NCBI GenBank assembly: GCA_049519175.1
Contig: JBEKQZ010000001.1
Coordinates: 17,021-81,020, forward strand
DNA: 64,000 nt
Origin: Candidatus Levyibacteriota bacterium
GTDB lineage: Bacteria > Patescibacteriota > Microgenomatia > Levybacterales > UBA12049
Reading direction: 5' to 3'
In this document: one piece after another, positions 1-64,000 of the stretch
Layout of the letters: each line of letters opens with the position of its first letter
Position numbering within the stretch: position 1 is the stretch's first letter
Notes under the pieces: model-generated
The model's database searches: none
Told to the model about the DNA's origin: nothing
The model's input: the letters and a program-made list of their open reading frames with translations, nothing else
Program-made: the position numbers and the translations under genes

Positions 1-1050
1 TATAAAACCGCCAGCGTTTACCCGTTTCTCTTTCAGCTGGTCTTTAACCGCGGCATAAATCTTAAGCAGACGACCGACAACCGGATTAATATCCTGCTTC
101 TTGGTATTGGGGGAGGGAGTCATGACGGCCCTAATTTGACCGATACAATAATTCTTGCAAGTTTGGATCAAAAGAATGATAAAGTAACTCTTGTTTCCAT
201 TCCCAGAGATCTTTGGTTTCCGGATATTAGTCAAAAAGTTAACGCAGCCTATGCAAATGGAGAAGCACGAAAAAAAGGAGACGGGTTAATAGAAGCTGAA
301 GCCGCGATGGAAAAAGTAACAGGGCAAAATATTGATTATGGGATAAGATTAGATTTTTCCGGTTTTGTTAAGTCAGTAGATATTGTTGGGGGTTTGGATA
401 TTAATGTAGATAATACTTTTGACGATTATCAATATCCGATTGACGGAAAAGAAGATGATTCCTGCGGACATACCCCGGCAGAATTACAGTCTTTAGCTAA
501 CACTCCCGAAGATCAACTTCCTCAAGTATTTCCTTGTAGATATCTACATGTCCATTTCAATAAAGGACTAAACCATATGGACGGACAGACTGCTCTTGAA
601 TTTGTCAGATCCAGGCATGCATCTCAAGCAATTGAAGCCAGCGATTTTGCTAGAAGTAAAAGACAGGAAAAAGTAATTAAGGCATTTAAAGACAAAGTGT
701 TATCGACGCAAACTTTAATCAACCCCGGGAAATTAATTGGCCTCTATAATACTTTGCAAACTAGTATCGACACCGATATTAAACAAGATGAATTCGACGA
801 CTTTATTCGGTTGGCCGAAAAAATGAGGAATGCCAAAATCCAAAGCGTCGTAATCGACCAGGGAGACGATACCGTTGGGCGTCCTGGTCTTTTAATCAAT
901 CCACCAATGACCAGCGACTATAATTATTTATGGACGTTGATTCCAAGAACGGGAAACGGAAATTTTGCCGAAATCCAAAACTATATCTCCTGCGAGATCG
1001 TCAAGGGAAATTGTGTAGTCTCTAAATCCCCCTCAGCGGCTTTCAAATAG
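1..1050 (+). CDS. LytR-CpsA-Psr (LCP) family cell-envelope glycopolymer phosphotransferase; 5' end lies upstream of the window
   Basis: Frame 1 is open from nt 1. Translation ...NRINILLLGIGGGSHDGPNLTDTIILASLD...VSIPRDLWF... carries the LCP core motifs, so the ORF-track Met at 136 is internal. Stop at 1050. Confidence 0.8.
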   Translation, partial: YKTASVYPFLFQLVFNRGINLKQTTDNRINILLLGIGGGSHDGPNLTDTIILASLDQKNDKVTLVSIPRDLWFPDISQKVNAAYANGEARKKGDGLIEAEAAMEKVTGQNIDYGIRLDFSGFVKSVDIVGGLDINVDNTFDDYQYPIDGKEDDSCGHTPAELQSLANTPEDQLPQVFPCRYLHVHFNKGLNHMDGQTALEFVRSRHASQAIEASDFARSKRQEKVIKAFKDKVLSTQTLINPGKLIGLYNTLQTSIDTDIKQDEFDDFIRLAEKMRNAKIQSVVIDQGDDTVGRPGLLINPPMTSDYNYLWTLIPRTGNGNFAEIQNYISCEIVKGNCVVSKSPSAAFK

Positions 1051-3172
1051 TGATTTTGTAAAGTCTTGTTTGCCCGCTTTCAAAAATAATTTTGCCAAGT
1101 TTTGCAAAAGTTTGTTCATTTAGATTAGGATATTTTTCTCTCTCCAGTTCGGAAACAACCACATAGGAAACATTATATTTTTTAAGCAAACTCTTTGCGA
1201 CAGAAAGATTTTGAGTAGTATATAAAGTTTGCACGTCGGCGATTCTTGGCGCGACAATGTCATAAGTTCCCCGCCAAAGCCATTCATGGACAGACCAACC
1301 GATGACTGTCGGCAGTCCGGTGTTGGCGGAAATTCTGGCGTAATCGGTATATGAGTCTCCGCTTGCTTCCAGAATCACGGGTTGCCCCTGGATATTTGCA
1401 TTTAGCCAATTTATCAGTTTATAGTCATTCGGATACAAAGTGGAGAGATAGGTTATCCCGTCCAGACTTTTATTTTTGGTTTGCAAGTTGTTGTAGTACG
1501 AGTTAATGGCAAAAACCGGATAAAGTATTAAAACCAAAGAAAGAAGCATTAAACTTACTAGAGAAAAGGGGATTAAAATTCTCTTTCTTTTTATGCCGGA
1601 AATTAATTTTACTAAGATATATCCGGAGGATAAAGAAAGCAAGATAAACGCTTCGTAAACCAGTTTAAACATTGTATTAGCGCGGTAATAATCCGGATAG
1701 ATATCTTTAACATAAATAAATTCGGGAATTAAAATTAAGATTGTCGATAAGGAAATTAACATTAAAACGAAGATATCATTTCTGGTGAATGTGTATTTTT
1801 TCTTAAATTTAAGGAAAAATAAAAATGAAACAACAAAGAAGTAGAAAAAACCATAGAGTAGAACAAATTGCCAAAAAGGCGTTCTCTGACAATGGTTGGT
1901 TTCAAAAAGAAAAGGTCCAAGTCTGCCGATGTTAGTTAGAAATGACGGAGCGCACAAAACGCCGATGCCCGAAACAAAAGGTTTAAAGTTAAGGCTAAAA
2001 GGTAAGGAGAAAACTATAAATCCGAAAAATATGATTAAGCTTTGTTTTAACAGCTGGTAAAAGGAATGCTGCGAAAAAAGCCAACGCTGTTCTTTGTAAA
2101 AATTGGAGACAAAAAGAAGCATCAATGTCAGTAAGAAATAGATCGGACCATCCCAAGCGTTAGTCATATACATTATGGCAAAAAGAAAGGCCAGAAGAAT
2201 TAAATTCCAGGTAAATATCTTTTTATTATTCAAAAGGACAAAAATAACCAAAATTGTTAAAAGAACAAAAGGAATGTCTAGGACATGTCCGTGCAAATCG
2301 GAGACAACAAAAGAATAAATGGGGAATTCGTGAATAGTATGGTAGATAAATCTGGTAGCGTTAGGATACCAGTAGCTATTCGGAAAGCTGAAAGGTAAAA
2401 AGGGCAATTGCCAAAAAGGAATTGGGCTATCCGCGGGAGTGTATGGCTTAAAAAAAGCGTAAATGGTGGTGAGGTTTCCGCCTAAGGTTACCAAAAGCGC
2501 GGGGATTAAACCGGCAATAACAGACTTGATAGAAACATTAATCTTCGCAAACAGGTTTGTACCGATCGAAAATGCGGCGGTAAACGTCAGAGCAAAAAGA
2601 GTAGCCAACATCAAATTATAGGTAATAAAGGAAGGAAGAAAACTCAACTTTGTCAAAACGGCAGTAACCAAATGCCCAAAGAAATAATAGTTAATGGCCA
2701 AAGGGGCATACCACATATCTTTAGGAGGGAAGTAGCTACTGCGAAGAATGGAATTTAAAAATCCAAAATCCATAAACTTTTCCAGTCCATGAATGTCGGG
2801 ATTATTAGCTCTAACATATGACCAACAAATGAGTCCTGCTAAAAAGATTACTTCTTCGAGTAAAAACATTCTGACATTTTTTTTCAAGATTGGCAGCAAA
2901 TGTTTTTTCTTCATAATAAAGACGCCGTAATTTATCAAGAAAAAGATAATTACAGATAAGAACACCGAAAATTCGGAGAACGGAAGAATTTTTAGAGTCC
3001 CCATCAAGAAGACAAAATAAGAAACTATTGCAATGCCGATTATTTTTGCAAAAATATAACCTTTATCTTTAAGCTCTGCAAAAACCGAAAACGTTAATGG
3101 AAGAAATGCCGTTCCGACCAAAAAGAAAACCAAGAACCATTTTAAAACATCTGTAATATCCGAAACTGACAT
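1043..3172 (-). CDS. Large polytopic membrane protein with >12 TM helices and a C-terminal extracytoplasmic domain; DUF2298/YYY-like putative polyprenyl-phosphate-dependent glycosyltransferase
   Basis: 709 aa. N-terminal half is almost entirely hydrophobic helices. C-terminal soluble domain ...QPVILEASGDSYTDYARISANTGLPTVIGWSVHEWLWRG... resembles the DUF2298 family. 17-nt gap to the downstream GT-C gene, same strand. Confidence 0.55.
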   Translation of the reverse strand: MSVSDITDVLKWFLVFFLVGTAFLPLTFSVFAELKDKGYIFAKIIGIAIVSYFVFLMGTLKILPFSEFSVFLSVIIFFLINYGVFIMKKKHLLPILKKNVRMFLLEEVIFLAGLICWSYVRANNPDIHGLEKFMDFGFLNSILRSSYFPPKDMWYAPLAINYYFFGHLVTAVLTKLSFLPSFITYNLMLATLFALTFTAAFSIGTNLFAKINVSIKSVIAGLIPALLVTLGGNLTTIYAFFKPYTPADSPIPFWQLPFLPFSFPNSYWYPNATRFIYHTIHEFPIYSFVVSDLHGHVLDIPFVLLTILVIFVLLNNKKIFTWNLILLAFLFAIMYMTNAWDGPIYFLLTLMLLFVSNFYKEQRWLFSQHSFYQLLKQSLIIFFGFIVFSLPFSLNFKPFVSGIGVLCAPSFLTNIGRLGPFLFETNHCQRTPFWQFVLLYGFFYFFVVSFLFFLKFKKKYTFTRNDIFVLMLISLSTILILIPEFIYVKDIYPDYYRANTMFKLVYEAFILLSLSSGYILVKLISGIKRKRILIPFSLVSLMLLSLVLILYPVFAINSYYNNLQTKNKSLDGITYLSTLYPNDYKLINWLNANIQGQPVILEASGDSYTDYARISANTGLPTVIGWSVHEWLWRGTYDIVAPRIADVQTLYTTQNLSVAKSLLKKYNVSYVVVSELEREKYPNLNEQTFAKLGKIIFESGQTRLYKITI

Positions 3173-3189
3173 AAGCTATTTTAGCAATT

Positions 3190-4848
3190 TTACTCTTTAT
3201 TTAAAATTTGTGTCAATTGCTGTGCGTTAAAATGCCCAATGTTTTTAAAAATTATAACTTTTGGATGATCGTAAACTTGGAATGTTTCCTCACTGGCGTC
3301 ATCATTAATTGTTAAACCGAAAATAGCAGGATAAGAAGTAAATTGCGCTACTTCCCGATAGCCTAATTTACCGGCAAATAATAATTTATAATATTTGCTG
3401 GTAATCGGATATTTATCGGTAAGATGAATTAAAGTTCCGTAAAGACGGCGACTATTAAAAATCAAATAACTGGAGCTACTTAAGTTTGCCGCTAAATATT
3501 CAACTTTTGCTGCATTATCGGCATCATACATTGCCAGCGACGTAATTTGGTATTGGCTAGGACTAAATTCCGCGATTGGAATCGGTAAACCATCATCCCA
3601 CTGCTCATTCAAAATTTTTGTCCCATAAGGAATAGTTTGGTAGATCCATTCGGATGCCAGGATTCTGGTCTGGGGTCTGGTATAAATTGAAAAAAATGCC
3701 AGGGCCCAAACTACAGTGGCCGTAACCGTGCCGAAAATTAATAAGTTTCCCAATAATTTCAGTTTCAATCTTATTCTCATTAGTAAAATTGCCGCTGAAA
3801 CCAAAAGGAACGGAATTATGGGAATCATATAGCGAACAAATTTGGTATGCCAAGAGCCGACGTAGAGAAAATAAATCAAAGGAAGCACTAAAAATACTAA
3901 AAGTTGTTTATCGCGCTTTTGAAGCGCTTCAAAGATAACAAAAACAAAACCGAAAATACAAAAAATTGCCGCTAGGCCGATTTGCCAGAAGAAATTATAA
4001 ATTTGAAAAAGATAGGGAATAGTATGGTCAAACTGCAAAGTATAAACGACCGGCAAAGAGCCGGTGGCAACTCCGGATTCATAGACCATTGATTCCATAA
4101 ATTTGCCAAAGTCAAGAAAGGTAAAGGGAGAAAAGATTGCAAAGACTGTAAAAGAGATTAACAAAAAGGCAATAATGTGAAGAATGATTTTTTTGAATTC
4201 ATGTTTTTTCCCAATCGTTGTCAGTAAATAAGCAAGGATTGGCATGACAATAAAAATTATCGCCGATGTTTTTGAAGCAATTCCTATCCCAAAAATAATG
4301 CCCAAAATTAATGTTATCAACCAACGGGATTTCTCTAAAAACAAAATTGAAAGAAGACAGAGTAAAACTCCAATCAAAGTGATTAAGCTTTCGGTGACTC
4401 CGAAATGAGCAGTTTGGATAGAAGTGACGGTAAAAGCGTATAAAATAATTGACAAGAAAGCAGTTTTCTTATCCGAAATTTTTTTGGCAAGAAAATATAA
4501 GGGAATTATTGTCAGCGTTGAAAATAGAGCGGAAAAAAATCGACCAATAAGATTAATGTTGGCCCAATTAGTTGTCCAACCGGCGTTTTTGGTTATAAAA
4601 GAAAGCGAATCTCCCGCCAGACGATAGAGATAAATGGAAAAACCGCCATAAGCAAAAAAATGCGGATTTAATTGCGAAAAAAAATGTATCTGTGAAACTG
4701 CGTTGGCGATATTTCTTTCGTCCGGATGGAAATAATTTCCCATGTCCCAGTTCAAATTATAAAAACGGAAAATTCCCGCCAAAAATGTTAAAGCAAGGAA
4801 GAAAAATAAGGTATTAAATTTTTTATCCAGGATTATTCTTTTAAACAT
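3190..4848 (-). CDS. GT-C fold membrane glycosyltransferase (ArnT/PMT-like, family 39/83 type)
   Basis: 552 aa, multi-TM. FHPDE acidic motif in the first extracytoplasmic loop. C-terminal soluble domain. Overlaps the upstream gene by 8 nt. Confidence 0.6.
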   Translation of the reverse strand: MFKRIILDKKFNTLFFFLALTFLAGIFRFYNLNWDMGNYFHPDERNIANAVSQIHFFSQLNPHFFAYGGFSIYLYRLAGDSLSFITKNAGWTTNWANINLIGRFFSALFSTLTIIPLYFLAKKISDKKTAFLSIILYAFTVTSIQTAHFGVTESLITLIGVLLCLLSILFLEKSRWLITLILGIIFGIGIASKTSAIIFIVMPILAYLLTTIGKKHEFKKIILHIIAFLLISFTVFAIFSPFTFLDFGKFMESMVYESGVATGSLPVVYTLQFDHTIPYLFQIYNFFWQIGLAAIFCIFGFVFVIFEALQKRDKQLLVFLVLPLIYFLYVGSWHTKFVRYMIPIIPFLLVSAAILLMRIRLKLKLLGNLLIFGTVTATVVWALAFFSIYTRPQTRILASEWIYQTIPYGTKILNEQWDDGLPIPIAEFSPSQYQITSLAMYDADNAAKVEYLAANLSSSSYLIFNSRRLYGTLIHLTDKYPITSKYYKLLFAGKLGYREVAQFTSYPAIFGLTINDDASEETFQVYDHPKVIIFKNIGHFNAQQLTQILNKE

Positions 4849-6127
4849 CTGTAAAAATTTCCCTCACAACTTTTTGTCCGTATTCAACAGCGTAATTTGT
4901 ACCTCTGTCCCAAGGATAAACTTGTTCCATGTTGGCCAAAAAAACATTTTTCATGGGAGTTCTAAATGGAGGAACTAACTTCGAATAATTGGTTAGAATA
5001 ATTGACTGGGCAAAAGGTGTCTTAAAAAGAGAATAGTCTATTAAGTTTTTTTTGTAGTTGGGATTCATTTTTAACAGGAATGGATGAAATAGTTTTAGAG
5101 TTTCCTCTTTTGTCATGGAGAAACGTTTTGAATCTTGGGGTAAATAATTGCCAAGATAGAGAAGGGACTCATTGTTATAATTTTTTTTGTCCATAAAATT
5201 TGTGTGTTCAACGACAGCCATAATGGGATTATTTGGGTCACAGATATTAAGCCAATATGTGTTGTCTGTTAAAAAAGGTTTGGTAAGTCTTAAAATCAGA
5301 TTTGTGGCTCCGAGACTTTTTAAATTTCCCAGACTTTTCCTATAATCTTTTGGAAGACTTGGCGCTATCTGCAAGAAGATAGTAGAGGGAACGGTGACGA
5401 TAACTTTATCGAACAATCCTTTTTTAGTTTTCCCGTTTTTGTTTTTAATTGTTAATAATATTTTGTCATCTTCTTCAAGTTCGGTAATTTCCGTCTCAAG
5501 CAAAACTTTACCGCCCTTTTTTTCTATTTCGTTTGTTATTTTTTTTGCAAAGTTTAAAAAACCTCCCTCGGGGTAAGCAAGAGTTGGGGTTCTTTTTATA
5601 ATTCTGGCCCAAAACCAAGCAAGAGAAATATTATTAGAATAAGGGCCGAATTTATTTTTAAAAAGAGGTTCCCAGATCATCCGGTATCCTTTTTCCCCCA
5701 TAGCTTTAGGTAAAAAACTTGCGGCATTAATCTTTTCAAGGGGTTTCCAAATAGGATTATAACGAAGAAATCCAACTGCAAGCCCCATACGCATGCGTTC
5801 TATTAAAGAAAGCTTAGGGAACAAAAGCACGCTCTTTGGAGAATCAAACTGAAAACTTTTTCCATTTACATATACAGAAGTTTTAGGCCGTTTAATTAAT
5901 ACATTTTGTCCAACTGCTTTAGCCAAATTCAAGATGAACTTATCATTTGTAAACCAATGATGATAGTGTTGTTCTAAGTTCCAATCCCATCCTGACTCTT
6001 TAAACCCGAGCACAAGACCACCGGGTATTTTTTCTTTCTCAAATACAATAACTTCATGGTCTTTTTTTAAGAGTTCAAGAGTAGCCGAGAGGCCGGTAAA
6101 GCCGGCGCCGATTATTGCAATTTTCAT
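4841..6127 (-). CDS. FAD-dependent flavoenzyme of the UDP-galactopyranose mutase (Glf/UGM) family
   Basis: N-terminal Rossmann motif MKIAIIGAGFTGL...EKEKIPGG. ...HHWFTNDKFILNL... matches the UGM HIFHTNDKYIW block, ...AVVEHTNF... matches RIIEHKHF, and there is a C-terminal Y/W-rich block. 4-nt overlaps on both sides. Confidence 0.5.
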   Translation of the reverse strand: MKIAIIGAGFTGLSATLELLKKDHEVIVFEKEKIPGGLVLGFKESGWDWNLEQHYHHWFTNDKFILNLAKAVGQNVLIKRPKTSVYVNGKSFQFDSPKSVLLFPKLSLIERMRMGLAVGFLRYNPIWKPLEKINAASFLPKAMGEKGYRMIWEPLFKNKFGPYSNNISLAWFWARIIKRTPTLAYPEGGFLNFAKKITNEIEKKGGKVLLETEITELEEDDKILLTIKNKNGKTKKGLFDKVIVTVPSTIFLQIAPSLPKDYRKSLGNLKSLGATNLILRLTKPFLTDNTYWLNICDPNNPIMAVVEHTNFMDKKNYNNESLLYLGNYLPQDSKRFSMTKEETLKLFHPFLLKMNPNYKKNLIDYSLFKTPFAQSIILTNYSKLVPPFRTPMKNVFLANMEQVYPWDRGTNYAVEYGQKVVREIFTDV

Positions 6128-7548
6128 AGAGCGGAAATGCCGCCGTGGGACAGAAGAAAAAGAAGTCCACCTGTTAATGTGACTATAACGCCGACAATTC
6201 CAACTGTGATTATAGAAGGATTCCCGGTTGGGGGCAATAGTTTACCGGTTGGGCTAATTATAATCCCCCCTTTAGTTTCTGTTTGAGCAGGCGAAATCGT
6301 TGGCGTCGTGGTCTTAAATGGCGCGGAAGTTACTGTTGGCGTTACGGTTGGAGACAAAATTACCGTTGGCGTGACCTTTGGCGTTAGTGTTGGACTTGGT
6401 GTTAAGATAACGCTTGGTGTTGGTGTCACGGATGGCGCTGGCGGATTAGTTTGTTGCCCCGCGGCATAAACCACAAAGGACTGAGTAATAGTTTGTAAAA
6501 TTCCAGAAGCATTTTTGGTAGTAATGGCAATGGTATGATTCCCGGGCGTTAGCGGAGTGGTTGGCCGATAACTCCAATCTCCGTTGCTGTCGGTGGTGAC
6601 ACTGGTTTCTACCGGAGTGTCCGAGTGGATGACAATGTCAACATTTTGTTCGGGTAAGCCGGTGCCTTTAAATAAAGGTTGTTGGTCGGTAAAGCTCTGG
6701 TTTTCTTTGGGCGTCAGTATCTCAGGAGCTGGTGATTGCGCCGAAGCAGTACTTTCAAATGACGGAAAACTCTCCAAACTTACAGGAACAGTAATTGGGG
6801 ACTGGCCGGTTGTAAAATCGTAGTTTTTAGAAAGCGTAATTGTCGGTACAGGATGAATTTGGCTAAATGACAGCGAAGCATTGGATGAAAGTGAATTGCC
6901 TATCGCCAGAATTTTTACGCCGGCATCTTGGGGGAAAGCATAGTAAGTAGAATTATCACCGGTTCTTAAAGAATTAAGCGGTAAAATGTAGCTCCCGTCA
7001 GATTTAACTAAAGTCGAAATTACTTGTGCGCCATCCATAGTGACATACACTAGCGCTTCGCTTGGCGCTGTTCCGTCGGGAAGAATTATGTTGCCCGTTA
7101 TCGGTGCCTGGCCCGGCGGATTTGCTAAGGCCGGACCCGTCGTAACCGTAAAAGGCTGACCGTTGTTTGAGTAGCTATCTTGTCCGCTGGTAATTGTAAA
7201 AAAGTATTGCGTCTGTTGGGACAAACGCTGGACGGTAATGTTATGAATATTATAATTTGCCAAATTGCCGCTTTGTTGGTCCCTGTCATCTAATGCCGAT
7301 TGTCCAAGACTCTGGTCTTTTCCGTAATTTAGAGAACCCGGCACCTGAGTATTTGTTGAATAAGAAACGGTAAAAGAAGTGTCGGTAATGTTAGTGATAC
7401 GGACATCGTTGGGCTGGTTGGAAAGGCTGGCATTTGATTTAAAGAGCGTACTTTGATTAGCCAAAAAAGTGGTTACGCCAACGCCAATAACGATAATAAG
7501 AATACCTAAAATGGTCGGAATTTTTTTGTTCCAAAAACTTTCTCTCAT
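6124..7548 (-). CDS. Secreted multi-domain surface protein (FN3-like, carboxypeptidase-regulatory-like and Ig-like domains, Pro/Thr linker) ending in an LPPTG sortase-type sorting signal plus TM segment
   Basis: N-terminal signal anchor. ITNITDTSFTVSYST (FN3-like). ITGNIILPDGTAPSEALVYVTMDG...SDGSYILPL (CarboxypepD_reg-like). TPTPSVILTPSPTLTPKVTPT linker. C-terminus ...KLLPPTGNPSIITVGIVGVIVTLTGGLLFLLSHGGISAL. Confidence 0.75.
   Translation of the reverse strand: MRESFWNKKIPTILGILIIVIGVGVTTFLANQSTLFKSNASLSNQPNDVRITNITDTSFTVSYSTNTQVPGSLNYGKDQSLGQSALDDRDQQSGNLANYNIHNITVQRLSQQTQYFFTITSGQDSYSNNGQPFTVTTGPALANPPGQAPITGNIILPDGTAPSEALVYVTMDGAQVISTLVKSDGSYILPLNSLRTGDNSTYYAFPQDAGVKILAIGNSLSSNASLSFSQIHPVPTITLSKNYDFTTGQSPITVPVSLESFPSFESTASAQSPAPEILTPKENQSFTDQQPLFKGTGLPEQNVDIVIHSDTPVETSVTTDSNGDWSYRPTTPLTPGNHTIAITTKNASGILQTITQSFVVYAAGQQTNPPAPSVTPTPSVILTPSPTLTPKVTPTVILSPTVTPTVTSAPFKTTTPTISPAQTETKGGIIISPTGKLLPPTGNPSIITVGIVGVIVTLTGGLLFLLSHGGISAL
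6290..6450 (-). repeat. Imperfect short tandem repeats (GTTGGCGT-like units) encoding the Pro/Thr linker of the LPPTG surface protein (approximate bounds)
   Basis: Reiterated gttggcgt(t/g)ac / ggtgttgg units on the plus strand, encoding TPT(V/L)-type repeats on the minus strand. Confidence 0.5.
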
Positions 7549-7886
7549 GGTGTTAAGCTCCCTTCGGTTGTTGCTTGTAGATTGCTTGTCGAATTTCCAC
7601 TTGGAACAGGTGTTGGTGTAACGATTACCGGACTGGCGGACGGTGAAGCGGGAACAGTAACATTTTGCACTGGGACACTTAATTCATAAATTGGCGAAAC
7701 TTTTTCTCTGTTTTTTAAGCTATCAATAACACCGGTGTCAAAGTTTGGCGTTATCGGTTCAATCTGCACGCTTAAAGGGACAGAAATGGTCGAGGTAATA
7801 ATATTATGATAAATACTAAAGCCAATCCAAAGAATGGCAAAAATAAACAATGGGACAAGAATTAATAAAATATCATTTCGTTTCAT
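7545..7886 (-). CDS. Small single-TM protein with a Pro/Ser/Thr-rich tail, in the pilN-pilO operon (possible PilP-like accessory)
   Basis: 113 aa. N-terminal TM LLILVPLFIFAILWIGFSI. ATGA-type 4-nt overlap with the downstream LPPTG protein gene, and directly abuts pilO. Confidence 0.5.
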   Translation of the reverse strand: MKRNDILLILVPLFIFAILWIGFSIYHNIITSTISVPLSVQIEPITPNFDTGVIDSLKNREKVSPIYELSVPVQNVTVPASPSASPVIVTPTPVPSGNSTSNLQATTEGSLTP

Positions 7887-7887
7887 T

Positions 7888-8487
7888 TTATTGTTTAAAG
7901 AAAACTGTGCCGTTAAGACTTAATTGCAAATTGCCATTTTCGGTTGACAAAATTATCGCTTTTAAAGCCACCACTCTTTGAAAATTGGCGATTTGACTCA
8001 AAAAATTGAGAATATTTGGATAGGTTCCTGTAGCGGTGATCGTAAAATCAAAAGAAGATTGTTTTTGAGAGGATGATTGTAAAAGGGTAACTTCCGAGAT
8101 TTGGAAACTGGTAAGTGTCAAAGATGTGCTGTTGGCGATAGATTGCGCTTCCGCCACGAAAAGTGGGATTTGTGTTGTGGTGGGGACTGCGTCATTAACA
8201 ATTGGGAGATCGGGCGAAAGATTAGTATATTGCTGTTGCAAGATAGCTAGGTCGTTTATTTTTTGCTGCAGCTTTTGCTGGACAAAATTACTGTCATCAA
8301 TTTGTTTTTGCAGATTAGCAATGGTCGAAAAAGTCGGATTAATGGCAAAAAGACCAAGTATAATGGCCGTAACTAGAGTTAGAACAATGGTGATATATTT
8401 TTGCGTCTTTTCCTGTTTAAGATCCGGAATTAACGCCAAATATTTTTCATATTGTTCTTTTTTTATGGCTTTAATTTGCAGACGCAT
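7888..8487 (-). CDS. pilO: Type IV pilus assembly protein PilO-like
   Basis: 199 aa. Short cytoplasmic N-terminus, one TM (ITIVLTLVTAIILGLFAI), a Q-rich coiled coil, then a ferredoxin-like periplasmic region. Overlaps pilN by 17 nt. Confidence 0.55.
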   Translation of the reverse strand: MRLQIKAIKKEQYEKYLALIPDLKQEKTQKYITIVLTLVTAIILGLFAINPTFSTIANLQKQIDDSNFVQQKLQQKINDLAILQQQYTNLSPDLPIVNDAVPTTTQIPLFVAEAQSIANSTSLTLTSFQISEVTLLQSSSQKQSSFDFTITATGTYPNILNFLSQIANFQRVVALKAIILSTENGNLQLSLNGTVFFKQ

Positions 8488-9031
8488 TTATTCCTCCTTG
8501 TCCTTTAAGATTAGCTGTAATTCCAACGGTAATAGTCGCTTTGGCGGTATCGTTTTGGATTTTGTCTAGACTGACACTATCAATGGCAGGATAGGCTTTT
8601 AATTTATCGATAAAATCAGAAAGGGCAGTAACCGAATTAACGGTGGCGGCGATTTGCGCTTGAGTTGGAGATAAATCAAGGGTTGTATAGGTAACTCCGC
8701 TTGGTGTCAAAGCAACAATGTCCTTAAATACTTTCAAGTTTTGCGTGGAAGCTTTGGAAACGGAAGAAATTAACGCTAACCGGTCTTGTAAATTTCGGTA
8801 TTTGCTTTCGCTAGCGCTTTGATAGGCAACAATTGCCTGCTCTTGTTTTACTTTTGTGCGTAAATCCTGGAGCTGGTTGTCAAGCGAAAAACGGTATAAA
8901 AAAGCGCCAAGCGCCACCAGTTCGACAAGAATTACTAGGGCCCGGCCAATAGTTAATACCCAGGAAACAATCAAATCTAGCGTTTTATTCTTATTTTCCA
9001 ATAAATTAATAGAGGCAGAAAACTTCGCCAT
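8471..9031 (-). CDS. pilN: Type IV pilus assembly protein PilN
   Basis: 186 aa. N-terminal SINLLE (the conserved PilM-binding INLLP-type motif), a single TM, then a coiled coil. Confidence 0.65.
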   Translation of the reverse strand: MAKFSASINLLENKNKTLDLIVSWVLTIGRALVILVELVALGAFLYRFSLDNQLQDLRTKVKQEQAIVAYQSASESKYRNLQDRLALISSVSKASTQNLKVFKDIVALTPSGVTYTTLDLSPTQAQIAATVNSVTALSDFIDKLKAYPAIDSVSLDKIQNDTAKATITVGITANLKGQGGINASAN

Positions 9032-9040
9032 ACTAACTTT

Positions 9041-9069
9041 AGTCTATTGGTTTTTGAGGCTTTTGTCAA
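9041..9069 (-). promoter_or_regulatory. Sigma70-type promoter for the pilN-pilO-surface-glycan operon (TTGACA-17-TAGACT on the minus strand)
   Basis: On the minus strand: cTTGACAaaagcctcaaaaaccaaTAGACTaaagttagt ATG(pilN). Lies between the rpsT stop and the pilN start. Confidence 0.45.
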
Positions 9070-9081
9070 AGAAGAAATGAG

Positions 9082-9381
9082 CTATTTTTTGGTTTTGAGC
9101 TGTTTCTTTTTCACGACTGTCTTTTTAACAACTTTGGCTTTTGTGGTCGATTTGGATAGCTTACTAAGTCTTGATTTAATTCTGGCGGCTTTGTTTTTGT
9201 GGATTAAGCCTTTTTTAACCGCCTTATCAACCAAAGAAACGGCTCGCCTGACTTTTTCTGCGGTTTTGCTTTTTACCGCTTCTTTAACAGCGTCTTTAAA
9301 GGTTTCCCTTTGAAAATCATTTCTTTTTCGCCTTTTTTTATCCTGTCTCAATTTCTTTTTGGCTGATTTTATTACTGGCAT
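9082..9381 (-). CDS. rpsT: 30S ribosomal protein S20
   Basis: MPVIKSAKKKLRQ... with the ...GLIHKNKAAR... block typical of S20. Lys-rich C-terminal extension. Confidence 0.8.
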   Translation of the reverse strand: MPVIKSAKKKLRQDKKRRKRNDFQRETFKDAVKEAVKSKTAEKVRRAVSLVDKAVKKGLIHKNKAARIKSRLSKLSKSTTKAKVVKKTVVKKKQLKTKK

Positions 9382-9420
9382 GCGGGTATTTTAGCATGCT
9401 ATACTGTAAAAAACAACAAT

Positions 9421-11088
9421 ATGCCTAAAGATCTTTTCAAAAGGGGTCTTAGCCTTCTTTTTAAACGTCAAAATAATATTTTATCCGCCGCCTTTGTCAT
9501 AATGGCAACGATTATTTTTTCACAGGTGTTGGGGCTAATTGGACAAAGGTTGTTGGTTTCTATTTTCGGCGCCTCAAACACCTTAGGTATTTTCCTCGCT
9601 TCTACCAGGCTACCGGATTTTTTATTCCAGATTTTAATTGCCGGGGCACTGGCTTCTGCCTTTATCCCGGTTTTTTCGGAGTATATCGTTAAGGGCAAAG
9701 AACAGGAAGGTCATCAAGTCGCTTCAACTCTGCTTTTTTTAAGTTTGGGAATTTTTGCTTTTTTTTCACTCATCCTTTTTATTTTCGCCAAACAACTCTC
9801 CACCTTGATGGCGCCCGGTTTTTCCAACGCCGAGTTGGATTTATTAACCAATCTAACCAGGATTGTTATTTTTGGAGAAATACTGTTTATTATCGGTAGC
9901 TTTTTGTCGGCAATTTTGCAATCTTATAACCGCTTTTTTATTCCCGGTTTTGCGGCTGCCCTTTATAACCTTGGAATTATCATCGGTATCCTGTTGTTTT
10001 CCTCTTTCTTGGGAATTTATGCCGCCGCCTACGGCGTGGTGATTGGCGCTTTGCTGTTTGTTCTGGCGCAAATTCCACTGGCTCACAAAATGGGTTTTTC
10101 CTTTAAGCCTTCGCTTTCTCTAGAATCAATTAAATCTTCGGGAGTATTGAGTGTTTTAAAGTTAATTTGGCCACGCACAATTTCCATCGCCGTTTTTCAG
10201 CTCGGAACAATTATTACCGTCACCATTGTTTCCTTTCTGCAAGACCCGGGCAGAAATTATGTCATTTTTGATTACGCCCAAACCTTGGCTTTTGCCCCGG
10301 TCGCTTTGTTTGGTCAGGCAATAGCCCAAGCCGCTTTCCCGGTTTTGTCAAAAGAAAAAGACCGACTCGAAGATTTTAAGGTGACTTTTATCACCAGTTT
10401 TAACCAAATGCTTTATTTGGTTTTGCCGATTTCGGTTTTGCTGTTGGTTTTAAGAATTCCTATCGTCAGGCTTATTTTCGGTGCCGGGCAATTTGACTGG
10501 GCGGCGACCGTTTTAACCGGCCGGACGCTGGCTTTTTTCAGCGTTTCAATTTTTGCCCAAGCCTTAGTTTATTTGGTTGCCAGAGGTTTTTACGCTTTGC
10601 ACGATACCCGGACGCCTCTAATTATCGGCGCGGTCACAACGGTACTAATGGTAGCAATGGCAGCTTGTTTTATCTTTTTTTACCACGCCGGAGTGGAAAG
10701 TATCGCCATTGCTTATTCGGTAGCGTCAATTCTAAATTTCCTCGTTTTGTTCATTTTTCTAGACAGGAAAGTTGGCGGTTTTGCTAAACTTTCTCTTTTA
10801 AAGACAGTGACAAAAATTTTCGTAGCCACTTTTTTTACCGCTTTTGCACTGTATGTCCCGATAAAACTTTTAGACCAGTTGGTTTTCGATACCACCAAAA
10901 CTATCAATCTAATTTTACTGACCGGAATTTCCAGTAGCATCGGATTGCTGTTATACCTTTTCTTAACTTGGCTGTTTGACGTCAAAGAGGCAACGATGTT
11001 TATCATGCTGTTCAAAAAACTGGGAGATTGGAGACAAATTTTACAAGGCAGTGAAGAGACAATTGACGCGACCCAATTTAATCCCTAA
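9421..11088 (+). CDS. murJ: Lipid II flippase MurJ (MviN)
   Basis: 555 aa, 14 predicted TM helices. N-terminal block ...LLVSIFGASNTLGIFLASTRLPDFLFQILIAGALASAFIPVFSEY matches the MurJ signature. Confidence 0.85.
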   Translation: MPKDLFKRGLSLLFKRQNNILSAAFVIMATIIFSQVLGLIGQRLLVSIFGASNTLGIFLASTRLPDFLFQILIAGALASAFIPVFSEYIVKGKEQEGHQVASTLLFLSLGIFAFFSLILFIFAKQLSTLMAPGFSNAELDLLTNLTRIVIFGEILFIIGSFLSAILQSYNRFFIPGFAAALYNLGIIIGILLFSSFLGIYAAAYGVVIGALLFVLAQIPLAHKMGFSFKPSLSLESIKSSGVLSVLKLIWPRTISIAVFQLGTIITVTIVSFLQDPGRNYVIFDYAQTLAFAPVALFGQAIAQAAFPVLSKEKDRLEDFKVTFITSFNQMLYLVLPISVLLLVLRIPIVRLIFGAGQFDWAATVLTGRTLAFFSVSIFAQALVYLVARGFYALHDTRTPLIIGAVTTVLMVAMAACFIFFYHAGVESIAIAYSVASILNFLVLFIFLDRKVGGFAKLSLLKTVTKIFVATFFTAFALYVPIKLLDQLVFDTTKTINLILLTGISSSIGLLLYLFLTWLFDVKEATMFIMLFKKLGDWRQILQGSEETIDATQFNP

Positions 11089-11105
11089 AATACTCTCATC
11101 ATTTT

Positions 11106-12851
11106 ATGTCTTTTAGTAACATCCGTAATTTTGCCATCATCGCTCACGTTGACCATGGAAAATCGACGTTGGCCGACCGCTTTTTGGAAATCACCAACAC
11201 AATTCAAAAGGATAAATTAAAAGAACAATTCTTGGATCAAAACCCGATTTCTAGAGAACGTGGCATCACCATTAAATTGGCACCGGTTCGGATGAAATAT
11301 GCAGTTGATGGACAGGAATATATCCTAAATTTAATTGACACTCCTGGGCACATGGATTTTTCCTACGAAGTCTCCCGGACTCTGGCGGCTTGCGAAGGAG
11401 CAATCCTTTTGGTTGATGCCACCAAGGGAATTCAGGCCCAGACGGTAGCGCATTTCAACGCGGCCAAGAAAGAAAACTTAACCATTATTCCGGCAATTAA
11501 TAAAATCGACCTTCCCACCGCCAACACGGAAGAAGTCACTAAAGATTTAATTGAGACTTTCGGGTTTAAACAGGAAGAAATTTATTATGTTTCGGCTAAA
11601 ACCGGAGAAAACACCAGACAGCTTTTGCAGGCGGTGGTGAAAAAAATTCCAGCTCCTAAAGTAAATGACAACGCGCCTCTGCGCGGCTTAGTGTTTGACG
11701 CGGTTTTCGATGAACACCGAGGCGTAGTTATTTTTACCAAATTATTTGATGGTAGTGTTAAAAAACAAGATAAACTGGAATTTATCCAGAATAAAACTAA
11801 AGTTGACGTGTCGGAAGTAGGATTTTTCTCGCCCTTTTTAATGTCCAAAGAGGAATTAACCGCCGGAGAAATCGGCTATATTGTCACCGGCTTAAAAGAT
11901 ATCCGCAGAACCCGGGTCGGAGACACAATCACAGCCCAAAATTTAAAAGGCAAAATGCAAAACTTAAATGTTCAGCCGTTGCCTGGATACGCAACGCCAA
12001 AGCCAATGGTCTTTTTTGGCGTTTACCCGCAAACTTCCAACGAATATGTTCACTTACGGGAAGCGCTGAATAAGCTATCACTCAATGACGGCTCATTAAC
12101 TATTTCCAATGAGTATTCGGCGTTTTTGGGCAGTGGCTTTCGGGTGGGATTTTTGGGACTTTTACACGCGGAAATTGTCAAAGAAAGATTAACCAAGGAA
12201 GAAGGCGTGGAGCCGATTTTAACGATGCCCAAAGTTTTATATGAAGAAAAAGATGGAAAGATGCTGGAGCCCTACATGATCTTAACGATTTTTGTTCCTG
12301 CCAGTTTTGTCGGCGCAGTGATGACAGTGGCACAAAATAAAAAAGGCACTCTTTTAGGCATCTCTTATCATAAAAACAACGCTATTTTGCAATATGAGAT
12401 GCCTTACTCGATGTTTATCCGCGGACTTTCGCCGGATTTAAAAAGCGCCACCCAAGGTTTTGCCAGTCTAGATTATGAAATCACCGGTTACAAAGAGGCG
12501 AGGTTGGTAAAAATGGACGTTCTTATTAACGGTAGCCCGATTGATGTTTTGTCAGAGCTGGTTTACGAAGATGAAATGAGTTCTGTCGCCCGCGAAAAAA
12601 CGGAAAAATTAAAAGAACATCTGCCAAAACAACAATTTAAGCAAATCATTCAGGCGGTGGTTGGGGCAAAAATCTTGGCCAGAACGGAAATTTCTCCTTA
12701 CCGCAAAGATGTGTTAGCCAAAATGTCCGGCGGAGACAGAACTCGGAAAGATAAATTACTGGAGGCGCAGAAAAAAGGAAAGAAAAAGATGGTTAATGTT
12801 TCAAAAGTACAGATTCCCCAGAAGGCATTGCTGTCGATGCTCAGAAGCTAG
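11106..12851 (+). CDS. lepA: Elongation factor 4 (LepA)
   Basis: NFAIIAHVDHGKSTLADRFLE G-domain. 581 aa, with the LepA-specific C-terminal domain. Confidence 0.95.
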   Translation: MSFSNIRNFAIIAHVDHGKSTLADRFLEITNTIQKDKLKEQFLDQNPISRERGITIKLAPVRMKYAVDGQEYILNLIDTPGHMDFSYEVSRTLAACEGAILLVDATKGIQAQTVAHFNAAKKENLTIIPAINKIDLPTANTEEVTKDLIETFGFKQEEIYYVSAKTGENTRQLLQAVVKKIPAPKVNDNAPLRGLVFDAVFDEHRGVVIFTKLFDGSVKKQDKLEFIQNKTKVDVSEVGFFSPFLMSKEELTAGEIGYIVTGLKDIRRTRVGDTITAQNLKGKMQNLNVQPLPGYATPKPMVFFGVYPQTSNEYVHLREALNKLSLNDGSLTISNEYSAFLGSGFRVGFLGLLHAEIVKERLTKEEGVEPILTMPKVLYEEKDGKMLEPYMILTIFVPASFVGAVMTVAQNKKGTLLGISYHKNNAILQYEMPYSMFIRGLSPDLKSATQGFASLDYEITGYKEARLVKMDVLINGSPIDVLSELVYEDEMSSVAREKTEKLKEHLPKQQFKQIIQAVVGAKILARTEISPYRKDVLAKMSGGDRTRKDKLLEAQKKGKKKMVNVSKVQIPQKALLSMLRS

Positions 12852-13993
12852 AGAGCGAATAAAAGAACAGCTCCGATTAGTGTGATAACAGCTCCGATAG
12901 TCCCAACTTGCACAAGATTAGTCGGACCGGTTGGCGGAAGTGGACTGACCTGCGCAATTACCGGAGTAGGTGTCGGTGTAGGCGTTGCGGTCGGAGCAGC
13001 CACAACGGTTGTAGTTCCTCCACCGGCGGTAATAGTGACAGAGCAATTAGCAGAACTACTCACGGCATTGTTGGCGTCGGTTAAGGTTGCGGTAGCAGTA
13101 TATGTGCCGGCGGTTGTATAGGAATGAGATTGTAAAACGCTGACGGAATTTGTACCTATTCCACCGGAGCCTGTAATATCTTGAGATTGACTGTCACCAA
13201 AATTAAAAGTAACTTTACTAATAGTGGAATTGCTACTTGAACCGGTAACGGTTAAATTCGTAGCCAAAGGCACTGCCCCGGAAGTGTTGTCGGCTGTCAG
13301 ACTTGAACAGGTTGGGGCGGCGCTAGACTGTGTCGAGGTCGGTGTCGGCGTTAAGGTCTCCGTAGGCGTCAACGTTTCTGTCGGCGTAGTTGTCACATTT
13401 GTGCCGGCAATTATCGTTAAAGCGGCTGGATTCGCGCTGGCCAAAACATTTTCGCTGGACTGGTCACTTGTGCCCAAAGATAAGACCTGTGTATCGTTGC
13501 CAAAGGTAATTTGAGTTGGACCAGAATCTGTCGTCGCAATCGCTTTAAAAGTAATAGTACCAATAGTCGTTGTCTGTTGCACTACTTGAGAGGGATCCCC
13601 GCCGGCAGAAAGAGTAATGGAAATTGTTCCGTTTCCGTAGGTTGGCCCCTGTAAAATATCCGGTAAAACATGCGTTGGGTTGACGGTAGTATTGGTGACG
13701 ATAAGACCCGCTCCGTCCGTTGCCAATTTTGTGCTGTCATACATGATTGTAAATTTGACGTAAGAAACCAGATTAGAGGTGGTAGCGGTAGCCGGATCAA
13801 CTTGAATGTTGAGATTGACATCGTCGCCAACGTGAATTGGCGCTTGCGATGCCGGAAGAATGCTGATCGTCGTCGCTGCCACGGCCGAGCTCTTAGTTTT
13901 TTGTTGTTGTTGGACCAAGAAGACGGTGACCGGAATTGCAACGAGCAAAACTACAATAAAGCCAATTAAAAGAATTTTCTTCATTGAAGACAT
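12848..13993 (-). CDS. Secreted surface protein (cohesin-like domain, Pro/Thr linker, PKD domain) ending in an LPPTG sorting signal plus TM segment
   Basis: Signal anchor MSSMKKILLIGFIVVLLVAIPV. Cohesin-like N-domain. TPTETLTPTETLTPTPTS linker. PKD-like ...HSYTTAGTYTATATLTDANNAV.... C-terminus ...VSPLPPTGPTNLVQVGTIGAVITLIGAVLLFAL. Convergent 4-nt overlap with lepA. Confidence 0.7.
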   Translation of the reverse strand: MSSMKKILLIGFIVVLLVAIPVTVFLVQQQQKTKSSAVAATTISILPASQAPIHVGDDVNLNIQVDPATATTSNLVSYVKFTIMYDSTKLATDGAGLIVTNTTVNPTHVLPDILQGPTYGNGTISITLSAGGDPSQVVQQTTTIGTITFKAIATTDSGPTQITFGNDTQVLSLGTSDQSSENVLASANPAALTIIAGTNVTTTPTETLTPTETLTPTPTSTQSSAAPTCSSLTADNTSGAVPLATNLTVTGSSSNSTISKVTFNFGDSQSQDITGSGGIGTNSVSVLQSHSYTTAGTYTATATLTDANNAVSSSANCSVTITAGGGTTTVVAAPTATPTPTPTPVIAQVSPLPPTGPTNLVQVGTIGAVITLIGAVLLFAL

Positions 13994-14046
13994 AATATTA
14001 TAAGTAAATCGTATCTTACCTGATGATAAGTGTCAAGTGAAAAGTA

Positions 14047-14102
14047 TTGACACTAAATCCTATTTGATGTATAAATGAGCAGTCACTTTAAGAGAGTGAT
14101 AT
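14047..14102 (+). promoter_or_regulatory. groES-groEL promoter (TTGACA-17-TATAAA) followed immediately by a CIRCE-like 9-9-9 inverted repeat (probable HrcA operator)
   Basis: TTGACA 14047-14052 and TATAAA 14070-14075. TGAGCAGTC-actttaaga-GAGTGATAT at 14076-14102, compared with the CIRCE consensus TTAGCACTC-N9-GAGTGCTAA (7/9 per arm). Confidence 0.55.
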
Positions 14103-14113
14103 TTTTTGAGCTT

Positions 14114-16089
<1,976 letters not shown>

Positions 16090-16096
16090 TCCTCAA

Positions 16097-16122
16097 AAAC
16101 CGCCAAGAGGCGGTTTGTTTAT
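16097..16122 (+). terminator. Rho-independent terminator after groEL
   Basis: AAACCGCC-aaga-GGCGGTTT hairpin (8-bp GC-rich stem) followed by gTTTaT, 8 nt after the groEL stop. Confidence 0.7.
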
Positions 16123-16157
16123 CGGAATTTTTACGCTATAATTAACAATACGATTCT

Positions 16158-16988
16158 ATGAAAAAAGTATTTTACATTCTTTCCCCAGTTGTTTTAGTCG
16201 TTTTAATTTTTGCCGCGATTTTACTTTTTCTAGCACAAAACAAAGGTAAAGGTGCTTTACAAGTAACCTCTGTACCGGTGGCCAATGTTTATTTAGACGG
16301 GAAATTATTGGGACAAACTCCGCTTTGTCAGTGTGAATTAAAAGATATGTTAACGGTTGGCGATTACACTTTAAGATTAGTGCCAACTCAAGGAGGATTT
16401 GAACCGTTTGAGCAAAAAATTACCATTGCGCCAAAAGTGCTAACAGTAGTTGACCAAACTTTTGCTGGACAGGGACTAGGTAGCGGCAGCGTTATCAATC
16501 TAACTCCGCTTACGGATGCTAAAGATATGCAGCTTTCAATTGTTTCGTTTCCGGGCAACGCGCAGGTTTTTCTGGATGATAATCCGGTGGGACAAACACC
16601 GCTTCTTTTGCAAAATATTACCGAGTCGGACCATGAATTAAAACTTTCGAAAGTTGGTTATAAAGATAAAATTATCAGAATCAAAACTACGCCCGGTTAT
16701 AAACTGGAAGCCTTAGTTTTTTTAGGCATTAATCCGGACGTTGCCGCCGCCACCGCTTCTGCTGCTTCGGCTTCAGCCAATTTACCGGTGGCCAAAGTTC
16801 TCATCTTACAAACTCCGACGGGTTTTTTAAGAGTGAGAGACCAGCCGTCTTTAGGTGGAAACGAAATAACCCAGGTAAAACCGGGGGAAACTTATCAACT
16901 GCTCGACGAGCGGACGGATTGGTATCAAATAAAACTCACCAATGGGCAAACTGGTTGGATTAGCTCCGAATATGCCCAAAAACAATAG
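16158..16988 (+). CDS. Secreted protein with two PEGA-like repeats and a C-terminal bacterial SH3 (SH3b) domain
   Basis: Signal anchor. VTSVPVANVYLDGKLLGQTP and IVSFPGNAQVFLDDNPVGQTP (PEGA-like). C-terminal ...RVRDQPSLGGNEITQVKPGETYQLLDERTDWYQIKLTNGQTGWISSEY (SH3b-like). Confidence 0.6.
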   Translation: MKKVFYILSPVVLVVLIFAAILLFLAQNKGKGALQVTSVPVANVYLDGKLLGQTPLCQCELKDMLTVGDYTLRLVPTQGGFEPFEQKITIAPKVLTVVDQTFAGQGLGSGSVINLTPLTDAKDMQLSIVSFPGNAQVFLDDNPVGQTPLLLQNITESDHELKLSKVGYKDKIIRIKTTPGYKLEALVFLGINPDVAAATASAASASANLPVAKVLILQTPTGFLRVRDQPSLGGNEITQVKPGETYQLLDERTDWYQIKLTNGQTGWISSEYAQKQ

Positions 16989-16990
16989 GA

Positions 16991-17938
16991 TTAACTGGGG
17001 TTGATGAAGTAAACTAAAGCAATTACCAAAATAGTCCAAATTACAACAGTGACCAATAATGGTCGGTCGGATAAAAGCACTTTCTCCGGACTTTCACCCT
17101 CATTTTTTTCATAAATATCCTGTAAATAACGCATTAGCCCATAAACGACCGGAATAATAGTTATCATCAACCATTTTCTTTGGAAAAAAGCCGGCAAGAA
17201 ATCCGGCATTAAAACGCCGATTGAAAGTTTAAACCCGGTCGGATTTTCCAAAAAAGTAAACAGCGCATAAGAAATAAAAGTCGAGGTGGCAAAAATAGAA
17301 GCATAAACATCCAACAGCCTTTCGGAATAATGAGATAAAGATTGTCTGGTAGCGGCAAGATCAAAATTTTTGGTGCCCGATAAAAGGGTGAGTTCGCTTC
17401 TTCGTTTACCAATTGCCAAGAAAAGCGAAATCGAAATTGTCGTTAACAAAAGCCAGACCGAAATATGGTAACCGCTGGCAAATTCTCCGGCATAAACCCG
17501 CAAAATATAGCCGGCGGCAATTAAAAGGATGTCAATAACCGCCACACTTTTTAAGAATGAGGAGTACAAAAATTGCATGACAAGATAGACTATTACTAAA
17601 ATGAAAAACGCGGGAGTAATCACTGCTGCCACGGAAAGAGAAACTATTATCAAGAAAGCGGCGATGATGATTGCCAGAAGAACCGGAACGTCCCCGTGAG
17701 CGATTGGTCGAAATCTTTTAAACGGGTGCAGTTTATCTTTTTTCGCATCAAAAATATCATTAATGACATAAGTGGCGCTGGATAATCCGCAAAACACAAA
17801 AAAGCCCAAGATTACTTTGGGCAGAACTGTTGGATCAAAAAGCTCGCCGGTAAAAGTTATGGCGGCAAAGATAGCCAAATTTTTAATCCATTGTCTTGGC
17901 CGCAAGAGCCGAAATATGTTATATGCTAGTTTCATCAT
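16991..17938 (-). CDS. UbiA-family prenyl-phosphate phosphoribosyltransferase (decaprenyl-phosphate 5-phosphoribosyltransferase-like, Rv3806c type)
   Basis: 315 aa, 8-9 TM. LRPRQWIKNLAIFAAITFTGELFDP...YVINDIFDAKKDKLHPFKRFRPIAHGDV (NDxxDxxxD motif plus the downstream RPIAxG block typical of DPPR synthase homologues). Confidence 0.6.
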   Translation of the reverse strand: MMKLAYNIFRLLRPRQWIKNLAIFAAITFTGELFDPTVLPKVILGFFVFCGLSSATYVINDIFDAKKDKLHPFKRFRPIAHGDVPVLLAIIIAAFLIIVSLSVAAVITPAFFILVIVYLVMQFLYSSFLKSVAVIDILLIAAGYILRVYAGEFASGYHISVWLLLTTISISLFLAIGKRRSELTLLSGTKNFDLAATRQSLSHYSERLLDVYASIFATSTFISYALFTFLENPTGFKLSIGVLMPDFLPAFFQRKWLMITIIPVVYGLMRYLQDIYEKNEGESPEKVLLSDRPLLVTVVIWTILVIALVYFINPS

Positions 17939-18995
17939 CGACGCGTTTTAGTAAAAATTGTAAGAAAAGTATAGTACCTCCGGCTAGAATTACCAGCATG
18001 ATAATTGCGAACAACTTTCCTTTGCTAGATAAGACTAGCGATAATGCGCCTAATATAGCAGAAATAGTCCAATAAAACAACGCAATCCGCCTTTGCCCAA
18101 AACCAAGGCTCAACAAGAGATGATGAAGATGTTTTTTGTCATGCCAAAAAGGAGATTTGCCGGATAAAATTCTTCTGGCAATTGTTATAAAACCGTCGGT
18201 CATCGGCACTCCCATTACCAAAATTGCCGTGGCCAATTTTGCGCCGGAAAGAATTGAAGCAACTGCCAAGATTAAATAAATGGCGGTTGCGCCGTAGCCG
18301 GGGAAAATTTTTGCCGGGTAAAAATTGTAGATCAAAAAACCTAAAGACGCGCCGGCAACAATAAAAGACAGCGCCGCCGCTGTGGCACTGGTTTGGTCAA
18401 GATGAGAAAAGCGAAGACTTAAGATGCCGATCACAATCGCCGAAATGGCCACAATTCCCGGCATCTGTCCGTCAACGCCTTTACTCCAATTTAACATATT
18501 CATGACCCAAACAATCCAAAGAACAGCGATTAAATCACCAGCAAAACTAATCACGGCGCCGTTAAGAAAGGGAAGTTGTAAATGACTAAAATTCAAAATC
18601 CCACCTAAAGGATTGGTAATAAAAGGAACGTTGGCGCCCATAAAAACGACGAAAACAGCGCAACAAATATTAATGACAAATCTTAAATATGGGGAAAGGT
18701 CGTATTTATCATCGACAACGCCGATTAGAAGCGAAGCGAAAGCCGCAATTAAAGTCGCAATAATTACTTTTGTCATTGGCAAAAAGAAAATACTGGCGAC
18801 TAACACTCCTATAAAAAGCGGAATTCCTCCGCCCCTCGGGATTATTTTTTCATGAATTATCGCGGGGTGCTGGTGCTTTTTAGGATCGTCAACAATATCC
18901 AGTTTTTTAAGAGCAACAAGACTTAAGGGCGTTGCGATAGCTGTGATTAGAAAAGAGAAAATTAAAGGGAAAATTGTAATATTTAAATTAAACAT
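17919..18995 (-). CDS. GT4-family polyprenyl-phosphate N-acetylhexosamine-1-phosphate transferase (WecA/TagO-like; MraY superfamily)
   Basis: 358 aa, about 10 TM. ...IPRGGGIPLFIGVL..., ...VGVVDDKYDLSPYLRF..., ...NMLNWSKGVDGQMPG.... Lacks the MraY-specific KxGTPTMGG block. Confidence 0.65.
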   Translation of the reverse strand: MFNLNITIFPLIFSFLITAIATPLSLVALKKLDIVDDPKKHQHPAIIHEKIIPRGGGIPLFIGVLVASIFFLPMTKVIIATLIAAFASLLIGVVDDKYDLSPYLRFVINICCAVFVVFMGANVPFITNPLGGILNFSHLQLPFLNGAVISFAGDLIAVLWIVWVMNMLNWSKGVDGQMPGIVAISAIVIGILSLRFSHLDQTSATAAALSFIVAGASLGFLIYNFYPAKIFPGYGATAIYLILAVASILSGAKLATAILVMGVPMTDGFITIARRILSGKSPFWHDKKHLHHLLLSLGFGQRRIALFYWTISAILGALSLVLSSKGKLFAIIMLVILAGGTILFLQFLLKRVDDETSI

Positions 18996-19348
18996 TAACT
19001 AATTTGCAGGATGATTTTAATAATAAAAAGAAAATTCATAAATGCCAAAATAAGCGTCACTGCGGCTACCATTCTGGCGATTAACGGACTTTTATTATAA
19101 ACAATTGAGGTAAAAATAAGGTTAAAAATAAATATCAAACCAAAGATAATGGTCGGAATAAAAATTCCCGGTGTTGCCGTAAGCCGGTCATTGCCCCAGG
19201 GAAGTTGGTTAAAGATGGGAATAAATGGAGGAAGGTTATGGTAACTTAGCAATATATATACAACAGTAAAAAGTGTTAACAGAAAACTAATCAAAAACCC
19301 ACGTAGTGCCAATTTATCGGAAGCGATATTATTAATAAAGTTTTTCAT
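18995..19348 (-). CDS. Small 3-4 TM membrane protein (possible GtrA-like flippase accessory)
   Basis: 117 aa, hydrophobic. Sits between the WecA-like and GT-C genes with 1-nt and 17-nt overlaps. Confidence 0.45.
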   Translation of the reverse strand: MKNFINNIASDKLALRGFLISFLLTLFTVVYILLSYHNLPPFIPIFNQLPWGNDRLTATPGIFIPTIIFGLIFIFNLIFTSIVYNKSPLIARMVAAVTLILAFMNFLFIIKIILQIS

Positions 19349-20816
19349 AAATATTTACTCCCTCAATATTTATTCGCCTGTCGTATCCGGCCAGCGAAAA
19401 GGGAAACTTGGAAACATTTGGCATTACCACAATAAATTTAGGTTTCGCCGTATCCAGTCCTGCCTTCGTGTTGCTATAACCGTCTTTGTAACTGGTGATA
19501 TGATAAGCCACCGTATACTTGCCCGGAGGAAGTTTATTTGTTAGCTTATAAACTTGTGCATTATTGCCCCAAATAAATAGATTATCGGAAGTTTTGGCAG
19601 ACAGATTGATAAAGTTGGCAATTTCGTAATCGCGGGGAGTACTTTGGTCAAAGAAGCTTTCATATGCGGTAACGCTTTGCTTATTCAATATAAACGCCGC
19701 AAAATTTTGATAGTAAAAAATAGTCTTAAAATAGAAGGAAAAACTTAGTAAAACTGCGATAAACGTAGCTAACATTAGCACTCCGGCCAGTTTGGAAAAG
19801 TGTTTGTTTAACATAAAAAGTCCGATGGTCAAACAAAAAGCGGGAAGTAAAACCAAAACATAATGCGTATAAGATCTTTGCGAAAAGTAGGCATTAAAAA
19901 GTGAAAAGGAAAGCCAAAGAGTAACAAAAGCAAAAGGCAGTCCGTAAATTTTCCTTTTCCAAAAAATAAAGAGCGAGAAGCTTCCTAAAAGTATTAATTT
20001 AAAAATTAGAAACCCCTGGGGAATAATAAATTGGTTGCCGTAACTGACATAGCCGATGTTAGAAAATAGAGTGGCGGTTAAAAAATCTTTAAAGGCGTGA
20101 GTAAAAAGAAAATAACAAGCCGTAATTGTAATGGGGATAATAAAGCCAATAGTAAAAGGCGCCAGATTTTTGATTTCATTTACTAAATTCTCAACTTTAA
20201 AAATATCTAAGAACCTTTTGGAATAATTGGCAAAGAATAAAAATCCGGCAAAAGCGGCAAAATCAAAAACTGCGACGATTTTAAACAGAAAAGACAACCC
20301 CAAGACTATGCCGGCTGATAACAGTATCAAGTATCTAGTATTTAGTATTTTGGTGTCTAGAGATCGCAGGACTAAGTATCCGGCGGAAATATTCAAAAGC
20401 AACATAAAATTTTCCGCGTTGGCGATATTGCCTTCGATTAAAGGCAGACCGAATAAAATAGCAAAGAGAAGTGTTATTACGAAACTAACCTTAGGATTGG
20501 CAAATAATCTTTTGCAAAGATAATAAAAGACGATAACCGATAATAGTCCGAAGATTAAAGACAAAAGCCGAATCATAAACTGGTCTGAATTAACGAAGCT
20601 ATAGAGAAGATAAAGTAGCGGTGGTTTGTTATCAAAAATGTCGCGGTATAAAAGCCGACCGGCTCTAATTGCGATTCCCAAGGTTTGATAGACCCCTTCG
20701 TCTCCATACCAGTCGGGCTCAAAAAGCGAGGGAAGCCGCAGGATAAAGAAAACTAAAGAAGCAGCGATTAAAAACCAGATGTCCCGGCTCTTTTCCAATT
20801 TTGCCAATAATTTCAT
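19332..20816 (-). CDS. GT-C fold membrane glycosyltransferase (ArnT/PMT-like, family 39 type)
   Basis: 494 aa, multi-TM. YGDEGVY acidic motif after TM1 (the DE motif of GT-C polyprenyl-P-sugar-dependent transferases). Confidence 0.6.
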   Translation of the reverse strand: MKLLAKLEKSRDIWFLIAASLVFFILRLPSLFEPDWYGDEGVYQTLGIAIRAGRLLYRDIFDNKPPLLYLLYSFVNSDQFMIRLLSLIFGLLSVIVFYYLCKRLFANPKVSFVITLLFAILFGLPLIEGNIANAENFMLLLNISAGYLVLRSLDTKILNTRYLILLSAGIVLGLSFLFKIVAVFDFAAFAGFLFFANYSKRFLDIFKVENLVNEIKNLAPFTIGFIIPITITACYFLFTHAFKDFLTATLFSNIGYVSYGNQFIIPQGFLIFKLILLGSFSLFIFWKRKIYGLPFAFVTLWLSFSLFNAYFSQRSYTHYVLVLLPAFCLTIGLFMLNKHFSKLAGVLMLATFIAVLLSFSFYFKTIFYYQNFAAFILNKQSVTAYESFFDQSTPRDYEIANFINLSAKTSDNLFIWGNNAQVYKLTNKLPPGKYTVAYHITSYKDGYSNTKAGLDTAKPKFIVVMPNVSKFPFSLAGYDRRINIEGVNIYEKLY

Positions 20817-20818
20817 AA

Positions 20819-22315
20819 TTACAGTTTTTCGGTAACCTTATATTCCAAACGTTTACCCAGCATTAATTGCGTGTGTGAAATCAGCGCCGGTAGCGCGGAG
20901 AGAAAAAAGCCAACGAGCGGAAGAAGCAAAAATTCCAACGGAAATAATAGTTGCCTTGTTTTTGAATGTTTCATAATATGTTTTGGTCTTTGCCGGTAGT
21001 CAATAATAAACATCATCAGTATTGCGACCAGGCAAAGCGTTAAGATAAAACCCGCCAATCTTGGTAAGTTGTAGCCAAGGGTGGTTCGGGAGAATACCGG
21101 ATTGACGAAAGGCATAATATTAGCTGCTATCGTTATTATGAACCAGTTAACCGGCCAAAGGAAGTGGTCGAGCAAAACATTAAAAAGCATCATAGTTTTT
21201 CTGACAAAAGGAACTCCCGGAACGGTAAACCACCATTTTATAAATAGAGCATCGTCGGAGGCACCCCAGCTCCAGCGTCTTTCCTGTTGATATTTATTTT
21301 TCAGTGATTTGATGTAAGAAGAAGAAAGAGGCGCATCCATTGAAGTTTTCAAAAATATCGGTTCCATATCCACTTGCCCTTGTTTTTGAAAAAAGGCTTT
21401 AAAGAAAATCCGGTAATCTTCCGGAATAACGTCGGTATCCCAGTAACCAATTTCACGCAACAGCTTAAATGATAAAGAATATGTGGAATTGGAAACCAAC
21501 CTGTCTTTTTGCACCAAAAGGCCGGTTCGCCAAAGACTGCCGAAAAAGGCTACAATCCTAACCGCCGCCGGCACATTCCAGAAATTATTATAATTTACAT
21601 TGGCGGATTGCCAAAATTTGCTATACTTTTTCTCATCCTTTAAGAAACTGGCAGTAAGATAGGCAAAATATTGAGGGTCAAAGATGGAATCGGCATCAAC
21701 AGATGAAATCGTGGCGTAATCCAGGTCGATAATGCCGGCTTTTACTAATTTTTTATAAGCCAGTTTTCCGCCAAACGCTTCATTGGAAGATTTACCTTTG
21801 ACTTCGCCTTCAATGTCCGGATGGAAACTCGCCATCACAATCCCGAATTTCTTTCCAAACTCGGCCATTAATTTTTCCGCCCTATCTTTGGCTTCCATTT
21901 CTCTTTTTTCCATTGCCAGAACAACGTAAATTCTTTTAGTGGGGAAAGTTTGATTACTTAAGCTTTGAAGGGTTTGTCTTAATTTTTCTAAGCTTTCCTT
22001 GTAGTTGGGTATAACGACGACGTGGGATATTTTTTCAAAATTTTCCAGCGGCTTTGTTAATTTTAGCCAATCTTGTTTTTCCGCTTGCTTAATTTTTCGG
22101 GAAGCAATGAAGGCAGTAATGGCCAACGAAAAAGATTTATAGAACCAATAAACATCAAAAAATAAAATGAAATAGGCGACGGCCAGAGGAATTAAGAAAG
22201 AACCCCAAACCGGAAATAAAATTAAAAACCAAGAGACAAAACCGGGTAATATTTCCAGCGCCCGTCTGGTTTTTACGGGATAACGGGTGAAAACGGTGTT
22301 AAAAAAACTTGTCAT
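20819..22315 (-). CDS. Membrane-embedded family 2 glycosyltransferase (processive GT2-like)
   Basis: 498 aa. N-terminal TMs, HVVVIPNYKESLEKL GT-A domain, SSVDADSIFD (DxD), and C-terminal TM bundle. Confidence 0.65.
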   Translation of the reverse strand: MTSFFNTVFTRYPVKTRRALEILPGFVSWFLILFPVWGSFLIPLAVAYFILFFDVYWFYKSFSLAITAFIASRKIKQAEKQDWLKLTKPLENFEKISHVVVIPNYKESLEKLRQTLQSLSNQTFPTKRIYVVLAMEKREMEAKDRAEKLMAEFGKKFGIVMASFHPDIEGEVKGKSSNEAFGGKLAYKKLVKAGIIDLDYATISSVDADSIFDPQYFAYLTASFLKDEKKYSKFWQSANVNYNNFWNVPAAVRIVAFFGSLWRTGLLVQKDRLVSNSTYSLSFKLLREIGYWDTDVIPEDYRIFFKAFFQKQGQVDMEPIFLKTSMDAPLSSSYIKSLKNKYQQERRWSWGASDDALFIKWWFTVPGVPFVRKTMMLFNVLLDHFLWPVNWFIITIAANIMPFVNPVFSRTTLGYNLPRLAGFILTLCLVAILMMFIIDYRQRPKHIMKHSKTRQLLFPLEFLLLPLVGFFLSALPALISHTQLMLGKRLEYKVTEKL

Positions 22316-23106
22316 AATTTAAAAACTCTTTTGGCGTTAGCAGATGTGATTTCGTTAACCACATCAAAAGCAGTGTTTTTAATTTTTGCTATGGAATTAC
22401 CCACAATTATAACATAGCCAGGTTCGTTTCGGCTACCGCGGTGGGGATCGGGCGTTAAATAAGGGGAATCGGTTTCGGTTATAATTTTTCCAAGCGGCGC
22501 CTTGGCGACCAAATCGGAAAGCAAAGTATCTTCTCCCGGTGCTAATCCTTTATAGGTAATGTTGCCGTCAAAACCAACGTAAAATCCCAGCGCCAAAACT
22601 TTTTCCAAATACTCTATATTTCCCGCAAAGCAATGAAACATGCCGGGAATTTCCAGCAGCTCATTTTTATACTGTGAAACAATTTTCAAAATATCAATGC
22701 CTGCGTGGCGTCCGTGAATTTGTAGAGGCAGTTTGTTTTCGATTGAAATCTCAACTTGTCTTTTAAAAATTTCCCGTTGCAATTTTGGATCGGTAATCCC
22801 ATTTGACTTATAACTGTAATAATCCATGCCGACTTCGCCAATGCCAACCACTTTTGGCATTTTGGCCAAAGCGTCAATTTGTTTATCCCAACCCTTGGTA
22901 ACCTTATCGGCATGGTGCGGATGAATACCAACAACTGCATATAAATTTTCATATTTTTGCGCCAGCTCAACTGCTTTCTGACTTGACTCAAGTGAAGTGC
23001 CAGCGTTAATAATGATTTCGACTCCTTGCTCAGAAGCTCTCTTTATCGCTTCGTCGTAGTTTTTAGCAAAAGCCTGAAAATTTAAGTGGCAATGCGCATC
23101 AATCAT
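22312..23106 (-). CDS. TatD-family metal-dependent hydrolase/DNase
   Basis: MIDAHCHLNFQAF...GVEIIINAGT.... The canonical TatD start is at the ATG at 23106; the ORF-track start at 23133 adds 9 non-conserved residues. Confidence 0.8.
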   Translation of the reverse strand: MIDAHCHLNFQAFAKNYDEAIKRASEQGVEIIINAGTSLESSQKAVELAQKYENLYAVVGIHPHHADKVTKGWDKQIDALAKMPKVVGIGEVGMDYYSYKSNGITDPKLQREIFKRQVEISIENKLPLQIHGRHAGIDILKIVSQYKNELLEIPGMFHCFAGNIEYLEKVLALGFYVGFDGNITYKGLAPGEDTLLSDLVAKAPLGKIITETDSPYLTPDPHRGSRNEPGYVIIVGNSIAKIKNTAFDVVNEITSANAKRVFKL

Positions 23107-23165
23107 CAGTTTTATTATACGCCAAAATGACAATTTAAGGAGCGTAATAAAAGTTTAGCTAGAGG

Positions 23166-23852
23166 TTATTGTCCAGAGGATTGCATGGCGTTTTGGCAAG
23201 CTGTTCTGGCCGGTCCGACCGGAACTTGGTCGCAAGGAGAAGTGCCGGTTTGTGTTCCGGTTTGCGGTTGGGCTGGCTGGAAAAGTTGCGACATGTCTCT
23301 AAATGTAACATCCGTAGGAACGGTAAATTTAGAGGCATCGGCTATCCAAGCTCCACATTGCATATTAACATTTTGATTAATATTTATGCTTTGATTAACC
23401 TGGGCATTGTTGGCTGCACTTCTGGCAGCTGCGAGACTTATTTTCATACCTGTCGAGAGACCAGATGACCACATATACATATACGTTCCGTCTGAAATTA
23501 TGTGTCCGTTGGTTTCTTTTCCGTCCGTGCCTTTCATGGTAAAGTCTCCGGCAAATTTTTTATCAGCAACAAAAACAGTACCGGTGCCTTTATTGTTAGG
23601 ATAGGTGATTGTGCAAGTAAGGGTTTTTCCACCCGACAAAAGACCGACAATTGTTCCGGTCACAGAATTTGTTTTAAGAGCTTGTGCGGGAGCAGTAGTA
23701 ATAGTTGGTTTAGGCATTGTTGGTGCTTTAGAAGCTTTTAAAAAGAACATTCCGCCGACAGCAACGACCAAAATTATAATAACGGCGGCAATTACGACCC
23801 CAACATTTTTCATTAAGGCGAGTATATGACGATTTTCGTGCGCTGTCAACAA
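23166..23852 (-). CDS. Hypothetical secreted protein (signal anchor, S/T/Q-rich, Cys-containing C-terminus)
   Basis: 228-aa ORF. Likely real start at the internal MKNVGVVIAAVIIILVVAVGGMFFLK (about 23813). Abuts the metK stop. Confidence 0.5.
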   Translation of the reverse strand: MLTAHENRHILALMKNVGVVIAAVIIILVVAVGGMFFLKASKAPTMPKPTITTAPAQALKTNSVTGTIVGLLSGGKTLTCTITYPNNKGTGTVFVADKKFAGDFTMKGTDGKETNGHIISDGTYMYMWSSGLSTGMKISLAAARSAANNAQVNQSININQNVNMQCGAWIADASKFTVPTDVTFRDMSQLFQPAQPQTGTQTGTSPCDQVPVGPARTACQNAMQSSGQ

Positions 23853-24947
23853 CTATTTTTCCCAGGAAAATTCGGGGCGTCCAAAGTGTCCGTAGACCGA
23901 TGTAGCAAGATAAATTGGTCTTTGCAAATCTAGCTCATCAATTATACCCTGGACAGAAGTATCTAAAATTTCCGACATAAATTTTTTGATTACGCTAACC
24001 GGCGCCTTTTCGGTCCCAAAAGTTTCAATGTCTAACATCACCGGTTTTTTGGCACCGATAAAATAAGCCAGCCGGACTTCGGCTTTATCGGCTAATTTTT
24101 CTTTGACTACGTGTTTGGCCAAAAATCTTGCCGCATAAGCGCCGCTCCGGTCAACCTTGGTTGGATCTTTACCCGAAAATGCTCCGCCGCCGACTCTGGC
24201 ATAACCCCCGTAAGTGTCCACAATAATTTTCCGACCGGTCAATCCGGAATCACTGGCGGGTCCGGGCATGTGCCAAATTCCCGTCCCATTCACTATTAGA
24301 TTTTTTTCATTGATTTTAAAACCAAATTCGTCCAAAACTTTTTTAACCACTTCTTTATAAACAGCATGCTTAACTTGCGCGAGTGTCTTTTTTTCATCAT
24401 GTGGAACAGCAATAACAACTTGCAATACTTTGTAAGGAATGCCATTTTTGTATTCAATAGTAACTTGAGTTTTTCCGTCGGGGCGTAAAAAGGGGAGAGT
24501 TTTCTTTTTAACTTCATCCAGCTTTTGCGCCAACCGGTGCGCCATCATTATGGGTAGCGGCATCAAGCTTTTCGTTTCTTTACAGGCAAAACCATACATC
24601 ATTCCCTGGTCGCCGGCACCTTTAACCTTAACGCCTTTGGAAATTTCCGGTGATTGTTCATGAATATCAATTTCAATAGGGGATTGGTCGGTAAAATTAA
24701 AAAGAGGATTAGTATAACCTAAATCCCGAATTCTTTTTCTGGCAATTTTTTCGTAATCTACTTTGGCATTTGCGGTAATCTCACCGACAATAAGAACCTT
24801 GTTGAAAGCCACTAACGTTTCAACTCCAACTCTGCCTTGCGGATCTTGCTTTAAAACATCATCTAAAATAGCATCGCTAATGGAGTCGCAAATTTTGTCC
24901 GGATGTCCGGCGCAAACAGATTCGGATGTAAAAACAAAGTCGTTCAT
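23853..24947 (-). CDS. metK: S-adenosylmethionine synthetase
   Basis: MNDFVFTSESVCAGHPDKICDSISDAILDDVL...GGGAFSGKDPTKVDRSGAY.... The ORF-track start at 24989 is a TTG inside the riboswitch expression platform; ATG at 24947 is preferred. Confidence 0.93.
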   Translation of the reverse strand: MNDFVFTSESVCAGHPDKICDSISDAILDDVLKQDPQGRVGVETLVAFNKVLIVGEITANAKVDYEKIARKRIRDLGYTNPLFNFTDQSPIEIDIHEQSPEISKGVKVKGAGDQGMMYGFACKETKSLMPLPIMMAHRLAQKLDEVKKKTLPFLRPDGKTQVTIEYKNGIPYKVLQVVIAVPHDEKKTLAQVKHAVYKEVVKKVLDEFGFKINEKNLIVNGTGIWHMPGPASDSGLTGRKIIVDTYGGYARVGGGAFSGKDPTKVDRSGAYAARFLAKHVVKEKLADKAEVRLAYFIGAKKPVMLDIETFGTEKAPVSVIKKFMSEILDTSVQGIIDELDLQRPIYLATSVYGHFGRPEFSWEK

Positions 24948-24971
24948 AAAAAACCTCTCAAGTTCGAGAGG
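24948..24971 (-). terminator. Intrinsic terminator / SD-sequestering hairpin of the riboswitch expression platform
   Basis: CCUCUC-GAACUU-GAGAGG followed by UUUUUU and then AUG(metK). The 3' arm GAGAGG doubles as the only SD-like sequence. An identical GAGAGG inside the aptamer 3' region can alternatively pair with CCUCUC (antiterminator). Confidence 0.5.
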
Positions 24972-25080
24972 TTCTGATTTTCCCTTCAATTAATTCAGGG
25001 CTCATCTTCCTCTCGGAGTTGGCACCGTTATCTTTCGGTTGCCGGTTCGCCTCATCGGCGAAACACTCTTGATGATTGCT
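24948..25080 (-). ncRNA. S-box-like (SAM-I clan) SAM riboswitch candidate in the metK leader, aptamer plus expression platform
   Basis: Minus-strand RNA reads ...AUCAUCAAGAGUGUUUCGCCGAUGAGGCGAACCGGCAACCGAAAGAUAACGGUGCCAACUCCGAGAGGAAGAUGAGCC.... Blocks AUCAAGAG / CCGAUGA / CCGGCAACC / GGUGCCAACUCC / AAGAUGAGCC occur in canonical SAM-I order, with a P1 pairing of UCAUC/GAUGA. The P2 kink-turn block is absent. Confidence 0.55.
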
Positions 25081-25107
25081 CTATTAAACAGGAAATAACT
25101 TTTCTTG

Positions 25108-26562
25108 TCAAGTGATGCGCGGAAAAAGGGAAGCGAAAGATTTAATTTCGGTTTTCGTAAATTGTGCTTTTATTTTTGCGCTAGTTTCCGGCAAAAACGG
25201 TTCTAAAAGTTCTGCAATTTCTTCAATTTCATCAACCGCGTGTCCCAAAATGATATTAATCGGCCGTTTTAAATTTCCGGCGGGAGTTTTTAGCAGTTCC
25301 CAGGGTTTTTCTTCATTGATATATTGATCAACTTTGGTAATTTTTCCCCAAATCAAATTCAGTGTTTCGTTAAAGCGGTACTCGCTCAGCAGTTTTTTGT
25401 ATTTGTCAAAATCATTAATGACGTGGTGATTGTTTTCTGCTGGGCTTTGTCTAAAATTGGCCGTTTCGCAAAGTTTGGCCATTCTGGAAATTAAATTCCC
25501 TAAGCCATTAGCAAGATCGGCATTGTAGACTTCTTTAAATCGCTCAAGCGTAAAATCTCCGTCCGCGTCAATTGGAATTTGTGACAGCAGGAAATAACGT
25601 AGCGCTTCAACGCCGTATTCTTTGGTAAACTCAAACGGGTCAATTACATTACCAATGCTTTTACTCATTTTTTCGCCTTTAGTGTAAACAAATCCGTGAA
25701 TTAAGATTTCCTTTGGTAGCGGCAAGCCGGCCGACAACAGCATGGCCGGCCAGTAAACAGTATGAAAACGGTTAATGTCTTTGCCAATAACGTGCAAATC
25801 GGCGGGCCACCATTTCTGCCATTTTTCCTCATCCCAGCCGTAACCCACCCCGGTCATGTAAATATTCAAAGCGTCAAACCAAACATACATTACCTGATTA
25901 GCATCGCCCGGCACCGGCACGCCGACTCCTTGCGCGCGCTGCTTACTTCTGGAAACGCTAAAATCTTCCAGCCCTTGTTTAATAAAAGACAAAGCTTCTT
26001 CTCTTTTATTGCTTGGAGTAATCTTAAGTTTCCCCGACTCAATTAATTCAGTCAGTTTGTCCTGATAGTTAGATAACTTGAAAAAATAATTTTCTTCCGA
26101 AATTTTTTCCGGAGCTTTTTGATGCGTTGGACAAAGACCATTTATCAATTCTTTTTCGAGTTTAAAACCTTCGCAACCGACACAATACAATCCTGCGTAA
26201 GATTTTTTGTAAATGTCGCCGTTTTTAACACAAAGATTCCAAAATTTTTGTACGCCCGGCCAATGTTTTTGTTGGTCGGAACTTCTTTGAAAAACATCCA
26301 AGTGAACACCTAGTTTCTCATAGGCATTCTGCCAAAGCTTAGAATTGTCATCCAAAAATTGTTTAATCGGTATCCCTTCTTTTTGTGCCGCCTGAACGTT
26401 TTTTAGCGCGTTTTCATCGGCACCGGATAAAAGCAAAGTTTCATCGCCTAAAATCTGATGATATCTTCGGATGACGTCGGCTTGAAAATATTCCAAGGTA
26501 TGCCCGATATGCGGCTTACCGTTAACGTAAGGAATGGCGGTGGTAATATAAAATTTATTCAT
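25108..26562 (-). CDS. metG: Methionine--tRNA ligase
   Basis: ...AIPYVNGKPHIGHTLE... (HIGH) and ...EKMSKSIGNVIDP... (KMSKS). 484 aa. Confidence 0.95.
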   Translation of the reverse strand: MNKFYITTAIPYVNGKPHIGHTLEYFQADVIRRYHQILGDETLLLSGADENALKNVQAAQKEGIPIKQFLDDNSKLWQNAYEKLGVHLDVFQRSSDQQKHWPGVQKFWNLCVKNGDIYKKSYAGLYCVGCEGFKLEKELINGLCPTHQKAPEKISEENYFFKLSNYQDKLTELIESGKLKITPSNKREEALSFIKQGLEDFSVSRSKQRAQGVGVPVPGDANQVMYVWFDALNIYMTGVGYGWDEEKWQKWWPADLHVIGKDINRFHTVYWPAMLLSAGLPLPKEILIHGFVYTKGEKMSKSIGNVIDPFEFTKEYGVEALRYFLLSQIPIDADGDFTLERFKEVYNADLANGLGNLISRMAKLCETANFRQSPAENNHHVINDFDKYKKLLSEYRFNETLNLIWGKITKVDQYINEEKPWELLKTPAGNLKRPINIILGHAVDEIEEIAELLEPFLPETSAKIKAQFTKTEIKSFASLFPRIT

Positions 26563-26583
26563 TGCCTAAAGATTATACCAGAA

Positions 26584-26919
26584 TCACTTGCGCTTAATAA
26601 AAAATAATTCGATTCCGCCGAAAAGTATCAATAATAGAATCGCGAAGAATGGAGAAATCAGTCCATTTAACCTCAATGATAAATAAGCAATTACCAGAAG
26701 GCCCAATAAAAATCCCCGGCGGGAATTGTTCAAAATAAAAGTAAAGAAGGAAAAGATTAATAAAAATAAAAGCGTTAATCCTGAAAGCAAAATTGAAAAT
26801 CGAAAATTATAAATTGAAAATTGATAGACGGGGGAATAGTTCAGAACCAAATACCCAAGAGCTATCAAGCTCAAAATGAAAACAATCAACAGCCAAAACG
26901 GTCGTCTTTTCTTATGCAT
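26584..26919 (-). CDS. Small membrane protein (3 TM), hypothetical
   Basis: 111 aa. Hydrophobic helices. Upstream of metG on the same strand. Confidence 0.45.
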   Translation of the reverse strand: MHKKRRPFWLLIVFILSLIALGYLVLNYSPVYQFSIYNFRFSILLSGLTLLFLLIFSFFTFILNNSRRGFLLGLLVIAYLSLRLNGLISPFFAILLLILFGGIELFFIKRK

Positions 26920-26954
26920 AATTCAAGTTTAGCAGATTTTGTTTAAAATGGGGC

Positions 26955-26991
26955 TTGACAAGGTTTGGCAGTCGTGTTATATTACTGCTAA
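26955..26991 (+). promoter_or_regulatory. hrcA-grpE promoter (TTGACA-17-TATATT) overlapped by a CIRCE-like 9-9-9 inverted repeat
   Basis: TTGACA 26955-26960 and TATATT 26978-26983. TTGGCAGTC-gtgttatat-TACTGCTAA at 26965-26991, compared with CIRCE TTAGCACTC-N9-GAGTGCTAA (right arm 7/9, left arm 7/9). Confidence 0.6.
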
Positions 26992-27011
26992 TCTAAAATT
27001 TATCTGAAATT

Positions 27012-27743
27012 ATGCATGACCTAACAGCCAGACAGGTTGAAATCCTAAAAAGTTTAATTGAAGAGTACATTGAAACGGCCGAACCGGTTGGTTCTGAAAC
27101 GCTTGAGAAAAAACACAATCTAAGCGCCAGTCCGGCCACCATCCGAAACGAAATGGTTCGGCTGACAGATTTAGGCTATTTGAAAAAACCGCATGTCTCA
27201 GCAGGCAGAATCCCGACTCCGGCAGGAATGAAATTCTACGTCAAACAGCTGATGAAGGAAAAAGAGCTGTCAACGGCCGACGAAGTTTCCTTAAAAGAAA
27301 AAGTTTGGGATTTAAGAGAAAAAGAAAGAGATTTCTTAAAGGAAATGACCAGAGCTTTGGCGGAGCGGACAAAAGCTTTGGCAGTGGCAACTACTAACGA
27401 AGGCGACTTATTGGTTTCCGGTTATGCTAACATTTTAGACATGCCGGAATTCTTTGACATCGACTTAACCCGCAATCTTTTGTCGGTAATCGAAGAAGCA
27501 GGATATTTAGAGGGTTTGTGCACGGGGCAAGCAGATGATGACGAAATTCATATTCTTTTAGGCGAAGAATTGGGGCCAAGGCTATCAGGACCATATGGAT
27601 TTGTCTATACCAAGTTTCATACGCCAATGAAGTTAACCGGCGAAATCGGAGTGCTGGGGCCGTCTAGACTGAATTATACTTTCGTTGTCCCAACTGTTAG
27701 ATATTTCGGAGATTTAATCGGTGAAATTGCGCAGGGATGGTAG
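27012..27743 (+). CDS. hrcA: Heat-inducible transcription repressor HrcA (short form)
   Basis: MHDLTARQVEILKSLIEEYIETAEPVGSETL...ATIRNEMVRLTDLGYLKKPHVSAGRIPT.... 243 aa. Confidence 0.9.
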   Translation: MHDLTARQVEILKSLIEEYIETAEPVGSETLEKKHNLSASPATIRNEMVRLTDLGYLKKPHVSAGRIPTPAGMKFYVKQLMKEKELSTADEVSLKEKVWDLREKERDFLKEMTRALAERTKALAVATTNEGDLLVSGYANILDMPEFFDIDLTRNLLSVIEEAGYLEGLCTGQADDDEIHILLGEELGPRLSGPYGFVYTKFHTPMKLTGEIGVLGPSRLNYTFVVPTVRYFGDLIGEIAQGW

Positions 27744-27774
27744 TAGTAGAAACTAGAAACTTGAAATTTGAAAA

Positions 27775-28209
27775 ATGAAAAAGAATGAAAAGAAAATTGA
27801 ACAAGAAGAAAAAGAATTTGCGAACCTTGAAAGTCAGTTAAAAAGAGCCTTGGCCGACTATCAAAATTTGGAAAAAAGGATAGCGGAAGAAAAAAGTTCG
27901 TGGATAAAAGCGTCAAACAAAAATTTGCTTTTGCAGCTTTTGCCGGGGCTAGACAGCCTACTTTTAGCCGAAAAACATACGCAGGATGAAGGCGTAAAAA
28001 TTTCGATAAAACATTTTTTGGATATCCTGGAGAATGAAGGGGTTAAGAAAATCGAAACGGTTGGAAAAACTTTTGACCCCAAATTAATGGAAGCGGTCAC
28101 AACCCAGGCAGGCGAGGAAGGAAAAGTTTTAGAAGAAGTGCGTTCAGGATACATGCTTTACGATTCAATTTTAAGGCCGGCGCAAGTGATTGTCGGGAAA
28201 AGTGCTTAA
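27775..28209 (+). CDS. grpE: Nucleotide exchange factor GrpE
   Basis: ...LKRALADYQNLEKRIAEEK... coiled coil plus the C-terminal beta domain. 144 aa. Confidence 0.85.
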   Translation: MKKNEKKIEQEEKEFANLESQLKRALADYQNLEKRIAEEKSSWIKASNKNLLLQLLPGLDSLLLAEKHTQDEGVKISIKHFLDILENEGVKKIETVGKTFDPKLMEAVTTQAGEEGKVLEEVRSGYMLYDSILRPAQVIVGKSA

Positions 28210-28271
28210 TTTTTAATTTTTGAGTCCAAAGGGACTTGAAAATTAGAGATTAAAAATTCTAGAATATAAAT

Positions 28272-30170
28272 ATGGGAAAAATAATTGGAATTGATTTAGG
28301 AACAACCAACTCATGCGTCGCCGTAATGGAAGGTGGATCACCAAAAGTTATCCACTCGGCAGAAGGACGAAACGTTATTCCTTCGGTCGTTGACCCGGTG
28401 ACTCATGTCGTGGGAGATGTGGCCAAAAGGCAAATCGTTTTAAAACCGAAGGAAACCATTTTCTCAATCAAAAGATTAATGGGGCGAAAATACACGGATG
28501 CTTCGGTGCAAAGTGATATTAAATGGCTTCCCTACACGATTAAATCCGGTCGCGACGGAATGGCCGATGTTGAAGTCAGCGGTAAAACCTATACTCCCCA
28601 AGAAATTTCCGCCATGATTTTACAAAAAATTAAAGCCGACGCCGAAGCCTATTTGGGCGGAAAAGTGACACAAGCGGTGATTACGGTTCCGGCCTATTTT
28701 GACGATTCACAAAGGCAAGCGACCAAACAAGCCGGAGAGATCGCCGGTTTGGAGGTAATGCGCATTATCAATGAGCCAACCGCCGCAGCCCTGGCTTATG
28801 GTTTGGATAAGAAAAACGCCCACACGATTGCGGTCTATGACTTGGGCGGCGGTACTTTTGATATCTCGATTTTGGAATTGGGCGAAGGAGTTTACGAAGT
28901 CAAATCGACCAACGGCGACACGCATTTGGGCGGAGACGATTTTGATCAGGAAATCCTAAATTATATTGCCGACGAATTTAAAAAGGAAAATAATGTCGAT
29001 TTAAGAAAAGATCCACAGGCTTTGCAACGTTTAAGAGAAGCGGCGGAAAAAGCCAAGATTGAATTATCCACTTCTCAGGAAGCACAGATTAACCAACCGT
29101 TTATCACTCAAGGTGCCAACGGACCGCTGCATTTGACCATGACTTTAACTCGTGCTAACTTAGAAAAAATTGTTGATCCGCTGATTCAAAAAACCATCAA
29201 GCCGGTCGAGCAGGCTTTGAAAGATGCCAAAGACACAATTAAAGATATTGACGAAGTGGTTTTGGTCGGCGGAATGACCAGGATGCCAAAAGTGGTTGAA
29301 GTGGTCACCAAATTCTTCGGTAAAGAAGCGAATAAATCGGTCAATCCGGACGAGGTCGTGGCGGTCGGAGCAGCCATCCAGGGCGGAGTTTTAGGCGGAG
29401 AAGTGAAAGACGTTTTACTTTTGGATGTGACGCCGTTAACTTTAGGATTGGAAACTCTGGGAAGTGTTTCAACTCCCTTAATTTCCAAAAATTCGACTAT
29501 CCCAACGAGTAAGTCGCAAGTTTTTTCAACCGCGGCGGATAACCAAACCCAAGTTGAAATAAATGTTTTGCAGGGCGAAAGACCGATGGCGGCAGACAAT
29601 AAGTCTCTCGGCAGATTTGTCTTGGACGGAATTCCGCCGGCGCCCCGTGGCGTGCCGCAAATCGAAGTCACTTTTGACATCGACGCCAACGGCATTTTAA
29701 ATGTTAAGGCAGTTGATAAAGCCACCGGTAAAGAGCAAAGCATTAAAATTACCGGCTCAACCGGTCTTACCAAAGAAGAAGTCGAGCGAATGACCAAAGA
29801 AGCGGAAGCCCACGCCGCCGAAGACGCCGAGAAGAAAGAGAAAGTTGAAGCCAGAAATCAAGCCGACTCGCTCATTTTCACTGCCGAAAAATCGCTTAAA
29901 GACGCCGGCGATAAAGTTGCCGAAGAGGTTAAAAAAGAAGTCGAAGAAAAAGTGGCCGCGCTCAAAGGCATTTTAGACAGCGGTTCAAAAGAAGAGCTGG
30001 AATTAAAAACCAAAGAACTGTCAGAAGTTTTACAAAAAATCGGTCAAAATATGTATCAACAGCCAACCAATGAACAACCGGCGGAAGGTCAAGCCTCAGA
30101 AGCCAACGGTGAAGCAAAACCGGACGAGGCAAAAACAGATGAACCCGTGGAGGGCGAAGTGGTCAACTAA
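28272..30170 (+). CDS. dnaK: Chaperone DnaK (Hsp70)
   Basis: [22 protein letters not shown]...[12 protein letters not shown].... 632 aa. Confidence 0.98.
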
Positions 30171-30200
30171 TTTTAGATTTAGAATCAAAATTTATGAATA

Positions 30201-30223
30201 AGGCGCAATAGTGCGCCTTTTGT
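30201..30223 (+). terminator. Terminator-like hairpin after dnaK
   Basis: AGGCGCA-atag-TGCGCCT followed by TTTgT. Precedes a TATAAT box (about 30226-30231) for glmS. Confidence 0.45.
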
Positions 30224-30240
30224 AATATAATAGTTGTCTT

Positions 30241-32001
30241 ATGTGCGGAATATACGGTTTTGTTTCAAACGAAGAACATTCGGCCAATGAAATCCTGGAA
30301 GGATTAAAACTTTTGGAATACAGAGGCTATGATTCTTGGGGAGTAGCGGTAAAAAGCGGTAAGCAAATTTTCGTTGACAAAAACATCGGCAAAATCGGCA
30401 GCGCCAAACTAAAACCCCGGAAAAGCAATCTTGGCATCGGTCATACGCGTTGGGCCACTCACGGTGGAGTAACTATTAAAAACGCTCATCCTCATCTCGA
30501 TTGTAAACAAAATATCGCCGTGGTTCACAATGGCATCATCGAAAACTATCAGGAGCTAAAGCAAGATTTAATTAAAAAAGGTCACAGGTTCGTTTCCGAA
30601 ACCGACACCGAAGTTTTCGCGCACTTGGTGGAAGAGTTTTTGAAAAAAGACGGCTTTGCAACCGCCGTTAGAAAAGCTTTCAACGTAATTCAAGGACTAA
30701 ATGCGATAGTAGTAATGAGCTCTGTTTCATCCGAAATTGTAGCCGCCAAAACGGGATCACCTTTAATCGTCGGTGTTGGGAATAATGGATTTTTTATCTC
30801 TTCCGATGCGGTAGGAATTTACGGACATGCTACAAAAGCACTTTTCTTAAAAGATAATGAAATGGTGGTTTTAGGAAAAAACTTACAACTAATTTCTTTA
30901 CCAAGAGGGAATAAATTAACGCCGGAATTTGAAAAAATAGAATCTAAAGCGGCGGATAAAGGTAAAGGTGAATATAAACATTTTATGCTGAAAGAAATTA
31001 TGGAGCAGCCGGCGATTTTGCAAAATATCGCCGAAAATTATCAGGATATCATCGCTGATTTAAGCGGTAAAATTAAAAACGCCTACGGCACCTATTTTGT
31101 CGGAGCGGGAACCGCTTTCTATGCCTGTTTGGCCGGAACATATCTTTTTTCCAAAATTGCCAAACTGCATGTCAATACCGCGCCGGCTTCGGAATTTAAT
31201 TATTTGGAAGATTTTTTAACGCCAAAAAGTTTAGTGATTGGTTTATCGCAAAGCGGTGAAACAATCGACGTAATAGAACCATTGCAAATCGCCAAAAAAA
31301 GCAGAGCCAAGATTATTGCCATCACTAACACGAAAGGTTCAACGATTTATCGGATGGCGGATGAAAAAATTCTCCTGGGCGCGGGAACGGAAAAAGCGGT
31401 GGCATCAACTAAAGCCTATTTGGCAAAGCTGTCAATTCTTTTAATGTTGGCGTTTGCGATGAAAGGACAAATTGGGAAAGCCCAGAATCTTTTAGGACAA
31501 GCAGCGAAAGAGATTCAGAGTATTTTTTCTCCGCGGTATCTTAAGCAAATTCAAATGTTGGCTAAAGTTATGCAGTCAAAAGAACATATTTTTATTATCG
31601 GACGCGGAATGTCGTATCCATCGGCTTTGGAAGGCGCTTTAAAAATTCGGGAAGTTAGTTATTTGCACGCCGAGGGGATTGCCGGCGGGGAATTAAAACA
31701 CGGACCAATCGCTTTAATTGAAAAAGGAACGCCCTGCATAGTTTTTGCGCCAAACGATGAAACCTACGCGGCAATTATGTCAAACGCGATGGAAATTAAG
31801 GCCCGCGGCGGAGTAATTATCGGAATTAGCTACAAAAATAGCGAAGTATTTGATTATTTTTTGCAAGTTTTAGATTTACAGGATGCAACGATTCTAACGC
31901 AAATCGTTCCACTGCAGCTACTGGCTTATTACATTGCGGTTAATAAAGGCTTTGATCCGGACAAACCCAGAAATTTAGCTAAAAGCGTCACGGTTAAATA
32001 G
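30241..32001 (+). CDS. glmS: Glutamine--fructose-6-phosphate aminotransferase
   Basis: MCGIYGF... N-terminal Cys nucleophile and two SIS domains. Ends ...SVTVK. Confidence 0.95.
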   Translation: MCGIYGFVSNEEHSANEILEGLKLLEYRGYDSWGVAVKSGKQIFVDKNIGKIGSAKLKPRKSNLGIGHTRWATHGGVTIKNAHPHLDCKQNIAVVHNGIIENYQELKQDLIKKGHRFVSETDTEVFAHLVEEFLKKDGFATAVRKAFNVIQGLNAIVVMSSVSSEIVAAKTGSPLIVGVGNNGFFISSDAVGIYGHATKALFLKDNEMVVLGKNLQLISLPRGNKLTPEFEKIESKAADKGKGEYKHFMLKEIMEQPAILQNIAENYQDIIADLSGKIKNAYGTYFVGAGTAFYACLAGTYLFSKIAKLHVNTAPASEFNYLEDFLTPKSLVIGLSQSGETIDVIEPLQIAKKSRAKIIAITNTKGSTIYRMADEKILLGAGTEKAVASTKAYLAKLSILLMLAFAMKGQIGKAQNLLGQAAKEIQSIFSPRYLKQIQMLAKVMQSKEHIFIIGRGMSYPSALEGALKIREVSYLHAEGIAGGELKHGPIALIEKGTPCIVFAPNDETYAAIMSNAMEIKARGGVIIGISYKNSEVFDYFLQVLDLQDATILTQIVPLQLLAYYIAVNKGFDPDKPRNLAKSVTVK

Positions 32002-32016
32002 TGGTAAAATTAAATT

Positions 32017-32904
32017 ATGGCAAGTAGTGATTATTATCAAATTTTAGGAATTTCCAAAAACGCAACGGAAGCGGAAATAAAAAGAGCTTACCGCAAATTA
32101 GCTCTGCAATATCATCCGGATAGGAATAAAGGTAAGGAAGCGGAGGAAAAATTCAAGGAAGTGAACAAAGCTTACGAAGTTTTGTCCGACACGCAAAAAA
32201 GACAAACTTACGACCAGTTTGGCGCGGCGGCGTTTGAGCAAGGTGGCCCAACCGGGCAAGGAGCCGGCGGACCATTCGGCGGGTTCGGAGGACAACAAGG
32301 TCCGTTCACTTATACCTACTCAACCAGTGGTGGAAATCCGCAGGGGTTTGATTTCGGTGGAGGATTTTCTGACCCGTTTGAAATTTTCGAGCAATTTTTT
32401 GGTGGTGCGTCACCATTTGGCCGGGCGCAAAGACGCTCTACTTATTCACTAACCATTTCCTTTATGGATGCAGTGAAAGGCGCAACTAAAAGAGTGCAAT
32501 TGGAAGGGAAAACGCAGACGATTAAAATTCCTGCCGGAGTTGATAACGGCTCTAGAATTCGCTTTGGTGATTATGACGTAGTGATTGATGTGACGTCGGA
32601 CAGAAAATTCAGGCGGCAGGGCTATGATATTATTTCGGATGAGGAAATTAGTTTTCCGCAGGCTGCACTAGGCGATACGGTTGAAGTCCAAACGGTTCAG
32701 GGTTTGGTCAAAATAAGAGTTCCCTCTGGCACTCAACCGGAAACTCTAATCCGACTGCGGGGCAAAGGTGTAAAAATGTTAAGAGGTTCCGGGCACGGTG
32801 ACCATTACGTCAGAATAAAAGTCACAGTTCCAAAAAATCTTTCCGGACACCAAAAAGAATTGTTAAAAGAATTCGACGACTCCAAAAAACACGGCTGGTT
32901 CTAA
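32017..32904 (+). CDS. dnaJ: DnaJ-class co-chaperone without Zn-finger domain (type II / CbpA-like)
   Basis: J-domain ...[35 protein letters not shown].... Gly/Phe-rich region. C-terminal substrate-binding domains. No CxxCxGxG repeats. Confidence 0.85.
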
Positions 32905-32905
32905 T
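32868..32905 (+). repeat. Direct repeat copy 1: the last 11 codons plus stop of dnaJ
   Basis: AGAATTCGACGACTCCAAAAAACACGGCTGGTTCTAAT is about 82% identical (31/38) to the 33755-33792 copy. Confidence 0.8.
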
Positions 32906-32943
32906 CCTCTTAATCAATTTTCATGTAATGCTTAGAATGTGGC

Positions 32944-33744
32944 TTGACATATATATATATGCTGTGCTTAGATGTATTTATGTTAGGATTTGGTGAACCA
33001 CCAGCGGGAGCAACGCCACAACAAGCTACGGAAACTGTTCCGCCATCAACGCCAGCGGCAACAGAAAATCAGGATAATGAAACTCTGCAGCCCCCCAAAA
33101 AAGGATTAGCGGAAAGACTCCAAGCAGTAAGAGCAGAGTCAGATTTAGTAGAAGATGAAGCTAGAGAAAGTTTGGCAAAGATATTAAAAGATATAAGAGG
33201 CGTCATGGAGATTGTTGCTACAACATTGCCAATAGATCCCCAAAAATCATCTAGGGACAAACCAAGAGATTCAGCGCTACAATTACCTGATGGAAGATAT
33301 GTTAGGACAACAACAGCTTTTGGTGAAGAGTTTAGAGAAGGTATTTTTGTTGGTGCAGATGGGGAAAAAGCGAAAGTTAGCTTGGAGACTAGAGGGTCAT
33401 ATGATCGGGCATTGGACCCTAATGATCAAGCAGCAGTTGAAAAAATGCATGATTTCGATAAATTTATTAACATTCAAGACCCAGAAGATCCTAGCTTAAC
33501 AGTGGGAATGAGCACAATGTTCCCAGGGAGATTTTATATTGAGCAGTTGGATAAAAAAGATGACACAGTGTTCGTAGAAAAAAGTTATAGGGATGATAAA
33601 GTGTACATGGGAAAACTTGAAAATGGAGGAGATCCCCTTGAAATAGCCAGAAGAACTATAGACTTTGCGACAGCAGCAAGGCTACAACAGGCGGAAGTGC
33701 CGGTAGCAACAGCCACTCCTCAGCCGATGTCAACAGTAGCTTAG
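32944..33744 (+). CDS. Hypothetical acidic soluble protein encoded on an ~850-bp insert with atypical codon usage
   Basis: The ORF-track start is a TTG that coincides with a TTGACA -35-like hexamer. Alternative ATG starts at about 32959 and 32980. Enriched in ATA/CCA/GCA/ACA/GTA/AGA codons relative to neighbouring genes. No TM segment and no recognisable domain. Confidence 0.5.
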   Translation: MTYIYMLCLDVFMLGFGEPPAGATPQQATETVPPSTPAATENQDNETLQPPKKGLAERLQAVRAESDLVEDEARESLAKILKDIRGVMEIVATTLPIDPQKSSRDKPRDSALQLPDGRYVRTTTAFGEEFREGIFVGADGEKAKVSLETRGSYDRALDPNDQAAVEKMHDFDKFINIQDPEDPSLTVGMSTMFPGRFYIEQLDKKDDTVFVEKSYRDDKVYMGKLENGGDPLEIARRTIDFATAARLQQAEVPVATATPQPMSTVA

Positions 33745-33754
33745 TTCCGCGAAG

Positions 33755-33792
33755 AGAATTCGATAACTCCAAATCCCACGGCTGGTTTTGAT
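33755..33792 (+). repeat. Direct repeat copy 2: degenerate duplicate of the dnaJ 3' end including a stop codon
   Basis: AGAATTCGATAACTCCAAATCCCACGGCTGGTTTTGAT translates in the dnaJ-equivalent frame as EFDNSKSHGWF*, versus the dnaJ ending [11 protein letters not shown]. Confidence 0.8.
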
Positions 33793-33824
33793 TGCAAAAA
33801 TAACCTCAATCTTCTACACTTGAA

Positions 33825-34154
33825 TTGATGCTTAAACTGCCCGTTCAAATTCTCAAATTTTGGTATCTGGAAGCACCAAGTAATATCCTCAAGTTTTTTG
33901 CTTCACTAAATTCAGCTTTTTTTGGTGTCTTTTCGCTTCCTCTAATGGTTAAAACTTTCTTCAAACCCTGGAAAAATGAATATAGAGAAGGTTTAGTTGG
34001 TTTCTCAATAATTATGGGAATGATAATAAAGAGTTTATTTATTTTTGCCGATTTGTTTCTGTTCGTCGGTCTTTTAATTTGCGAAATAGCAATGTTTTTA
34101 ATCTTTTTAATTTTACCAATTGCGGTGTTTATTTTGCCGTTTATTAAACTATGA
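33825..34154 (+). CDS. Small 3-TM membrane protein translationally coupled to the Clp-like ATPase
   Basis: 109 aa, hydrophobic. ATGA 4-nt overlap with the downstream gene. Confidence 0.5.
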   Translation: MMLKLPVQILKFWYLEAPSNILKFFASLNSAFFGVFSLPLMVKTFFKPWKNEYREGLVGFSIIMGMIIKSLFIFADLFLFVGLLICEIAMFLIFLILPIAVFILPFIKL

Positions 34155-36523
34155 AAGGCTTTGCAAAATTTTATTTTTACTACACCAGTTCAATTATAAT
34201 TTTAGCCCGGCTTTTACTGTTCATCCTCTTTGCGGTTGGATCTGCGTTTCTCATTATCAACAAATTTACTCCGAATATATTTTTACTGTTGCTTGGTTTA
34301 ATGTTAGTATTTGAAATTTTCTTTAAATATAAAATTGCCAAAACAAATCCAAAAGTCGAAGTCTTGCAAAATACCGGTGATCCGCTTGATTCATTCTCGC
34401 TAGAATTATTGGGTATTCTGGAAACACAAAAGACCGTTTCGCAAATCATTAAACAATTGATCAATCTCCCACAAATGCAATTCATAATTCTGAAAGCGGA
34501 TTTAAAACCCGAAGGAATTATTTTAGTTGATGGAGACAAACAAACACTAATCCAATCCACATTCAATTTAGCAAAAGAAGCCAAAGGTAAATACGTCACA
34601 GCGATGGATTATTTCATCGCTTATTTGCTGTTAATCGAGCCGTCGGCAAAAATTTTGTTCAACCATAAATTAAAAGAAGAAGATCTCAAAAATATTTTAG
34701 CGTGGGCCAGACACGTTCACACGGAGGAAGAGTCGCCGAAACAAACTATTGTTAATTTTGCCGGAGAGGGCATTGCCGAAGAGTGGGTTTACGGGTGGAC
34801 GCTGGAAACCAAGAAATACATGCTTGACTTAAGCCACGAATTTTTAAGCGGCAGAATCGAACCGATGCGTCGGGTCAACGAATTCCAGCAATTGACGGAA
34901 GCGCTTTTCAAAGGCGACAGCGTAATTTTGGTTGGCGATGCGGGCAGCGGCAAAGAAGCAACTGTTAAAGAATTGGCGATCGAAAGTTTTATGGGCAGAC
35001 TAAAAAATAATCTATATCATCAAAAAATTTATCAATTGATGGTCGATGCGTTTATGGCCGGCGCACAAAATCAGGGTGAAATTGAAGCTAGAATTAATGC
35101 TTTAATTACGGAAATTGCCCACTCCGGCGATACGATAATTTATATTCCGGAATTCCAAAATACTTTGGGCAGTTCCACGTTTCATTTGGATATTTCCGGC
35201 GCTTTAATTCCCTATTTGCAGAAAAAAGAAATCCGAATTATTGCGACAGTAACACCTGGTGCTTATAAAACTTTTCTTGAACCAATGAAAACACTTTTAG
35301 ATAACTTCACAGTAATCAATTTCTCCGAGCCTTCAAAAGAAGAAGTGTTACAAATGCTGTTTCAGAAAGCGGCGGTAATTGAAGAAAAAGATAATGCCGT
35401 CATTACTTACAAAGCGGTACTGGCGGCCTGTAATTTTGCCGATAGATACTCAAAGGAAAAAGTTTTGCCGGGGAGTGCAGTGACGCTTTTGGAAGATACG
35501 GCTAACGCCGATAAAGTTTCCGGTAAGCGCATCGTAGAAGAACAGGATATTTTGAGTCAAATCGAGAAAAAAATTCGAGTCCCCGTAGGAGAGCCAAAAC
35601 CAATTGAAAAAACGCTACTTTTAAATTTAGAGAATGAAATTCACAAAAGAGTAGTAGATCAGGAAGAGGCTGTGTTTGCAATCTCGGAAGCAATTAGAAG
35701 GCTTAGAACCGGTCTTAATGTGGCCGAAAAGCCGATCTCGTTTCTATTTTTGGGCCCCACCGGCGTTGGCAAAACCGAAACCGCCAAAGCGCTGGCTGCT
35801 GTTTATTTTGGGCAAGGTGCCAGAATGATTAGATTGGATATGAGCGAATTTGTGGGAGAGGAGGGAATAAAGAAACTTTTGGGCTCCGCTCCCGGCGAAG
35901 GAAGTGAAAAAGGTGAATTGGAAATGGTTTATGACAATCCCAATTCGTTAGTGCTTTTGGATGAGTTTGAAAAAGCCGACCAGCAAATTTTAAATTTATT
36001 TTTGCAGGTTTTAGATGATGGTAGACTGACCGATGATAAGGGCAAAACTGTTTCGTTTGCCAATTGCATTATCATTGCCACTTCTAACGCCGCCTCGGAA
36101 TTTATCAGGGAAGAAGTTGGTAAAGGCGTTCAAGTTAACAAACAGTTCCAACAAAACCTCATCAACTATTTGGAAACTAAAGGCATTTTTAAGCCCGAAC
36201 TTTTAAACCGTTTTGACGACATCATTACTTTCAAACCGCTCGGGCAAACGGAAATAACGCAAATAGTAAAATTAATGCTCATCGGCGTTGCCAAGGAGTT
36301 GGCGGCCAAAGATATTACAGTTTATTTTGATGAAAAAATCATCGTCAAAATTGTCAATGAGGGATTTGATAAAGATTTTGGTGCCAGACCTTTGCGAAGA
36401 TTTATCCAAGACAAAATAGAAGATTTAATTGCGCAAGCAATCCTTAAAGATGAAATCAAACGCGGTGACAAAATCCAAGTCTCCGTTGATTCCACAAATA
36501 ATATCTCCGTAAATAAACCTTAA
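34151..36523 (+). CDS. Membrane-anchored Hsp100/Clp-family AAA+ ATPase with degenerate D1 module and canonical D2 module
   Basis: Two N-terminal TM helices. D1 ...VILVGDAGSGKEATVKELA... (Walker A Thr replaced by Glu) and ...TIIYIPEFQN... (Walker B Asp replaced by Pro). D2 ...FLFLGPTGVGKTETAKALA..., ...LVLLDEFEKA..., sensor-2 GARPLRRFIQ. No long M-domain and no IGF/IGL ClpP-docking tripeptide seen. Confidence 0.7.
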   Translation: MKGFAKFYFYYTSSIIILARLLLFILFAVGSAFLIINKFTPNIFLLLLGLMLVFEIFFKYKIAKTNPKVEVLQNTGDPLDSFSLELLGILETQKTVSQIIKQLINLPQMQFIILKADLKPEGIILVDGDKQTLIQSTFNLAKEAKGKYVTAMDYFIAYLLLIEPSAKILFNHKLKEEDLKNILAWARHVHTEEESPKQTIVNFAGEGIAEEWVYGWTLETKKYMLDLSHEFLSGRIEPMRRVNEFQQLTEALFKGDSVILVGDAGSGKEATVKELAIESFMGRLKNNLYHQKIYQLMVDAFMAGAQNQGEIEARINALITEIAHSGDTIIYIPEFQNTLGSSTFHLDISGALIPYLQKKEIRIIATVTPGAYKTFLEPMKTLLDNFTVINFSEPSKEEVLQMLFQKAAVIEEKDNAVITYKAVLAACNFADRYSKEKVLPGSAVTLLEDTANADKVSGKRIVEEQDILSQIEKKIRVPVGEPKPIEKTLLLNLENEIHKRVVDQEEAVFAISEAIRRLRTGLNVAEKPISFLFLGPTGVGKTETAKALAAVYFGQGARMIRLDMSEFVGEEGIKKLLGSAPGEGSEKGELEMVYDNPNSLVLLDEFEKADQQILNLFLQVLDDGRLTDDKGKTVSFANCIIIATSNAASEFIREEVGKGVQVNKQFQQNLINYLETKGIFKPELLNRFDDIITFKPLGQTEITQIVKLMLIGVAKELAAKDITVYFDEKIIVKIVNEGFDKDFGARPLRRFIQDKIEDLIAQAILKDEIKRGDKIQVSVDSTNNISVNKP

Positions 36524-36531
36524 TCGGCGTA

Positions 36532-37779
36532 TTGAAGCCAAGCACAAATAATGATATACTAAAGCACATTATGCCAGCGATACAGAGAAGTGAATTCGCA
36601 CTAGCTTTGAATCAGGTCTCAAACGAAAGAGGCCTTGATCCGGCTATTGTTTTAGACACGGTTAAGAATGCTATTCTAGCCGCTTATCGAAAAGATCATC
36701 CGGGAACGGAAATCGAAGAATTCACCGCCACGCTAGACCCGAATACCGGGGAGGCAAAGATTTTCCTCGACGATAAAGACGTCACTCCGCCGGGTTTTGG
36801 CAGAATCGCCGCCCAAACCGCCAAACAGGTCATCTTACAAAAAATTAGAGAAAAAGAAAAAGAGGCAGTCATCTCCGACTTTAGATTAAGAATTGGCACC
36901 ATTGTCAACGGAATGGTGTTAAGATTTGCCGGACCAAACGTGATCGTCGATATCGGCAAAGCCGAAGCGATTATGCCGCCCGAAGAACAAATTCCCAACG
37001 AAAAATACCACCTTAATCAAAGACTGGTAGTTTACGTTTTGGAAATCAAAGAGGGACTAAAAGGCGAAGAAGTCGTTGTTTCTCGAGCTAACAACGGTTT
37101 ATTGGAAGGTTTGTTCAAGCGCGAAGTGCCAGAAGTGGCGCAGGGCGCGGTGGAGATTAAAGCGATAGAAAGAGAGCCGGGAAATCGCAGTAAAATTGCG
37201 GTCGCTTCAAACCAGTCGGGAATTGATCCGGTAGGAAGTTGTGTCGGACAAAAAGGCGTCCGGGTTCAGGCCATCATTCAGGAGTTTAGCGGCATTGAAA
37301 AAATCGATATTATCCAGTGGCAGGAAGACCCGAAAAATTATGTCACGCAAGCCTTATCGCCGGCCAAACAGTTGCAGGTCGAGATTGACGAAAAAGAAAA
37401 AACCGCTAAAGTTTTTGTGGCTCCCGAAGAATTGTCTTTAGCGATTGGCAGAGACGGACAAAATGTGCGGCTGGCGTCTAAATTAACCGGATACAGGATT
37501 GAAATTGAAGGCAAAGACGAACTGTCGCAACTTCCGCCGGAAGCCAAAGAAAAACCGGCAGAAGAAGCTGCGGCCAAAGTCGTTAAAGAAATAGTTAAAG
37601 AAGGGGTAAAAGACCAAACTAAAGACAAAATTGTGGCCAAAGAAGAAGCCGCGATAGACCAAGTACTCAAAACGGCAAAAGAAGAAAAACAGGTTGAGGA
37701 CGCACAGGCTTCTCTCGCCCAAAAAACTGAAGGAAAACCAGAAGAAACTAAAACAGAAGTGCCCGACAAGACTAGCTAA
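36532..37779 (+). CDS. nusA: Transcription termination/antitermination factor NusA
   Basis: ...SEFALALNQVSNERGLDPAIVLDTVKNAILAAYRK..., S1 and KH domains, and a K/E-rich tail. Real start possibly at the internal Met at 36571. Confidence 0.9.
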   Translation: MKPSTNNDILKHIMPAIQRSEFALALNQVSNERGLDPAIVLDTVKNAILAAYRKDHPGTEIEEFTATLDPNTGEAKIFLDDKDVTPPGFGRIAAQTAKQVILQKIREKEKEAVISDFRLRIGTIVNGMVLRFAGPNVIVDIGKAEAIMPPEEQIPNEKYHLNQRLVVYVLEIKEGLKGEEVVVSRANNGLLEGLFKREVPEVAQGAVEIKAIEREPGNRSKIAVASNQSGIDPVGSCVGQKGVRVQAIIQEFSGIEKIDIIQWQEDPKNYVTQALSPAKQLQVEIDEKEKTAKVFVAPEELSLAIGRDGQNVRLASKLTGYRIEIEGKDELSQLPPEAKEKPAEEAAAKVVKEIVKEGVKDQTKDKIVAKEEAAIDQVLKTAKEEKQVEDAQASLAQKTEGKPEETKTEVPDKTS

Positions 37780-37836
37780 TATGAGAGCGAATATTTTTTC
37801 TAAAAATATCAACTTGTCGAAAAATTTATTTAATTT

Positions 37837-39315
37837 ATGGATATTAAAAATAAAAAAAATGCTACAGAAGAATTCTATCCCCCGGTAGTCGCGGTTTTGG
37901 GTCACGTTGACCACGGGAAAACCACACTTTTGGATGCCATTAGAAAAACCAATGTTGCCGCCGGGGAACACGGTGGAATTACACAAAAAATCGGCGCCTC
38001 GGAAATCGAAATAATGCACGACGGCGTCAAGCGCAAAATCACTTTCATCGACACTCCCGGTCATGAAGCTTTTTCGCAGATGCGCGGCCGCGGCGCGCAA
38101 GCCGCAGACGTAGGGCTATTAATAGTCTCCAGTGTGGACGGGGTAATGCCGCAAACCAAAGAAAGCATCCAGCTTTTAAAAAATTCAAAAATTCCCTACA
38201 TTGCCGTTTTGACCAAAAGCGACGACCCAAACAAACAAGTTGAAAAAACCAAACAGCAATTGCTAAAAGAAGAAGTTCTACTTGAAGGTTACGGCGGGGA
38301 TGTGCCGGTGATTGAGGTGTCCGGAAAAACCGGCGACCACGTCAAAGAGTTATTAGAGTTAATTCTATTAGTTTATGAAATGAAAAAAGAGGCCAATTTT
38401 TATCCTTTTAAAAAGACAGGAACGCTCATGGGAATTGTCATTGAGTCTAAACTGGATAAAAATTCCGGGCCACGCGCGACGGTTGTCGTCAAGAATGGAA
38501 TTCTCAAGGTTAAAAGCGAAATTTTCGCCGGAGACATCCGGGGAAAAGTGCGAGGTTTAATTTCGGACACCGGTAAAAATTTACAGGAAGTCAGCGTCGG
38601 TGAGGCAATCGAAGTGCTGGGCTTTGAAAAAGTGCCAGCTGTCGGAAGCGTGGTTACCGATACACCAAAAATAGCTGAAGCTTTCGCCTACAAAGAAGAA
38701 ATTTCGGTGAATAAACTTCCCGAATCGCCGTTTGCAGTGGAAAACCAAAATGTGCTTTCCATCGTTCTTTGCGCCGATTCGGCCGGTTCTTTGGAAGCAA
38801 TCATAAACGCTGTTCCTAAAGGTAATTTACAATTTGTAATTCAAAAAACCGGCGATGTCGACGTCTCCGACATTTTATTTGCTAAATCAACCGGCTCGAT
38901 AGTTTTAAGCTTCAACGTTAAAATAAAGCCGGAAATTGCCAAGTTGGCGAAAACGGAAAAAGTGCTGGTTAAAAATTACACCATCATTTACGAAATGATC
39001 GATGAAGTCAGCGATTTTGTGCAAGGGAAACTGGAATCTTTGCAGGAGGAAATTATGGGCATTGCCAAGATTCTGGCCAGTTTTCCTTATGAAAAAACCA
39101 AAGTCATGGGAATTAAAGTGAGTGAGGGAAGAATCGCCAAAGGAGACAAAATAAGACTGCTGCGGGATGAAGCGGTGATTGGCGAAACCCGCGTTTCTTC
39201 GGTTAGACAAGGCAAGGAACAAGCCTCCAAAATCGAGGCCGGACAAGAAGGCGGCGTTATCGTGTCGCCCTTTCTTGACTTCGCAATAGACGATGTGCTA
39301 ATATCCCATAGCTAA
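37837..39315 (+). CDS. infB: Translation initiation factor IF-2 (short form lacking the N-terminal region)
   Basis: ...VVAVLGHVDHGKTTLLDAIRKTNVAAGEHGGITQKIGA.... 492 aa. Confidence 0.93.
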   Translation: MDIKNKKNATEEFYPPVVAVLGHVDHGKTTLLDAIRKTNVAAGEHGGITQKIGASEIEIMHDGVKRKITFIDTPGHEAFSQMRGRGAQAADVGLLIVSSVDGVMPQTKESIQLLKNSKIPYIAVLTKSDDPNKQVEKTKQQLLKEEVLLEGYGGDVPVIEVSGKTGDHVKELLELILLVYEMKKEANFYPFKKTGTLMGIVIESKLDKNSGPRATVVVKNGILKVKSEIFAGDIRGKVRGLISDTGKNLQEVSVGEAIEVLGFEKVPAVGSVVTDTPKIAEAFAYKEEISVNKLPESPFAVENQNVLSIVLCADSAGSLEAIINAVPKGNLQFVIQKTGDVDVSDILFAKSTGSIVLSFNVKIKPEIAKLAKTEKVLVKNYTIIYEMIDEVSDFVQGKLESLQEEIMGIAKILASFPYEKTKVMGIKVSEGRIAKGDKIRLLRDEAVIGETRVSSVRQGKEQASKIEAGQEGGVIVSPFLDFAIDDVLISHS

Positions 39316-39324
39316 TCAAGTTCT

Positions 39325-40362
39325 ATGGATAATTTGACCTTCGATAAAATAAAAGAAACCCTGTCCAAATACAATAATGTGGCTGTGGCGGTGCCGATCG
39401 ATCCGACGGTAGACGAAATGGGCGCGGCGCTTGGTTTATATCTGTCGCTAAAAGATATGGGCAAAGCAATGAGCATTGCCACCCCGAATACTCCTTTGGT
39501 TGAAGTTTCCGCTTTGGTTGGAATTGATGAAGTTAGAACGACTTTGGGCGAAGAATCAGGCGATTTAGTTGTTTCCTTTCCCTACCGGGAGGGCGAAATT
39601 GAAAAAGTTTCTTACACCAGAGACGATAACTATCTAAATATCGTAGTTAAAGCCGGAGAGAAAGGCTTAAATTTTACCCAACAAGACGTTAGATTCTCGC
39701 GTGGTTCAAAAGCACCGGAAATGCTATTCATTGTCGGCGCGGCCAGAATTTCAGACTTGGGGAAATTATTTGACCCGGCAGTTTTAAAAGATACGGTAGT
39801 TGTAAACATTGACAACAAGCCAGATAACCAGGGTTATGGTGATATCGTAATGGTCTCAAATCGATTTTCTTCAATCTCGGAAGCAATCGCCAATTTAATT
39901 TTAACCATTGGCGCAAAAATGGATTTGGATATTGCCGAGAATTTAATGTTGGGGATTACCACCGCCACCAATAATTTCCAGGATCCAAAAACCAGCTCTT
40001 TGGCTTTTGAAATGGCGGGAATTTTAATGCGCAACGGCGCGTTAAGACCAGCTTCCAGTCAACCTAAAAATACTCCGCTGGATTTTCCGGATGAGCAATT
40101 TTCAATGCCACAACCGGCCTTTCCTAAAAAAACTTTTAATGCTGGGCCGCCAAGACTGGTTCAGCCAAAACCTTTCAATCAGCAACCAAGACCGGTACAA
40201 TCCTTTCAACCAAAAGTCGTTCAAAGACCGCAGCAAACTAGAGAGCAGCTAAAACAAACTCCAATTAGTGCGGTTGAAGGAAAAGAAGCAACAGGCGTTG
40301 GAGAAAATCCGCCCGACGATTGGCTAACGCCAAAAATCTACAAAGGCTCAACCAACTTCTAA
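39325..40362 (+). CDS. NrnA/DHH-family phosphoesterase homologue with substituted catalytic motifs (predicted inactive) and a Pro/Gln-rich tail
   Basis: Collinear with NrnA: ...VAVAVPIDPTVDEMGAALGLYLSL... aligns to the (H)RHVRPDPDAYGS block, and ...NIDNKPDNQGYGDIVMV... aligns to the (K)IDHHPNEDPYGDLLWV block (DHH replaced by DNK). Sits in the conserved post-infB position. Confidence 0.5.
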   Translation: MDNLTFDKIKETLSKYNNVAVAVPIDPTVDEMGAALGLYLSLKDMGKAMSIATPNTPLVEVSALVGIDEVRTTLGEESGDLVVSFPYREGEIEKVSYTRDDNYLNIVVKAGEKGLNFTQQDVRFSRGSKAPEMLFIVGAARISDLGKLFDPAVLKDTVVVNIDNKPDNQGYGDIVMVSNRFSSISEAIANLILTIGAKMDLDIAENLMLGITTATNNFQDPKTSSLAFEMAGILMRNGALRPASSQPKNTPLDFPDEQFSMPQPAFPKKTFNAGPPRLVQPKPFNQQPRPVQSFQPKVVQRPQQTREQLKQTPISAVEGKEATGVGENPPDDWLTPKIYKGSTNF

Positions 40363-40369
40363 TAGACCA

Positions 40370-40398
40370 TTGCGAATGATTTTTAAAACTGCTATAAT
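40370..40398 (+). promoter_or_regulatory. rpsO promoter (TTGCGA-17-TATAAT)
   Basis: cattgcgaatgatttttaaaactgcTATAATtac, 18 nt upstream of the rpsO ATG. Confidence 0.5.
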
Positions 40399-40416
40399 TA
40401 CAAAAGTTAGTTTAAT

Positions 40417-40686
40417 ATGCCACTTAGTACTTCGGTAAAACAAGACATTATTAAAGAGTTTCAAACCGTTAAAGGAGATACGGGTAGTCCTGAGGTGCAA
40501 GTCGCGCTTTTGACTCACAGAATCGAAAGATTAACGGAACATTTAAAAGCGCACATGCACGATAACCATTCAAGACGAGGGTTATTGTCAATGATTGCCA
40601 AACGCAGAAGACTGATTAACTTTTTAGAAAAAGTGGATAAGTTAAGAGCCTCGGGAATCGCGAAAAGAGTAGGCCTTAAAGACTAA
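40417..40686 (+). CDS. rpsO: 30S ribosomal protein S15
   Basis: ...GDTGSPEVQVALLTHRIERLTEHLKAHMHDNHSRRGLLSMIAKRRRL.... Confidence 0.93.
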   Translation: MPLSTSVKQDIIKEFQTVKGDTGSPEVQVALLTHRIERLTEHLKAHMHDNHSRRGLLSMIAKRRRLINFLEKVDKLRASGIAKRVGLKD

Positions 40687-40708
40687 GATTGTTAGAAAGA
40701 ATTATTTA

Positions 40709-43015
40709 ATGAAAAAAACCTCGGTAAGTTTAGAATTAGCAGGGAAGAAATTGACCTTTGAAACCGGTGAATTAGCAGAGCAAGCGACAGCCTCGATTTT
40801 GGCTAGACTTGGTGATACGGTTGTGTTAGTCACGGTGGTTGAAGGCGGCCCAACCCAATTAGATTATTTTCCATTGTCGGTTGATTATGTCGAGCGTCTT
40901 TATGCCGGCGGAAAAATCAAAGGCTCGCGTTGGGTAAAAAGGGAAGGGCGACCCTCCGATGAAGCCATTTTAGCCGGAAGATTAATTGACCGTTCAATCC
41001 GCCCGCTATTCCCCAAAAGTTTTAAAAACGAAGTCCAGATTATCGTCACAGTTCTTTCTGTTGACGGAGAAAACGAACCGGACATTCTAGCTTTAAACGC
41101 GGTTTCGGCCGCACTGGCAATTTCGCGGATTCCCTGGAATGGACCAGTGGCAGCTGTAAGGATGGGACACGTTAAAGAAAACGGAACTGCAGCCGAATTT
41201 TTAATTAACCCGTCAGCCGCAGAACGGGAATTGTCGCAATTGGATATTGTCGCCTCGCAGCTAAAAGATAAAACCGTCATGATCGAAGCCGGAGCTTTGC
41301 AGGTAACGGAAGATGTTCTGGTCGAATCAATCGAAAGAGCCCACGTTGAAACCAAGAAAATAATCGGGTTAATTGAAGATTTAGTTAAAGAAGTCGGTCA
41401 GAAAAAATTGGCAGTTGTTGAGGATCCGCTCTTGCATGAATTGGCGGCTCTAATTGAAAAATCCTACGCCACCGAAGTGCAGGCTTTGATTAAAGCCAGA
41501 GTCGATAAGGACTCGGATCAGGATGACACTGATGCCTTAATCGGCAAAATTTACGAAGATTATAAAGTCGGAAATCCAAAAACAGAACTTGATAAAAAAG
41601 TCGTGCTTAACGCGCTGGAAAAAGTAATGTATCAGCTGGTTCGCACTAATGTTTTGAAAAACGGTAAAAGAGTGGACGGCCGGAAAATGGATGAAATCCG
41701 CACAATTCAGGCTTCGGTCGGAATTCTACCCAGAACCCACGGTAGCGCAATTTTCCAAAGAGGCATTACGCAGGCTTTATCAATTGTCACTTTAGGTAGT
41801 CCAAGGATGGAGCAACTAATCGAATCCGCCGAAGGCGAAGAAACAAAAAGATATATTCATCACTATTCGGGTTTGCCATATTCATTCGGGCAGACAGGTC
41901 GTGTTGGAACTCCTTCACGCAGAGAAATCGGACACGGAGCGTTGGCGGAAAGAGCACTTTTAGCCGTTATTCCAAAACAAGAAGTTTTTCCTTATACCAT
42001 CCGGGTAGTTTCGGAAGTTTTGTCACAAAACGGTTCCAGTTCGATGGCTTCAACTTGCGGTTCGACGCTGGCTTTAATGGATGCCGGCGTACCGATTACA
42101 AAACCGGTGGCCGGAATTTCCATTGGGATGATGTCGGATGAGAAAAAATATGAACTTTTGACCGACATTATCGGCTTGGAAGATTTTTCGGGCGACATGG
42201 ATTTCAAGGTTGCCGGAACCGACAGCGGCGTTACGGCAATCCAATTAGACGTTAAGATTCCGGGCTTGACAGTGGAACAAGTAAAAGCAATTTTGGAAAG
42301 AGCTAAAACTGCCAGACTTGCGATCTTAGAAAAAATCAAAGCCGTCATGCCAACGCCACGAGCTTCAATTTCGCAATACGCGCCAAAGATTGAGCAGGTC
42401 AAGATTCCGGTTGATAAAATTGGTGAAGTTATCGGGCCTGGCGGAAAGGTCATCAAAAATATCATCGCTACCACCGGAGCGCAAGTTGACGTTGAGGACG
42501 ACGGAACAGTGGCAATTTCGGGAACCGACGACGAAGCGGTCAAAAAGGCAGTCGAATGGGTAAAGGGTCTAGTTAGGGAAGTGCAACCGGGAGAAACTTT
42601 TGAAGGCGAAGTCAAAAGAATTTTACCTTTCGGGGCATTTGTCGAAATTTTGCCGGGTAAAGAGGGAATGGTGCATGTTTCCAAAATGTCGACGGAATTT
42701 GTCAACGACCCGAATGATGTCGTAAAAATCGGACAAAAAGTGAAAGTGCGAGTGGTGGAAATCGATGATCAGGGTAGAGTAAATCTATCAATGTTGTTCG
42801 GTGAAGATGCCGATAAGCCAAAAGCGCCAAGGCCAATGGGGACGCCGGTAGCCGGAGGAACTTATCAGTCTAGAACACCAAGTGAGCATCCACTAGCAAT
42901 GCAATTTAGAAGAGAAAGAGGCAGGACTTCAGGAGGCTCGGGAGACTGGAGAAGCAGGAGTTCAAGGCCAGGTTCAAGACCTAGTTTCAACAAAGATCGA
43001 AAACCACGCTATTAA
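40709..43015 (+). CDS. pnp: Polyribonucleotide nucleotidyltransferase (PNPase)
   Basis: Two RNase PH domains (...GGKIKGSRWVKREGRPSDEAILAGRLIDRSIRPLFP...), KH and S1 domains, and an Arg/Gly/Ser-rich tail. 768 aa. Confidence 0.95.
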   Translation: MKKTSVSLELAGKKLTFETGELAEQATASILARLGDTVVLVTVVEGGPTQLDYFPLSVDYVERLYAGGKIKGSRWVKREGRPSDEAILAGRLIDRSIRPLFPKSFKNEVQIIVTVLSVDGENEPDILALNAVSAALAISRIPWNGPVAAVRMGHVKENGTAAEFLINPSAAERELSQLDIVASQLKDKTVMIEAGALQVTEDVLVESIERAHVETKKIIGLIEDLVKEVGQKKLAVVEDPLLHELAALIEKSYATEVQALIKARVDKDSDQDDTDALIGKIYEDYKVGNPKTELDKKVVLNALEKVMYQLVRTNVLKNGKRVDGRKMDEIRTIQASVGILPRTHGSAIFQRGITQALSIVTLGSPRMEQLIESAEGEETKRYIHHYSGLPYSFGQTGRVGTPSRREIGHGALAERALLAVIPKQEVFPYTIRVVSEVLSQNGSSSMASTCGSTLALMDAGVPITKPVAGISIGMMSDEKKYELLTDIIGLEDFSGDMDFKVAGTDSGVTAIQLDVKIPGLTVEQVKAILERAKTARLAILEKIKAVMPTPRASISQYAPKIEQVKIPVDKIGEVIGPGGKVIKNIIATTGAQVDVEDDGTVAISGTDDEAVKKAVEWVKGLVREVQPGETFEGEVKRILPFGAFVEILPGKEGMVHVSKMSTEFVNDPNDVVKIGQKVKVRVVEIDDQGRVNLSMLFGEDADKPKAPRPMGTPVAGGTYQSRTPSEHPLAMQFRRERGRTSGGSGDWRSRSSRPGSRPSFNKDRKPRY

Positions 43016-43080
43016 ATTTAATTCCGCGTTTCTAGTTTTATTGTTAGTCATTAATCATTGGTATCTGTTATTATTAAAGT

Positions 43081-44733
43081 ATGGAAAATAATTTATCCTT
43101 AATTCCCATTGGCGGCGTCGGTGACGTTACCAAAAACATGTATCTTTACGAGTACAAAAACGAAATCCTAATTGTCGATTGCGGTTTGGGATTTGCCGAT
43201 GAAACCATGCTTGGCGTCGACCTTTTAATTCCCGACGTATCCTATCTTAAAAATTTGCAAGGCAAAAAAATTGTCGGCATGGCTTTAACCCATGGACACG
43301 AAGATCATATTGGTGGACTGCCGTATATTTTGCCCGACCTTCCCGGTCAGTTCCCAATTTACGCTACACCTTTAACGGCGGAGTTGGCCAACGCTAAGCT
43401 TAAAGATTATGGCCTAACTCCTCGGGTGCAAAAAGTCAATTTTGACGGAGGAGAAATTAGGATTGGTCCGTTTACGCTCAATTTCATCCGGGTAACGCAT
43501 TCGGTTCTGGACAGCTCGAATATTTTCATCAAAACTCCGGCCGGAAATTTTTATCACGGTAGCGACTATAAAATTGATTTAACGCCTTTTGACGGCAAGA
43601 AAACCGATTTTAAAAAAATTGCTCAAGTTTCCAAAGAAGGCGTTTTATGCATGCTGTCGGATTGTCTGGGTTCGGAACGCAAAGGCCACACGCCGTCGGA
43701 ATTTAAGCTGACCGCCGCTTTTGAAGAGGAGCTGGAAAACTGTAAAGGCAAATTTATTGTCACCACTTATTCTTCCAATATTTCCCGGGTTAACCAGGTT
43801 TTAAAAGTGGCGGAAAAGGCAGGCCGAAAAGTTTGTTTTGTCGGCCGGTCGGTGATTAAAGCCAAAGAAATCGCCCAAAATCTAGGCTACATCAGGATGC
43901 CAAGGGGAATGGAAATTGGTACGGAGCAACTGAAAAATTACAAGGATTCAGACATTGTTTTATTAGTCGCGGGCAGTCAAGGTCAGGGAAATTCGGCGCT
44001 GACAAGAATTGTTGACGGGCAGTTTAAAGAAATTCATTTAACACCCAATGACGTCGTGATTTTTTCGGCCGATCCAATCCCCGGCAATGAAGTTTCGGTA
44101 TACGCTTTAGTTGATGACATTGCCAGAATTGGTTCAAGGGTAATCTATTCGGAGCTCTCCGATGCATTTCATGTTTCCGGACATGCCTCGTCCGAAGATT
44201 TGACGTTGATGATGAATTTAGTCAACCCCAAAATAGTTTTACCGATTGGCGGAACGTTTCGACAAATGGTGCAATACCGAAGTTTGGCGGAGAAACAGGG
44301 TTTTGAGCCAAAAAATATTCTGCTTTTGGAAGATGGACAGGAAGTTATTTTTAACCAAAACGGCGCCAGACTGGGCCGGAAATTAAATTTGGAAAATGTT
44401 TATGTCGACCAAATTTCCGGCGAAGAAGTCGAAGGCTTTGTGCTTCGGGACAGGCAAAGATTGGCAACAGACGGAGTAGTGGTGATACTCTCGGAAATTG
44501 CTTTAAGCGGCAGGATTGACAATTTGGACATTATCGTCAAAGGACTTTCTCAGCAAGAAACAGTTGATATTCAAACTAGCCTAGCTAAAGAAATTAAAGA
44601 GAAAATGACGCAAAGGCAAGGTATCAGAGACAGATTCTTAATGCGTAAAGCCATCAGCGACATCGCAGAAAAATTCATCTTTAGGAAACTGCGCAAACAC
44701 CCGTTAATTCTTCCGGTAGCGATAGAAGTTTAA
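43081..44733 (+). CDS. rnj: Ribonuclease J (metallo-beta-lactamase / beta-CASP)
   Basis: ...VGMALTHGHEDHIGGLPYIL..., with beta-CASP and C-terminal domains. 550 aa. Confidence 0.92.
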   Translation: MENNLSLIPIGGVGDVTKNMYLYEYKNEILIVDCGLGFADETMLGVDLLIPDVSYLKNLQGKKIVGMALTHGHEDHIGGLPYILPDLPGQFPIYATPLTAELANAKLKDYGLTPRVQKVNFDGGEIRIGPFTLNFIRVTHSVLDSSNIFIKTPAGNFYHGSDYKIDLTPFDGKKTDFKKIAQVSKEGVLCMLSDCLGSERKGHTPSEFKLTAAFEEELENCKGKFIVTTYSSNISRVNQVLKVAEKAGRKVCFVGRSVIKAKEIAQNLGYIRMPRGMEIGTEQLKNYKDSDIVLLVAGSQGQGNSALTRIVDGQFKEIHLTPNDVVIFSADPIPGNEVSVYALVDDIARIGSRVIYSELSDAFHVSGHASSEDLTLMMNLVNPKIVLPIGGTFRQMVQYRSLAEKQGFEPKNILLLEDGQEVIFNQNGARLGRKLNLENVYVDQISGEEVEGFVLRDRQRLATDGVVVILSEIALSGRIDNLDIIVKGLSQQETVDIQTSLAKEIKEKMTQRQGIRDRFLMRKAISDIAEKFIFRKLRKHPLILPVAIEV

Positions 44734-44768
44734 GCTGTTTCTCAGAAATCTAGTCTAATATTTAATTG

Positions 44769-44804
44769 AGCGCTTCGAGGGGCAACTTGAAGCGCTTTTT
44801 TTTT
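44769..44804 (+). terminator. Strong rho-independent terminator after rnj
   Basis: AGCGCTTC-(12-nt loop)-GAAGCGCT followed by an 8-9 T run. Confidence 0.75.
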
Positions 44805-44832
44805 GCAAAATTAAGGATTGAACTTGTAGTCC

Positions 44833-46962
44833 TTGGGTAAAATATCTATAATGTTTTATATGGCCAGAAGGCATTATCAAAAACATAAATTAAAGATTAA
44901 GCTTAAGAAAAACACGGTTTATTCAATTGTGGCTTTTTTGGTTATCCTGGGAGGGTTTTTATTGGGGCTGTCTTATACCCGCAATGGTTCGTCTTTTACT
45001 TCTCTAAACGATTACGTAATTGCTTATTTTGGCATGCTTGGACTTTTACTCCCGGTGCTTTTAGTGCTTTTCGGTTTCTTCTTTTTAAAACTGAAATTTT
45101 TTCTTTCCAAGCCTAACGTGGCCATCGGCTTTTTAATTTTCTTCGTTTCGCTGTTGGGACTGGCCAAAGCCGGTTCGTCCGGACTGTATCTAAACCAGTT
45201 GCTGTCGGAGATAATTACCGGAACGGGCGCATTTTTGGTTTATCTGGCCGGCGTGTTTGTCGGAGCGGTGGTTTTTTTTGACACTTCGGTAGACGAAGTG
45301 GTAGCGTTTTTCGGTTCGATTCTGAAACTTTTACAAAAACTTGTTCCAAGTCGTGCTTTATCTTTTTTCAAGAAAAAACCCTCCGGTTTGGAAAAACAGA
45401 TGGTGATTAAAGGGATGGGCAATAAAGAAGTGCCAATGCCTAAAGAAGTTAAAATCAATGCCGGCGCGCCGCTTAAAAAAGGCGAGGCGCCTTTAATTTC
45501 GGACAAACTGGTGATGAACGCGCCGGGTAGAACCGGGATTTGGCATTTGCCGCCTTTGGATTTATTGTCGAATGAATCAACGCAAAAAGCCGATCGTGGA
45601 GACGTTAAAAAAGTGGCCGCTAAAATTGAAGAAACGCTCAAAAGTTTTGGTATCGGAGCCAGAGTGGTCGAAGTCAATCTTGGCCCGGCAGTTACCCAAT
45701 ACGCTTTACAAATTCCGCTGGGGACAAAAGTTTCCAAAATTACCAATTTAGCTAACGACCTGGCGTTAAATACCGAAGCGCCGACCGGTCAAATCAGAAT
45801 TGAAGCGCCGATTCCCGGCCGGAATTTGGTCGGCATCGAAATTCCGAACCGCAGTTTGGAAATCGTTACTTTGCGGACCATGCTTTCTTCGGATTTGATG
45901 CGTAAACACAAATCAAAATTGGCGGTGTCGCTTGGCTTGGATGTTTCGGGCAATCCTTTAATGGCCGATATCGGCAAAATGCCGCATGTGCTGATTGCCG
46001 GAACGACCGGCTCGGGAAAATCGGTGCTCATCAATTCTTTTATCGCCTCGCTTTTATTCCGCGCCACTCCCGACGAATTAAAACTCATCCTTGTTGATCC
46101 GAAACGGGTCGAACTCACCGGTTATAATGGCATTCCGCATTTGATGACGCCGGTAATTGTGGAAGTCGATCAGATTTTGGCGTCGCTCAAATGGGCGTTG
46201 GGAGAAATGGACAGGCGCTATAAAACTTTTGCCGAACACGGCGTCCGCAATATCGACGGTTATAATGAGCTAGCCGGTTTCCAAACTTTGCCGTATATCG
46301 TCGTTTTCATTGACGAGCTGGCGGACTTGATGGCTTACGCGCCGGTTGAGGTTGAGGATGCCATTGCCAGGCTCGCCCAGATGGCCAGAGCCACCGGAAT
46401 CCATTTAGTGGTTTCTACTCAGCGTCCGTCGGTAGATGTTATTACCGGTTTAATTAAAGCCAATATCCCTTGCCGAATTGCCTTTAACGTTTCTTCGATG
46501 ATTGATTCCAGGGTTATTATCGATATGCCGGGGGCAGAAAAATTATTGGGACGGGGAGACATGTTGTATATTCCACCGGAACAGGCCAAACCAACCCGTA
46601 TTCAGGGTGCCTTTGTTTCGGAAAAGGAAGTAAAAAGACTGGTCGATTTTCTCAAGAACGAAAATCCGCCGGTTGAATATACCGAAGAAGTGCTGGCCGA
46701 GCCGCTGGTGGTTAAAAGGGGTATGGCCTCAACCGGTGAAGGTGGCCGTGATGCTTTATTCGCCGAGTCAATCCGGGTAATTTGCCAGCATGATAAAGCC
46801 TCGGCCTCACTTTTACAAAGAAGGTTGTCAATTGGTTATTCCAGGGCTGCCAGAATTTTAGATCAGTTGGAAGCTGTGGGAGTGGTTGGGCGGGCTGAAG
46901 GCAGTAAGCCGCGCGACGTTTTAATTCGTGACGCCGAAGAGTTTATCCAAACCCTAGAATAA
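44833..46962 (+). CDS. ftsK: DNA translocase FtsK/SpoIIIE
   Basis: N-terminal 4-TM domain, ...VLIAGTTGSGKSVLINSFIASLL... Walker A, and a gamma domain at the C-terminus. Alternative start at MARRHYQ (about 44860). Confidence 0.93.
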   Translation: MGKISIMFYMARRHYQKHKLKIKLKKNTVYSIVAFLVILGGFLLGLSYTRNGSSFTSLNDYVIAYFGMLGLLLPVLLVLFGFFFLKLKFFLSKPNVAIGFLIFFVSLLGLAKAGSSGLYLNQLLSEIITGTGAFLVYLAGVFVGAVVFFDTSVDEVVAFFGSILKLLQKLVPSRALSFFKKKPSGLEKQMVIKGMGNKEVPMPKEVKINAGAPLKKGEAPLISDKLVMNAPGRTGIWHLPPLDLLSNESTQKADRGDVKKVAAKIEETLKSFGIGARVVEVNLGPAVTQYALQIPLGTKVSKITNLANDLALNTEAPTGQIRIEAPIPGRNLVGIEIPNRSLEIVTLRTMLSSDLMRKHKSKLAVSLGLDVSGNPLMADIGKMPHVLIAGTTGSGKSVLINSFIASLLFRATPDELKLILVDPKRVELTGYNGIPHLMTPVIVEVDQILASLKWALGEMDRRYKTFAEHGVRNIDGYNELAGFQTLPYIVVFIDELADLMAYAPVEVEDAIARLAQMARATGIHLVVSTQRPSVDVITGLIKANIPCRIAFNVSSMIDSRVIIDMPGAEKLLGRGDMLYIPPEQAKPTRIQGAFVSEKEVKRLVDFLKNENPPVEYTEEVLAEPLVVKRGMASTGEGGRDALFAESIRVICQHDKASASLLQRRLSIGYSRAARILDQLEAVGVVGRAEGSKPRDVLIRDAEEFIQTLE

Positions 46963-46972
46963 CCCCCAATTT

Positions 46973-47614
46973 ATGATTAAATCCGGAGAGAAATTACAAC
47001 AGGCAAGGATTGAAAAAGGTTTAAACTTGGAAGATGTTGCCAAGGCAACCAAAATTAAAAGTCAATTTTTGTCTTATATTGAAGAGGGTAATTATCAAAA
47101 ACTTCCCTCGGCTTCCTATGCTTATGGTTTTGTCCGCAATTATGCCCGTTATCTTGGGCTTTCCGATCAGGAAATCTTGGCGCTTTTTAGACGTGAATTT
47201 GATGAAGATAAGGCTTATCGCGTGTTGCCTAAAGGATTGGAAGAACGCACCGAATTTCCAATTGTCAGATTTAAAGCAAAACAGACAATTTTTCTCTGTG
47301 CGATAGCCTTTATTCTATTGGCCGGATATCTATTATTTCAGTACCGCGATGCGTTTTTAAATCCGCCGTTAACCATCTCTTCTCCTAAAAACATGAGTAG
47401 TATTACTTCATCTCAAGTCACCGTTTCCGGACAGACCGATCCTAACGCTACGGTTTATGTCGAAAAAAATGCGGTTTCGGTCGATGAAAATGGTAATTTC
47501 CAAAAAGTAATTACGGTTTTTCCGGGAATAACGACGATAACAGTCAGAGTGGTTAACCGTTTTTCTAAAGAAACAGATAAAAAGATCCAAATTGATGTAA
47601 AGACAGGGACTTGA
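46973..47614 (+). CDS. rodZ: RodZ-like cytoskeleton protein (HTH_XRE N-domain, TM, C-terminal beta domain)
   Basis: ...GEKLQQARIEKGLNLEDVAKATKIKSQFLSYIEEGNYQKLPSASYAYGFVRNYARYLGL..., then a TM (IFLCAIAFILLAGYLLF). Confidence 0.75.
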   Translation: MIKSGEKLQQARIEKGLNLEDVAKATKIKSQFLSYIEEGNYQKLPSASYAYGFVRNYARYLGLSDQEILALFRREFDEDKAYRVLPKGLEERTEFPIVRFKAKQTIFLCAIAFILLAGYLLFQYRDAFLNPPLTISSPKNMSSITSSQVTVSGQTDPNATVYVEKNAVSVDENGNFQKVITVFPGITTITVRVVNRFSKETDKKIQIDVKTGT

Positions 47615-47650
47615 CATCAGGGCTCAATTAAGATAGTTTTATCTTACGAC

Positions 47651-47926
47651 ATGATAGATCCTGCCCAAACAGCTTTGTTTATCGTTATCATTATCCTAAC
47701 GGTTCTGTTAGTGATATTAGGCGTTCAAGTTTTTTTCATTCTCCGCGAGCTTCGAAAGACCATTGGCAAAGTCAATAAAGTTTTGGATGATACTAGTTTA
47801 ATTACCGAAAGCGTTTCCAAGCCAATAGCATCTTTATCAACTTTAACAATGGGGTTAAAAACTGGTGCCACTATTGCCCGAATTCTTAATGGCGGTAAGC
47901 ATCATAAGGAGAAAAAGGATGAATGA
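47651..47926 (+). CDS. DUF948-like small membrane protein
   Basis: N-terminal TM followed by a coiled-coil segment. 91 aa. Confidence 0.5.
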   Translation: MIDPAQTALFIVIIILTVLLVILGVQVFFILRELRKTIGKVNKVLDDTSLITESVSKPIASLSTLTMGLKTGATIARILNGGKHHKEKKDE

Positions 47927-48227
47927 TAATAAATTTACCACAGGTTTATTGTTGGGATTGATTTTAGGCGGAGGCGCCGTTTTTTTATTGGGAACCAGGA
48001 CCGGCAAAAACCTGTTGAAAATTGTTTCCGAACGGGGCATGGATGGATTGGTGGAGCTTTTGGAAGAATATAATTTTGATGATTTAGAAGAGGAAGAAAT
48101 GGCAGATGAAGGTGAAATTCCGGCGGAAGAAGTTCAACCGGAGTCAAAAGAAGAAACATCGAGTCATCAATCCGAGAAAAAGGATTCGTCCCCAAAAAAG
48201 CACTTCTTCAAAAGAATCAGGAAATAA
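47919..48227 (+). CDS. YtxH-like small membrane protein with acidic tail
   Basis: MNDNKFTTGLLLGLILGGGAVFLLGTRTGKNLLK... matches the YtxH N-terminal pattern. The start was moved to the ATG at 47919 (AAGGA SD upstream, 8-nt overlap with the previous gene) instead of the ORF-track start at 47865. Confidence 0.5.
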   Translation: MNDNKFTTGLLLGLILGGGAVFLLGTRTGKNLLKIVSERGMDGLVELLEEYNFDDLEEEEMADEGEIPAEEVQPESKEETSSHQSEKKDSSPKKHFFKRIRK

Positions 48228-48228
48228 T

Positions 48229-49188
48229 TTATTGGCCGTATTTGGCAATGTTGGCTTCGTGCCCCTGAAGAGTAGTGGCAAAATGTAAGTGCCCTTGTTT
48301 GTCGGCAAAGAAGTACAGATAATCGGTTTTGGCCGGATTCAAAGCAGCTTCAATTGCGGACAAGCCCGGATTACTAATCGGTCCTGGCGGAAGGCCGGGA
48401 TTTTTCCTGGTATTGTACGGAGAGTCAATCTCTAGATCGGCAGCGGTTAAATCTTTTTTCCACCAGGTCTTGGTATCCGGCTGATAACCCAAAGCATACA
48501 TGACGGTTGGATCGGAGCCCAAAGCCATTCCAATGTTTAGCCTGTTGATAAACACCGAAGCGACTAATGGCCGGTCCTGGGCAAACATTGCTTCTCTTTC
48601 GATAATAGAAGCAAGGATAATTGTTTGAGCATCAGTTAAGTTAGTTGTCTTCTCGTTTCTAACGCTATCGTATTTGGTTTGGAAATTATTTTTCATCAGC
48701 GTTATGACCGTATTCACATCGGCGTCCCGCGGGATTAAATAAGTATCGGGGAATAGGTATCCCTCGTTGGCGTCTAATGCGGCGCGCCAGGATTCATTAT
48801 AACTGGGAAGTTTCTCTTTGAATAGGTCGGCAATTTCGTCTGCCCGGTATCCTTCCGGAATCGTTACCCAAATATCTAATGTTCCATGGGTCAGGTCACT
48901 GGCTACCTCACTCATCGTCATTGCCGGGTTTAGGCGGAAATCCCCCGCCTGGATTTGCTTATCCAAGCCGTTAATTCTGGCGTATAAGAAGAAAACAATC
49001 GGGTCGCGGATTAATCCGGCGGTTTTTAAATTATTGGCAATTTCCCTGACACCCTCACTTTTATCAATCACAAATATTTTGGGAGCTTTGTCGCTACTAT
49101 TGGCTGCCAATAGCCCATTTTGCCACCAGAGGAAAATTCCGACTGCCAGAACTACTAAAATCGTAATTAAAGCAACTAACCTTTTCAT
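48229..49188 (-). CDS. mltG: Endolytic murein transglycosylase MltG (YceG family)
   Basis: N-terminal TM. ...DYLYFFADKQGHLHFATTLQGHEANIAKY C-terminal signature. Confidence 0.85.
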   Translation of the reverse strand: MKRLVALITILVVLAVGIFLWWQNGLLAANSSDKAPKIFVIDKSEGVREIANNLKTAGLIRDPIVFFLYARINGLDKQIQAGDFRLNPAMTMSEVASDLTHGTLDIWVTIPEGYRADEIADLFKEKLPSYNESWRAALDANEGYLFPDTYLIPRDADVNTVITLMKNNFQTKYDSVRNEKTTNLTDAQTIILASIIEREAMFAQDRPLVASVFINRLNIGMALGSDPTVMYALGYQPDTKTWWKKDLTAADLEIDSPYNTRKNPGLPPGPISNPGLSAIEAALNPAKTDYLYFFADKQGHLHFATTLQGHEANIAKYGQ

Positions 49189-50462
49189 GTGTATTTAACA
49201 ATTGGGAAGTTCACTAGTGAGTCTTTCCCTTCCTTAAGATTATACACATTTTCGCTAAAAAGTGTATAGATGGTTTCATTTTTCAAAACCTTATCGCCGA
49301 TTTTTTTGTTTAAGTAAATTCCGGCGCCTTTCTGTTTTGGGGCGCCTAAAATTTTAGCAATGGCGGTGATGTTTTTACAATTTAATTCCTTAACAACTCC
49401 GCTTTTATCGGCTTTTTCTTCAAAGGCATTTTTACCCAGGCGTAATTTATCACTTTTAACATTTGGATTTCCTCCCTGTGCTTCAACAATTTGTTTAAAT
49501 TTTTCCAGAGCTCTGCCTGACTGTAAAATATCCAAAGCCCAGCCGTAAGTATTGCCGTAAATTTCTTTTATTGATTTGCGCAGCTCTTGAGGACTATCTT
49601 CAAGACATAGCTCCAGAAGGTTACTGGCTAAATTAATCGCTCTGACTTCCAAATCCAAAGGCCTATCTTTAGTTTGCTCTAACACTTTTAATGATTCCCT
49701 AATCTCCAGAACCGGTCCAATGCCGCGTCCTGCCGGCTCTTCGGTGTGGTGAATTAGCACTTTGAGCCTAATTTTAAATTTCTTGGCCAAAAAGTTAAAT
49801 TTTGCTTGGATTCGTTGAGCATCTTTTAAGCTGTGTGCCTTAACAGTTCTGCCATAAGGGAGATCAATCACAACATGGTTACTGCCGAAAGCAATTTTTT
49901 TGGCCATAATTGACACCAGAATTTTATCGAAGCTTTCAAACACTAACGGTTTTTCAACTTGGATAATAAGGTCGTCGGCCGGGGCAATTTTAAAACTGCC
50001 TCCCCAAACAATGCAACCGTTAGTCTTGTTAACAACGTCGTAAATCTGTTTTTCGGTTAGCTCCACCGGAGCTAAAACTTCCATGTCATCGGCAGTTCCG
50101 TCGGGAGTGGTAATTGCGCGAGAAGAACTTTTAGGAATTTTAAAACCTGCGGCGGCCACAATAGCAACAACTATGGGTGTCGTTCTGGTTCCCGGGACTC
50201 CGCCGATAGAATGCTTGTCGGCAATAATTCCTTTAAATTGTAATTTGTGTCCGGTTTCAACCATGGCTTTGGTTAAGTAGTAAAGTTCTTGATTACTAAA
50301 GCCTTCGGAGTACCCGGAAGCGGCAAAATAAGTAGTTAAAATCTCTCCGAGTCTTTGCCGAGAGATTTGGTCCATGATGGCATAGATTTCTTTGTAAGTT
50401 AAATTTTTGCCTAAAATCTTTTTACGGATAGCATTAACTGCTTGTTCTTTCTCGTCTATCAT
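49185..50462 (-). CDS. deoA: Thymidine/AMP phosphorylase family enzyme (glycosyl transferase family 3 fold)
   Basis: ...DKHSIGGVPGTRTTPIVVAIVAAAG...GGSFKIAPADDLI.... 425 aa. Confidence 0.8.
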   Translation of the reverse strand: MIDEKEQAVNAIRKKILGKNLTYKEIYAIMDQISRQRLGEILTTYFAASGYSEGFSNQELYYLTKAMVETGHKLQFKGIIADKHSIGGVPGTRTTPIVVAIVAAAGFKIPKSSSRAITTPDGTADDMEVLAPVELTEKQIYDVVNKTNGCIVWGGSFKIAPADDLIIQVEKPLVFESFDKILVSIMAKKIAFGSNHVVIDLPYGRTVKAHSLKDAQRIQAKFNFLAKKFKIRLKVLIHHTEEPAGRGIGPVLEIRESLKVLEQTKDRPLDLEVRAINLASNLLELCLEDSPQELRKSIKEIYGNTYGWALDILQSGRALEKFKQIVEAQGGNPNVKSDKLRLGKNAFEEKADKSGVVKELNCKNITAIAKILGAPKQKGAGIYLNKKIGDKVLKNETIYTLFSENVYNLKEGKDSLVNFPIVKYT

Positions 50463-50507
50463 ACTTGCCGGGAGACAGTTCTAATAAAAGATTTAATTAT
50501 TGTTTCC

Positions 50508-50537
50508 AAGAAGAAAAGGGTGTCATTAATCACCCTT
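50508..50537 (-). terminator. Terminator-like hairpin downstream of the sortase gene
   Basis: On the minus strand, AAGGGTG-attaatga-CACCCTT followed by UUCUUCUU. Confidence 0.35.
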
Positions 50538-50589
50538 CTGATAGTTGGCCAAATTTGGATTAAGATGCGTAATAAGAAAGGTTTTTCGT

Positions 50590-51321
50590 TCATATTTTTT
50601 CCACTTTCGTTTTAACCACCAATCTTTTCCAAGTTGTGCCGGGCGGTGTGCAAGTGACCAGAGTTAAATAACTATCGTCAAAGCTTTGTTCCAAAATAGA
50701 AGTGTTCTCCGGGTCAACGACGGTAATATTTTGCACTTGATATTTGTAAGTAGATTTACCGACATTAACGATAATTTCATCGCCGGGGGATAACTCATAC
50801 AGATAAGTAAAAACGGTTTTGTAACTTTTGGCATCGTAGAGTTGAGGTAGGGTGGAATGTCCAAAAACTACCGCATTACCTTTCTCGCCGGGAATAGCGG
50901 TCCCACCATAATTTACCAAATGACTGGCTAAATCATTATCAACCGTTGATACGACAGCATTGACTATGTTTAATTTAGGGATTGATAAGGAGTAAGTTGT
51001 TACTTGCTGTTTTGTATTCGATTGCCTTTTAAAATTAGGAAACCAATTATCAGCATTATTATAGTCAACGCCGCTAAGCGTGTTTGAGGCTTCGGCCAAA
51101 AGAGTTTGAAAAGTTGAGCTATTTACAATAGTGCTTTGCGGGATCGGGGAGCTAATATTTTGACTGGCAAATACCGGCGCAAAATAGATTTGCCAAGAAA
51201 TTAACGGTAGAAAAACGTAAGCCGTGATTACTAGTCCTATCGCAAAAATTCCTAACCCGATTAAGCGGGTGAATTTCTTCTTTCTATTTCCTTGGGCTTT
51301 TTTGTAATAAACTTTTGGCAT
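50590..51321 (-). CDS. Sortase-family transpeptidase
   Basis: N-terminal TM (LIGLGIFAIGLVITAYVFLPL), catalytic His in ...NAVVFGHSTLP..., catalytic Cys in ...YLTLVTCTPPGT..., and a downstream Arg (WKRLVV). 1-nt overlap with the upstream gene. Confidence 0.75.
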   Translation of the reverse strand: MPKVYYKKAQGNRKKKFTRLIGLGIFAIGLVITAYVFLPLISWQIYFAPVFASQNISSPIPQSTIVNSSTFQTLLAEASNTLSGVDYNNADNWFPNFKRQSNTKQQVTTYSLSIPKLNIVNAVVSTVDNDLASHLVNYGGTAIPGEKGNAVVFGHSTLPQLYDAKSYKTVFTYLYELSPGDEIIVNVGKSTYKYQVQNITVVDPENTSILEQSFDDSYLTLVTCTPPGTTWKRLVVKTKVEKI

Positions 51322-53672
51322 TATTTGGCAGTGATTTGGATTGTGATATTTTTAGGATTACCCGGCAGGTTGGTGGATAAGAAAGGAAGGCTTGGTTTTA
51401 GCTCAATGCCGACGTTTTCAACTTGAGAAAGACTGGAGAGTATGCTTCTGGCTTTGGTTAGCGAAGTCCCGGCAATTTGTTTGGCTATTTGGTTATTATC
51501 GAATTTGGGCAAAAGATTAGCACTAATTGCTAAATCTGCGGAGACGTCCCCGTTGTCGGCAACCGTAATATTTTTGGCGTTAACCGAAAGATTGTTTTTG
51601 CTAAGTTGAGTATTGCCACTGCTAAAAAGCGAATTGGCAACGGATAACATATCCGAAGCGTTGTAAGTTAAGCTTTGAAAATCGACCGTACCTTTTAGCG
51701 TTACACTGCTGGCCTGGTCCCCGGCATTTTTATCGAAGCTTTTATTGCTAATTGTTTCGCTGGTAAAACCGGACAATAAGACATTATCTCCCGTAACTTT
51801 GCTTTGCAGGTCGTTTTTAGCCTTGCTTTCAAGCTGTTTAGGCAATCCGTCTAAAAGTTTTTGAATGTCGTCTTTAGAGACAACCGTGACGGTTTTTTTG
51901 GCTCCGCCGGAAAACGCATTATCGTTTTTGGCGGCCACATCCCCAAGTGAATAATCGCCGACGCTGAATTTAGTTCCGGACGGTAAATTATAGTTTTGGC
52001 CGATATCGGAAGCCGTTATATTCACCGTGGCAGTCCCGGGGGTTTGATTAGAAGCATCTCCGGACGCCGAAGCCACTGAGGTGTCGCTGTCCAGAGTAAA
52101 ACTTAAATTATCTGGAGAAGTAATAGTTGTTCCGGAGGGCAAATCGATTGGGTTACTGGTGGCGTTAAAAATGGTTACGGAACCCTTAGCGGCAGTGCCG
52201 ATATCTTTTGTGCCACTGGAATTAACAGACATACTGCCGTCTTCGGAAACGGAAACCGGTTGCGAAGCAATAACACTGCTGGCAATATCCGTGGCTTTAT
52301 TTGAAGAAAAAGTAACCGAGGTAGTTTTCTGGTCGGATTTAGGATTAACCAAAAGCGTTACGGTTGCTTGGGCGTTGAAAATTAAGAAGAATGCTCCCAG
52401 CAAAAGTAGAATCACAATTGCGGCAGGAATAATTAGCACGGCATTTCGTTTTGATTTTCCGGCCGGATTGAATTTTTTGAAGAAGTTTATTATTGATACT
52501 CTAGCTTTAGCAGCTGTTAGGAGAGCAGTTCGTACCAATCCTGTTTTTGTTTCTTCTTCGATTTTTTCTTCTTCGGGAATTTCATTGAATTCCTCTTTAA
52601 TTACTTCGTCCGGCACTTTTTTCATTACCGGTTCGGGCTCCGGTTTTGCGCTTTTAGCGATATCGACTCCTTCGGCAAAGCCGAAATAAGCCAGTGAGTC
52701 GTCGGGGCTAATATAATCAGGTTTGTTGGTTGCGTTGACTGTTGCTCCTTCACTAGTTCCTACCGATTCGCCCGTTGCTTTTTCCCTTTCCTTGGCTTCC
52801 GACGCTGCAACCTTAGCGTTTATTTCCTCAAATTCTTTCGGTGTTTGGACCGGTTCGAAATTTGAAAATTCCTCAGGAGAGATCTTTTTTGGTTGTTCAT
52901 CGAAATCCACATTTTGCGAATCATAGATTAGTTGGGCGCCCATTTGAGTAGCGGCGCCTAAAAGCATGGCCTTAATTGATGCATCTTTGGGTAGGGTGGT
53001 AATTTGCGGCAGGTGCAGAAACGGTAAGCTTTTGCTCCATGGATGCCCGATAAACTCTTGGGTTATTTCTTCGTCATCAGCTCCGTAGATAACCACCCGG
53101 GATGGCATTGCTTCAGTAGCCTGAAAATGTTTTAGAAGCGTGTCAACCGTAAATGGAGCAGATTCGTGGATTTCCGAAGATTTGGTCTCGATAATTTTAC
53201 CGCTTTTAACCAAGGAAACGGTAATAAATTTTGTTCCCATATCCACCAAAACTGCGGTAACTGGTGCGCCTTCCTCCTGCTGTAAGAGATTAATAACGCT
53301 TTCGCTGGAAACCAAAAAACCAATCGGCTCAAGCGCCAATTCGTCGCTAGCTTTTTTTAGTTTTTCCAAATACTCCTTTTTAATTTTATTGTCTTCAATC
53401 CAATTTTCTTTTAATCCGAAGATGGTTTTGTGGCTTTCGACATTATCCGGTAGGACATTTTCCGCCTGGCTAATCGATTTATCCAAAACCTCCAGAAATT
53501 GTTCGGTCGTAGCGTCTTCAATCGTATTGTCAAAATCTTCTTCCCCATGTCCCAGGTATTTGATGACATTGCCCGATTTGGCAAATAAGATTGAGGTGGC
53601 TCGTTCATTCCTTAGCACCAGAGCCATATAGTATTCCGGTTTAACCTTACTGTCTAAAAAAGGCAACTTCAT
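51321..53672 (-). CDS. Bitopic fusion protein: N-terminal PilM/FtsA-like actin-fold domain, one TM, and a large Ser/Thr-rich extracellular domain
   Basis: ...YYMALVLRNERATSILFAKSG... and ...AVLVDMGTKFITVSLVKSGKI... (actin-like phosphate-1/-2-type motifs). TM AVLIIPAAIVILLLLGAFFLIF at about aa 400. C-terminal about 350 aa has low complexity with beta-rich repeats and no LPXTG. Confidence 0.5.
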   Translation of the reverse strand: MKLPFLDSKVKPEYYMALVLRNERATSILFAKSGNVIKYLGHGEEDFDNTIEDATTEQFLEVLDKSISQAENVLPDNVESHKTIFGLKENWIEDNKIKKEYLEKLKKASDELALEPIGFLVSSESVINLLQQEEGAPVTAVLVDMGTKFITVSLVKSGKIIETKSSEIHESAPFTVDTLLKHFQATEAMPSRVVIYGADDEEITQEFIGHPWSKSLPFLHLPQITTLPKDASIKAMLLGAATQMGAQLIYDSQNVDFDEQPKKISPEEFSNFEPVQTPKEFEEINAKVAASEAKEREKATGESVGTSEGATVNATNKPDYISPDDSLAYFGFAEGVDIAKSAKPEPEPVMKKVPDEVIKEEFNEIPEEEKIEEETKTGLVRTALLTAAKARVSIINFFKKFNPAGKSKRNAVLIIPAAIVILLLLGAFFLIFNAQATVTLLVNPKSDQKTTSVTFSSNKATDIASSVIASQPVSVSEDGSMSVNSSGTKDIGTAAKGSVTIFNATSNPIDLPSGTTITSPDNLSFTLDSDTSVASASGDASNQTPGTATVNITASDIGQNYNLPSGTKFSVGDYSLGDVAAKNDNAFSGGAKKTVTVVSKDDIQKLLDGLPKQLESKAKNDLQSKVTGDNVLLSGFTSETISNKSFDKNAGDQASSVTLKGTVDFQSLTYNASDMLSVANSLFSSGNTQLSKNNLSVNAKNITVADNGDVSADLAISANLLPKFDNNQIAKQIAGTSLTKARSILSSLSQVENVGIELKPSLPFLSTNLPGNPKNITIQITAK

Positions 53673-53674
53673 AA

Positions 53675-55447
53675 TTAGCCGACAACGGCATAGATTCGGC
53701 GCTGTCCGTGGCCGATATTCTCCTGCTTTATTATTTTAAACTTTTTAATTTCACCTGTAAAATTTACATGAGGTCCTCCGCAGAATTCTTTGGAGTAGTC
53801 GCCGACAAAATAAACCTTAACATTGTCAGCGTATTTTTCGTCAAACAAGCCGATTGCCCCCAGTTGTTTGGCTTTGGCAAGCGGTAGAATTTCGAAATGT
53901 ACGGGTAAATTCTCTTTAATTTTTTCGTTGACGGTGGCCTCAATTTGAGTAATTTCGTTATCCTCTAGCTTCCGATCGAAGTTGAAATCAAATCTTACCC
54001 GTTCACTTGTTATGTTCGAACCTGTTTGATGGAGTTGTTCTCCAAACATGTCTCGTAAGGCTTTATGTAAAAGGTGAGTAGCGGTATGTCCCATGATAGT
54101 TTTTTCGGCATGGTCGGCTAAACCGCCTTTGAATTTTTGTTCGGCGCCGGCTCTGGATAATTTTTGGTGTTCTTCCATCTTTTTGGCAAATTCCTGCTCG
54201 TTAAAAACATAACCTAATCCTCTGATTTGAGTTGGAGAAAGACCATGTGTTGTATACATTCTAAAGGCATCATCGGCAGAAATTTCTTTAGTATTTTTCG
54301 TTCCTCCTGTAGTTTTTAGTAGCTTTTCCGCTTCACTAATTGTTCTTTGGTAGTTTTGTAGTTCTTCTAAAATGACATTTTTTATTTCCTCATATTTTTC
54401 TTTTAAATCTTCGTCAGTCGTTGAGTATTGTTCAACAATTTTTTCTATTACTGTTGTAATATTCTCGCCGTCCAAGATGCGGAAATTATCGAGTGCACGC
54501 CTAATTAGTCTTCGTAAAATATACCCTTGCTCGGTCTTCGCTGGTTTGATGCTGGCAGCAGCAATAAACGTCGATGCTACTAGATGGTCGGCGATAATCT
54601 GCATTTCCTTTTTGTTTTGGTCATAAGTCTTACCACTTTCGTCCTCAATAGTTTTTATTATCGAGGCAAAAAGGGAAGTCTGGAAAACGTCGGACTTATT
54701 TTCAACCGCCGCCAATAATCTCTCGACGCCCCCGCCATAATCAACATTTTTTTGCGGTAGTTCTTCGAAACTTTGCTCCGTTTTTCGATATTGCATAAAA
54801 ACAGAATTCGCAATTTCCATAAACTTACCGCATTTGCAGTCAATCGGATTGTCCTTGCATTCGGGTTGATGTTCGACTTCGTCAAAACGATAATAAACTT
54901 CGGTGTCAGGTCCGCCGATTTCGCCGACTGGCATATTTTTAGGAAGACCACTACGTGACCACCAATCTGTATCGTCAAAAGTTATTTTTTCTTTCGGATT
55001 AAATCCGTCTTTTTTCAGGATTTCCGCCCAAATTCCATATGCTTCTTCGTCTTTTTGAATATTTCCGTAGCCGTTAAAAACAGTAATAAACAGTTTCTCC
55101 TTGGGGAGTCCGAACTCTTTTATCAAAAGCTCCCATAGCCAGGGAATTTCTTCGTTTTTAAAATAATCTCCAAGAGACCAATTGCCAAGCATTCGGAAAA
55201 ATGTCTCGTGACGGTTGTCTCCGACTTCCTCGATATCAACCGCCCGGAAACAATTCTGAACATCAACCAATCTTTTTCCGGCAGGATGTTGTTCGCCCAT
55301 TAGATAGGAGACTAAAGGTTGCATCCCCGCGGATGTGAAAAGCGTAGTTGGGTCGTTTTCCGGAATCAGCGGAGAATTAGCAATGCGTTTGTGCCCGCGT
55401 TTTTCAAAAAAACTAATGTAGATATCAATAATTTCTCTAGCTGTCAT
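53675..55447 (-). CDS. alaS: Alanine--tRNA ligase (short form)
   Basis: ...FFEKRGHKRIANSPLIPENDPTTLFTSAGMQPL... class II core and the editing-domain HxxxH/CGG.HV motifs. 590 aa. Confidence 0.9.
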   Translation of the reverse strand: MTAREIIDIYISFFEKRGHKRIANSPLIPENDPTTLFTSAGMQPLVSYLMGEQHPAGKRLVDVQNCFRAVDIEEVGDNRHETFFRMLGNWSLGDYFKNEEIPWLWELLIKEFGLPKEKLFITVFNGYGNIQKDEEAYGIWAEILKKDGFNPKEKITFDDTDWWSRSGLPKNMPVGEIGGPDTEVYYRFDEVEHQPECKDNPIDCKCGKFMEIANSVFMQYRKTEQSFEELPQKNVDYGGGVERLLAAVENKSDVFQTSLFASIIKTIEDESGKTYDQNKKEMQIIADHLVASTFIAAASIKPAKTEQGYILRRLIRRALDNFRILDGENITTVIEKIVEQYSTTDEDLKEKYEEIKNVILEELQNYQRTISEAEKLLKTTGGTKNTKEISADDAFRMYTTHGLSPTQIRGLGYVFNEQEFAKKMEEHQKLSRAGAEQKFKGGLADHAEKTIMGHTATHLLHKALRDMFGEQLHQTGSNITSERVRFDFNFDRKLEDNEITQIEATVNEKIKENLPVHFEILPLAKAKQLGAIGLFDEKYADNVKVYFVGDYSKEFCGGPHVNFTGEIKKFKIIKQENIGHGQRRIYAVVG

Positions 55448-55487
55448 TACTACTCATTATATCAGTCTAAAGCGAATTTAAACAAAC

Positions 55488-55530
55488 AAAAAATAGAGGC
55501 CCCGCATGTTTGCCCAAGCAAGGCCTCCGC
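55488..55530 (-). promoter_or_regulatory. Attenuator-like terminator hairpin in the alaS leader, directly downstream of a TTGACT-16-TATAAT promoter (about 55536-55563, minus strand)
   Basis: Minus-strand RNA GCGGAGGCC-uugcuugggcaaacaugcgg-GGCCUC followed by UAUUUUUUGUUUGUUU, about 50 nt upstream of the alaS AUG. No T-box specifier/antiterminator sequence seen. Confidence 0.4.
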
Positions 55531-55593
55531 GCAAAATTATAAACTTTCATTTCAGAAAGTCAATCCTCGAAAAGTTTCTAGAACATTTACCCC

Positions 55594-55678
55594 TTGACAC
55601 AAACTCAAGATGTATGATATAAAAACAATCACTCTATAGGAATCAATGGAAAAGGTGAAAAACCTTTCCCATTTTTTT
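55594..55678 (+). promoter_or_regulatory. rpoB promoter (TTGACA-18-TATAAA) with a weak leader hairpin plus U-run
   Basis: TTGACA 55594-55599 and TATAAA 55618-55623. AAAGGT-gaaaa-ACCTTT followed by cccaTTTTTTT at 55651-55678. Confidence 0.4.
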
Positions 55679-55736
55679 GGCATCTGCCATCTTTCTATAA
55701 GACGGATTTATAAATTAGTTTTGGGGAATTTATCTA

Positions 55737-58700
55737 ATGGCAAAAAAAAGCAACAACGACAATACGAATCAACCAAGAACTAACTGGGGAAAAGACTTTT
55801 CTTTACTTCCGAATTTAGATCTTCTTGCTATTCAAAAGCAATCTTATAAGTGGTTTTTGGAGCAAGGTATTAAGGAAGTCCTCCAAGAAATTTCCCCGAT
55901 TGATGACTTCACCGAAAAGAACTGGACCCTCGAACTAAAAGACTACAGAATCGGAAAAACAACCAACACACCGGAGATTGCACTCTCCAAAGGTGTGACT
56001 TTTGATGCTCCTTTATACGTTAATGCGACCTTAACCAATAAAAAAACCGGAGCTACCTATGACCAGGAAGTTTTCTTGGGTGACATTCCGCAAATGACCG
56101 AGCGCGCAACTTTTGTTATCAACGGGATCGAAAGAGCGGTTGTTAATCAATTGGTTAGAAGTCCAGGAGTTTTCTTTACCGCCACTCAGGATAATGTTAC
56201 CGGAAAAACTCTTTATAACGCCGAAATTAGACCCGTGCACGGCAGCTGGCTGGAATTCATCACTACCCGTCACGAAACCGTGATGGTCAAAATTGACCGG
56301 CGCCGAAAGTTTTTGGTCACCACCTTTCTTCGAGCTTTAGGCATTTCTTCAAACGATGACATTAAAAACAGATTTAGAGACGTTGAGACCGACGGTAAAA
56401 CCCAATTTATCGAAAATACCTTGCTTAAAGATGAAACTACCGATGCGCAAGAAGCTCTAATTGAAATTTTCCGCAAAATGCACCCCGGTGAGCCGGTTGT
56501 TTTGGATAAAGTCCGGGAAAATTTCCTCGGGATGTTTTTTAATAATAGAAGATATGATTTGGGAGCGGTCGGACGATACAAAATCAATAAGAAATTAGAC
56601 GGCACCGCCGGATTCCACGCGCCAAATTTAGACACCAAGATTTTAACCGTTGAAGATATTATCGGTACCATTTCCTTTCTCATTAAATTGGCCCAAGGCA
56701 CAGAAGGCATCGACGACATCGATTCCTTAGCTAACCGCAGAGTCAGATGTGTCGGCGAATTAGTTGCCACGACCGCTTTCCGCATCGGCGCGTTAAGGCT
56801 CGAGAGAAGCGTTAAAGAAAGAATGAGTTTAATCCAGCCCGACGTGCCGGTTTCCATCGGTGGACTAATTAACGCCCGGCCGATTATGGCGGCCATTAAC
56901 GAATTCTTCCGCACTTCACAGCTATCAACTATTTTGGACCAGACTAATCCGTTGTCCGAAATCGATAATTTAAACCGCTTAACGGTGATGGGAACCGGCG
57001 GAATCAGTAGGGAACGCGCGGCCTTTTCCATCCGCGATATCAACAGCTCGCAGTATTCCCGGATTTGTCCGATCCGAAGCCCTGAAGGCCCAAACATCGG
57101 CTTGGTCACGTATTTGGCTTTATACGCTAAAGTCAACGAATTTGGCTTTTTGGAAGCGCCCTACCGCAAAGTCGTGCATGAAAAACGCGGCAAGGACATT
57201 AAATCCATCGCCACCAACGAAATAGTTTATCTTTCGGCCGACGACGAAAGAAAACATTACATCACCGACGCCCAAGTAGTGACAGCGGATAATAAAATTA
57301 TTGACGAAAGAGTTCCGGTCAGGTTTAACGGCGAATTTATGGAGTCGGCCAAAGAAGCAGTCGAATATGTTGATTTGGTGCCGCGCCAAGTAGTTGGCAG
57401 CGCCGCCTCTTTAATTCCGTTTGTCAGTCATGATGAGGCCAACCGTGCTTTGATGGGCACGCATATGCAGTGTCAGGCAGTGCCTTTAATTTCTCCACAA
57501 AGCCCGGTGGTGGGAACCGGTATGGAAGGGTTAATTTCGCAGATGATGGGCCGGGTTATTTACGTACCTTATGACGCCCAAGTAACGTATGCCGATGCAC
57601 AAAAAATTATCATCAAGGGCAAGGGTCAAAAAGAAGAAACTTTTAAAGTCTTTTCTTTCCAGAGAACTTCCCAAGCCACCGCCTACACGCAAAGAACCAT
57701 GGTTAAAACCGGACAGAAAGTTAAAAAAGGCGACCTTTTAATCGACGGACCGGCTTCACAAAACGGGGAACTGGCTTTAGGCCAAAATCTGTTAATCGCT
57801 TACACTTCTTTGGACGGCTTGGGTTATGAAGACGGTATTGTTATTTCGGACAGAATGGTTAAAGAAGATTTGCTGTCTTCAATTCACATTGAAAGATACG
57901 AATCGGCAGTGGTGGAAACCAAATTGGGGCCGGAAGAAACCACCCGCGATATCCCCAATGTTTCGGAAGAGGATTTGGCCAATTTGGACGAAGAGGGAAT
58001 TGTGGTTATCGGTTCGGAAGTTTCGCCGGGCGATATTTTGGTCGGAAAAATCGCGCCCAAAGGCGAAACCGAGCTTTCCGCCGAAGAAAGATTGTTACGC
58101 GCTATTTTTGGCGAGCAAGCCAGGGAGGTCCGGGATACTTCGCTTCGTATGCCGCACGGCGAAAGAGGCACGGTTATCGATGTGCAGATTCTGGACCGAA
58201 AAAAAGGCGACGAACTGGAGCCGGGCACGATGCGCAAGATTTTGGTGGAAGTGGCACAACTTCGCCACGTGGTTATCGGCGACAAACTGGCCGGACGACA
58301 CGGCAACAAAGGCGTTATCTCCAAAATTCTGCCGGAAGTGGATATGCCGCATTTGGCGGACGGCACGCCGGTTGATATCATTATTTCTCCGATTTCCGTT
58401 TTGGCTCGTATGAATTTGGGCCAGCTGTTGGAAGCGCATCTGGGCTGGGCGGAAATCAATTTGGGCGAAAAAATTTCGGCGCCGGTTTTTGAAGAAATCA
58501 ACGAAGATAAAATTATTTCCGAACTCAAAAAAGCCGGGCTGCCGGTGGAGGGTAAAACCATTCTTTACGACGGACGAACCGGCGAGCCCTACGAAAATCC
58601 GGCGGCGGTCGGAATTGAATACATGATGAAATTAATCCACATGGTTGAGGATAAGACGCATGCCCGCTCGACCGGACCATACTCATTAGTTACCCAACAG

Positions 58701-59156
58701 CCTTTGGGCGGAAAAGCGCAAATGGGCGGACAGCGTTTGGGAGAAATGGAAGTCTGGGCACTGGAAGCGCACCGGGCCAGATACACTTTGCAGGAAATGC
58801 TGACGACCAAATCTGACGATGTAGTCGGAAGGGCCAAAGCTTTTGAAGCCATCGTCAAAGGAATGGATATTCCCACGCCAAAAGTGCCGGAGTCATTTAA
58901 AGTTTTAATTAAAGAACTTAACGCTTTGGGTTTAAATGTAGTGCCGGTCGGGGCGACAGTGGTTAAAGCGCCCGTCGACGCACCTGTAGAGTCAATTGAA
59001 GTGGAAAAAGAACAAGAGGCAGTGGCGGGCGAAGCCAAAGAGCTGGAAAAAGAGTTAGGCGGGACAGACGTGGTTGAAGAAGGCAGCGTTTCCGCCGGCA
59101 CGCCGCTTCAAGAAGCAGGGACTCAAGCAGAAACGGAGGCAGGAACAAATGAATAA
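55737..59156 (+). CDS. rpoB: DNA-directed RNA polymerase subunit beta
   Basis: 1139 aa with canonical blocks throughout, e.g. ...GDKLAGRHGNKGVISKILP.... Confidence 0.98.
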   Translation: MAKKSNNDNTNQPRTNWGKDFSLLPNLDLLAIQKQSYKWFLEQGIKEVLQEISPIDDFTEKNWTLELKDYRIGKTTNTPEIALSKGVTFDAPLYVNATLTNKKTGATYDQEVFLGDIPQMTERATFVINGIERAVVNQLVRSPGVFFTATQDNVTGKTLYNAEIRPVHGSWLEFITTRHETVMVKIDRRRKFLVTTFLRALGISSNDDIKNRFRDVETDGKTQFIENTLLKDETTDAQEALIEIFRKMHPGEPVVLDKVRENFLGMFFNNRRYDLGAVGRYKINKKLDGTAGFHAPNLDTKILTVEDIIGTISFLIKLAQGTEGIDDIDSLANRRVRCVGELVATTAFRIGALRLERSVKERMSLIQPDVPVSIGGLINARPIMAAINEFFRTSQLSTILDQTNPLSEIDNLNRLTVMGTGGISRERAAFSIRDINSSQYSRICPIRSPEGPNIGLVTYLALYAKVNEFGFLEAPYRKVVHEKRGKDIKSIATNEIVYLSADDERKHYITDAQVVTADNKIIDERVPVRFNGEFMESAKEAVEYVDLVPRQVVGSAASLIPFVSHDEANRALMGTHMQCQAVPLISPQSPVVGTGMEGLISQMMGRVIYVPYDAQVTYADAQKIIIKGKGQKEETFKVFSFQRTSQATAYTQRTMVKTGQKVKKGDLLIDGPASQNGELALGQNLLIAYTSLDGLGYEDGIVISDRMVKEDLLSSIHIERYESAVVETKLGPEETTRDIPNVSEEDLANLDEEGIVVIGSEVSPGDILVGKIAPKGETELSAEERLLRAIFGEQAREVRDTSLRMPHGERGTVIDVQILDRKKGDELEPGTMRKILVEVAQLRHVVIGDKLAGRHGNKGVISKILPEVDMPHLADGTPVDIIISPISVLARMNLGQLLEAHLGWAEINLGEKISAPVFEEINEDKIISELKKAGLPVEGKTILYDGRTGEPYENPAAVGIEYMMKLIHMVEDKTHARSTGPYSLVTQQPLGGKAQMGGQRLGEMEVWALEAHRARYTLQEMLTTKSDDVVGRAKAFEAIVKGMDIPTPKVPESFKVLIKELNALGLNVVPVGATVVKAPVDAPVESIEVEKEQEAVAGEAKELEKELGGTDVVEEGSVSAGTPLQEAGTQAETEAGTNE

Positions 59157-62100
59157 CGATAAGAAAAATAAAGATATTACCATTTTGGATTTTAAATCGC
59201 TAAAGCTTTTGTTAGCCGCCAAAGAGGATATTCTGAATTGGTCTTACGGTGAAATTACCAAGCCGGAAACCATCAATTACCGCACTTTAAAGCCGGAAAA
59301 AGACGGGCTGTTTGACGAAAGAATTTTTGGACCGACCAAAGACTGGGAATGTTACTGCGGAAAATACAAAAGAATTAGAAATAGAGGCATTATTTGCGAT
59401 AAGTGCGGCGTTGAAGTGACACTCTCAAGAGTCAGACGCGAAAGAATGGGACACATTACACTCGCTTCTCCGGTGGCGCATGTTTGGTTCTTTAAAGGTT
59501 CGTCTTCGCCGTTGTCGCTGATTTTGGATATGTCGCAAAAAAGTTTGGAAGGCGTCATTTATTACGCTTCATATTTAGTAACCGAGTTGGACGAAGAAAA
59601 GAAAAAGAAAGGCTTGGAAGAGTTGGGTAAAACTATTGAACAAAGAAAAGCGGCGCAACAAAAAGAAATCGAGACCGAAGAAAAAACGATTGAAAAGGAA
59701 TTGCAGGATAAATTAAAAGACGCTTCCAAAATCAAAGTTAAGGGCGAGCAAAAACAATTAATGAGCCAGGAGTTTGAGTTGCAAAGAAGACAAAGAATCG
59801 CCCGTTTGGAAGAAAGAGCTGCAGGTGAAGCGAAGAAACTCGATGAAATTCAGGACGCTTTGACCAAACTGATCAGAAGTCTTAAAGTCGGCAGCGTTTT
59901 ATCGGAAGACGAATATTTCAAACTTTTGGAATACGATATTCCGGTTTTTTTCACCATTAAAACCGGCGCCGAAGGTTTAATGGAGTTAGTGAATAAGATT
60001 GATTTGGCGGCCCTGATTGTAACACTGCGCGAGGAAACAGCCAAATCCAAAGGGCAAAGATATTTCAAATTAATCAAAAGATTAAGACTGTTGGAATCGA
60101 TGCGCAAAGCCGGAGTTAGTCCGATTTCCATGGTGCTTTCGGTCTTACCGGTGATTCCTCCGGACCTTCGACCGATGGTGCAGTTGGCCGGCGGAAGATT
60201 TGCCACTTCGGATTTAAACGATTTATATAGAAGGGTAATTAACAGAAATAATCGATTAAAGCACTTAATTTCCTTGGGTGCGCCGGAAATAATTTTGCGA
60301 AACGAAAAAAGAATGCTGCAGGAGTCGGTCGATTCCTTAATTGACGCGTCACAACGCTCCAGCCAGGTTGTCGCGTCGCCGCTTCGCTCACTTTCCGATA
60401 TGTTAAGAGGAAAACAGGGAAGATTCAGACAAAATTTATTGGGTAAAAGAGTTGATTATTCCGGCCGCAGTGTTATCGTTGTCGGACCGGAACTGACTCT
60501 TTCGCAATGCGGATTGCCAAAAGAAATGGCTTTGGAAATGTTTAAGCCGTTTGTTTTAAGGGAAGTAATTGTTCGGGGATATGCTCCAAATATCAAATCC
60601 GCCAAGCGGTTTATCGAAAAAAGAAGCCCGGAAGTGTTCGACATTTTGGAAGAAATCACCCGCAACCATCCGGTGCTTTTAAACCGTGCGCCAACGCTGC
60701 ATAAGCTCGGCATTCAAGCTTTTTATCCAGTTCTAATTGAAGGTAGCGCAATCTCTTTGCATCCTTGCGTTTGTGCCGGTTACAACGCGGATTTTGACGG
60801 CGACCAGATGGCGGTGCATATTCCGTTGTCCGCCAAAGCGCAGGAAGAAGCGATAACTCTGATGATGCCAAGACAAAATTTGTTAAAGCCGGCCGACGGC
60901 AGCCCGATTACTTTGCCCAATAAAGAAATGGCAGTCGGGGTTTTCTATTTAACGACCATCGACGAGTCTTCCCGCAAGGAAGAATTACCGACTTTTGGGC
61001 AGCTCAATGAAGCCCATCTTTCTTTTTCTTTAGGCAAAATTAAATTAAGAGAACCAATTAATGTCCGAATCGACAAAGAATTAACCGAAACGACCGTCGG
61101 GAGATTAATGTTCAACGAACGCTTGCCAAAAGAATTCGGTTTTATTAACGAGCCGATTAAAGCCTCGGGAATTAAAAGATTAATTACCAGCGCCATCAAA
61201 AAATACAGTTCGGAAGAAGTCGAACTGATGATTGATAGCATTAAAGCGCTTGGATTTTACGGTTCGACCGTTTCGGGAATTTCGGTTTCGGTTTTTGACA
61301 ACAAAATGGTACCGGAGAAAAATAGTTTAATCGCCGAAGCGGAAGGAAAAGTCGCCAGCGTGCAAGCAAATTATCAGGAAGGACTGATTACCGGAGAAGA
61401 AAGAAAACGACTTTCGAATGACATTTGGTTGGCTACCACCGATAAGATTGCCGATTTAACTTGGAATAATCTCCAGCCCGATAATATGATTAAAGTGATT
61501 ATTGATTCCGAAGGAGCCAGAGCCGGAAAAGAACAGTTAAAACAGCTTTCGGCCATGAGAGGTCTTATTTTAGACCCGTTGGGCAAGATTGTTGAGCTGC
61601 CGATTAAATCAAATTTTAGAGAAGGACTGTCAATTTTTGAATACGTCGCATCAGCTAGGGGTTCCAGAAAAGGTTTAACCGATTCGGCTCTAAAAACCGC
61701 CAATGCCGGATATTTGACTCGAAGATTGGTGGACGTTTCTCATGATGTAATTACCAGAGCCGAAGATTGCGGCACCAACGAAGGTATCTTGATGTCTGTC
61801 GGCGAACAGGGGAGAACTGCCGCTTTTGCCGACCGGATTTTAGGCAGATTTGTGACTGAAAAAGTCGTTTCCAAGAAAAACAAAAAGGAAATTGTTAAAG
61901 CCGGCGAGGAAATTAACGAAGAAAAAGCTAAGCAAATTGTGGATAACGAAATAACGGAAGTAACCGTTAGAAGCCCCATTACCTGCAAATTGGAATACGG
62001 AATTTGCGCCAAATGCTATGGTTGGGATTTTTCCACCAAGCGAACGGTCAATTTGGGAGTGCCGGTTGGAGTCATCGCCGCCCAATCAATCGGAGAGCCG

Positions 62101-62862
62101 GGCACTCAGTTAACCATGCGGGTTAGACATTTCGGCGGAGTCGTTATGTCAGACGTGACACAAGGCTTACCAAGAGTAGAAGAGCTATTCGAAATGCGCA
62201 CGCCGAAGAATTTGTCGCCGGTTTCGGAGCTGACCGGAAAAGTTGCGGTTGAAACCGGTGAAGACGGCTACGTGGTTACCGTTAAAAGTTCCAAAACCAA
62301 ACCAGCCGACGAAAAAGAATATTTTGTCCCGATGGCGTCAACCTTAAACGTGGCCGACGGCGACGAGATTTTGGCCGGAACTCAGTTGGCGCAGGGCTAT
62401 CTTGATCCAAAAGAAGTTTTAAAAATTAAAGGTCTGGTTGACGGACAACGTTATGTGATCGGCGAAGCGCAAAAAGTTTACGAGTCACAGGGAATCGGTA
62501 TTAATGACAAGCATTTCGAAGTAATTCTTAGAAAGATGTCCGACAAAGTGATCATTGAAACCGTCGGCGATACGGCTTTAATTCCGGGTGACTTTATTAC
62601 CAAAACCAGATTCGAACAAATTAACGCTGAAGTTTTGTCTCAGGGTGGAGAACCGGCTACAGCCAGACAAACTATCTTGGGCATTACCAAATCATCTTTG
62701 TTCTCCGATTCCTGGCTTTCGGCTTCGTCCTTCCAGGAAACAACCAAAGTTTTAACCGACGCCGCCCTTGAGGGAGCGGAAGATAATTTGGTTGGACTGA
62801 AAGAAAATGTTATTATTGGAAGACTGATTCCGGTCGAGGGAAATATTCCCGAAACAGTTTAA
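59149..62862 (+). CDS. rpoC: DNA-directed RNA polymerase subunit beta'
   Basis: Start moved to ATG 59149 ([17 protein letters not shown]...), an 8-nt overlap with rpoB; the ORF-track start at 59074 lies inside rpoB. Zn-finger [20 protein letters not shown] and NADFDGDQM motif. Confidence 0.97.
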
Positions 62863-62866
62863 GCAT

Positions 62867-63364
62867 ATGCCAACACTTTCACAACTTTCCAAACAAGGTA
62901 GACACAAAAAAATTAAAAAAGTCCGCTCAACCGGCTTAAGAAGAATTTATAATGCCAAAGAGCGAAGATATAAAGAATTAAATTCTCCGCAAAAGCGTGG
63001 TGTGGTTACTCTGGTTAAAACAATGACGCCAAAGAAACCAAATTCGGCTCTTCGAAAAGTCGCCAGAGTCAAGCTTTCCAACCGCAGCGAAGTCACCGCA
63101 TATATTCAAGGTGTCGGACACTCTTTGGCGGAACACGGAATTGTTCTGGTCAGAGGCGGAAGAGTCAAGGATTTACCGGGCGTAAAATACCACATCATCA
63201 GAGGCAAGTTTGATTTACAGGGAGTCGAAGGCAGAAAAACTTCCAGAAGTAAATACGGAGCCAAGAAATCGGGCGGTCCAATTAGAGTTGCGGGAGCGGC
63301 TCCCGCGTCAAACGCGGCTTCGCAGGCAGCTCCACAACCGGCGGCGGAGGCGCCAACAACCTAA
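62867..63364 (+). CDS. rpsL: 30S ribosomal protein S12 with an Ala/Pro-rich C-terminal extension of about 30 aa
   Basis: ...[18 protein letters not shown]...[17 protein letters not shown]... then ...[22 protein letters not shown]. Confidence 0.93.
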
Positions 63365-63365
63365 T

Positions 63366-63836
63366 ATGAGACATAAAAAAGCAGAAAAAAGATTAGTTGA
63401 AGACGATAAGATTTATCAAAACAAACTCGTGACCAAATTCATTAACCGCATGATGAAAGACGGTAAAAAGTCAGTGGCGGAAAAAACTTTTTATCAAAGC
63501 TTTGAGCTTTTGAAAAAAGACGGCGACCCGTTAGTGCTTTTTGACACAGCGCTTAATAATGTCGGTCCAAAAATTGAAGTCAAAGCCAAAAGAGTCGGGG
63601 GAGCAAATTATCAAGTTCCGCAGGAAGTCAGAGGCGAAAGAAGATTGAGTTTGGCGATTAGGTGGATTTTGGAGGCGGCCAGAAGCCGCTCAAGCAAAGA
63701 TTATCATACTTTCGCGCAAAAATTGGCAGCGGAAATTCTGGACGCAACTAAAAACGAAGGCGCAGCGATTAAGAAGAGAGATTCGGTTATCCGTATGGCA
63801 GAAGCCAACCGAGCCTTCGGCCACTTCCGATTCTAA
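63366..63836 (+). CDS. rpsG: 30S ribosomal protein S7
   Basis: [46 protein letters not shown].... The ORF-track start at 63210 reads through the rpsL 3' end in another frame and is rejected. Confidence 0.93.
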
Positions 63837-63878
63837 ACTCTATTTTATTTCAGCAAGATTTATCGTATTCTAATACTA

Positions 63879-64000
63879 TGGCACAAGAGATAACAGACAG
63901 ATTAAAGACATTAGACAAAGTTAGAAACATTGGCATTATTGCCCATATTGACGCGGGCAAAACTACTACCACCGAGCGCATCCTTTTTTACACAGGAAAA
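63879..64000 (+). CDS. fusA: Elongation factor G, 5' fragment (continues beyond the window)
   Basis: [41 protein letters not shown]. Not in the ORF track because it is truncated by the window edge. Confidence 0.9.

Follow-up and report, generated by a model that had tools for sequence, protein, structure and literature searches.

A conserved Levybacteria operon for probable sugar attachment at the cell surface joins pilus-alignment and surface-protein genes to a PRK07233 flavoenzyme and GT-C-type membrane proteins

RESULTS

A compact operon converges on an LCP gene

We analyzed a 64,000-nt stretch of DNA (the window) from a Candidatus Levyibacteriota bacterium (assembly GCA_049519175.1, contig JBEKQZ010000001.1, positions 17,021 to 81,020 of the forward strand). 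All eight ORFs of a first-pass annotation were recovered in place. The operon's first gene (8471..9031, minus strand) encodes a PilN-like protein with the N terminus SINLLE (PF05137, 5.9e-6, 26.7 bits versus a cut-off of 22.8). It is followed on the same strand by genes for a PilO-like type IV pilus alignment protein (7888..8487; PF04350, 2.4e-12, 47.6 bits versus 22), a small membrane-anchored protein of 113 aa (7545..7886), a surface protein of 474 aa (6124..7548), an FAD-dependent enzyme of 428 aa (4841..6127), a GT-C glycosyltransferase of 552 aa (3190..4848), and a DUF2298/Chlor_Arch_YYY membrane protein of 709 aa (1043..3172). A gene for an LCP (LytR-CpsA-Psr) glycopolymer transferase (1..1050, plus strand) converges on the operon, as the annotation had proposed, its end overlapping that of the DUF2298 gene by 8 nt. 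Its frame is open from base 1; the 5' end, and with it the N-terminal anchor region, falls outside the window. The LCP assignment is borne out by PF03816 (1.6e-30) and TIGR00350 (89.9 bits versus 62.3). Except for the 113-aa protein, which is encoded between pilO and the surface protein gene and matches no Pfam or NCBIfam family, the products of all eight ORFs match curated family models above cut-offs.

Six of these genes had been described as linked by overlaps of 4 to 17 nt. The description holds for pilN/pilO (17 nt), the small gene and the surface protein gene (4 nt), the surface protein and flavoenzyme genes (4 nt), and the flavoenzyme and GT-C genes (8 nt); pilO and the small gene are instead separated by 1 nt (TAA-A-ATG). 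The 17-nt gap reported between the GT-C and DUF2298 genes is present. The gene rpsT lies upstream of the operon, and a promoter-like site precedes pilN (9069..9041), from a scan whose yield was not above chance (31 versus 26 ± 5 in shuffled sequence). A terminator scan gave 13 sites against a shuffled expectation of 9 ± 3, no excess; both scans have the value of hints only.

The order pilN-pilO-small gene-surface protein-flavoenzyme-GT-C-(…)-DUF2298, along with an LCP gene converging on it, is found again in Levybacteria/Microgenomates loci. Of 86 loci fetched, 35 keep this order (32 of them belong to a set of 80 GTDB species representatives), and a homologue of the 113-aa protein occupies the same position in 35 loci. 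In related loci, the surface protein gene always comes after pilN, pilO, and the small gene, and most of them have one or two GT-C paralogues downstream of the flavoenzyme gene. The DUF2298 and LCP genes abut convergently in at least eight loci (L009, L010, L012, L017, L021, L024, L030, and L037). Because both the order and the convergent ends recur across loci, the operon and its overlaps are real and conserved, not the assembly artefact that the first-pass annotation had named as a possible refutation. Gene identities and conserved synteny are thereby directly established, and we read these genes as a conserved operon for cell-surface sugar attachment in Levybacteria-like bacteria.

Two LPPTG surface proteins and a sortase

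The 474-aa protein combines an N-terminal transmembrane (TM) segment, FN3/Ig-like domains, a Pro/Thr-rich stalk, and a C-terminal LPPTG motif followed by a hydrophobic segment. It matches Big_13 above the Pfam cut-off (2.1e-8); matches to Pur_ac_phosph_N and fn3 in its N-terminal region fall below theirs. That it is an LPPTG surface protein is upheld by this C terminus. A sortase gene lies in the window (50590..51321, minus strand; PF04203, 2.1e-25; C-terminal TLVTC motif), 43 kb from the operon. The sortase is a candidate enzyme for both LPPTG proteins of the window, the second of which (381 aa; 12848..13993, minus strand) has LPPTG at residue 352, a hydrophobic tail after it, and a weak PKD-like match (PKD_4, 3.5e-5, 24.2 bits, under the Pfam cut-off of 27).

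Whereas a classical sorting signal has a basic tail, the 474-aa protein ends in SHGGISAL, without Arg or Lys. Among 38 homologue C termini, 11 carry [LI]PxTG, 11 a looser Px[TAS]G-like motif, and 16 no pattern; PTG or PG variants and R/K tails are frequent, and in most homologues there is a TM segment, commonly accompanied by a short basic tail.

The membrane proteins are an ArnT/PMT-like GT-C and a predicted GT-C of the DUF2298 family

The 552-aa protein was rightly called a GT-C enzyme: it matches PMT_2 (PF13231, ArnT/PMT-like; 61.4 bits versus 26.1), and an HPDER motif in its first loop contains the family-invariant residues P42, D43, E44, and R45. By profile, the closest protein of solved structure is ArnT (5ezm, E = 0.0022). 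An Emb/AftA-family identity was considered and rejected in favor of the ArnT/PMT-like assignment; neither membrane protein matches the Arabinose_trans or AftA Pfam families at E ≤ 0.01.

Assignment of the 709-aa protein to DUF2298 was likewise correct (PF10060, 337 bits; TIGR03662, 517 bits versus 300). In the YYYFGH motif of the family, Y162, Y163, F165, and G166 are invariant and Y164 is nearly so. A search of PDB sequences gave no match, and the model resembles GT-C enzymes. With an AF2 model of pLDDT 75.8, in which loops are poorly modelled, the top 10 Foldseek matches in the PDB are all GT-C proteins (AglB, DPY19, AftA, ArnT, AglB C-terminal domains, and Pmt4), at probabilities of 0.99 to 1.00 and low TM-scores (0.26 to 0.46 for full-length matches); AftA is one among several such matches. 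The DUF2298 protein is thus predicted from its model to be a GT-C-fold glycosyltransferase with a globular C-terminal domain. Since profile-profile comparison with the PMT_2-type family reaches a probability of only 31%, over the C-terminal halves, we kept the two as separate GT-C families. A literature search on DUF2298 found no functional account of any member.

The flavoenzyme belongs to PRK07233, outside Glf

The 428-aa protein matches the PRK07233 model NF005560 at 388.9 bits (cut-off, 252) and PF01593 at 81.4 bits (cut-off, 19.8), and in its dinucleotide-fold signature (GxGxxG and an acidic residue), G7, G9, G12, and E30 are invariant. It is a member of the uncharacterized PRK07233 family within the amine-oxidase/PPOX/PDS/UGM structural superfamily. 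A literature search on PRK07233 returned nothing functional.

The first-pass annotation had instead read it as a UDP-galactopyranose mutase (Glf/UGM), and HMMs, profile controls, and ligand residues all speak against this assignment. GLF (PF03275) gave no match to the protein at E ≤ 0.01 or even at E ≤ 10 and does not appear in the family listings of 29 diverse members, each of which matches Amino_oxidase; the 25 best NCBIfam matches do not include TIGR00031. Full-length matches are to Amino_oxidase, PRK07233, and MAO. With HMMER, solved UGMs align to residues 2 to 93 only, and MAO aligns to residues 3 to 426. In hhalign comparisons, B. subtilis PPOX scored 97.8 to 99.1% (E = 7e-13 to 1e-17) and E. 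coli UGM 94% (E of about 1e-7; 9e-8), and PPOX clearly outscores UGM by HMMER as well. What survives of the UGM label is a real similarity, strongest in the N-terminal ∼70 to 90 residues, without family membership. Structure comparison alone did not tell UGM apart from other folds of the superfamily, and, with its 428 residues, the protein exceeds bacterial UGMs by 60.

In UGM, a His of the histidine loop (E. coli H56, K. pneumoniae H60) stacks on the isoalloxazine, and the diphosphate is bound by K. pneumoniae R174, R280, Y185, and Y314 (PMC3624792, Table 3 for the ligands). The invariant H56 of the flavoenzyme aligns with E. coli UGM H56. The diphosphate ligands are not conserved: Ala304 stands in the place of E. 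coli R278, a 9-residue deletion takes out the Y181 segment, and Ile176, next to the invariant R175, corresponds to R170. This comparison is moderately reliable because the hhalign alignment is remote. The flavoenzyme's position outside Glf is, overall, directly established.

Identity to PPOX, phytoene desaturase, and monoamine oxidase (PF01593) is only 13 to 18%, and scores lie well under the PPOX, CrtI, and HpnE cut-offs (TIGR00562, 49.5 bits versus 97.85). These subthreshold equivalog scores, together with genomic context, led us to reject a PPOX or carotenoid-desaturase function; neither the database name "protoporphyrinogen oxidase" nor the label "UGM" is supported. The flavoenzyme's closest relatives by sequence have tetrapyrroles, isoprenoids, or amines, not sugars, as substrates, an observation that runs against a glycan mechanism. 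Arg, Lys, His, Asp, Trp, and Tyr are prominent among the invariant residues of PRK07233, a set that would fit a polar phospho-sugar ligand better than a hydrocarbon.

Flavoenzyme neighborhoods span two phyla

The PRK07233-type family spans Microgenomates and Chloroflexota, where its neighbors include genes for GT-C, DUF2298, UbiA, flippase-like, and sugar-nucleotide proteins. In ∼55 of the 86 loci, one or two GT-C paralogues, DUF2298, or a DUF2298-like protein are encoded within 6 kb after the flavoenzyme. In Gottesmanbacteria, the genes for the flavoenzyme, a PPPRS-like UbiA protein, and two GT-Cs are contiguous in this order (L064, L076, and L078). The Chloroflexota loci have a flippase-like LPG_synthase_TM gene immediately upstream of the flavoenzyme gene and, mostly, a UDP-glucose dehydrogenase (UGDH) gene immediately downstream of it. 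GT2, GT1, and NDP-sugar epimerase genes are other neighbors, and relatives (L004) have a GalE-like SDR inside the operon. About one-third of the loci (Roizmanbacteria and many Chloroflexota) have no GT-C near the flavoenzyme and heterogeneous neighbors; outside the LPG_synthase_TM-flavoenzyme-UGDH core, the wider Chloroflexota surroundings (LacI, DUF711, PNPase, TPR, and ABC-2) are heterogeneous and uninformative. Some of this synteny could stem from the grouping of essential genes in small genomes instead of from a single pathway.

A second locus may supply lipid-linked pentofuranose

In another operon, 11 kb from that of the flavoenzyme, lies a gene for a 315-aa UbiA-family polyprenyl-phosphate phosphoribosyltransferase of the DPPR/PPPRS type (16991..17938, minus strand; NF008977, 237.1 bits versus 234; NF008978, 235.5 bits versus 207), without a fused PRP domain. 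This PPPRS is a probable source of a lipid-linked pentofuranose donor. The locus continues, on the minus strand, with genes for a WecA/MraY-family GT4 (17919..18995), a 117-aa membrane protein (18995..19348), a PMT/PMT_2 GT-C (19332..20816), and a membrane GT2 (20819..22315), the three enzymes being assigned by Pfam/NCBIfam models; the first is assigned at family level only, since its WecA score of 96.8 is far below the equivalog cut-off of 326. The UbiA protein and the WecA/MraY-family, GT-C, and GT2 genes bear out what the first-pass annotation had placed at this locus. A MOP-superfamily gene adjoining the flavoenzyme operon scores as MurJ (261 bits versus 235). DprE1, DprE2, and a phosphoribose phosphatase were not found among the window ORFs scanned with models or read as translations. 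A literature search on DPPR synthase in CPR yielded nothing functional.

DISCUSSION

At roughly even odds (about 0.5), we propose that this envelope operon of Levybacteria (Microgenomates/CPR) unites two modules working as follows. The first would comprise PilN-PilO, the small membrane protein, and the sortase-type Ig-like surface protein. The second, for extracytoplasmic glycosylation, would comprise the PRK07233 flavoenzyme, the ArnT/PMT-like GT-C, and the DUF2298 GT-C, with the LCP ligase gene converging on it. Cytoplasmic enzymes would put sugars on polyprenyl phosphate, and the UbiA-type enzyme would make polyprenyl-P-ribofuranose from PRPP. At the cytoplasmic face, the flavoenzyme may carry out an oxidation, epimerization, or related change of the lipid-linked sugar, or it may act on the carrier. 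Once the lipid-linked sugar had been flipped, the GT-C enzymes would transfer the sugar outside the membrane; its acceptor could be a wall polymer that LCP subsequently anchors, the Pro/Thr-rich stalk of the surface protein, or pilins. All steps are predicted, and we infer the donor, the acceptor, and the flavoenzyme substrate. The logic of PPPRS, flippase, and GT-C (with or without an epimerase) is experimentally established in other bacteria (PMC11127046), and glycosylation of a sortase substrate by an LCP enzyme has been described before (PMC6381275).

A more specific version is speculative and of low probability. The flavoenzyme might be an unrecognized lipid-linked-sugar enzyme, either a nonorthologous substitute for DprE1(/E2) or a polyprenyl-P-pentose/hexose mutase/epimerase, that diversifies donors for the PMT_2-type and DUF2298 GT-Cs in Microgenomates and Chloroflexota; DUF2298 might be an AglB-like transferase glycosylating sortase-anchored surface proteins, pilins, or wall polymer.

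Alternatively, the flavoenzyme could tailor the lipid carrier, as a CrtI/PDS/RetSat-like saturase or desaturase that renders polyprenyl phosphate, e.g., dolichol-like for the GT-C and DUF2298 enzymes. We consider this unlikely: the strongly polar and aromatic invariant set appears unlike that of hydrocarbon-tunnel enzymes, a literature search for a link between phytoene-desaturase-like enzymes and polyprenol reduction found nothing, and the known prokaryotic polyprenyl saturases belong to the geranylgeranyl-reductase family.

The co-occurrence of pilN and pilO in the operon in 35 loci, together with a PPPRS-like gene in the window, would fit O-glycosylation of type IV pilins by the GT-Cs with pentofuranose from a polyprenyl-P donor, and this would explain the fusion of a glycosylation module with pilN-pilO. 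There is a model in P. aeruginosa TfpW, a GT-C that arabinosylates pilins via a DPA-type pathway (bioRxiv 10.1101/2020.04.19.049825; PMC11127046). However, the operon adjoins no pilin, pilB/C/M, or prepilin peptidase gene, with rpsT lying upstream; some flavoenzyme-GT-C pairs, in Woese-, Gottesman-, and other Microgenomates, have no pilN/pilO with them; and DprE1/E2 were not seen among the window ORFs inspected. A TfpW-like role is accordingly improbable.

Very little probability attaches to the original proposal, in which the flavoenzyme makes UDP-Galf and, with the second locus, an arabinogalactan-like galactofuranan/arabinan that LCP ligates to peptidoglycan. With the Glf/UGM assignment unsupported (no GLF match, better PPOX scores, ligands not kept), the Galf and arabinogalactan inference is not supported either, and the Emb/AftA-family models stayed unmatched; moreover, UDP-Galf serves cytoplasmic Leloir transferases, not the GT-C enzymes to which the flavoenzyme gene is coupled. 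The suggestion that such a gene set is unexpected for CPR is weak, as the operon is standard in Levybacteria and a wide distribution of pathways with polyprenyl-phosphoribose and GT-C has already been documented (PMC11127046). Finally, a housekeeping PPOX-like enzyme or amine oxidase that merely sits within a conserved gene block, as the homologue names "protoporphyrinogen oxidase" and "amine oxidase" (the latter by JGI), the best profile match to PPOX, and a redox rather than glycan neighbor in Roizmanbacteria (a VKOR-DHODH fusion) might suggest, is hardly to be expected given that the window has no heme-pathway genes, the 8-nt overlap of the flavoenzyme and GT-C genes is conserved, the neighbors in two phyla are glycan or lipid-carrier genes, and PRK07233 is a model apart from PPOX.

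The two-module reading bears on CPR bacteria, whose genomes are tiny and whose life is spent attached to other cells, which makes surface chemistry central to their biology. The operon is retained across Levybacteria. In it, two uncharacterized families, PRK07233 flavoenzymes and DUF2298, are linked with ArnT/PMT-like transferases, an LCP ligase, pilus-alignment proteins, and a surface protein of the sortase type. Were the flavoenzyme to modify a lipid-linked sugar, it would add an enzyme class to furanose/polyprenyl-phosphate glycobiology and give DUF2298 its first functional context; if it does not, this is an ordinary conserved glycosylation locus.

Among known systems, three-component pentofuranosylation combines PPPRS, a MATE flippase, and a GT-C with auxiliary epimerases, as in Citrobacter youngae O1/O2 (PMC11127046). 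Like these systems and the mycobacterial DPR/DPA-arabinan pathway, the window encodes a UbiA-type PPPRS above cut-offs and several GT-Cs. It further resembles them in the MOP-superfamily gene beside the operon, which scores as MurJ, the GalE-like SDR in relatives' operons, and the contiguity of flavoenzyme, PPPRS, and GT-C in Gottesmanbacteria. Unlike in either, the GT-Cs are PMT_2/ArnT-like and DUF2298 rather than GT136 or Emb/Aft, the window ORFs scanned or read yielded neither a PRP/PAP2 phosphatase nor DprE1/DprE2, and an amine-oxidase-fold flavoenzyme, part of no described system, is present. That flavoenzyme gene, unlike glf, is coupled to a GT-C gene rather than to Leloir Galf transferases, and its context is glycan rather than the heme or carotenoid context of PPOX, phytoene desaturase, or monoamine oxidase. 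The 552-aa protein shares the PMT_2 domain, multiple TM segments, and a loop-1 Asp-Glu motif with ArnT/PMT-type GT-Cs, although it is very distant from ArnT and occurs as one or two tandem paralogues. The DUF2298 model has AglB and its C-terminal globular domain among its best PDB matches, whereas sequence similarity to STT3/AglB is undetectable. In comparison with the Actinomyces oris LcpA-GspA-SrtA pathway (PMC6381275), the 474-aa protein lacks the classical basic tail, its glycosylation is only predicted, and the sortase gene is distant; as in that pathway, LCP, sortase, and an LPXTG protein are encoded with glycan genes.

Operon layout and gene families

All eight ORFs of the first-pass annotation lie where it had placed them. 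On the minus strand, pilN (8471..9031), pilO (7888..8487), a gene for a 113-aa protein (7545..7886), a surface protein gene (6124..7548), the flavoenzyme gene (4841..6127), a GT-C gene (3190..4848), and a DUF2298 gene (1043..3172) form one series, on which the LCP gene (1..1050, plus strand, ORF open at the window edge) converges, with an 8-nt overlap of the two ends. The overlaps previously claimed hold for most junctions, namely, pilN/pilO (17 nt), 113-aa gene/surface protein and surface protein/flavoenzyme (4 nt each), and flavoenzyme/GT-C (8 nt), but pilO and the 113-aa gene are separated by a 1-nt gap. A gap of 17 nt separates the GT-C and DUF2298 genes, and several starts are preceded by Shine-Dalgarno-like purine runs.

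A promoter-like site lies upstream of pilN (9069..9041). The best sigma-70-like site in the region, TTGACA-18-TAAAAT with 11/12 matches (3187..3216, minus strand), lies shortly before DUF2298, within the 3′-terminal part of the GT-C coding sequence, and could be an internal promoter; because such sites were overall no more numerous than expected from shuffling, both are hints only. GC content is 0.34 to 0.36 across 2001..6000, which holds the DUF2298, GT-C, and flavoenzyme genes, versus ∼0.42 for the window; codon bias in membrane-protein genes could explain this, as could a separate history.

Known families account for all the operon genes, and two of these families are uncharacterized. LCP matches PF03816 (1.6e-30), the DUF2298 protein matches PF10060 (337 bits) and TIGR03662 (517 bits), PilO and PilN both exceed their Pfam cutoffs, and the surface protein has a Big_13 match over the cutoff and FN3-like matches under it. 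The 113-aa protein matched no Pfam or NCBIfam model. The GT-C product matches PMT_2 (61.4 bits), ArnT is by profile the closest protein of solved structure (E value of 0.0022), and the GT-C family has an invariant loop 1 motif, P42-D43-E44-R45.

The DUF2298 protein had no match in a PDB sequence search and reached only 31% against a PMT_2-type family in a profile-profile comparison. The top 10 Foldseek matches of its AF2 model (pLDDT of 75.8) are all GT-C enzymes or GT-C domains, namely, AglB (matched as a complete enzyme and also by its C-terminal globular domain), DPY19, AftA, ArnT, and Pmt4, at low TM-scores of 0.26 to 0.46; because of these matches, we predict a GT-C-fold protein of a separate family. 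Its C-terminal globular domain resembles those of AglB structurally and carries an invariant GW-VHEWLWRG motif at residues 625 to 635, with a possible resemblance to the STT3/AglB WWDYG motif.

The flavoenzyme is not a UDP-galactopyranose mutase orthologue

The flavoenzyme was initially called UGM (Glf)-like. Pfam Amino_oxidase covers its full length (residues 10 to 424, 1.1e-22), and NCBIfam PRK07233, annotated as "hypothetical protein," matches with 388.9 bits versus a cutoff of 252; PRK07208, HpnE, PPOX, and carotenoid desaturases follow as weaker, subthreshold NCBIfam matches. Pfam and NCBIfam searches gave no GLF match. Against the PDB, UGMs aligned over residues 2 to 93 only, and MAO-A and MAO-B aligned over residues 3 to 426. 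Fold comparison gave values of 31.8 for PDS, 31.6 for Bacillus subtilis PPOX, 31.2 for Myxococcus xanthus PPOX, 31.0 for Trypanosoma cruzi UGM (391 residues aligned), and 27.4 for Deinococcus radiodurans UGM; since the values for PDS, PPOX, and T. cruzi UGM are so close, fold alone cannot separate UGM from the remaining superfamily.

Sequence profiles were more discriminating. We aligned 29 diverse Microgenomates and Chloroflexota sequences with 39 to 63% identity to the window protein; every one matches Amino_oxidase, and GLF is among the listed families of none (0/29). Invariant positions of the family include W47, W49, E52, H56, H57, R175, R179, H308, W406, D407, and R408. As controls we used Escherichia coli Glf (identical to PDB 1i8t_A) and B. 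subtilis HemY (checked against 3i6d_A, full-length match). The family profile aligned with PPOX (HemY) at 97.8% locally (E value of 7e-13, 379 columns) and 99.1% globally (E value of 1e-17, 406 columns) and with UGM (Glf) at 94.4% locally (E value of 9e-8, 297 columns); HMMER gave 41.4 bits for PPOX versus 28.0 for UGM. The flavin-stacking histidine is kept: an invariant H56 pairs with E. coli UGM H56, in the segment HYHHWFTNDK versus GAHIFHTNDK, which is probably what the UGM label had picked up. The UGM diphosphate ligands (tabulated in PMC3624792, Table 3) are not: Ala304 stands opposite E. coli R278, the stretch with Y181 is missing, and Ile176 stands opposite R170, beside an invariant R175. 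With no GLF match, a closer profile match to PPOX, and these ligands not conserved, we conclude that the protein is not a Glf orthologue. UGM-like nonredox chemistry on another sugar is conceivable; the flavoenzyme itself is a member of a distinct, uncharacterized family within the superfamily.

Distribution and gene neighborhoods

More than 7,000 homologues were found at an E value of <1e-10, mostly in Levybacteria, under names such as "protoporphyrinogen oxidase," "amine oxidase," and "NAD(P)/FAD-dependent oxidoreductase." A scan of GTDB species representatives gave 597 loci; the best 80, which we examined, come from Levy-, Roizman-, Woese-, Gottesman-, Davies-, and Blackburnbacteria (44 to 64% identity) and from Chloroflexota (Anaerolineae, Thermoflexus, Ardenticatenales, and Caldilineaceae; ∼39 to 45%). 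The order pilN-pilO-small gene-surface protein-flavoenzyme is kept in 35 of the 86 homologous loci fetched (L numbers below). In these 35, one or two GT-C genes of the PMT_2 type usually come next after the flavoenzyme, in some loci then an SDR epimerase gene plus a gene of 196 aa, with DUF2298 at the end of the series, a convergent LCP gene after it, and MurJ divergent upstream. The operon is standard for its clade. In some relatives, such as locus L004 (9274..17024), it includes three further genes, located after the GT-C genes and before DUF2298: a PNPOx-like 141-aa gene, a GalE-like SDR (345 aa), and the 196-aa gene. The window has none of the three.

A GT-C, DUF2298, or DUF2298-like gene is no more than 6 kb away from the flavoenzyme gene in ∼55 of the 86 loci. 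Gottesmanbacteria (L064, L076, and L078) have the order flavoenzyme-UbiA-GT-C-GT-C. Ten Chloroflexota loci (L053, L059, L065 to L067, L074, L075, L077, L079, and L083) share a trio in which LPG_synthase_TM (flippase-like) is directly upstream of the flavoenzyme homologue and UDP-glucose dehydrogenase is, in most, directly downstream. In Roizmanbacteria and related MAGs (L040 to L043), a 516-aa VKOR-dihydroorotate dehydrogenase fusion replaces the GT-C gene, directly after the flavoenzyme homologue in L040 and L042 and with at least one gene between in L041 and L043; in Woesebacteria L049 the fusion is upstream. GT2, GT1, NDP-sugar epimerase, and methyltransferase genes are further recurring neighbors. 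We did not find this association of the PRK07233 flavoenzyme with GT-C/DUF2298 across two phyla in the literature searched, and it is testable.

The Levybacteria-type operon is also present in numerous GTDB records that bear the title "uncultured Gammaproteobacteria bacterium" (L007, L014, L017, L025, L027, L037, and others), and the carrier of one homologous protein, P0110, is named Methylomirabilota; the taxonomy of these records is probably wrong.

Second glycan locus and sortase substrates

The UbiA protein at 16991..17938 (minus strand) exceeds both NCBIfam decaprenyl-phosphate phosphoribosyltransferase cutoffs (237.1 versus 234 and 235.5 versus 207), and its operon also encodes a WecA/MraY-family transferase, a PMT-type GT-C, and a membrane GT2. 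Adjoining this locus is a gene (16158..16988, plus strand) whose product is secreted or membrane bound and has PEGA and SH3_3 domains. DprE1, DprE2, and phosphoribose phosphatase were not seen among the window ORFs scanned or read; the remaining window genes are housekeeping.

A second surface protein (12848..13993, minus strand) shares with the operon surface protein a C-terminal LPPTG followed by a hydrophobic tail and has a Pro/Thr-rich linker and a weak PKD-like match under the Pfam cutoff. From their sequences, the two LPPTG proteins suggest a small sortase-substrate repertoire. Among 38 homologues of the operon surface protein, 11 end in [LI]PxTG, 11 in looser Px[TAS]G-like variants, and 16 in no such pattern; a short basic tail is often present and is absent from the window copy. 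The sortase gene (50590..51321, minus strand) encodes 243 aa and shares base 51321 with the 3′ end of a neighboring gene for a protein of 783 aa (pair at 50590..53672, minus strand). This neighbor matches Baseplate_J-like (1.2e-7, 31.8 bits versus a cutoff of 21.1), and its product has no C-terminal LPXTG motif.

A putative glycosylation module

The observation in the first-pass annotation was essentially right, and its interpretation is partly supported: the furanose idea fails by way of Glf and Galf, and furanose sugars may instead come from PRPP-derived polyprenyl-P-ribofuranose. We read the locus as a putative glycosylation module with lipid-linked donors because of the pentofuranosylation pathway and the LCP/sortase precedent described below. 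In Levybacteria this module is fused to a PilN/PilO-surface protein module. The role we propose for the PRK07233 flavoenzyme is that of an accessory, with the lipid-linked sugar or its carrier as the putative substrate; we infer both sugar donor and acceptor.

In Actinomyces oris, LCP is known to glycosylate a sortase substrate, which sets a precedent (PMC6381275). Among established frameworks, extracytoplasmic pentofuranosylation comes closest. There, a polyprenyl phosphoribose synthase of the UbiA type works with a flippase, a GT-C, and auxiliary epimerases; the epimerase is a GalE-like SDR for Xylf and DprE1/E2 for Araf (PMC11127046). Mycobacterial arabinan synthesis and the pilin arabinosylation carried out by TfpW of Pseudomonas aeruginosa (bioRxiv 10.1101/2020.04.19.049825) are related pathways.

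Follow-up and report, generated by a model that had tools for sequence, protein, structure and literature searches.

The window analysed here is a 64-kb stretch (64,000 nucleotides) of a 580-kb contig from the genome of an uncultured member of Candidatus Levybacteria (Microgenomates, CPR). It contains an operon in which a promoter is followed by pilN, pilO, the genes for a 113-aa and a 474-aa protein, a flavoenzyme gene and the genes for two GT-C-type membrane enzymes. The ORF coordinates of a first-pass annotation, made from the sequence alone, were confirmed, and all of these ORFs lie on the minus strand.

Layout, promoter and conservation of the operon

9082..9381, minus strand: rpsT, ribosomal protein S20 (Pfam Ribosomal_S20p, E 2.2e-17); upstream neighbour, outside the unit
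9041..9069, minus strand: sigma-70-type promoter TTGACA-17-TAGACT, kept in 25/25 related loci
9031..8471, minus strand: pilN, 186 aa, N-terminal start MAKFSASINLLE
8487..7888, minus strand: pilO, 199 aa
7886..7545, minus strand: gene for a clade-specific bitopic membrane protein, 113 aa
7548..6124, minus strand: gene for a surface protein, 474 aa, C-terminal end ...KLLPPTGNPSIITVGIVGVIVTLTGGLLFLLSHGGISAL
4841..6127, minus strand: FAD-dependent amine-oxidase-fold oxidoreductase, 428 aa (Pfam Amino_oxidase, E 1.1e-22; NCBIfam PRK07233, 388.9 bits)
3190..4848, minus strand: GT-C-type membrane glycosyltransferase (PMT_2), 552 aa (Pfam PF13231, E 1.6e-16)
1043..3172, minus strand: DUF2298 / Chlor_Arch_YYY polytopic membrane protein, 709 aa (Pfam, E 2.2e-100; TIGR03662, 517 bits)

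Every junction in the operon is an overlap or a gap of at most 17 nt. The pilN and pilO genes overlap by 17 nt, pilO and the 113-aa gene meet in the sequence TAAAATG, and ATGA overlaps occur at both the 113/474 and the 474/flavoenzyme junctions. The flavoenzyme and PMT_2 genes overlap by 8 nt, and 17 nt separate PMT_2 from the DUF2298 gene. The first-pass annotation was right that the pilus genes are co-transcribed and translationally coupled with an LPPTG-ended protein and glycan enzymes. The coupling joins PilN and PilO to two bitopic envelope proteins that are specific to the clade, and then to glycan-related membrane enzymes. The term "fused", used there for the link to the surface protein, is appropriate in the sense of a shared operon and wrong in the sense of a protein fusion. 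An N-in single-pass topology is common to PilN, PilO, the 113-aa and the 474-aa proteins. The operon is flanked by murJ on one side and by a gene for an LCP (LytR-CpsA-Psr)-family wall-polymer ligase on the other, and more glycosyltransferase genes adjoin. The position between murJ and the LCP gene is compatible with a plain general envelope operon.

The promoter at 9069..9041 had already been recognised. A consensus promoter scan of the AT-rich region returned 28 sites against 22.2 +/- 4.9 expected, which is not above chance. Despite this, the pilN site is credible because of phylogenetic footprinting: all 25 related loci compared retain it, two of them with one mismatch in the -35 box, whereas the sequence on either side has diverged. 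The pilN ATG lies 9 nt past the -10 box, a spacing shared by 23 of the 25 loci, and the mRNA is therefore probably leaderless. The promoter does lie right after rpsT, as had been pointed out, but this adjacency is incidental: two relatives (L027 and L029) have 1–2 kb of unrelated genes inserted between rpsT and pilN and still retain the promoter.

The order of the core, pilN-pilO-113-aa-474-aa, was compared in 20 GTDB species loci, of which 17 reach the full-length 474-aa gene, and in other related loci. No locus that extends across all four genes departs from it, down to 39% PilO identity. The core junctions (0–6 nt or overlapping) and the stop/start overlaps are likewise conserved over deep divergence. 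The 113-aa gene directly follows pilO on the 3' side in every locus, the ATGA overlap of its stop with the next start is present in 21/23, and the ATGA overlap between the 474-aa and flavoenzyme genes is found in most. The downstream enzymes vary; one relative (L013) has neither the flavoenzyme nor PMT_2, and another (L035) is without the flavoenzyme.

Identity of PilN and PilO and the search for other pilus genes

The 199-aa protein is certainly PilO. Its score for Pfam PF04350 is 47.6 bits (cut-off 22; E 2.4e-12), and this domain is present in all listed relatives; the NCBI name given to relatives is "type 4a pilus biogenesis protein PilO". Its profile matches the solved PilO of M. xanthus (3jc8, E 2.9e-12) and of P. 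aeruginosa (E 1.3e-6). A conserved N-terminus in the cytoplasm and a single membrane helix precede a coiled coil and a core of two alpha-beta-beta units. In the AF2 model, this core (residues 105–199) has a pLDDT of ~78 and the order H-E-E-H-E-E; the N-terminal half is of low confidence, and the full-length model has an overall pLDDT of 57. In the Foldseek comparison, which the first-pass annotation had proposed, the only hits at E <= 1e-3 were PilO structures (3jc8_O, 2rjz, 5uvr). Weak profile matches to GspM (NF040576, E 1.1e-5) and DivIC (E 0.016) were also found.

The 186-aa protein was correctly named PilN. It scores 26.7 bits against the PF05137 cut-off of 22.8 (E 5.9e-6), and the same family, and no other, is matched by 8 of 12 PilN orthologues (best E 8.4e-9). 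Its cytoplasmic N-terminus leads into one membrane helix and a coiled coil, and the PilN domain lies at the C-terminal end. Residues 7–11 read S-I-N-L-L; I8, N9 and L10 are invariant across the 12 aligned orthologues and present in 21/21 sequences listed, and the motif lacks the Pro that follows INLL in classical PilN. The conserved N-terminal motif of PilN binds in a pocket of PilM (PMC5805733). A 12-orthologue profile searched against solved structures found no PilN chain at E <= 10. Both pilN and pilO are genuine type IV pilus scaffold genes.

As previously noted, no pilM, pilQ or pilin gene lies nearby. A Pfam scan of the window's ORFs of at least 110 aa found no PilB, PilC, PilD, PilT, PilM, PilQ or pilin, and no prepilin motif of the G-F-T-L-I-E type was found in any frame of the window. 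With ~9 kb to the left added, ~73 kb of the contig contain no other pilus gene. There is no pilM upstream of pilN-pilO and no pilP or secretin gene downstream; upstream lies rpsT or, in the two relatives with insertions, unrelated genes. The absence of pilus genes nearby is nevertheless a weak argument for repurposing, since the genes for type IVa pili are usually dispersed (PMC4471445) and PilB, PilC, PilM and PilT are nearly always present in CPR bacteria (PMC6744442, PMC11623550), which widely carry PilB/T/C/M/N/O/D without PilQ (PMC6744442). Most of 56 Patescibacteria phyla have homologues of pilB, pilT, pilM and pilC (PMC11623550), and a closed Microgenomates genome has PilA, PilD, PilB, PilT, PilC and PilM at one locus where PilN and PilO are not listed (PMC7143001).

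The envelope proteins, the sortase and the 783-aa protein

6223..6237, minus strand: LPPTG pentapeptide, residues 438–442 of the 474-aa protein, followed by ~22 hydrophobic residues
12848..13993, minus strand: second LPPTG-ended surface protein, 381 aa, with a PKD domain
50590..51321, minus strand: sortase, 243 aa (Pfam Sortase, E 2.1e-25; TIGR01076, 77.3 bits), with His, TLVTC and Arg present
51321..53672, minus strand: gene for a 783-aa protein, adjoining the sortase gene

The 113-aa protein is conserved over residues 1–70, with W20, F23, T33, I45, F49, R60 and P65 invariant, and ends in a variable Ser/Thr/Pro-rich tail; searches of Pfam, NCBIfam and PDB found no family for it. The 474-aa protein begins with a conserved FWNK(K/R)IPT motif and a membrane helix, followed by FN3-like, Big_6-like and Big_13 Ig-like domains and a stalk rich in Pro and Thr; LPPTG then precedes a second membrane helix at the C-terminus. 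The Big_13 and FN3-like domains are present in 15/15 orthologues. Like PilO, the protein has a conserved short cytoplasmic N-terminus. Few stretches of the protein are as well conserved as its first 20 residues (mean identity 0.68), which cover the FWNK+IPT motif and the beginning of the helix. This conservation suggests that the N-terminal helix is not a signal peptide but is retained as a membrane anchor.

The LPPTG signal of the 474-aa protein is only half canonical. The tail after the hydrophobic segment, SHGGISAL, is devoid of Lys and Arg, whereas one or the other occurs at this place in most orthologues. The anchor profiles PF00746 and TIGR01167 gave no match to the protein at E <= 1, and PF00746 is matched by one of 15 orthologues (E 0.0065). 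LPPTG is kept in the nearer relatives only and decays in the deeper ones to PxxG-type variants (LSPTG, LAPTG, PAPGD, PSVGS, AKPGS and TSPGS), so that the module must be able to do without wall attachment. The second LPPTG-ended protein is encoded 5 kb away, without pilus genes, and its motif and that of the 474-aa protein drift in parallel.

Sortase is near-ubiquitous in Microgenomates (PMC6744442). Judged by its sequence, the enzyme encoded in the window is intact and a candidate cognate enzyme for the LPPTG protein. The sortase start codon and the stop codon of the 783-aa gene overlap (junction TAATG), and this pairing is kept at 50% identity.

The 783-aa protein had been proposed to contain the only PilM-like domain in the window. 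An actin-like fold was indeed found: residues 10–250 form a minimal actin-like domain, nearest in the model to the FtsA/PilM branch, and are followed by a disordered acidic linker, a membrane helix (411–432) and an ectodomain of ~350 residues resembling baseplate-J and a GlxA barrel. A PilM signal in the sequence was not found. The N-terminal domain has no PilM match at E <= 10 against the PilM and PilM_2 profiles, the only hit is to FtsA (E 0.18, 37 residues), and sequence searches found no solved relative. In the model, 217 residues align to targets of 333–370 residues, and one helix (56–71) occupies the 1C insertion site; the 1C subdomain, which forms the PilN-binding groove of PilM in the Thermus PilM:PilN structure, is missing, as is the phosphate-1 DxG motif. 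The protein was thus rejected as a PilM in the family sense, also because of its own membrane helix and large ectodomain. Its gene belongs to a separate operon 42 kb from pilN and pilO, and the shared genome is its sole link to them.

Interpretation and closest known systems

In the reading we prefer, with a probability of about 0.5, the two proteins are genuine type IVa alignment proteins whose machine is otherwise encoded elsewhere, with possible clade-specific partners linked to the wall. PilN and PilO would heterodimerise in the membrane, and the cytoplasmic I-N-L of PilN would dock a PilM-type actin-like protein, which would be encoded elsewhere in the genome together with PilB, PilC, PilD and the pilins. 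Synteny and codon overlap are what suggest that the 113-aa and 474-aa proteins may be physically linked to PilN/PilO. Made in a fixed proportion with them, these proteins would act as accessory partners on the outside of the membrane, the 474-aa protein being held there through its conserved N-terminal helix. A sortase may link the C-terminus of the latter to the wall, tying the platform to peptidoglycan, and the wall-linked protein would then fill the role of PilP/PilQ in double-membrane bacteria. The GT-C enzymes encoded downstream probably add sugars to the Pro/Thr-rich stalks or to other polymers of the envelope.

It is possible, if somewhat doubtful, that the operon is a mosaic in which PilN and PilO serve a pilus encoded elsewhere, and the 113-aa, 474-aa and glycan genes form an unrelated surface-glycoprotein module sharing the promoter. 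The flanking murJ and LCP genes and the adjoining glycosyltransferases fit such an arrangement. So do the resemblance of the 474-aa protein to an ordinary stalked adhesin (FN3/Ig domains and Pro/Thr-rich stalk) and the similar LPPTG protein 5 kb off, and the high synteny of the compact CPR genomes makes conserved order alone weak functional evidence. However, the four-gene core and its tight junctions persist over deep divergence while later genes come and go, and the 474-aa protein conserves its N-terminal motif and helix in a way that is unlike a disposable signal peptide.

The first-pass annotation favoured a PilM/N/O-like scaffold repurposed, independently of pili, for sortase-dependent display, with the actin-like domain of the 783-aa protein binding PilN. 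This is unlikely and the claim is unsupported, as its argument from nearby absence is weak and LPPTG is not clade-wide. Three points speak for it: the lack of other pilus genes in the 64 kb, the translational coupling of the 783-aa gene to the sortase, and a succession of actin-like domain, helix and ectodomain that resembles GspL, which in type II secretion is equivalent to PilM+PilN (PMC4471445). Against it stand the missing PilM match, 1C subdomain and phosphate-1 motif, the location of the 783-aa gene in another operon 42 kb away, and the deeper relatives, which lose LPPTG yet keep the whole module; moreover, pili are almost always present in CPR genomes (PMC6744442). That the 186-aa and 199-aa proteins are unrelated membrane coiled-coil proteins, for instance of cell division, is very improbable: the PilN profile finds no solved PilN, the DivIC match is weak and the PilO model has a low overall pLDDT, but both proteins exceed the curated Pfam cut-offs, significant matches of the PilO profile and model are to PilO structures only, and the two genes are adjacent in canonical order.

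The operon offers a modest lead to new accessory parts of the pilus in bacteria with a single membrane; it is not a new kind of system. Compared with GspL/GspM of type II secretion, PilO weakly matches GspM, and the 783-aa protein has a GspL-like topology (cytoplasmic actin-like domain, helix, outer domain), but its outer domain is baseplate-J/GlxA-barrel-like instead of ferredoxin-like, and no other Gsp gene is present. The 474-aa protein resembles Gram-positive LPXTG substrates in its LPPTG and hydrophobic helix, Ig-like domains and Pro/Thr-rich wall-spanning stalk, and a sortase with TLVTC is also present in the genome. It differs from them in having no basic tail and no match to an anchor HMM, in a motif that is degenerate in deeper relatives, and in a highly conserved N-terminal helix that is anchor-like rather than a signal peptide.

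The monoderm and CPR pilus loci (Clostridium, Streptococcus, Saccharibacteria TM7x loci 1 and 2) likewise belong to single-membrane bacteria with PilN/PilO and no secretin. They hold pilM-pilN-pilO with pilB/pilC and pilins (PMC11623550, PMC4471445), whereas here pilN-pilO stands alone among non-pilus neighbours. The type IVa PilM-PilN-PilO(-PilP-PilQ) subcomplex of Pseudomonas, Myxococcus and Thermus differs in that here no pilM lies upstream, PilP and secretin homology are missing, an HR domain is absent from the 113-aa protein, the 474-aa protein has an FN3/Ig-like make-up and ends in a sortase-type signal, and glycan enzymes share the operon. Nevertheless, in both cases PilN precedes PilO and both proteins are bitopic; the fold of the PilO core agrees with that of solved PilO structures, and PilN keeps the I-N-L-L motif. 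The succession of pilN, pilO, a small and then a large beta-rich envelope protein mirrors the order pilN-pilO-pilP-pilQ.

The pilN-pilO operon and its promoter

On the minus strand, pilN and pilO are followed by the genes of two envelope proteins of 113 and 474 aa and by those of a flavoenzyme, a PMT_2 glycosyltransferase and a DUF2298 protein.

Features of the operon and its upstream region (all on the minus strand)
9381..9082, -, rpsT, upstream of pilN
9069..9041, -, promoter (putative) TTGACA-17-TAGACT, within the 50-nt spacer between rpsT and pilN
9031..8471, -, pilN, 186 aa
8487..7888, -, pilO, 199 aa
7886..7545, -, 113-aa protein
7548..6124, -, 474-aa protein
6223-6237, -, LPPTG of the 474-aa protein
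6127..4841, -, flavoenzyme, 428 aa
4848..3190, -, PMT_2 glycosyltransferase, 552 aa
3172..1043, -, DUF2298 protein, 709 aa

The genes are tightly packed. pilN and pilO overlap by 17 nt, the junction of pilO with the 113-aa gene reads TAAAATG, and ATGA joins both the 113-aa to the 474-aa gene and the latter to the flavoenzyme gene. An 8-nt overlap follows between the flavoenzyme and PMT_2 genes, and a 17-nt gap separates PMT_2 from DUF2298. The pilN-pilO operon with an LPPTG protein, as described in the first-pass annotation, is confirmed. Plus-strand ORFs within the operon (e.g., 8126..8569) are antisense shadows of well-supported genes, and an RNA element in the region was dropped as a candidate, since neither an Rfam family nor a tRNA is present in the window. 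Some 8 kb away, at 16991-22315 on the minus strand, is a second block of envelope-glycan genes, which encodes a UbiA prenyltransferase, a GT4 enzyme (MraY/WecA-like), a 117-aa membrane protein, another PMT-type GT-C and a GT2.

All 25 related loci retain the promoter, two of them with one mismatch in the -35 box. In 23 of the 25, the -10 box is followed after 9 nt by the pilN start codon, either ATG or GTG. In a plain consensus scan of the region, promoter sites are not above chance; the preservation of the box and its 9-nt spacing while the flanking sequence diverges nevertheless argues for a real promoter that would give rise to a leaderless operon mRNA. No Shine-Dalgarno sequence is seen at the pilN start (window 9031-9069, minus strand). 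Two relatives, loci L027 and L029, retain the promoter although rpsT and pilN are set apart there by insertions of 1-2 kb with HAD and NUDIX genes, so the adjacency of rpsT is incidental and co-transcription with it was discarded. A pilM hidden in these insertions was ruled out as well, as they encode HAD, NUDIX and DUF362-like proteins.

PilN, PilO and the search for other pilus genes

The 199-aa protein is PilO. It scores 47.6 bits against Pfam PF04350 (cut-off 22), and a profile of 16 relatives matches the solved PilO structures of Myxococcus (E 2.9e-12) and Pseudomonas (E 1.3e-6). In its AlphaFold model, the N-terminal helix is poor and the C-terminal core (pLDDT about 78) has the order helix-strand-strand-helix-strand-strand. 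Foldseek, proposed earlier as a check on this protein, returned four matches at E ≤ 1e-3 with the model, all of them PilO structures. Relatives bear the NCBI name "type 4a pilus biogenesis protein PilO".

For PilN, the evidence is weaker. The 186-aa protein reaches 26.7 bits against Pfam PilN (cut-off 22.8), and PF05137 is the sole family matched by 8 of 12 orthologues. An N-terminal I-N-L is invariant in every orthologue; in classical systems, this motif of PilN is bound by a pocket of PilM (PMC5805733). The PilN profile gave only chance matches to PDB sequences and no solved PilN, and its profile-profile comparison with PilO was not significant. Judged by its sequence, the 186-aa protein is PilN. 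Both identities given in the first-pass annotation thus pass the Pfam cut-offs, that of PilO also being borne out by structure matches.

Other pilus genes were sought among all window ORFs of at least 110 aa, and none of these encodes PilB, PilC, PilD, PilT, PilM, PilQ or a pilin. The 64-kb window, whose genes are of housekeeping or envelope type, is free of prepilin motifs in all frames. The roughly 9 kb to the left of the window, read on its 579,907-bp ENA contig, contain no pilus gene either, the genes there including LCP, TIM, a LAGLIDADG ORF, UvrD, FemAB, a signal peptidase and Ni-SOD, among others. The LAGLIDADG-like ORF (270 aa, a faint match) lies between TIM and UvrD on the source contig, at 19311-20123 of L001 and 13996-14808 of L037, and is missing from two near-identical contigs, L002 and L003. 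The GroES ORF of the window (14075-14464, plus strand) has 129 aa, against 97-105 aa in relatives, and its Pfam match begins at residue 18; its true start is probably further downstream.

Sortase gene pair, 42 kb from pilN and pilO
53672..51321, -, 783-aa protein
50590-51321, -, sortase, coupled to the 783-aa gene by TAATG

By sequence, the 783-aa protein matches only Baseplate_J. Its model (mean pLDDT 78.8) shows, with confidence, an actin-like domain of 240 residues and a beta-rich ectodomain, joined by an acidic linker that is disordered and by a single helix. The actin-like domain resembles a minimal FtsA/PilM-like actin, and the ectodomain is baseplate-J/GlxA-barrel-like. At least 750 relatives belong to the family, under the NCBI name "baseplate J/gp47 family protein", and the pairing with sortase is conserved. 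The first-pass annotation had called this protein PilM-like and proposed a repurposed PilMNO-like scaffold. The first-pass interpretation is partly supported, PilM-like being a fair name at the level of the fold; against that name stand the missing 1C insert and phosphate-1 Asp-x-Gly, the membrane tether, and a location 42 kb away, in a gene coupled to that of sortase.

The two envelope proteins and their conservation

With one helix at its N-terminus, the 113-aa protein is conserved to about residue 70 and ends in a variable Ser/Thr/Pro-rich tail; its family has no match in Pfam, NCBIfam or the PDB. The 474-aa protein contains FN3-like and Big_13 Ig-like domains (in 15 of 15 orthologues tested), with a Big_6-like domain in the middle, and further a stalk rich in Pro and Thr, the LPPTG motif and a terminal helix. 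As a sortase signal, this C-terminus is only half canonical: in the window's copy a basic tail is lacking, and the anchor profiles do not match it. Across the clade, LPPTG changes to LSPTG, LAPTG, PAPGD, PSVGS, AKPGS or TSPGS, and the motif of a nearby 381-aa PKD protein (12848-13993, minus strand) drifts likewise. Over loci L013 to L032, near relatives have LPPTG in both surface proteins, and deeper relatives have PxxG or PGPG in its place. The parallel drift hints at co-evolution with sortase specificity.

The N-terminal FWNK(K/R)IPT (window 7489-7548, minus strand) and the helix after it belong to the most strongly conserved parts of the 474-aa protein, which suggests that the helix may be a retained membrane anchor and not a discarded signal peptide. 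Should sortase act on it, the protein would link the membrane to the wall. In PilO (window 7888-8487, minus strand), residues 1-30 are unusually conserved (K15, Y16, L17, P21, K24, E26, T28, K30). These conserved N-termini of PilO and of the 474-aa protein are short and cytoplasmic, and they suggest cytoplasmic partners.

The nameable close relatives are all Candidatus Levybacteria (Microgenomates group, CPR). The comparison covered 20 GTDB species-representative loci, three other contigs and two deliberately distant loci, and the order pilN, pilO, small gene, large gene is constant in all of them, down to 39% PilO identity. The gap between pilO and the small gene is 0-6 nt, and small and large genes overlap by ATGA in 21 of 23 loci. 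Upstream, rpsT and murJ are present wherever the locus extends far enough, L012 excepted. The genes past the large protein vary, locus L013 being without flavoenzyme and PMT_2 and L035 without flavoenzyme, so the four-gene core is the constant unit. An all-against-all profile search yielded 8435 cluster representatives that resemble PilO, with 243 below 1e-30. The module is unchanged even in the most divergent loci fetched, and among the PilO relatives and loci fetched, no lineage showed an intermediate arrangement.

A probable pilus platform and its possible wall-side partners

A central part in the host-attached life of CPR bacteria is ascribed to pili, and it is poorly understood how type IV pili pass the thick wall of a single-membrane bacterium or are braced against it. 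CPR genomes widely encode PilB, T, C, M, N, O and D without PilQ, and nearly all Microgenomates have sortase (PMC6744442). Most Patescibacteria phyla have pilB, T, M and C homologues (PMC11623550), the pilus locus listed for a closed Microgenomates genome has PilM and no PilN or PilO (PMC7143001), and the genes of type IVa pili often lie scattered (PMC4471445). These surveys and the scattering support an ordinary pilus reading; most likely, PilN and PilO serve a pilus machine encoded elsewhere in the genome.

The one unusual feature is the invariant, codon-overlapped pairing of PilN and PilO with the 113-aa and 474-aa proteins. It fits a role of these two as accessory partners, which they might play at the membrane's outer face, and it fits a compact envelope operon without any physical link equally well. 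If the pairing is gene order only, the result is routine annotation, PilO having already been named by public pipelines. As a clade-wide pairing with translational coupling, it provides two concrete candidates, the 113-aa and 474-aa proteins, for wall-side accessory parts. A bolder and rather unlikely possibility is that PilN, PilO, the 113-aa protein and a doubly anchored 474-aa FN3/Ig protein are joined in a single extracytoplasmic complex. As a glycosylated strut attached by sortase, this complex would tie the pilus platform to the peptidoglycan and guide the fibre through the wall. In a single-membrane, walled CPR cell, it would then take the place of the PilP-PilQ link of known systems.

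Follow-up and report, generated by a model that had tools for sequence, protein, structure and literature searches.

Pentofuranose donors of the type discussed here are known from two kinds of system. The arabinogalactan locus of Mycobacterium tuberculosis encodes AftB, Rv3806c, the phosphatase Rv3807c and GlfT2; WecA, DprE1/E2 and Rv3789 are encoded elsewhere. In the three-component pentofuranose modification of Citrobacter youngae O1, the components are ORF15 (PPPRS-PRP), ORF14 (MATE) and ORF12 (GT-C/GT136) (Kelly et al. 2024, PMC11127046). The comparator locus L086 (MT837543) is a compact three-component pentofuranose system with HAD, SMR/EamA, NAD-epimerase and DUF6044 proteins; in this canonical arrangement, the HAD, SMR and epimerase genes adjoin the UbiA gene. 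A further point of reference is the O-antigen of Salmonella O:54, whose assembly by WbbE/WbbF is WecA-primed and synthase-dependent.

The locus examined here lies within a 64-kb window, the whole stretch of DNA analysed, from the genome of an uncultured member of Candidatus Levybacteria (Microgenomates, CPR). All five minus-strand genes that the sequence-only reading had assigned to a glycan block are present (Table 1). They form a tightly packed operon with overlapping genes; from the GT2 gene onwards, a 2-nt gap is followed by overlaps of 17, 1 and 20 nt. The matches to UbiA, Glycos_transf_4, PMT_2/PMT and Glyco_trans_2_3 each exceed the curated Pfam cut-off.

Table 1. Genes of the glycan operon and its immediate neighbours (positions within the window).
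Feature	Coordinates	Strand	Length (aa)	Matches and remarks
TatD-family hydrolase	22312-23133	minus		Pfam TatD_DNase, 253 bits; TIGR00010, 255.8 bits
GT2	20819-22315	minus	498	Pfam Glyco_trans_2_3
GT-C	19332-20816	minus	494	Pfam PMT_2/PMT; small C-terminal extracytoplasmic domain
Small three-TM membrane protein	18995-19348	minus	117	no Pfam match
GT4/PNPT	17919-18995	minus	358	Pfam Glycos_transf_4
UbiA-family protein	16991-17938	minus	315	Pfam UbiA
Membrane-anchored PEGA x2 + SH3b protein	16158-16988	plus		Pfam PEGA, SH3_3

The identity of the UbiA-fold protein provides the firmest starting point. Its sequence strongly supports assignment as a polyprenyl-phosphate 5-phosphoribosyltransferase (PPPRS or DPPR-synthase, Rv3806c type), as the sequence-only reading had proposed; its product is very probably a sugar donor in which ribose is carried on a lipid. 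The NCBIfam equivalogs NF008977 and NF008978 score 237.1 bits (cut-off 234) and 235.5 bits (cut-off 207), while the best model for anything other than a phosphoribosyltransferase reaches 53 bits. phmmer aligns the protein with M. tuberculosis Rv3806c (PDB 8j8j) along its full length, at E=1.9e-43. Both sequence blocks named at the outset, NDxxDxxxD and RPIAHG, are found, as NDIFDAKKD (N60..D68) and FRPIAHG. Among the 15 residues of Rv3806c that experiments have tied to PRPP, Mg or lipid phosphate (PMC10994848), 14 are kept, namely R22, K28, Y70, N73, D74, D77, D81, K87, R90, Q135, Y138, K143, Y157 and K191, with K208, replaced by Gln, as the sole difference. These 14 are essentially invariant across 70 sequences, one of which has a gap at R22. 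They include the phosphoribose-specific K28, Y70, Q135 and Y157, which are not conserved in true UbiA prenyltransferases (PMC10994848) and are invariant in the present family.

The gene arrangement is not a chance one, since tblastn recovers the same colinear five-gene block in essentially all of 71 species-level Levybacteria loci (about 70 species), each of sufficient length to reveal it. Relative to the window, median identities are 71.7% for UbiA, 70.9% for GT2 and 66.1% for GT4, against 68.1% for GroEL, 63.9% for LepA and 65.5% for MurJ; the three glycan proteins are thus about as conserved as GroEL. In distant CPR contigs, GT2–PNPT (fused or split)–UbiA recurs in four (L079, L080, L081 and L083), and a fifth, L082, carries the small module, PNPT and UbiA. 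The evolutionary core of the module is GT2, PNPT (with its three-helix module) and UbiA. In L079 and L083, genes of the Wzy_C family occur close to the module, which fits a lipid-PP-linked glycan.

Two neighbours are conserved as well. The TatD gene, immediately upstream, overlaps the GT2 start by 4 nt, is syntenic in 55 Levybacteria loci as well as in L079 and L081, and is probably co-transcribed with the operon; there is no evidence that TatD acts in the glycan pathway. The PEGA/SH3b gene is convergent and outside the operon. It adjoins UbiA in 69 of the 71 Levybacteria loci and in L081 and L082, and lies within a few kb in L080 and L083; its product may be a wall- or polymer-binding partner. 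Other genes in the window encode an LCP protein, a sortase, MurJ, GlmS, PilN/PilO-like proteins and, at 12848-13993 and 6124-7548, surface proteins of the LPPTG type whose long linkers are rich in Thr and Pro.

Taken as a whole, the operon suggests that Levybacteria make a cell-surface polymer that contains pentose, is strongly conserved and has yet to be described. In the main reading, to which we give a probability of about 0.5, it encodes a housekeeping cell-envelope glycan route of a monoderm CPR bacterium, in which a pentofuranose donor and a GT-C serve a glycan that is primed by the PNPT and elongated by the GT2. The first step has strong support: at the cytoplasmic face, the UbiA-fold enzyme would convert PRPP and polyprenyl phosphate to polyprenyl-P-ribofuranose-5-P. 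An enzyme from outside the operon would then strip the 5-phosphate, and the lipid-linked pentofuranose would be flipped. It counts against this scheme that no 5'-phosphatase (HAD PRP or PAP2), epimerase or SMR/GtrA/MATE flippase is present in the operon or recognised in the 64-kb window; as there is no epimerase nearby, ribofuranose rather than arabinofuranose is taken as the default sugar. At the outer face, judging by operon membership and by the precedent of a PPPRS and a GT-C in extracytoplasmic pentofuranosylation (PMC11127046), the GT-C would glycosylate an acceptor from polyprenyl-P-pentofuranose. This acceptor would most likely be a glycan begun on polyprenyl phosphate by the PNPT, working with the 117-aa protein as its separately encoded N-terminal three-helix module. 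The PgaC-like GT2 would elongate and export the glycan, in a manner resembling WecA-primed, synthase-dependent pathways, and the LCP ligase encoded 16 kb away could join the product to peptidoglycan. The linker-unit-primed polymer suggested by the sequence-only reading is a putative product.

In principle, the pentofuranose could have another destination. The GT-C is a PMT_2/GT39-like glycosyltransferase, its predicted fold being confirmed, and it resembles mannosyl/Ara4N-type (ArnT-type) GT-Cs more than the mycobacterial arabinofuranosyltransferases (Aft/Emb), a point against the main reading. It might move pentofuranose from the polyprenyl-P donor to the Ser/Thr-rich linkers of surface proteins or pilins, leaving GT2 and PNPT to serve a separate glycan. 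The LPPTG-type proteins, sortase and PilN/PilO-like genes of the window are in keeping with this; the LPPTG-type protein at 12848-13993 is syntenic with the block, and Pseudomonas pilin Araf glycosylation is a proposed precedent (cited in PMC11127046). We nevertheless consider such O-pentofuranosylation unlikely. Neither a MIR nor any other peptide-binding domain is detected, and the tightest evolutionary linkage is GT2–PNPT–UbiA, not GT-C–UbiA. The latter link is the weaker one, which tells against the main reading too, because one Levybacteria locus (L013) and several distant relatives have no GT-C in the block; in L083 its orthologue (E=1.6e-77) adjoins the module on the opposite strand. 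The GT-C lies outside the evolutionary core and has joined the operon in Levybacteria.

The priming step assumed in the main reading depends on the PNPT, for which the earlier label of WecA-like GT4 holds at superfamily level only. Pfam Glycos_transf_4 scores 87.8 bits; the NCBIfam WecA model gives 96.8 bits (cut-off 326) and the identity to E. coli WecA is 24%. Nor is the protein MraY proper, in line with the sequence-only reading: the MraY model scores 42 bits (cut-off 192), and the loop is a WecA-like 'IPRGGGIP' with no KxGTPTMGG. The DD, NxxN, DG (second Asp of DGxDG) and HxHH ('HLHH') motifs are kept, but two canonical acidic residues are replaced. WecA D156 becomes Lys ('NWSKGVDGQ'), and the Mg-binding Asp (WecA D217, AaMraY D265, DPAGT1 D252) becomes Tyr ('IFPGYGAT'). 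Among 65 orthologues, this Tyr never varies, and no acidic residue occurs at position 156, which has Lys or, rarely, Thr. The roughly 45 closest representatives at 50% identity show correlated changes of D156 to K/N/S and D217 to Y/F, while more distant ones are canonical. These comparisons place the protein in a divergent PNPT clade that resembles WecA/TagO more than MraY and whose active site is non-canonical.

The 117-aa protein belongs with this enzyme: it is the N-terminal three-helix module of the PNPT subfamily, here encoded by a gene of its own. Its AF2 model (pLDDT 85.6) has three TM helices, and its family shares the invariant loop LPPFIPIFNQLPWG. A word-indexed search returns 199 homologues, all without a name. 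In many relatives the module is fused to the PNPT: the family HMM aligns with the N-terminal ~100-115 residues of 19 longer PNPTs (411-523 aa; E 5e-14 to 1.6e-4), and separate homologues of 123 and 130 aa stand directly upstream of PNPT in L081 and L082. The protein is not like GtrA, the flippase type (Rv3789) to which the sequence-only reading had compared it: it has three rather than four TM helices, the GtrA Pfam finds none of 54 family members, and hhalign gives 0.66% for the E. coli GtrA homologue YfdG. There is likewise no SMR or MATE signal in the protein.

Without the Mg-binding Asp, the PNPT might use another donor or be inactive, which likewise counts against the main reading. The loss of two acidic metal/pyrophosphate-site residues, together with the gain of a three-helix module, could mean that it is not a UDP-HexNAc-1-P transferase at all, and that it takes some other donor or acceptor, perhaps the phosphoribosyl-lipid product of UbiA, or acts as a non-catalytic scaffold for GT2 and UbiA; if so, the operon would yield a new type of lipid or polymer that contains phosphoribose. 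The fixed, correlated replacements and the gene order, with PNPT overlapping UbiA and UbiA following PNPT in L079-L083, are consistent with this. DPAGT1 itself, however, lacks the first Asp of DGxDG (its motif is NxxNxxAGxNG), the other motifs are kept, the PNPT is strongly constrained (66% median identity), and the alternative chemistry has no precedent. The Asp at the position of D217 is important for catalysis; it is a Mg ligand in DPAGT1, and in MraY it stands beside the bound Mg (PMC5039524, PMC6218659). Yet the DPAGT1 variant D252N surpasses the wild type in activity and D252A retains 7% (PMC6218659), so an enzyme that has lost the carboxylate may still be active. On balance, a departure from UDP-HexNAc chemistry seems distinctly improbable.

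Elongation in the main reading falls to the GT2, whose sequence indicates a membrane-embedded enzyme of the synthase class with PgaC/IcaA-like architecture, as its earlier description as processive had implied. Pfam Glyco_trans_2_3 scores 37.4 (cut-off 27). For E. coli PgaC, hhalign gives 88.6% over 348 columns, C-terminal TM region included, and places PNYKE, DAD, PEDYR and QERRW on the PgaC motifs; the D/DxD/ED/QxxRW residues are invariant in 30 orthologues, and there are hydrophobic segments at both ends. The D,D,D,QxxRW signature of the Glyco_trans_2_3 family is also common to lipid glycosyltransferases, such as glucosylceramide and monoglucosyl-diacylglycerol synthases. The NCBIfam PgaC_IcaA match (residues 66-478, E=2e-9) reaches 36.7 bits, far below its cut-off of 422, and no PDB homologue that would fix the subfamily is found by sequence or profile. 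A lipoglycan or glycolipid route, with GT2 building a membrane anchor that is decorated outside, could accommodate these points. It has a slim chance at best, given the full-length PgaC alignment, and co-occurrence with a PNPT, plus Wzy_C genes in relatives, suggests polyprenyl-linked intermediates.

The generic Pfam family, the only one matched, and the many JGI records named '4-hydroxybenzoate polyprenyltransferase' might suggest instead that the UbiA protein prenylates an aromatic or lipid substrate in the usual way, as MenA, UbiA, heme O synthase or DGGGP synthase do. This reading is effectively refuted by ubiA, cyoE/ctaB, chlorophyll synthase and DGGGP synthase models at 17-53 bits (cut-offs 180-350) and by the full set of phosphoribose-binding residues.

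Compared with M. tuberculosis, the Levybacteria operon has a UbiA protein of the same family as Rv3806c, with the same PRPP-dependent chemistry predicted from residue conservation; its PPPRS gene likewise adjoins GT-C and GT2 genes, and a PNPT initiator belongs to the overall pathway. Unlike in M. tuberculosis, there is no PAP2 phosphatase, DprE1/DprE2 epimerase pair or GtrA-type Rv3789 homologue near the operon, the GT2 is a membrane synthase rather than a soluble GlfT2-type enzyme, the GT-C is nearer to mannosyltransferase/ArnT-type folds than to Aft/Emb, and the host is a CPR bacterium with a genome of probably ~0.6-1 Mb. With the three-component systems (PMC11127046), the operon shares a PPPRS and a GT-C in one locus and the expected use of a polyprenyl-P-Ribf donor outside the membrane. 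It differs from them in having no fused or adjacent HAD phosphatase, MATE/SMR flippase or epimerase, and its GT-C is unrelated at the profile level (0.4%) to the DUF6044 protein in the GT-C position of L086.

The PNPT shares with E. coli WecA/TagO-type enzymes the Glycos_transf_4 family, a 10-11 TM layout, the DD/NxxN/DG/HxHH motifs and the 'IPxxGGI' loop. It departs from WecA in its low identity, a score far below the equivalog cut-off, the two replaced Asp residues, and the extra three-TM module, a separate gene here and an N-terminal fusion in relatives. The GT2 resembles PgaC/IcaA processive synthases in motif set and TM architecture, with very remote overall similarity. As in WecA-primed Salmonella O:54, the PNPT has a GT2 of the synthase class as its partner. 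Finally, whereas the three-component systems are variable cassettes for antigen diversification, the Levybacteria operon is core, syntenic and highly conserved among housekeeping genes.

The glycan block consists of five genes on the minus strand, encoding a GT2 glycosyltransferase, a GT-C, a 117-aa membrane protein, a GT4 protein of the polyprenyl-phosphate sugar-phosphate transferase (PNPT) superfamily and a UbiA protein. Reading of the ORFs reproduced exactly the positions and strand proposed in the sequence-only reading (see table). GT2 and GT-C are separated by 2 nt, and the following junctions (GT-C to small protein, small protein to GT4, GT4 to UbiA) overlap by 17, 1 and 20 nt. Upstream lies a TatD-family hydrolase gene whose overlap with GT2, at the start codon, is 4 nt; its position is kept in 55 Levybacteria loci and in two more distant CPR contigs (L079 and L081), presumably because MetRS and TatD are common neighbours and not because TatD acts in the pathway. 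Promoter-like sites are not enriched and the many terminator-like matches fall within coding sequence, and operon boundaries cannot be drawn from them; neither Rfam nor tRNA scanning gave a match in the window. The nearest homologues of the block proteins come from MAGs of Candidatus Levybacteria/Levyibacteriota (Microgenomates, Patescibacteria).

Features of the glycan block, its surroundings and related loci (a locus handle marks features outside the window)
Feature	Positions	Strand	Length	Remarks
GT2	20819-22315	minus	498 aa	Pfam Glyco_trans_2_3 above curated cut-off
GT-C	19332-20816	minus	494 aa	Pfam PMT_2/PMT above curated cut-off
Small membrane protein	18995-19348	minus	117 aa	Pfam: no match
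GT4 (PNPT)	17919-18995	minus	358 aa	Pfam Glycos_transf_4 above curated cut-off; in altered-site clade with representatives P0362-P0414
UbiA	16991-17938	minus	315 aa	Pfam UbiA above curated cut-off
TatD-family hydrolase	22312-23133	minus		
PEGA/SH3b protein	16158-16988	plus		Membrane-anchored; two PEGA domains, C-terminal SH3b
First glycan locus	1043-6127; 1-1050	minus; plus		
FAD oxidoreductase (first glycan locus)	4841-6127		428 aa	Amine-oxidase fold; uncharacterised PRK07233 family, 389 bits
LPPTG + TM surface protein	12848-13993	minus		Sortase substrate
LPPTG + TM surface protein	6124-7548	minus		Sortase substrate
Sortase	50590-51321	minus		
Thymidine/AMP phosphorylase homologue	49185-50462	minus		Archaeal type; NF003338 459 bits, under AMP_phos equivalog cut-off
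L013 (MFNL01000001.1), block	7097-10945			GT2, then small protein, PNPT, UbiA; GT-C absent from block
L079, arrangement				TatD–GT2–(fused PNPT)–UbiA
L080, arrangement				GT2-like–(fused PNPT)–UbiA
L081, arrangement				TatD–GT2–small–PNPT–UbiA–PEGA/SH3
L082, arrangement				small–PNPT–UbiA–PEGA/SH3
L083, arrangement				GT-C orthologue (opposite strand); GT2–(fused PNPT)–UbiA–CYTH
L083, CYTH-domain gene	10440-11096			Triphosphate-tunnel phosphohydrolase; directly after UbiA
L083, Wzy_C-family gene(s)	12660-14024			Ligase/polymerase-like; few kb downstream of UbiA
L079, Wzy_C-family gene(s)	11525-13453			Ligase/polymerase-like; few kb downstream of UbiA
L086 (MT837543.1), cassette	898-5419			In row: UbiA-like PPPRS 293 aa, HAD phosphatase 199 aa, SMR/EamA-like 118 aa, NAD-dependent epimerase 321 aa, DUF6044 565 aa

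The UbiA protein is of the type of M. tuberculosis Rv3806c, the decaprenyl-phosphate 5-phosphoribosyltransferase (DPPR synthase), as had been proposed from the sequence. It passes the cut-offs of both NCBIfam DPPRS equivalogs (NF008977, 237.1 bits, cut-off 234; NF008978, 235.5 bits, cut-off 207), the second-ranked NCBIfam family being the HAD-fused UbiA type, and its alignment with the solved structure of Rv3806c covers the full length (8j8j; E=1.9e-43). With models for true prenyltransferases (ubiA, heme O synthase, chlorophyll synthase, DGGGP synthase, EboC) it reaches 17-53 bits where 180-350 would be needed, and 53 bits is also the best score of any model other than the phosphoribosyltransferase type. 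The protein does not group with menaquinone, heme O or archaeal lipid prenyltransferases, and an ordinary aromatic or lipid prenyltransferase is effectively excluded when these scores are set against the 235-237 bits of the DPPRS models.

Functional residues were taken from the cryo-EM study of the mycobacterial enzyme (PMC10994848). Fourteen of them (R22, K28, Y70, N73, D74, D77, D81, K87, R90, Q135, Y138, K143, Y157 and K191 in Rv3806c numbering) recur unchanged in the window protein and are essentially invariant among 70 Levybacteria sequences, R22 being gapped in one. The sole difference is at K208, where the window protein has Q and 52 of the 70 have K. The Mg/PRPP site is complete, with N73 and D77 of the NDxxDxxxD motif together with R22, K87, R90, K143 and Y138; the residues that bind the phosphoribose and the acceptor phosphate (K28, Y70, Q135, Y157, K191) are likewise identical and invariant. 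UbiA prenyltransferases do not conserve the residues that bind phosphoribose (PMC10994848), and finding them in the window protein speaks directly for PRPP-dependent chemistry. Assignment to the family is in itself not new, since the NCBI pipeline already annotates these proteins as ‘decaprenyl-phosphate phosphoribosyltransferase’ and as ‘glycosyltransferase family 39 protein’.

Across 71 species-level Levybacteria loci the order TatD–GT2–GT-C–small–GT4–UbiA, followed by PEGA/SH3, GroEL/ES, an LPPTG protein, LepA and MurJ, is kept, and only L013 lacks the GT-C in the block. Median identities to the window proteins are 71.7% for UbiA, 70.9% for GT2, 68.1% for GroEL, 66.1% for GT4, 65.5% for MurJ, 63.9% for LepA, 51.1% for GT-C and 45.1% for the small protein. 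In the more distant CPR contigs L079-L083, the block proteins share about 45% identity with those of the window. The arrangements that recur in these contigs therefore define an evolutionary core of GT2, PNPT (with its module) and UbiA; the GT-C, also absent from the block in L079 and L081, is an associated yet movable member. The linkage of the PEGA/SH3b gene to UbiA is conserved: the two adjoin in nearly all Levybacteria loci and in L081 and L082, and are within a few kb of each other in L080 and L083. Many MAG records among the relatives (L005, L011, L012, L016-L020 and others, with CAY.../CAZ... accessions) are titled ‘uncultured Gammaproteobacteria bacterium’ and carry the Levybacteria-type block at 70-78% protein identity; these titles look taxonomically wrong.

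In the window, the housekeeping neighbours are GroES/EL, LepA, MurJ, MetRS, MetK, HrcA-GrpE-DnaK, GlmS and RpoB/C, and the envelope genes are of monoderm type (LCP ligase, sortase, LPPTG proteins, PilN/O-like genes). The first glycan locus comprises a DUF2298/Chlor_Arch_YYY membrane protein (709 aa; TIGR03662, 517 bits), a second PMT_2 GT-C (552 aa) and the FAD oxidoreductase, and borders on an LCP glycopolymer ligase that the window start truncates (381 aa in the complete contig). The two LPPTG surface proteins have long Thr/Pro-rich linkers (TPTETLTPTETLTPTPTST; PSVTPTPSVILTPSPTLTPKVTPT), which are plausible targets for O-glycosylation, and the gene at 12848-13993 keeps its synteny with the glycan block in the majority of Levybacteria loci.

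For the GT-C of the block, the fold is confirmed; the first extracytoplasmic loop carries an acidic motif, and an invariant EPxWYGDE motif stands after TM1. Against the PDB, the single sequence gave no match and a profile gave two insignificant ones; only the fold search was informative. The fold proves a GT-C enzyme of the class whose donors are polyprenyl-(P/PP)-linked, but says nothing on which sugar is donated. Such an enzyme, being GT39-like, might transfer a pentofuranose to protein, and the Thr/Pro-rich linkers would be acceptors of a suitable kind; with the GT-C movable and the PNPT and GT2 in the core, protein O-pentofuranosylation is considered unlikely. The GT2 has the invariant motifs of a processive synthase, namely P103-N104-E107 (PNYKE), D207/D209 (DAD), E299-D300 (PEDYR) and Q344-R347-W348 (QERRW), and its TM segments (19-58 and 420-480) flank the catalytic GT-A domain. 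Comparison with E. coli PgaC by hhalign gave 88.6% probability over 348 columns, motif on motif; the PgaC/IcaA equivalog scores 36.7 bits (cut-off 422), so that the protein is a member of no named equivalog, and neither the single sequence nor a profile matched the PDB.

The GT4 protein matches Pfam Glycos_transf_4 at 87.8 bits (cut-off 27) and has the DD, NxxN and HxHH motifs. It had been described as WecA-like, and it is indeed nearer to WecA (TIGR02380, 96.8 bits, cut-off 326) than to MraY (TIGR00445, 42.2 bits, cut-off 192), but it lies far under both cut-offs and its active site is non-canonical. Grouping with MraY proper is not seen: the loop reads IIPRGGGIP in place of KxGTPTMGG, and KKHLHHLL stands where MraY has PxHHHxE. 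In alignment with E. coli WecA and MraY, NWSKGVDGQ replaces NxxDGxDGL (WecA D156 to Lys) and IFPGYGAT replaces VFMGDxGS (WecA D217 to Tyr), and both the Mg-binding Asp of (V/I)F(M/V)GD and the first Asp of DGxDG are missing. Across 65 orthologues, the Tyr at D217 is invariant and the D156 position is never acidic (Lys, rarely Thr). The Asp equivalent to WecA D217 (AaMraY D265, BsMraY D231, DPAGT1 D252) coordinates Mg in DPAGT1 and adjoins the bound Mg ion in MraY, and it is important for catalysis in both enzymes. In DPAGT1, the D252N variant is hyperactive and the D252A variant retains 7% activity (PMC5039524, PMC6218659).

An exhaustive phmmer search of 1.84 billion representatives returned 323 matches at E<=1e-30. 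The roughly 45 closest 50%-identity representatives have K/N/S at the D156 site and Y/F at the D217 site, the losses being correlated, whereas more distant ones are canonical D/D/D(E). The window GT4 therefore belongs to a distinct PNPT clade, for which HexNAc-1-phosphate transfer is a putative activity. Loss of these acidic residues would also fit a non-canonical role, possibly coupled to the phosphoribosyl lipid; given the retained DD, NxxN and HxHH motifs, such a departure is rather improbable.

Members of the altered-site clade often carry an N-terminal three-TM module bearing an LPxxIPLWYxxPWG loop, and this bears on the 117-aa protein. The latter has about 200 detectable homologues, none of them named; its AF2 model is confident (pLDDT 85.6) and has three TM helices, in agreement with hydropathy, with an invariant LPPFIPIFNQLPWG loop between TM1 and TM2. 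The sequence-only reading had placed it as a GtrA-type flippase like Rv3789. That role is not borne out: none of 54 family members matches GtrA (PF04138) at E<=10, hhalign gives 0.66% against the GtrA homologue YfdG of E. coli, and there are three helices rather than four; profile comparison with an SMR-like protein gave 0.07%. Among the 150 closest non-Levybacteria PNPT representatives, 23 have an extra ~125-145 N-terminal residues, and in 19 of these the HMM of the 117-aa family covers the N-terminus nearly end to end (E 5e-14 to 1.6e-4). In L081 and L082, a separate homologue of 123 aa or 130 aa lies directly upstream of the PNPT. Given fusion in some genomes and adjacency in others, the 117-aa protein is the split N-terminal module of the altered-site PNPT clade.

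Several steps would have to be supplied from elsewhere. No 5'-phosphatase of the HAD or PAP2 type is found in the operon or recognised among the window ORFs read or scanned, and the same ORFs yielded no epimerase (FAD_binding_4, SDR or NAD-epimerase). A dedicated MATE, SMR or GtrA flippase is likewise absent from the block and was not recognised elsewhere in the window, and the window has no PRPP synthetase. TatD was considered as the missing phosphatase, but nothing was found to support this and it is also absent from the block of L083. The FAD oxidoreductase, the sole flavoprotein recognised in the window, was rejected as a DprE1 analogue, its fold being of the amine-oxidase rather than the VAO type. 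In the distant contigs, the CYTH gene is a candidate for the missing phosphatase and the Wzy_C genes are candidates for the outer-face transfer step; the phosphorylase homologue of the window is a possible source of ribose-1,5-bisphosphate in CPR nucleotide salvage.

In the proposed scheme, UbiA, judged by homology, very probably converts PRPP and polyprenyl-P to polyprenyl-P-ribose-5-P. The lipid-linked sugar may then be dephosphorylated and flipped by proteins encoded outside the operon and used at the outer face by the GT-C. The acceptor would be a glycan primed by the PNPT and elongated by the GT2 synthase, which the LCP ligase could attach to the wall. As no epimerase lies nearby, the sugar would by default be ribofuranose. 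The model of a linker-unit-primed polymer drawn from the sequence is essentially retained as an inference, changed in two points: the small protein is reassigned, and the PNPT is treated as atypical. At its fullest, for which we would give odds of roughly one in four, this reading holds that Microgenomates-type CPR have an essential, previously undescribed envelope-polymer pathway, in which a PRPP-dependent polyprenyl-phosphate 5-phosphoribosyltransferase (PPPRS) is functionally coupled to a synthase-class GT2 and to a PNPT clade that has lost its Mg-binding Asp and gained a dedicated three-helix module with an extracytoplasmic LPxxIPLWYxxPWG loop. The product would be a wall polymer containing ribofuranose or ribose phosphate, functionally analogous to teichoic acid or arabinogalactan and made by chemistry unlike that of the mycobacterial and enterobacterial systems. 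A lipoglycan route is considered improbable.

A large part of bacterial diversity belongs to the CPR/Patescibacteria, and to our knowledge their cell-envelope chemistry is almost unknown. So far, polyprenyl-phospho-pentofuranose donors are documented for the cell wall of the Corynebacterineae (a drug-target pathway), for Pseudomonas pilin and for accessory O-antigen side chains. Literature searches tying CPR, Patescibacteria or Levybacteria to DPPR synthase or this pathway found nothing. New here are the core operon context in a CPR phylum, conserved at the level of GroEL, the recurrent GT2–PNPT–UbiA module, and the PNPT clade with its altered metal site and split or fused three-helix module. 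Finding the committed PPPRS enzyme in a phylum-wide syntenic operon of this conservation, with a PNPT and a synthase-type GT2, suggests a pentofuranose-bearing polymer as a core envelope component of ultra-small CPR bacteria. The PNPT clade bears on the workings of a superfamily of antibiotic targets, and the operon supplies concrete, testable enzymes.

Known three-component polyprenyl-P-pentofuranose systems consist of a PPPRS, a flippase, a GT-C and a phosphatase, with or without an epimerase; the parts other than PPPRS and GT-C were not found beside the window PPPRS. The epimerase is optional and sets the sugar, DprE1/E2 leading to Araf and ORF13-like proteins to Xylf. A compact, complete-looking pentofuranose cassette is present in the comparator L086, an unannotated and unverified ‘Bacteriophage sp.’ fragment from human faeces; its SMR-like protein and its DUF6044 protein have no profile-level relation to the 117-aa protein and the GT-C of the window, respectively. 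What the window shares with the three-component systems is that PPPRS and GT-C are encoded together.

Follow-up and report, generated by a model that had tools for sequence, protein, structure and literature searches.

The SAM-I/IV variant family of riboswitches (Rfam RF01725) was described by Weinberg in 2010, with a loop-free P2 and the lack of a pseudoknot at the P2 tip as its hallmarks (PMC2864571). The consensus line of that work contains P1, P2, P3, and a hairpin located 3' of P1, and its SS_cons places an internal helix, often of 3-6 bp in the listed sequences, between P3 and the 3' strand of P1 (PMC2864571). A second structure line of the same alignment pairs the P3 loop with the 3' tail (PMC2864571). 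Likewise, Zhang (2019) ascribes to SAM-I/IV an undivided P2, an absent PK-1, and a P4 that is present, and to SAM-IV a P2a/P2b internal loop together with PK-1 and no P4 (PMC6890682). Crystal structures of the SAM-I/IV element env87 (4L81/4OQU) are cited in a passage of PMC8525861.

An element with this architecture occupies the spacer between metG and metK on the minus strand of the window, i.e., the whole 64-kb stretch of DNA that was analysed. The spacer is exactly 160 nt long (25107..24948, minus strand), and the element in it is very probably a SAM-sensing riboswitch of the known SAM-I/IV class (RF01725) that forms the 5' leader of metK in this uncultured Patescibacteria (Microgenomates-type) genome, is transcribed from its own proposed promoter, and would work as an OFF switch. 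The features of the locus, from 5' to 3' along the minus strand, are as follows.

25108..26562, minus strand: metG (methionyl-tRNA synthetase), the upstream neighbour (Pfam tRNA-synt_1g, 1e-100)
25110-25108, minus strand: metG stop codon TGA
25106..25111, minus strand: candidate -35 box TTGACA, overlapping the metG stop TGA (read from sequence; kept in homologs)
25083..25088, minus strand: candidate -10 box TTTAAT, 17 nt after the -35 box (read from sequence; kept in homologs)
25071..25075, minus strand: P1 5' strand UCAUC (Rfam alignment, MFE fold, covariation)
25063..25070, minus strand: J1/2 AAGAGUGU, with the conserved AAGAG of the SAM pocket (near-invariance in 17 leaders, RF01725 consensus)
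25046..25062, minus strand: P2 hairpin UUCGCC-GAUGA-GGCGAA, with no internal loop or kink-turn (fold, covariation)
25021..25043, minus strand: P3, GGC-AA-CCG, loop L3 AAAGAUAA, CGG-U-GCC, with the AA/U bulge of the SAM-I-clan core (Rfam alignment, conservation, covariation)
25030..25032, minus strand: candidate PK-2 5' strand GAU, in loop L3
25020-25018, minus strand: J3/4 AAC, directly before P4
25008..25017, minus strand: mini-P4 UCC-GAGA-GGA, 3 bp and a GNRA-type loop (MFE folds)
25009..25015, minus strand: antiterminator 5' strand CGAGAGG, overlapping the P4 loop and 3' strand (folding)
25002..25006, minus strand: P1 3' strand GAUGA (Rfam alignment, parse, fold)
24982..25000, minus strand: 3' hairpin after P1, CCCU-GAAUUAAUUGA-AGGG (fits the RF01725 stem without non-canonical pairs)
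24976..24978, minus strand: candidate PK-2 3' strand AUC, in the tail AAAAUC
24950..24975, minus strand: terminator/start-region hairpin AGAACCUCUCG-AACU-UGAGAGGUUUU, about -12 kcal/mol (folding; palindrome flagged by the terminator scan)
24965..24971, minus strand: CCUCUCG, shared by the terminator (core of its 5' arm) and the antiterminator (as 3' strand) (folding)
24948..24953, minus strand: U6 tract, with the metK AUG directly after it (read from sequence)
24947-24945, minus strand: metK start codon ATG
23853..24947, minus strand: metK, the gene that the leader would regulate, encoding a SAM synthetase of 364 aa (all three Pfam S-AdoMet_synt domains: N, M, and C)

The metK start codon is fixed by the N-terminus of the encoded protein, MNDFVFTSES. 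The initial annotation had quoted a series of motifs in SAM-I order from this spacer, and all of them are present on the minus strand at confirmed coordinates: AUCAAGAG (25073-25066), CCGAUGA (25058-25052), CCGGCAACC (25045-25037), GGUGCCAACUCC (25026-25015), AAGAUGAGCC (25008-24999), and CCUCUC (24971-24966) each occur once, GAGAGG being the exception with two copies (25014-25009 and 24959-24954). Its description of the aptamer was sound as to these motifs, whereas the 3' hairpin, the probable pairing between L3 and the tail, and the promoter had been overlooked. Relative to dinucleotide shuffles, the whole spacer folds with a z of -4.8, and this, like the covariance-model scores given below, lies well outside what chance would produce. 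P1 to P3 already appear in its MFE structure, as do the terminal hairpin and a small one that precedes the 3' strand of P1.

At gathering thresholds, an Rfam scan of the whole 64-kb window (1-64000) yielded no family at cut-off, so that RNA genes of annotated families, tRNA and rRNA included, are absent from it; the scan came back empty because the RF01725 score is one bit short of the gathering score. In a permissive scan of 351 nt (24850-25200), RF01725 (SAM-I/IV) was the best Rfam match; its alignment spans every model position (1-99) and scores 40.1 bits (E 2.9e-5), which falls 1.0 bit below the gathering score of 41.1 bits. Two weaker matches from the same clan, the lower-scoring SAM-I match among them, were dropped in its favour. 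The shortfall is attributable to the 12-nt P4 insert ACUCCGAGAGGA between P3 and P1, together with the long loops of P2 and of the 3' hairpin, all of which are scored as insertions by the Rfam 15 consensus. Other hits of the permissive scan (Phe_leader, isrJ, Twister-P5, XIST, and Six3os1; E 0.5-9) were rejected, as they reflect merely the terminator hairpin or runs of A/U.

Homologous metK leaders score higher against RF01725, five of them above 41.1 bits (L003, 55.6; L011, 54.4; L001, 51.4; L004, 47.1; and L009, 46.4 bits), and the leader of L002 reaches 41.0 bits. A lineage covariance model, R1, was built from 15 of 17 distinct leaders, with the window and its near-twin L001 left out. Searched against both strands of the 64-kb window, it matched one site only, 25077-24967 of the minus strand (77.2 bits; E 1.9e-15). 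It matched nowhere in a further 481 kb, made up of 100 metK loci of other phyla. The riboswitch is genuine and conserved, it is predicted to control metK, and it is a new member of SAM-I/IV that lies 1 bit under the Rfam cut-off.

The core of the SAM-I clan is complete in the spacer, with the AAGAG of J1/2, a P3 of GGCAACC...GGUGCC with its AA/U bulge, and the A-U/U-A pairs of P1, and SAM would be expected to bind in the pocket common to the clan. P2 is a continuous 6-bp stem (UUCGCC/GGCGAA) closed by a 5-nt loop, in keeping with the minimal P2 without a kink-turn that had been proposed initially, and the P4 called vestigial at that time is predicted as a 3-bp helix in the MFE. The hairpin that follows P1 corresponds to P5 in SAM-IV numbering and is the sole 3' stem of the Rfam RF01725 model. 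PK-2 would consist of only three Watson-Crick pairs in the window (GAU/AUC), versus 4-7 in its relatives (clade range 3-7 bp). PK-1, which would join L2 with J3/4, was looked for and not found: L2 and J3/4 can pair over no more than 2 nt in the window, and over 1-2 nt as a rule, never beyond 3, in the 17 leaders.

The MetK proteins most similar to that of the window are encoded by Patescibacteria MAGs, namely two Patescibacteria (86-88% identity), a Levyibacteriota (77%), a Roizmanbacteria (61%), and a Shapirobacteria (52%). Across the homologous leaders, the model-based alignment has 88.9% of cells paired versus 70.4% in shuffles (0/500 reach the observed value), and the covariation score is 0.479 versus 0.150 in shuffles and at most 0.123 with slid partners. 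P1, P2, and P3 all covary. For example, P1 occurs as UCAUC/GAUGA, GCAUC/GAUGC, GUAUC/GAUAC, and GUGUU/GACAC, and a direct per-sequence parse finds it as 5 bp, of several pair types, in 17/17 leaders. In the MAFFT alignments A1 and A2, as in the CM alignment A3, the 3' hairpin is wrongly placed and the P1 3' strand is off by 2 nt in seven sequences, so the P1 cells scored as not paired are alignment artefacts. In each of the six P2 pairs of the model, both partners vary, and P3 has 99% of its cells paired, with CAACC and GGUGC invariant. Other core positions are conserved as well: in the 17 leaders, the G of AAGAG and the A that follows it (25067-25066) are invariant, the two preceding A's are nearly so, and the GG before CAACC is nearly invariant.

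P4, the 3' hairpin, and PK-2 were taken from the per-sequence parse, which was fitted by eye and with RNAfold, and its pairing percentages are not independent evidence. An internal P4 hairpin is present in 11/17 leaders, which differ in its loop and in its extensions (AUCC/GGAU, UCUCC/GGAGA, and UCCU/AGGA). Its core pairs UCC/GGA show no compensatory change across the 17 leaders, so P4 is backed by recurrence with varying loops and extensions, which is weaker than covariation. The stem of the 3' hairpin varies in sequence in nearly every homolog while its pairing is kept (GUCC/GGAC, GUCGC/GCGAC, CCAAU/AUUGG, and CCUU/AAGG). Finally, PK-2 holds a fixed register around an invariant G-C throughout the clade, with compensatory A-U/U-A and U-A/C-G changes; cognate complementarity between L3 and the tail averages 4.06 versus 3.24 for permuted partners (0/5000 reach), and the register-anchored paired fraction is 0.662 versus 0.596 (35/5000 reach), falling to 0.31-0.44 when slid.

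In the closest relative, L001, the P2 hairpin and the 3' hairpin are the identical 19 nt GGUCCGAAGAACAUCGGAC, 64 nt apart (approximately L001:1143-1161 and L001:1207-1225). This repeat, an internal duplication or conversion, has no obvious explanation and is absent from the window.

Downstream of the aptamer, the hairpin CCUCUC/GAGAGG followed by U6 immediately before the AUG was recovered as initially described, its coordinates and its fold being in agreement. The suggestion that the second GAGAGG serves as a competing antiterminator is supported by folding: as long as the 3' arm is still to be transcribed, the MFE of the nascent RNA is -40.2 kcal/mol and contains the CGAGAGG/CCUCUCG pairing, compared with -31.2 for the ligand-free aptamer fold, and the same arrangement recurs in L001, L086, L088, and L089. 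For the full leader, the MFE of -44.9 kcal/mol corresponds to aptamer plus terminator, while the best fold with the terminator 5' arm paired upstream (the antiterminator form) has -42.9 kcal/mol. By the energetics of these two folds, the leader is bistable, as would be expected if it turns transcription off.

In the proposed mechanism, bound SAM would hold P1 and P4, making the GAGAGG within P4 unavailable. The downstream CCUCUCG would then pair with UGAGAGG to form the terminator hairpin, followed by U6, and transcription would terminate just before the AUG, with the start region occluded in any read-through RNA. Without SAM, CGAGAGG (25015-25009) would instead pair with CCUCUCG (24971-24965), no terminator would form, and metK would be expressed. 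The net effect would be negative feedback on SAM synthesis. The terminator palindrome (24952-24973) is also terminator-like on the plus strand, where the stem is followed by CTGATTTTCC; no plus-strand gene ends there, and this site is probably a by-product of A-tract/U-tract symmetry.

The switching strand is not conserved among the relatives. The design in which GAGAGG of P4 opposes CCUCUC is shared by the window, L001, L086, L088, and L089, whereas five relatives (L002, L003, L081, L083, and L084) use an antiterminator formed by P1-5'/J1-2, to which the terminator 5' arm and loop are complementary. For example, the terminator 5' arm plus loop of L002 (CUCUCUUGAUGA) is perfectly complementary, over 12 nt, to the core UCAUCAAGAGAG of P1-5'/J1-2 at L002:2373-2384, and in L084 a 10-nt complement exists between the terminator arm and P1-5'/J1-2. 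L004 (2470-2482) and L011 (~2495-2502) have no terminator, and there the PK-2 3' strand overlaps the metK start codon (AACUUAUGG and UAUGA, respectively), such that a SAM-stabilised PK-2 would block initiation directly. It is tempting, if still tentative, to suggest that a single Patescibacteria clade combines a constant SAM-I/IV aptamer with three interchangeable platforms (a P4-strand antiterminator, a terminator that complements P1-5'/J1-2 and can be the exact complement of UCAUCAAGAGAG, and PK-2 over the start codon without a terminator), in a genome most of whose genes appear to be leaderless and free of Shine-Dalgarno (SD) sequences.

The existence of translational control in this clade, as suggested by the start codons of the terminator-less L004 and L011 being buried in PK-2, invites the question of whether the hairpin in the window might chiefly sequester an SD (GAGAGG, 6 nt before the AUG) instead of terminating transcription. 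The terminator arm was initially taken to double as the metK SD, and a GAGG does lie within the 3' arm 6 nt before the metK AUG, with equal spacing in L001, L003, L083, L084, and L005. This claim is weakened by the 13-17 nt that separate GAGAGG from the AUG in L002, L081, L086, L088, and L089, and by the start signals of the genome at large: an SD-like motif precedes only 4/40 long ORFs of the window, whereas a -10-like (TATAAT-like) box is found 4-12 nt before the first ATG in 13/50 long ORFs, versus 4.5% at control positions, which points to leaderless genes. Moreover, an uninterrupted tract of U6 to U7 follows the hairpin, as in an intrinsic terminator. Control that is mainly translational is therefore unlikely at this locus. 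An SD role of the terminator 3' arm is unproven given so SD-poor a genome, and its GAGAGG is sufficiently explained by the pairing role.

Judging from these start-region motifs, translation in this genome appears to start for the most part on leaderless mRNAs or in an SD-independent way. TATAAT-like boxes lie near the gene starts at, e.g., 26562 (metG), 23106, 55447, 30241, and 36571, and metK, with its leader of ~130 nt, is an exception among the apparently leaderless genes.

Transcription of the leader most likely begins at a promoter of its own. The candidate sigma-70-type promoter immediately upstream of P1 has a perfect -35 box and a 5/6 match at -10, and it was missed by the promoter scan because the -10 rule of the latter requires an A at position 2. 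Almost every homologous leader has a cTTGACA/TTGCCA box at an equal distance, even where the gene upstream is not metG. Transcription would start at ~25077-25075, at the 5' edge of P1 and 1-3 nt before it.

The initial annotation had SAM gating read-through from metG into metK, and on this basis the main job of the element could be the control of a single metG-metK operon. It is correct that metG lies directly upstream on the same strand, that the 28 nt between the metG stop and the aptamer contain no terminator, and that metG also precedes the leader in L001, L002, and L081, the nearest relatives (and, with its end farther away, in L003 and L083). This synteny is confined to the closest relatives, and the promoter, with its 17-nt spacing just upstream of P1, is conserved both where no metG precedes the metK leader (L004, L005, and L086-L089) and where its end is distant (~940 nt in L003 and ~280 nt in L083). 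With a conserved promoter in place, gating of metG read-through is at most secondary or incidental, and it is quite improbable as the main function.

Returning to the SAM-I/IV assignment, the element shares with RF01725 the SAM-I-clan core, a P2 without an internal loop, the lack of a P2-tip pseudoknot, a short internal P4, the hairpin directly 3' of P1, and a SAM-metabolism gene downstream; a pairing of the P3 loop with the 3' tail (PK-2) is a probable further common trait. It differs in lying 1 bit under the gathering threshold, in a candidate PK-2 of only 3 bp, in a P4 3' strand that doubles as the antiterminator strand, and in its Patescibacteria host, the sequences of the original set having come mostly from marine metagenomes. 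With SAM-IV (RF00634), for which a cryo-EM structure is available (PMC6890682), it has in common the core, the 3' hairpin (P5), and probably PK-2 between L3 and the 3' tail, but it has an unbroken P2 and a P4, and it lacks PK-1.

Resemblance to the classical S-box (SAM-I, RF00162) is also considerable, extending to the ligand-binding core, the P1-P4 order, and a platform of terminator and antiterminator that acts on metK, as it does in Bacillota, although P4 is reduced to 3 bp here. J3/4 AAYUCC and J4/1-P1 AAGAUGAG are near-identical to the SAM-I consensus; specifically, GGUGCCAACUCC and AAGAUGAG match GGUGCcAAuuCC...agAU. A degenerate SAM-I with shortened P2 and P4 would fit these matches, as well as the four-way junction with P4 in the SAM-I position, and true SAM-I elements do precede metK in other CPR genomes (L010, 62.3 bits; L095). 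Such a reading is nonetheless very improbable, as the SAM-I score fell below that of RF01725 and was removed as the weaker clan member, the kink-turn of P2 is missing, the P2 loop offers J3/4 no complement for PK-1, and the 3' hairpin and the probable PK-2 are extra features that are foreign to SAM-I. Least tenable, and largely refuted, is the proposal of a compact new structural variant of the clan, distinct from SAM-I, SAM-IV, and SAM-I/IV, since a score below every Rfam gathering threshold and 12 additional nt between P3 and P1, which the RF01725 consensus of Rfam 15 lacks, are outweighed by close homologs above the RF01725 threshold, by an insert that is the internal P4 helix of the original SAM-I/IV-variant SS_cons, and by a loop-free P2 without a tip pseudoknot, a short P4, a 3' hairpin, and a probable L3/tail pairing, all of them part of the published architecture of RF01725, the best match.

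Among CPR metK leaders more broadly, the riboswitch class turns over. A classical SAM-I lies upstream of metK at L010:2314-2420, a weak SAM-I with a large insert at L006:2305-2451, and a kink-turn-bearing SAM-I-like element at L095:~1212-1330, while no recognisable SAM aptamer is found upstream of metK in L090, L092, and L094. The MAGs of L004, L005, L006, and L008 are titled "uncultured Gammaproteobacteria", yet their MetK proteins are 59-69% identical to the Patescibacteria protein of the window, and L004 and L005 share the SAM-I/IV leader family of the window; these labels are probably wrong.

Taken as a whole, the SAM-I/IV leader of metK leaves the known architecture of SAM riboswitches unchanged, and the practical points that follow from it are small. 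It is a true member of the class that is missed by the Rfam cut-off, since P4, an optional helix of the family, counts as an insertion in the present model. Among the papers searched, none dealt specifically with riboswitches native to CPR/Patescibacteria, and the host range is of minor interest. To the extent that sequence and predicted structure can tell, these ultrasmall bacteria would be among the organisms that regulate SAM synthetase by means of a riboswitch. Riboswitches were named in a 2024 review as candidate tools for inducible expression in CPR/Patescibacteria (PMC11665869). If the reading of one aptamer joined to three platforms is true, the clade would offer native, ligand-controlled switches that may be used in organisms now without inducible systems.
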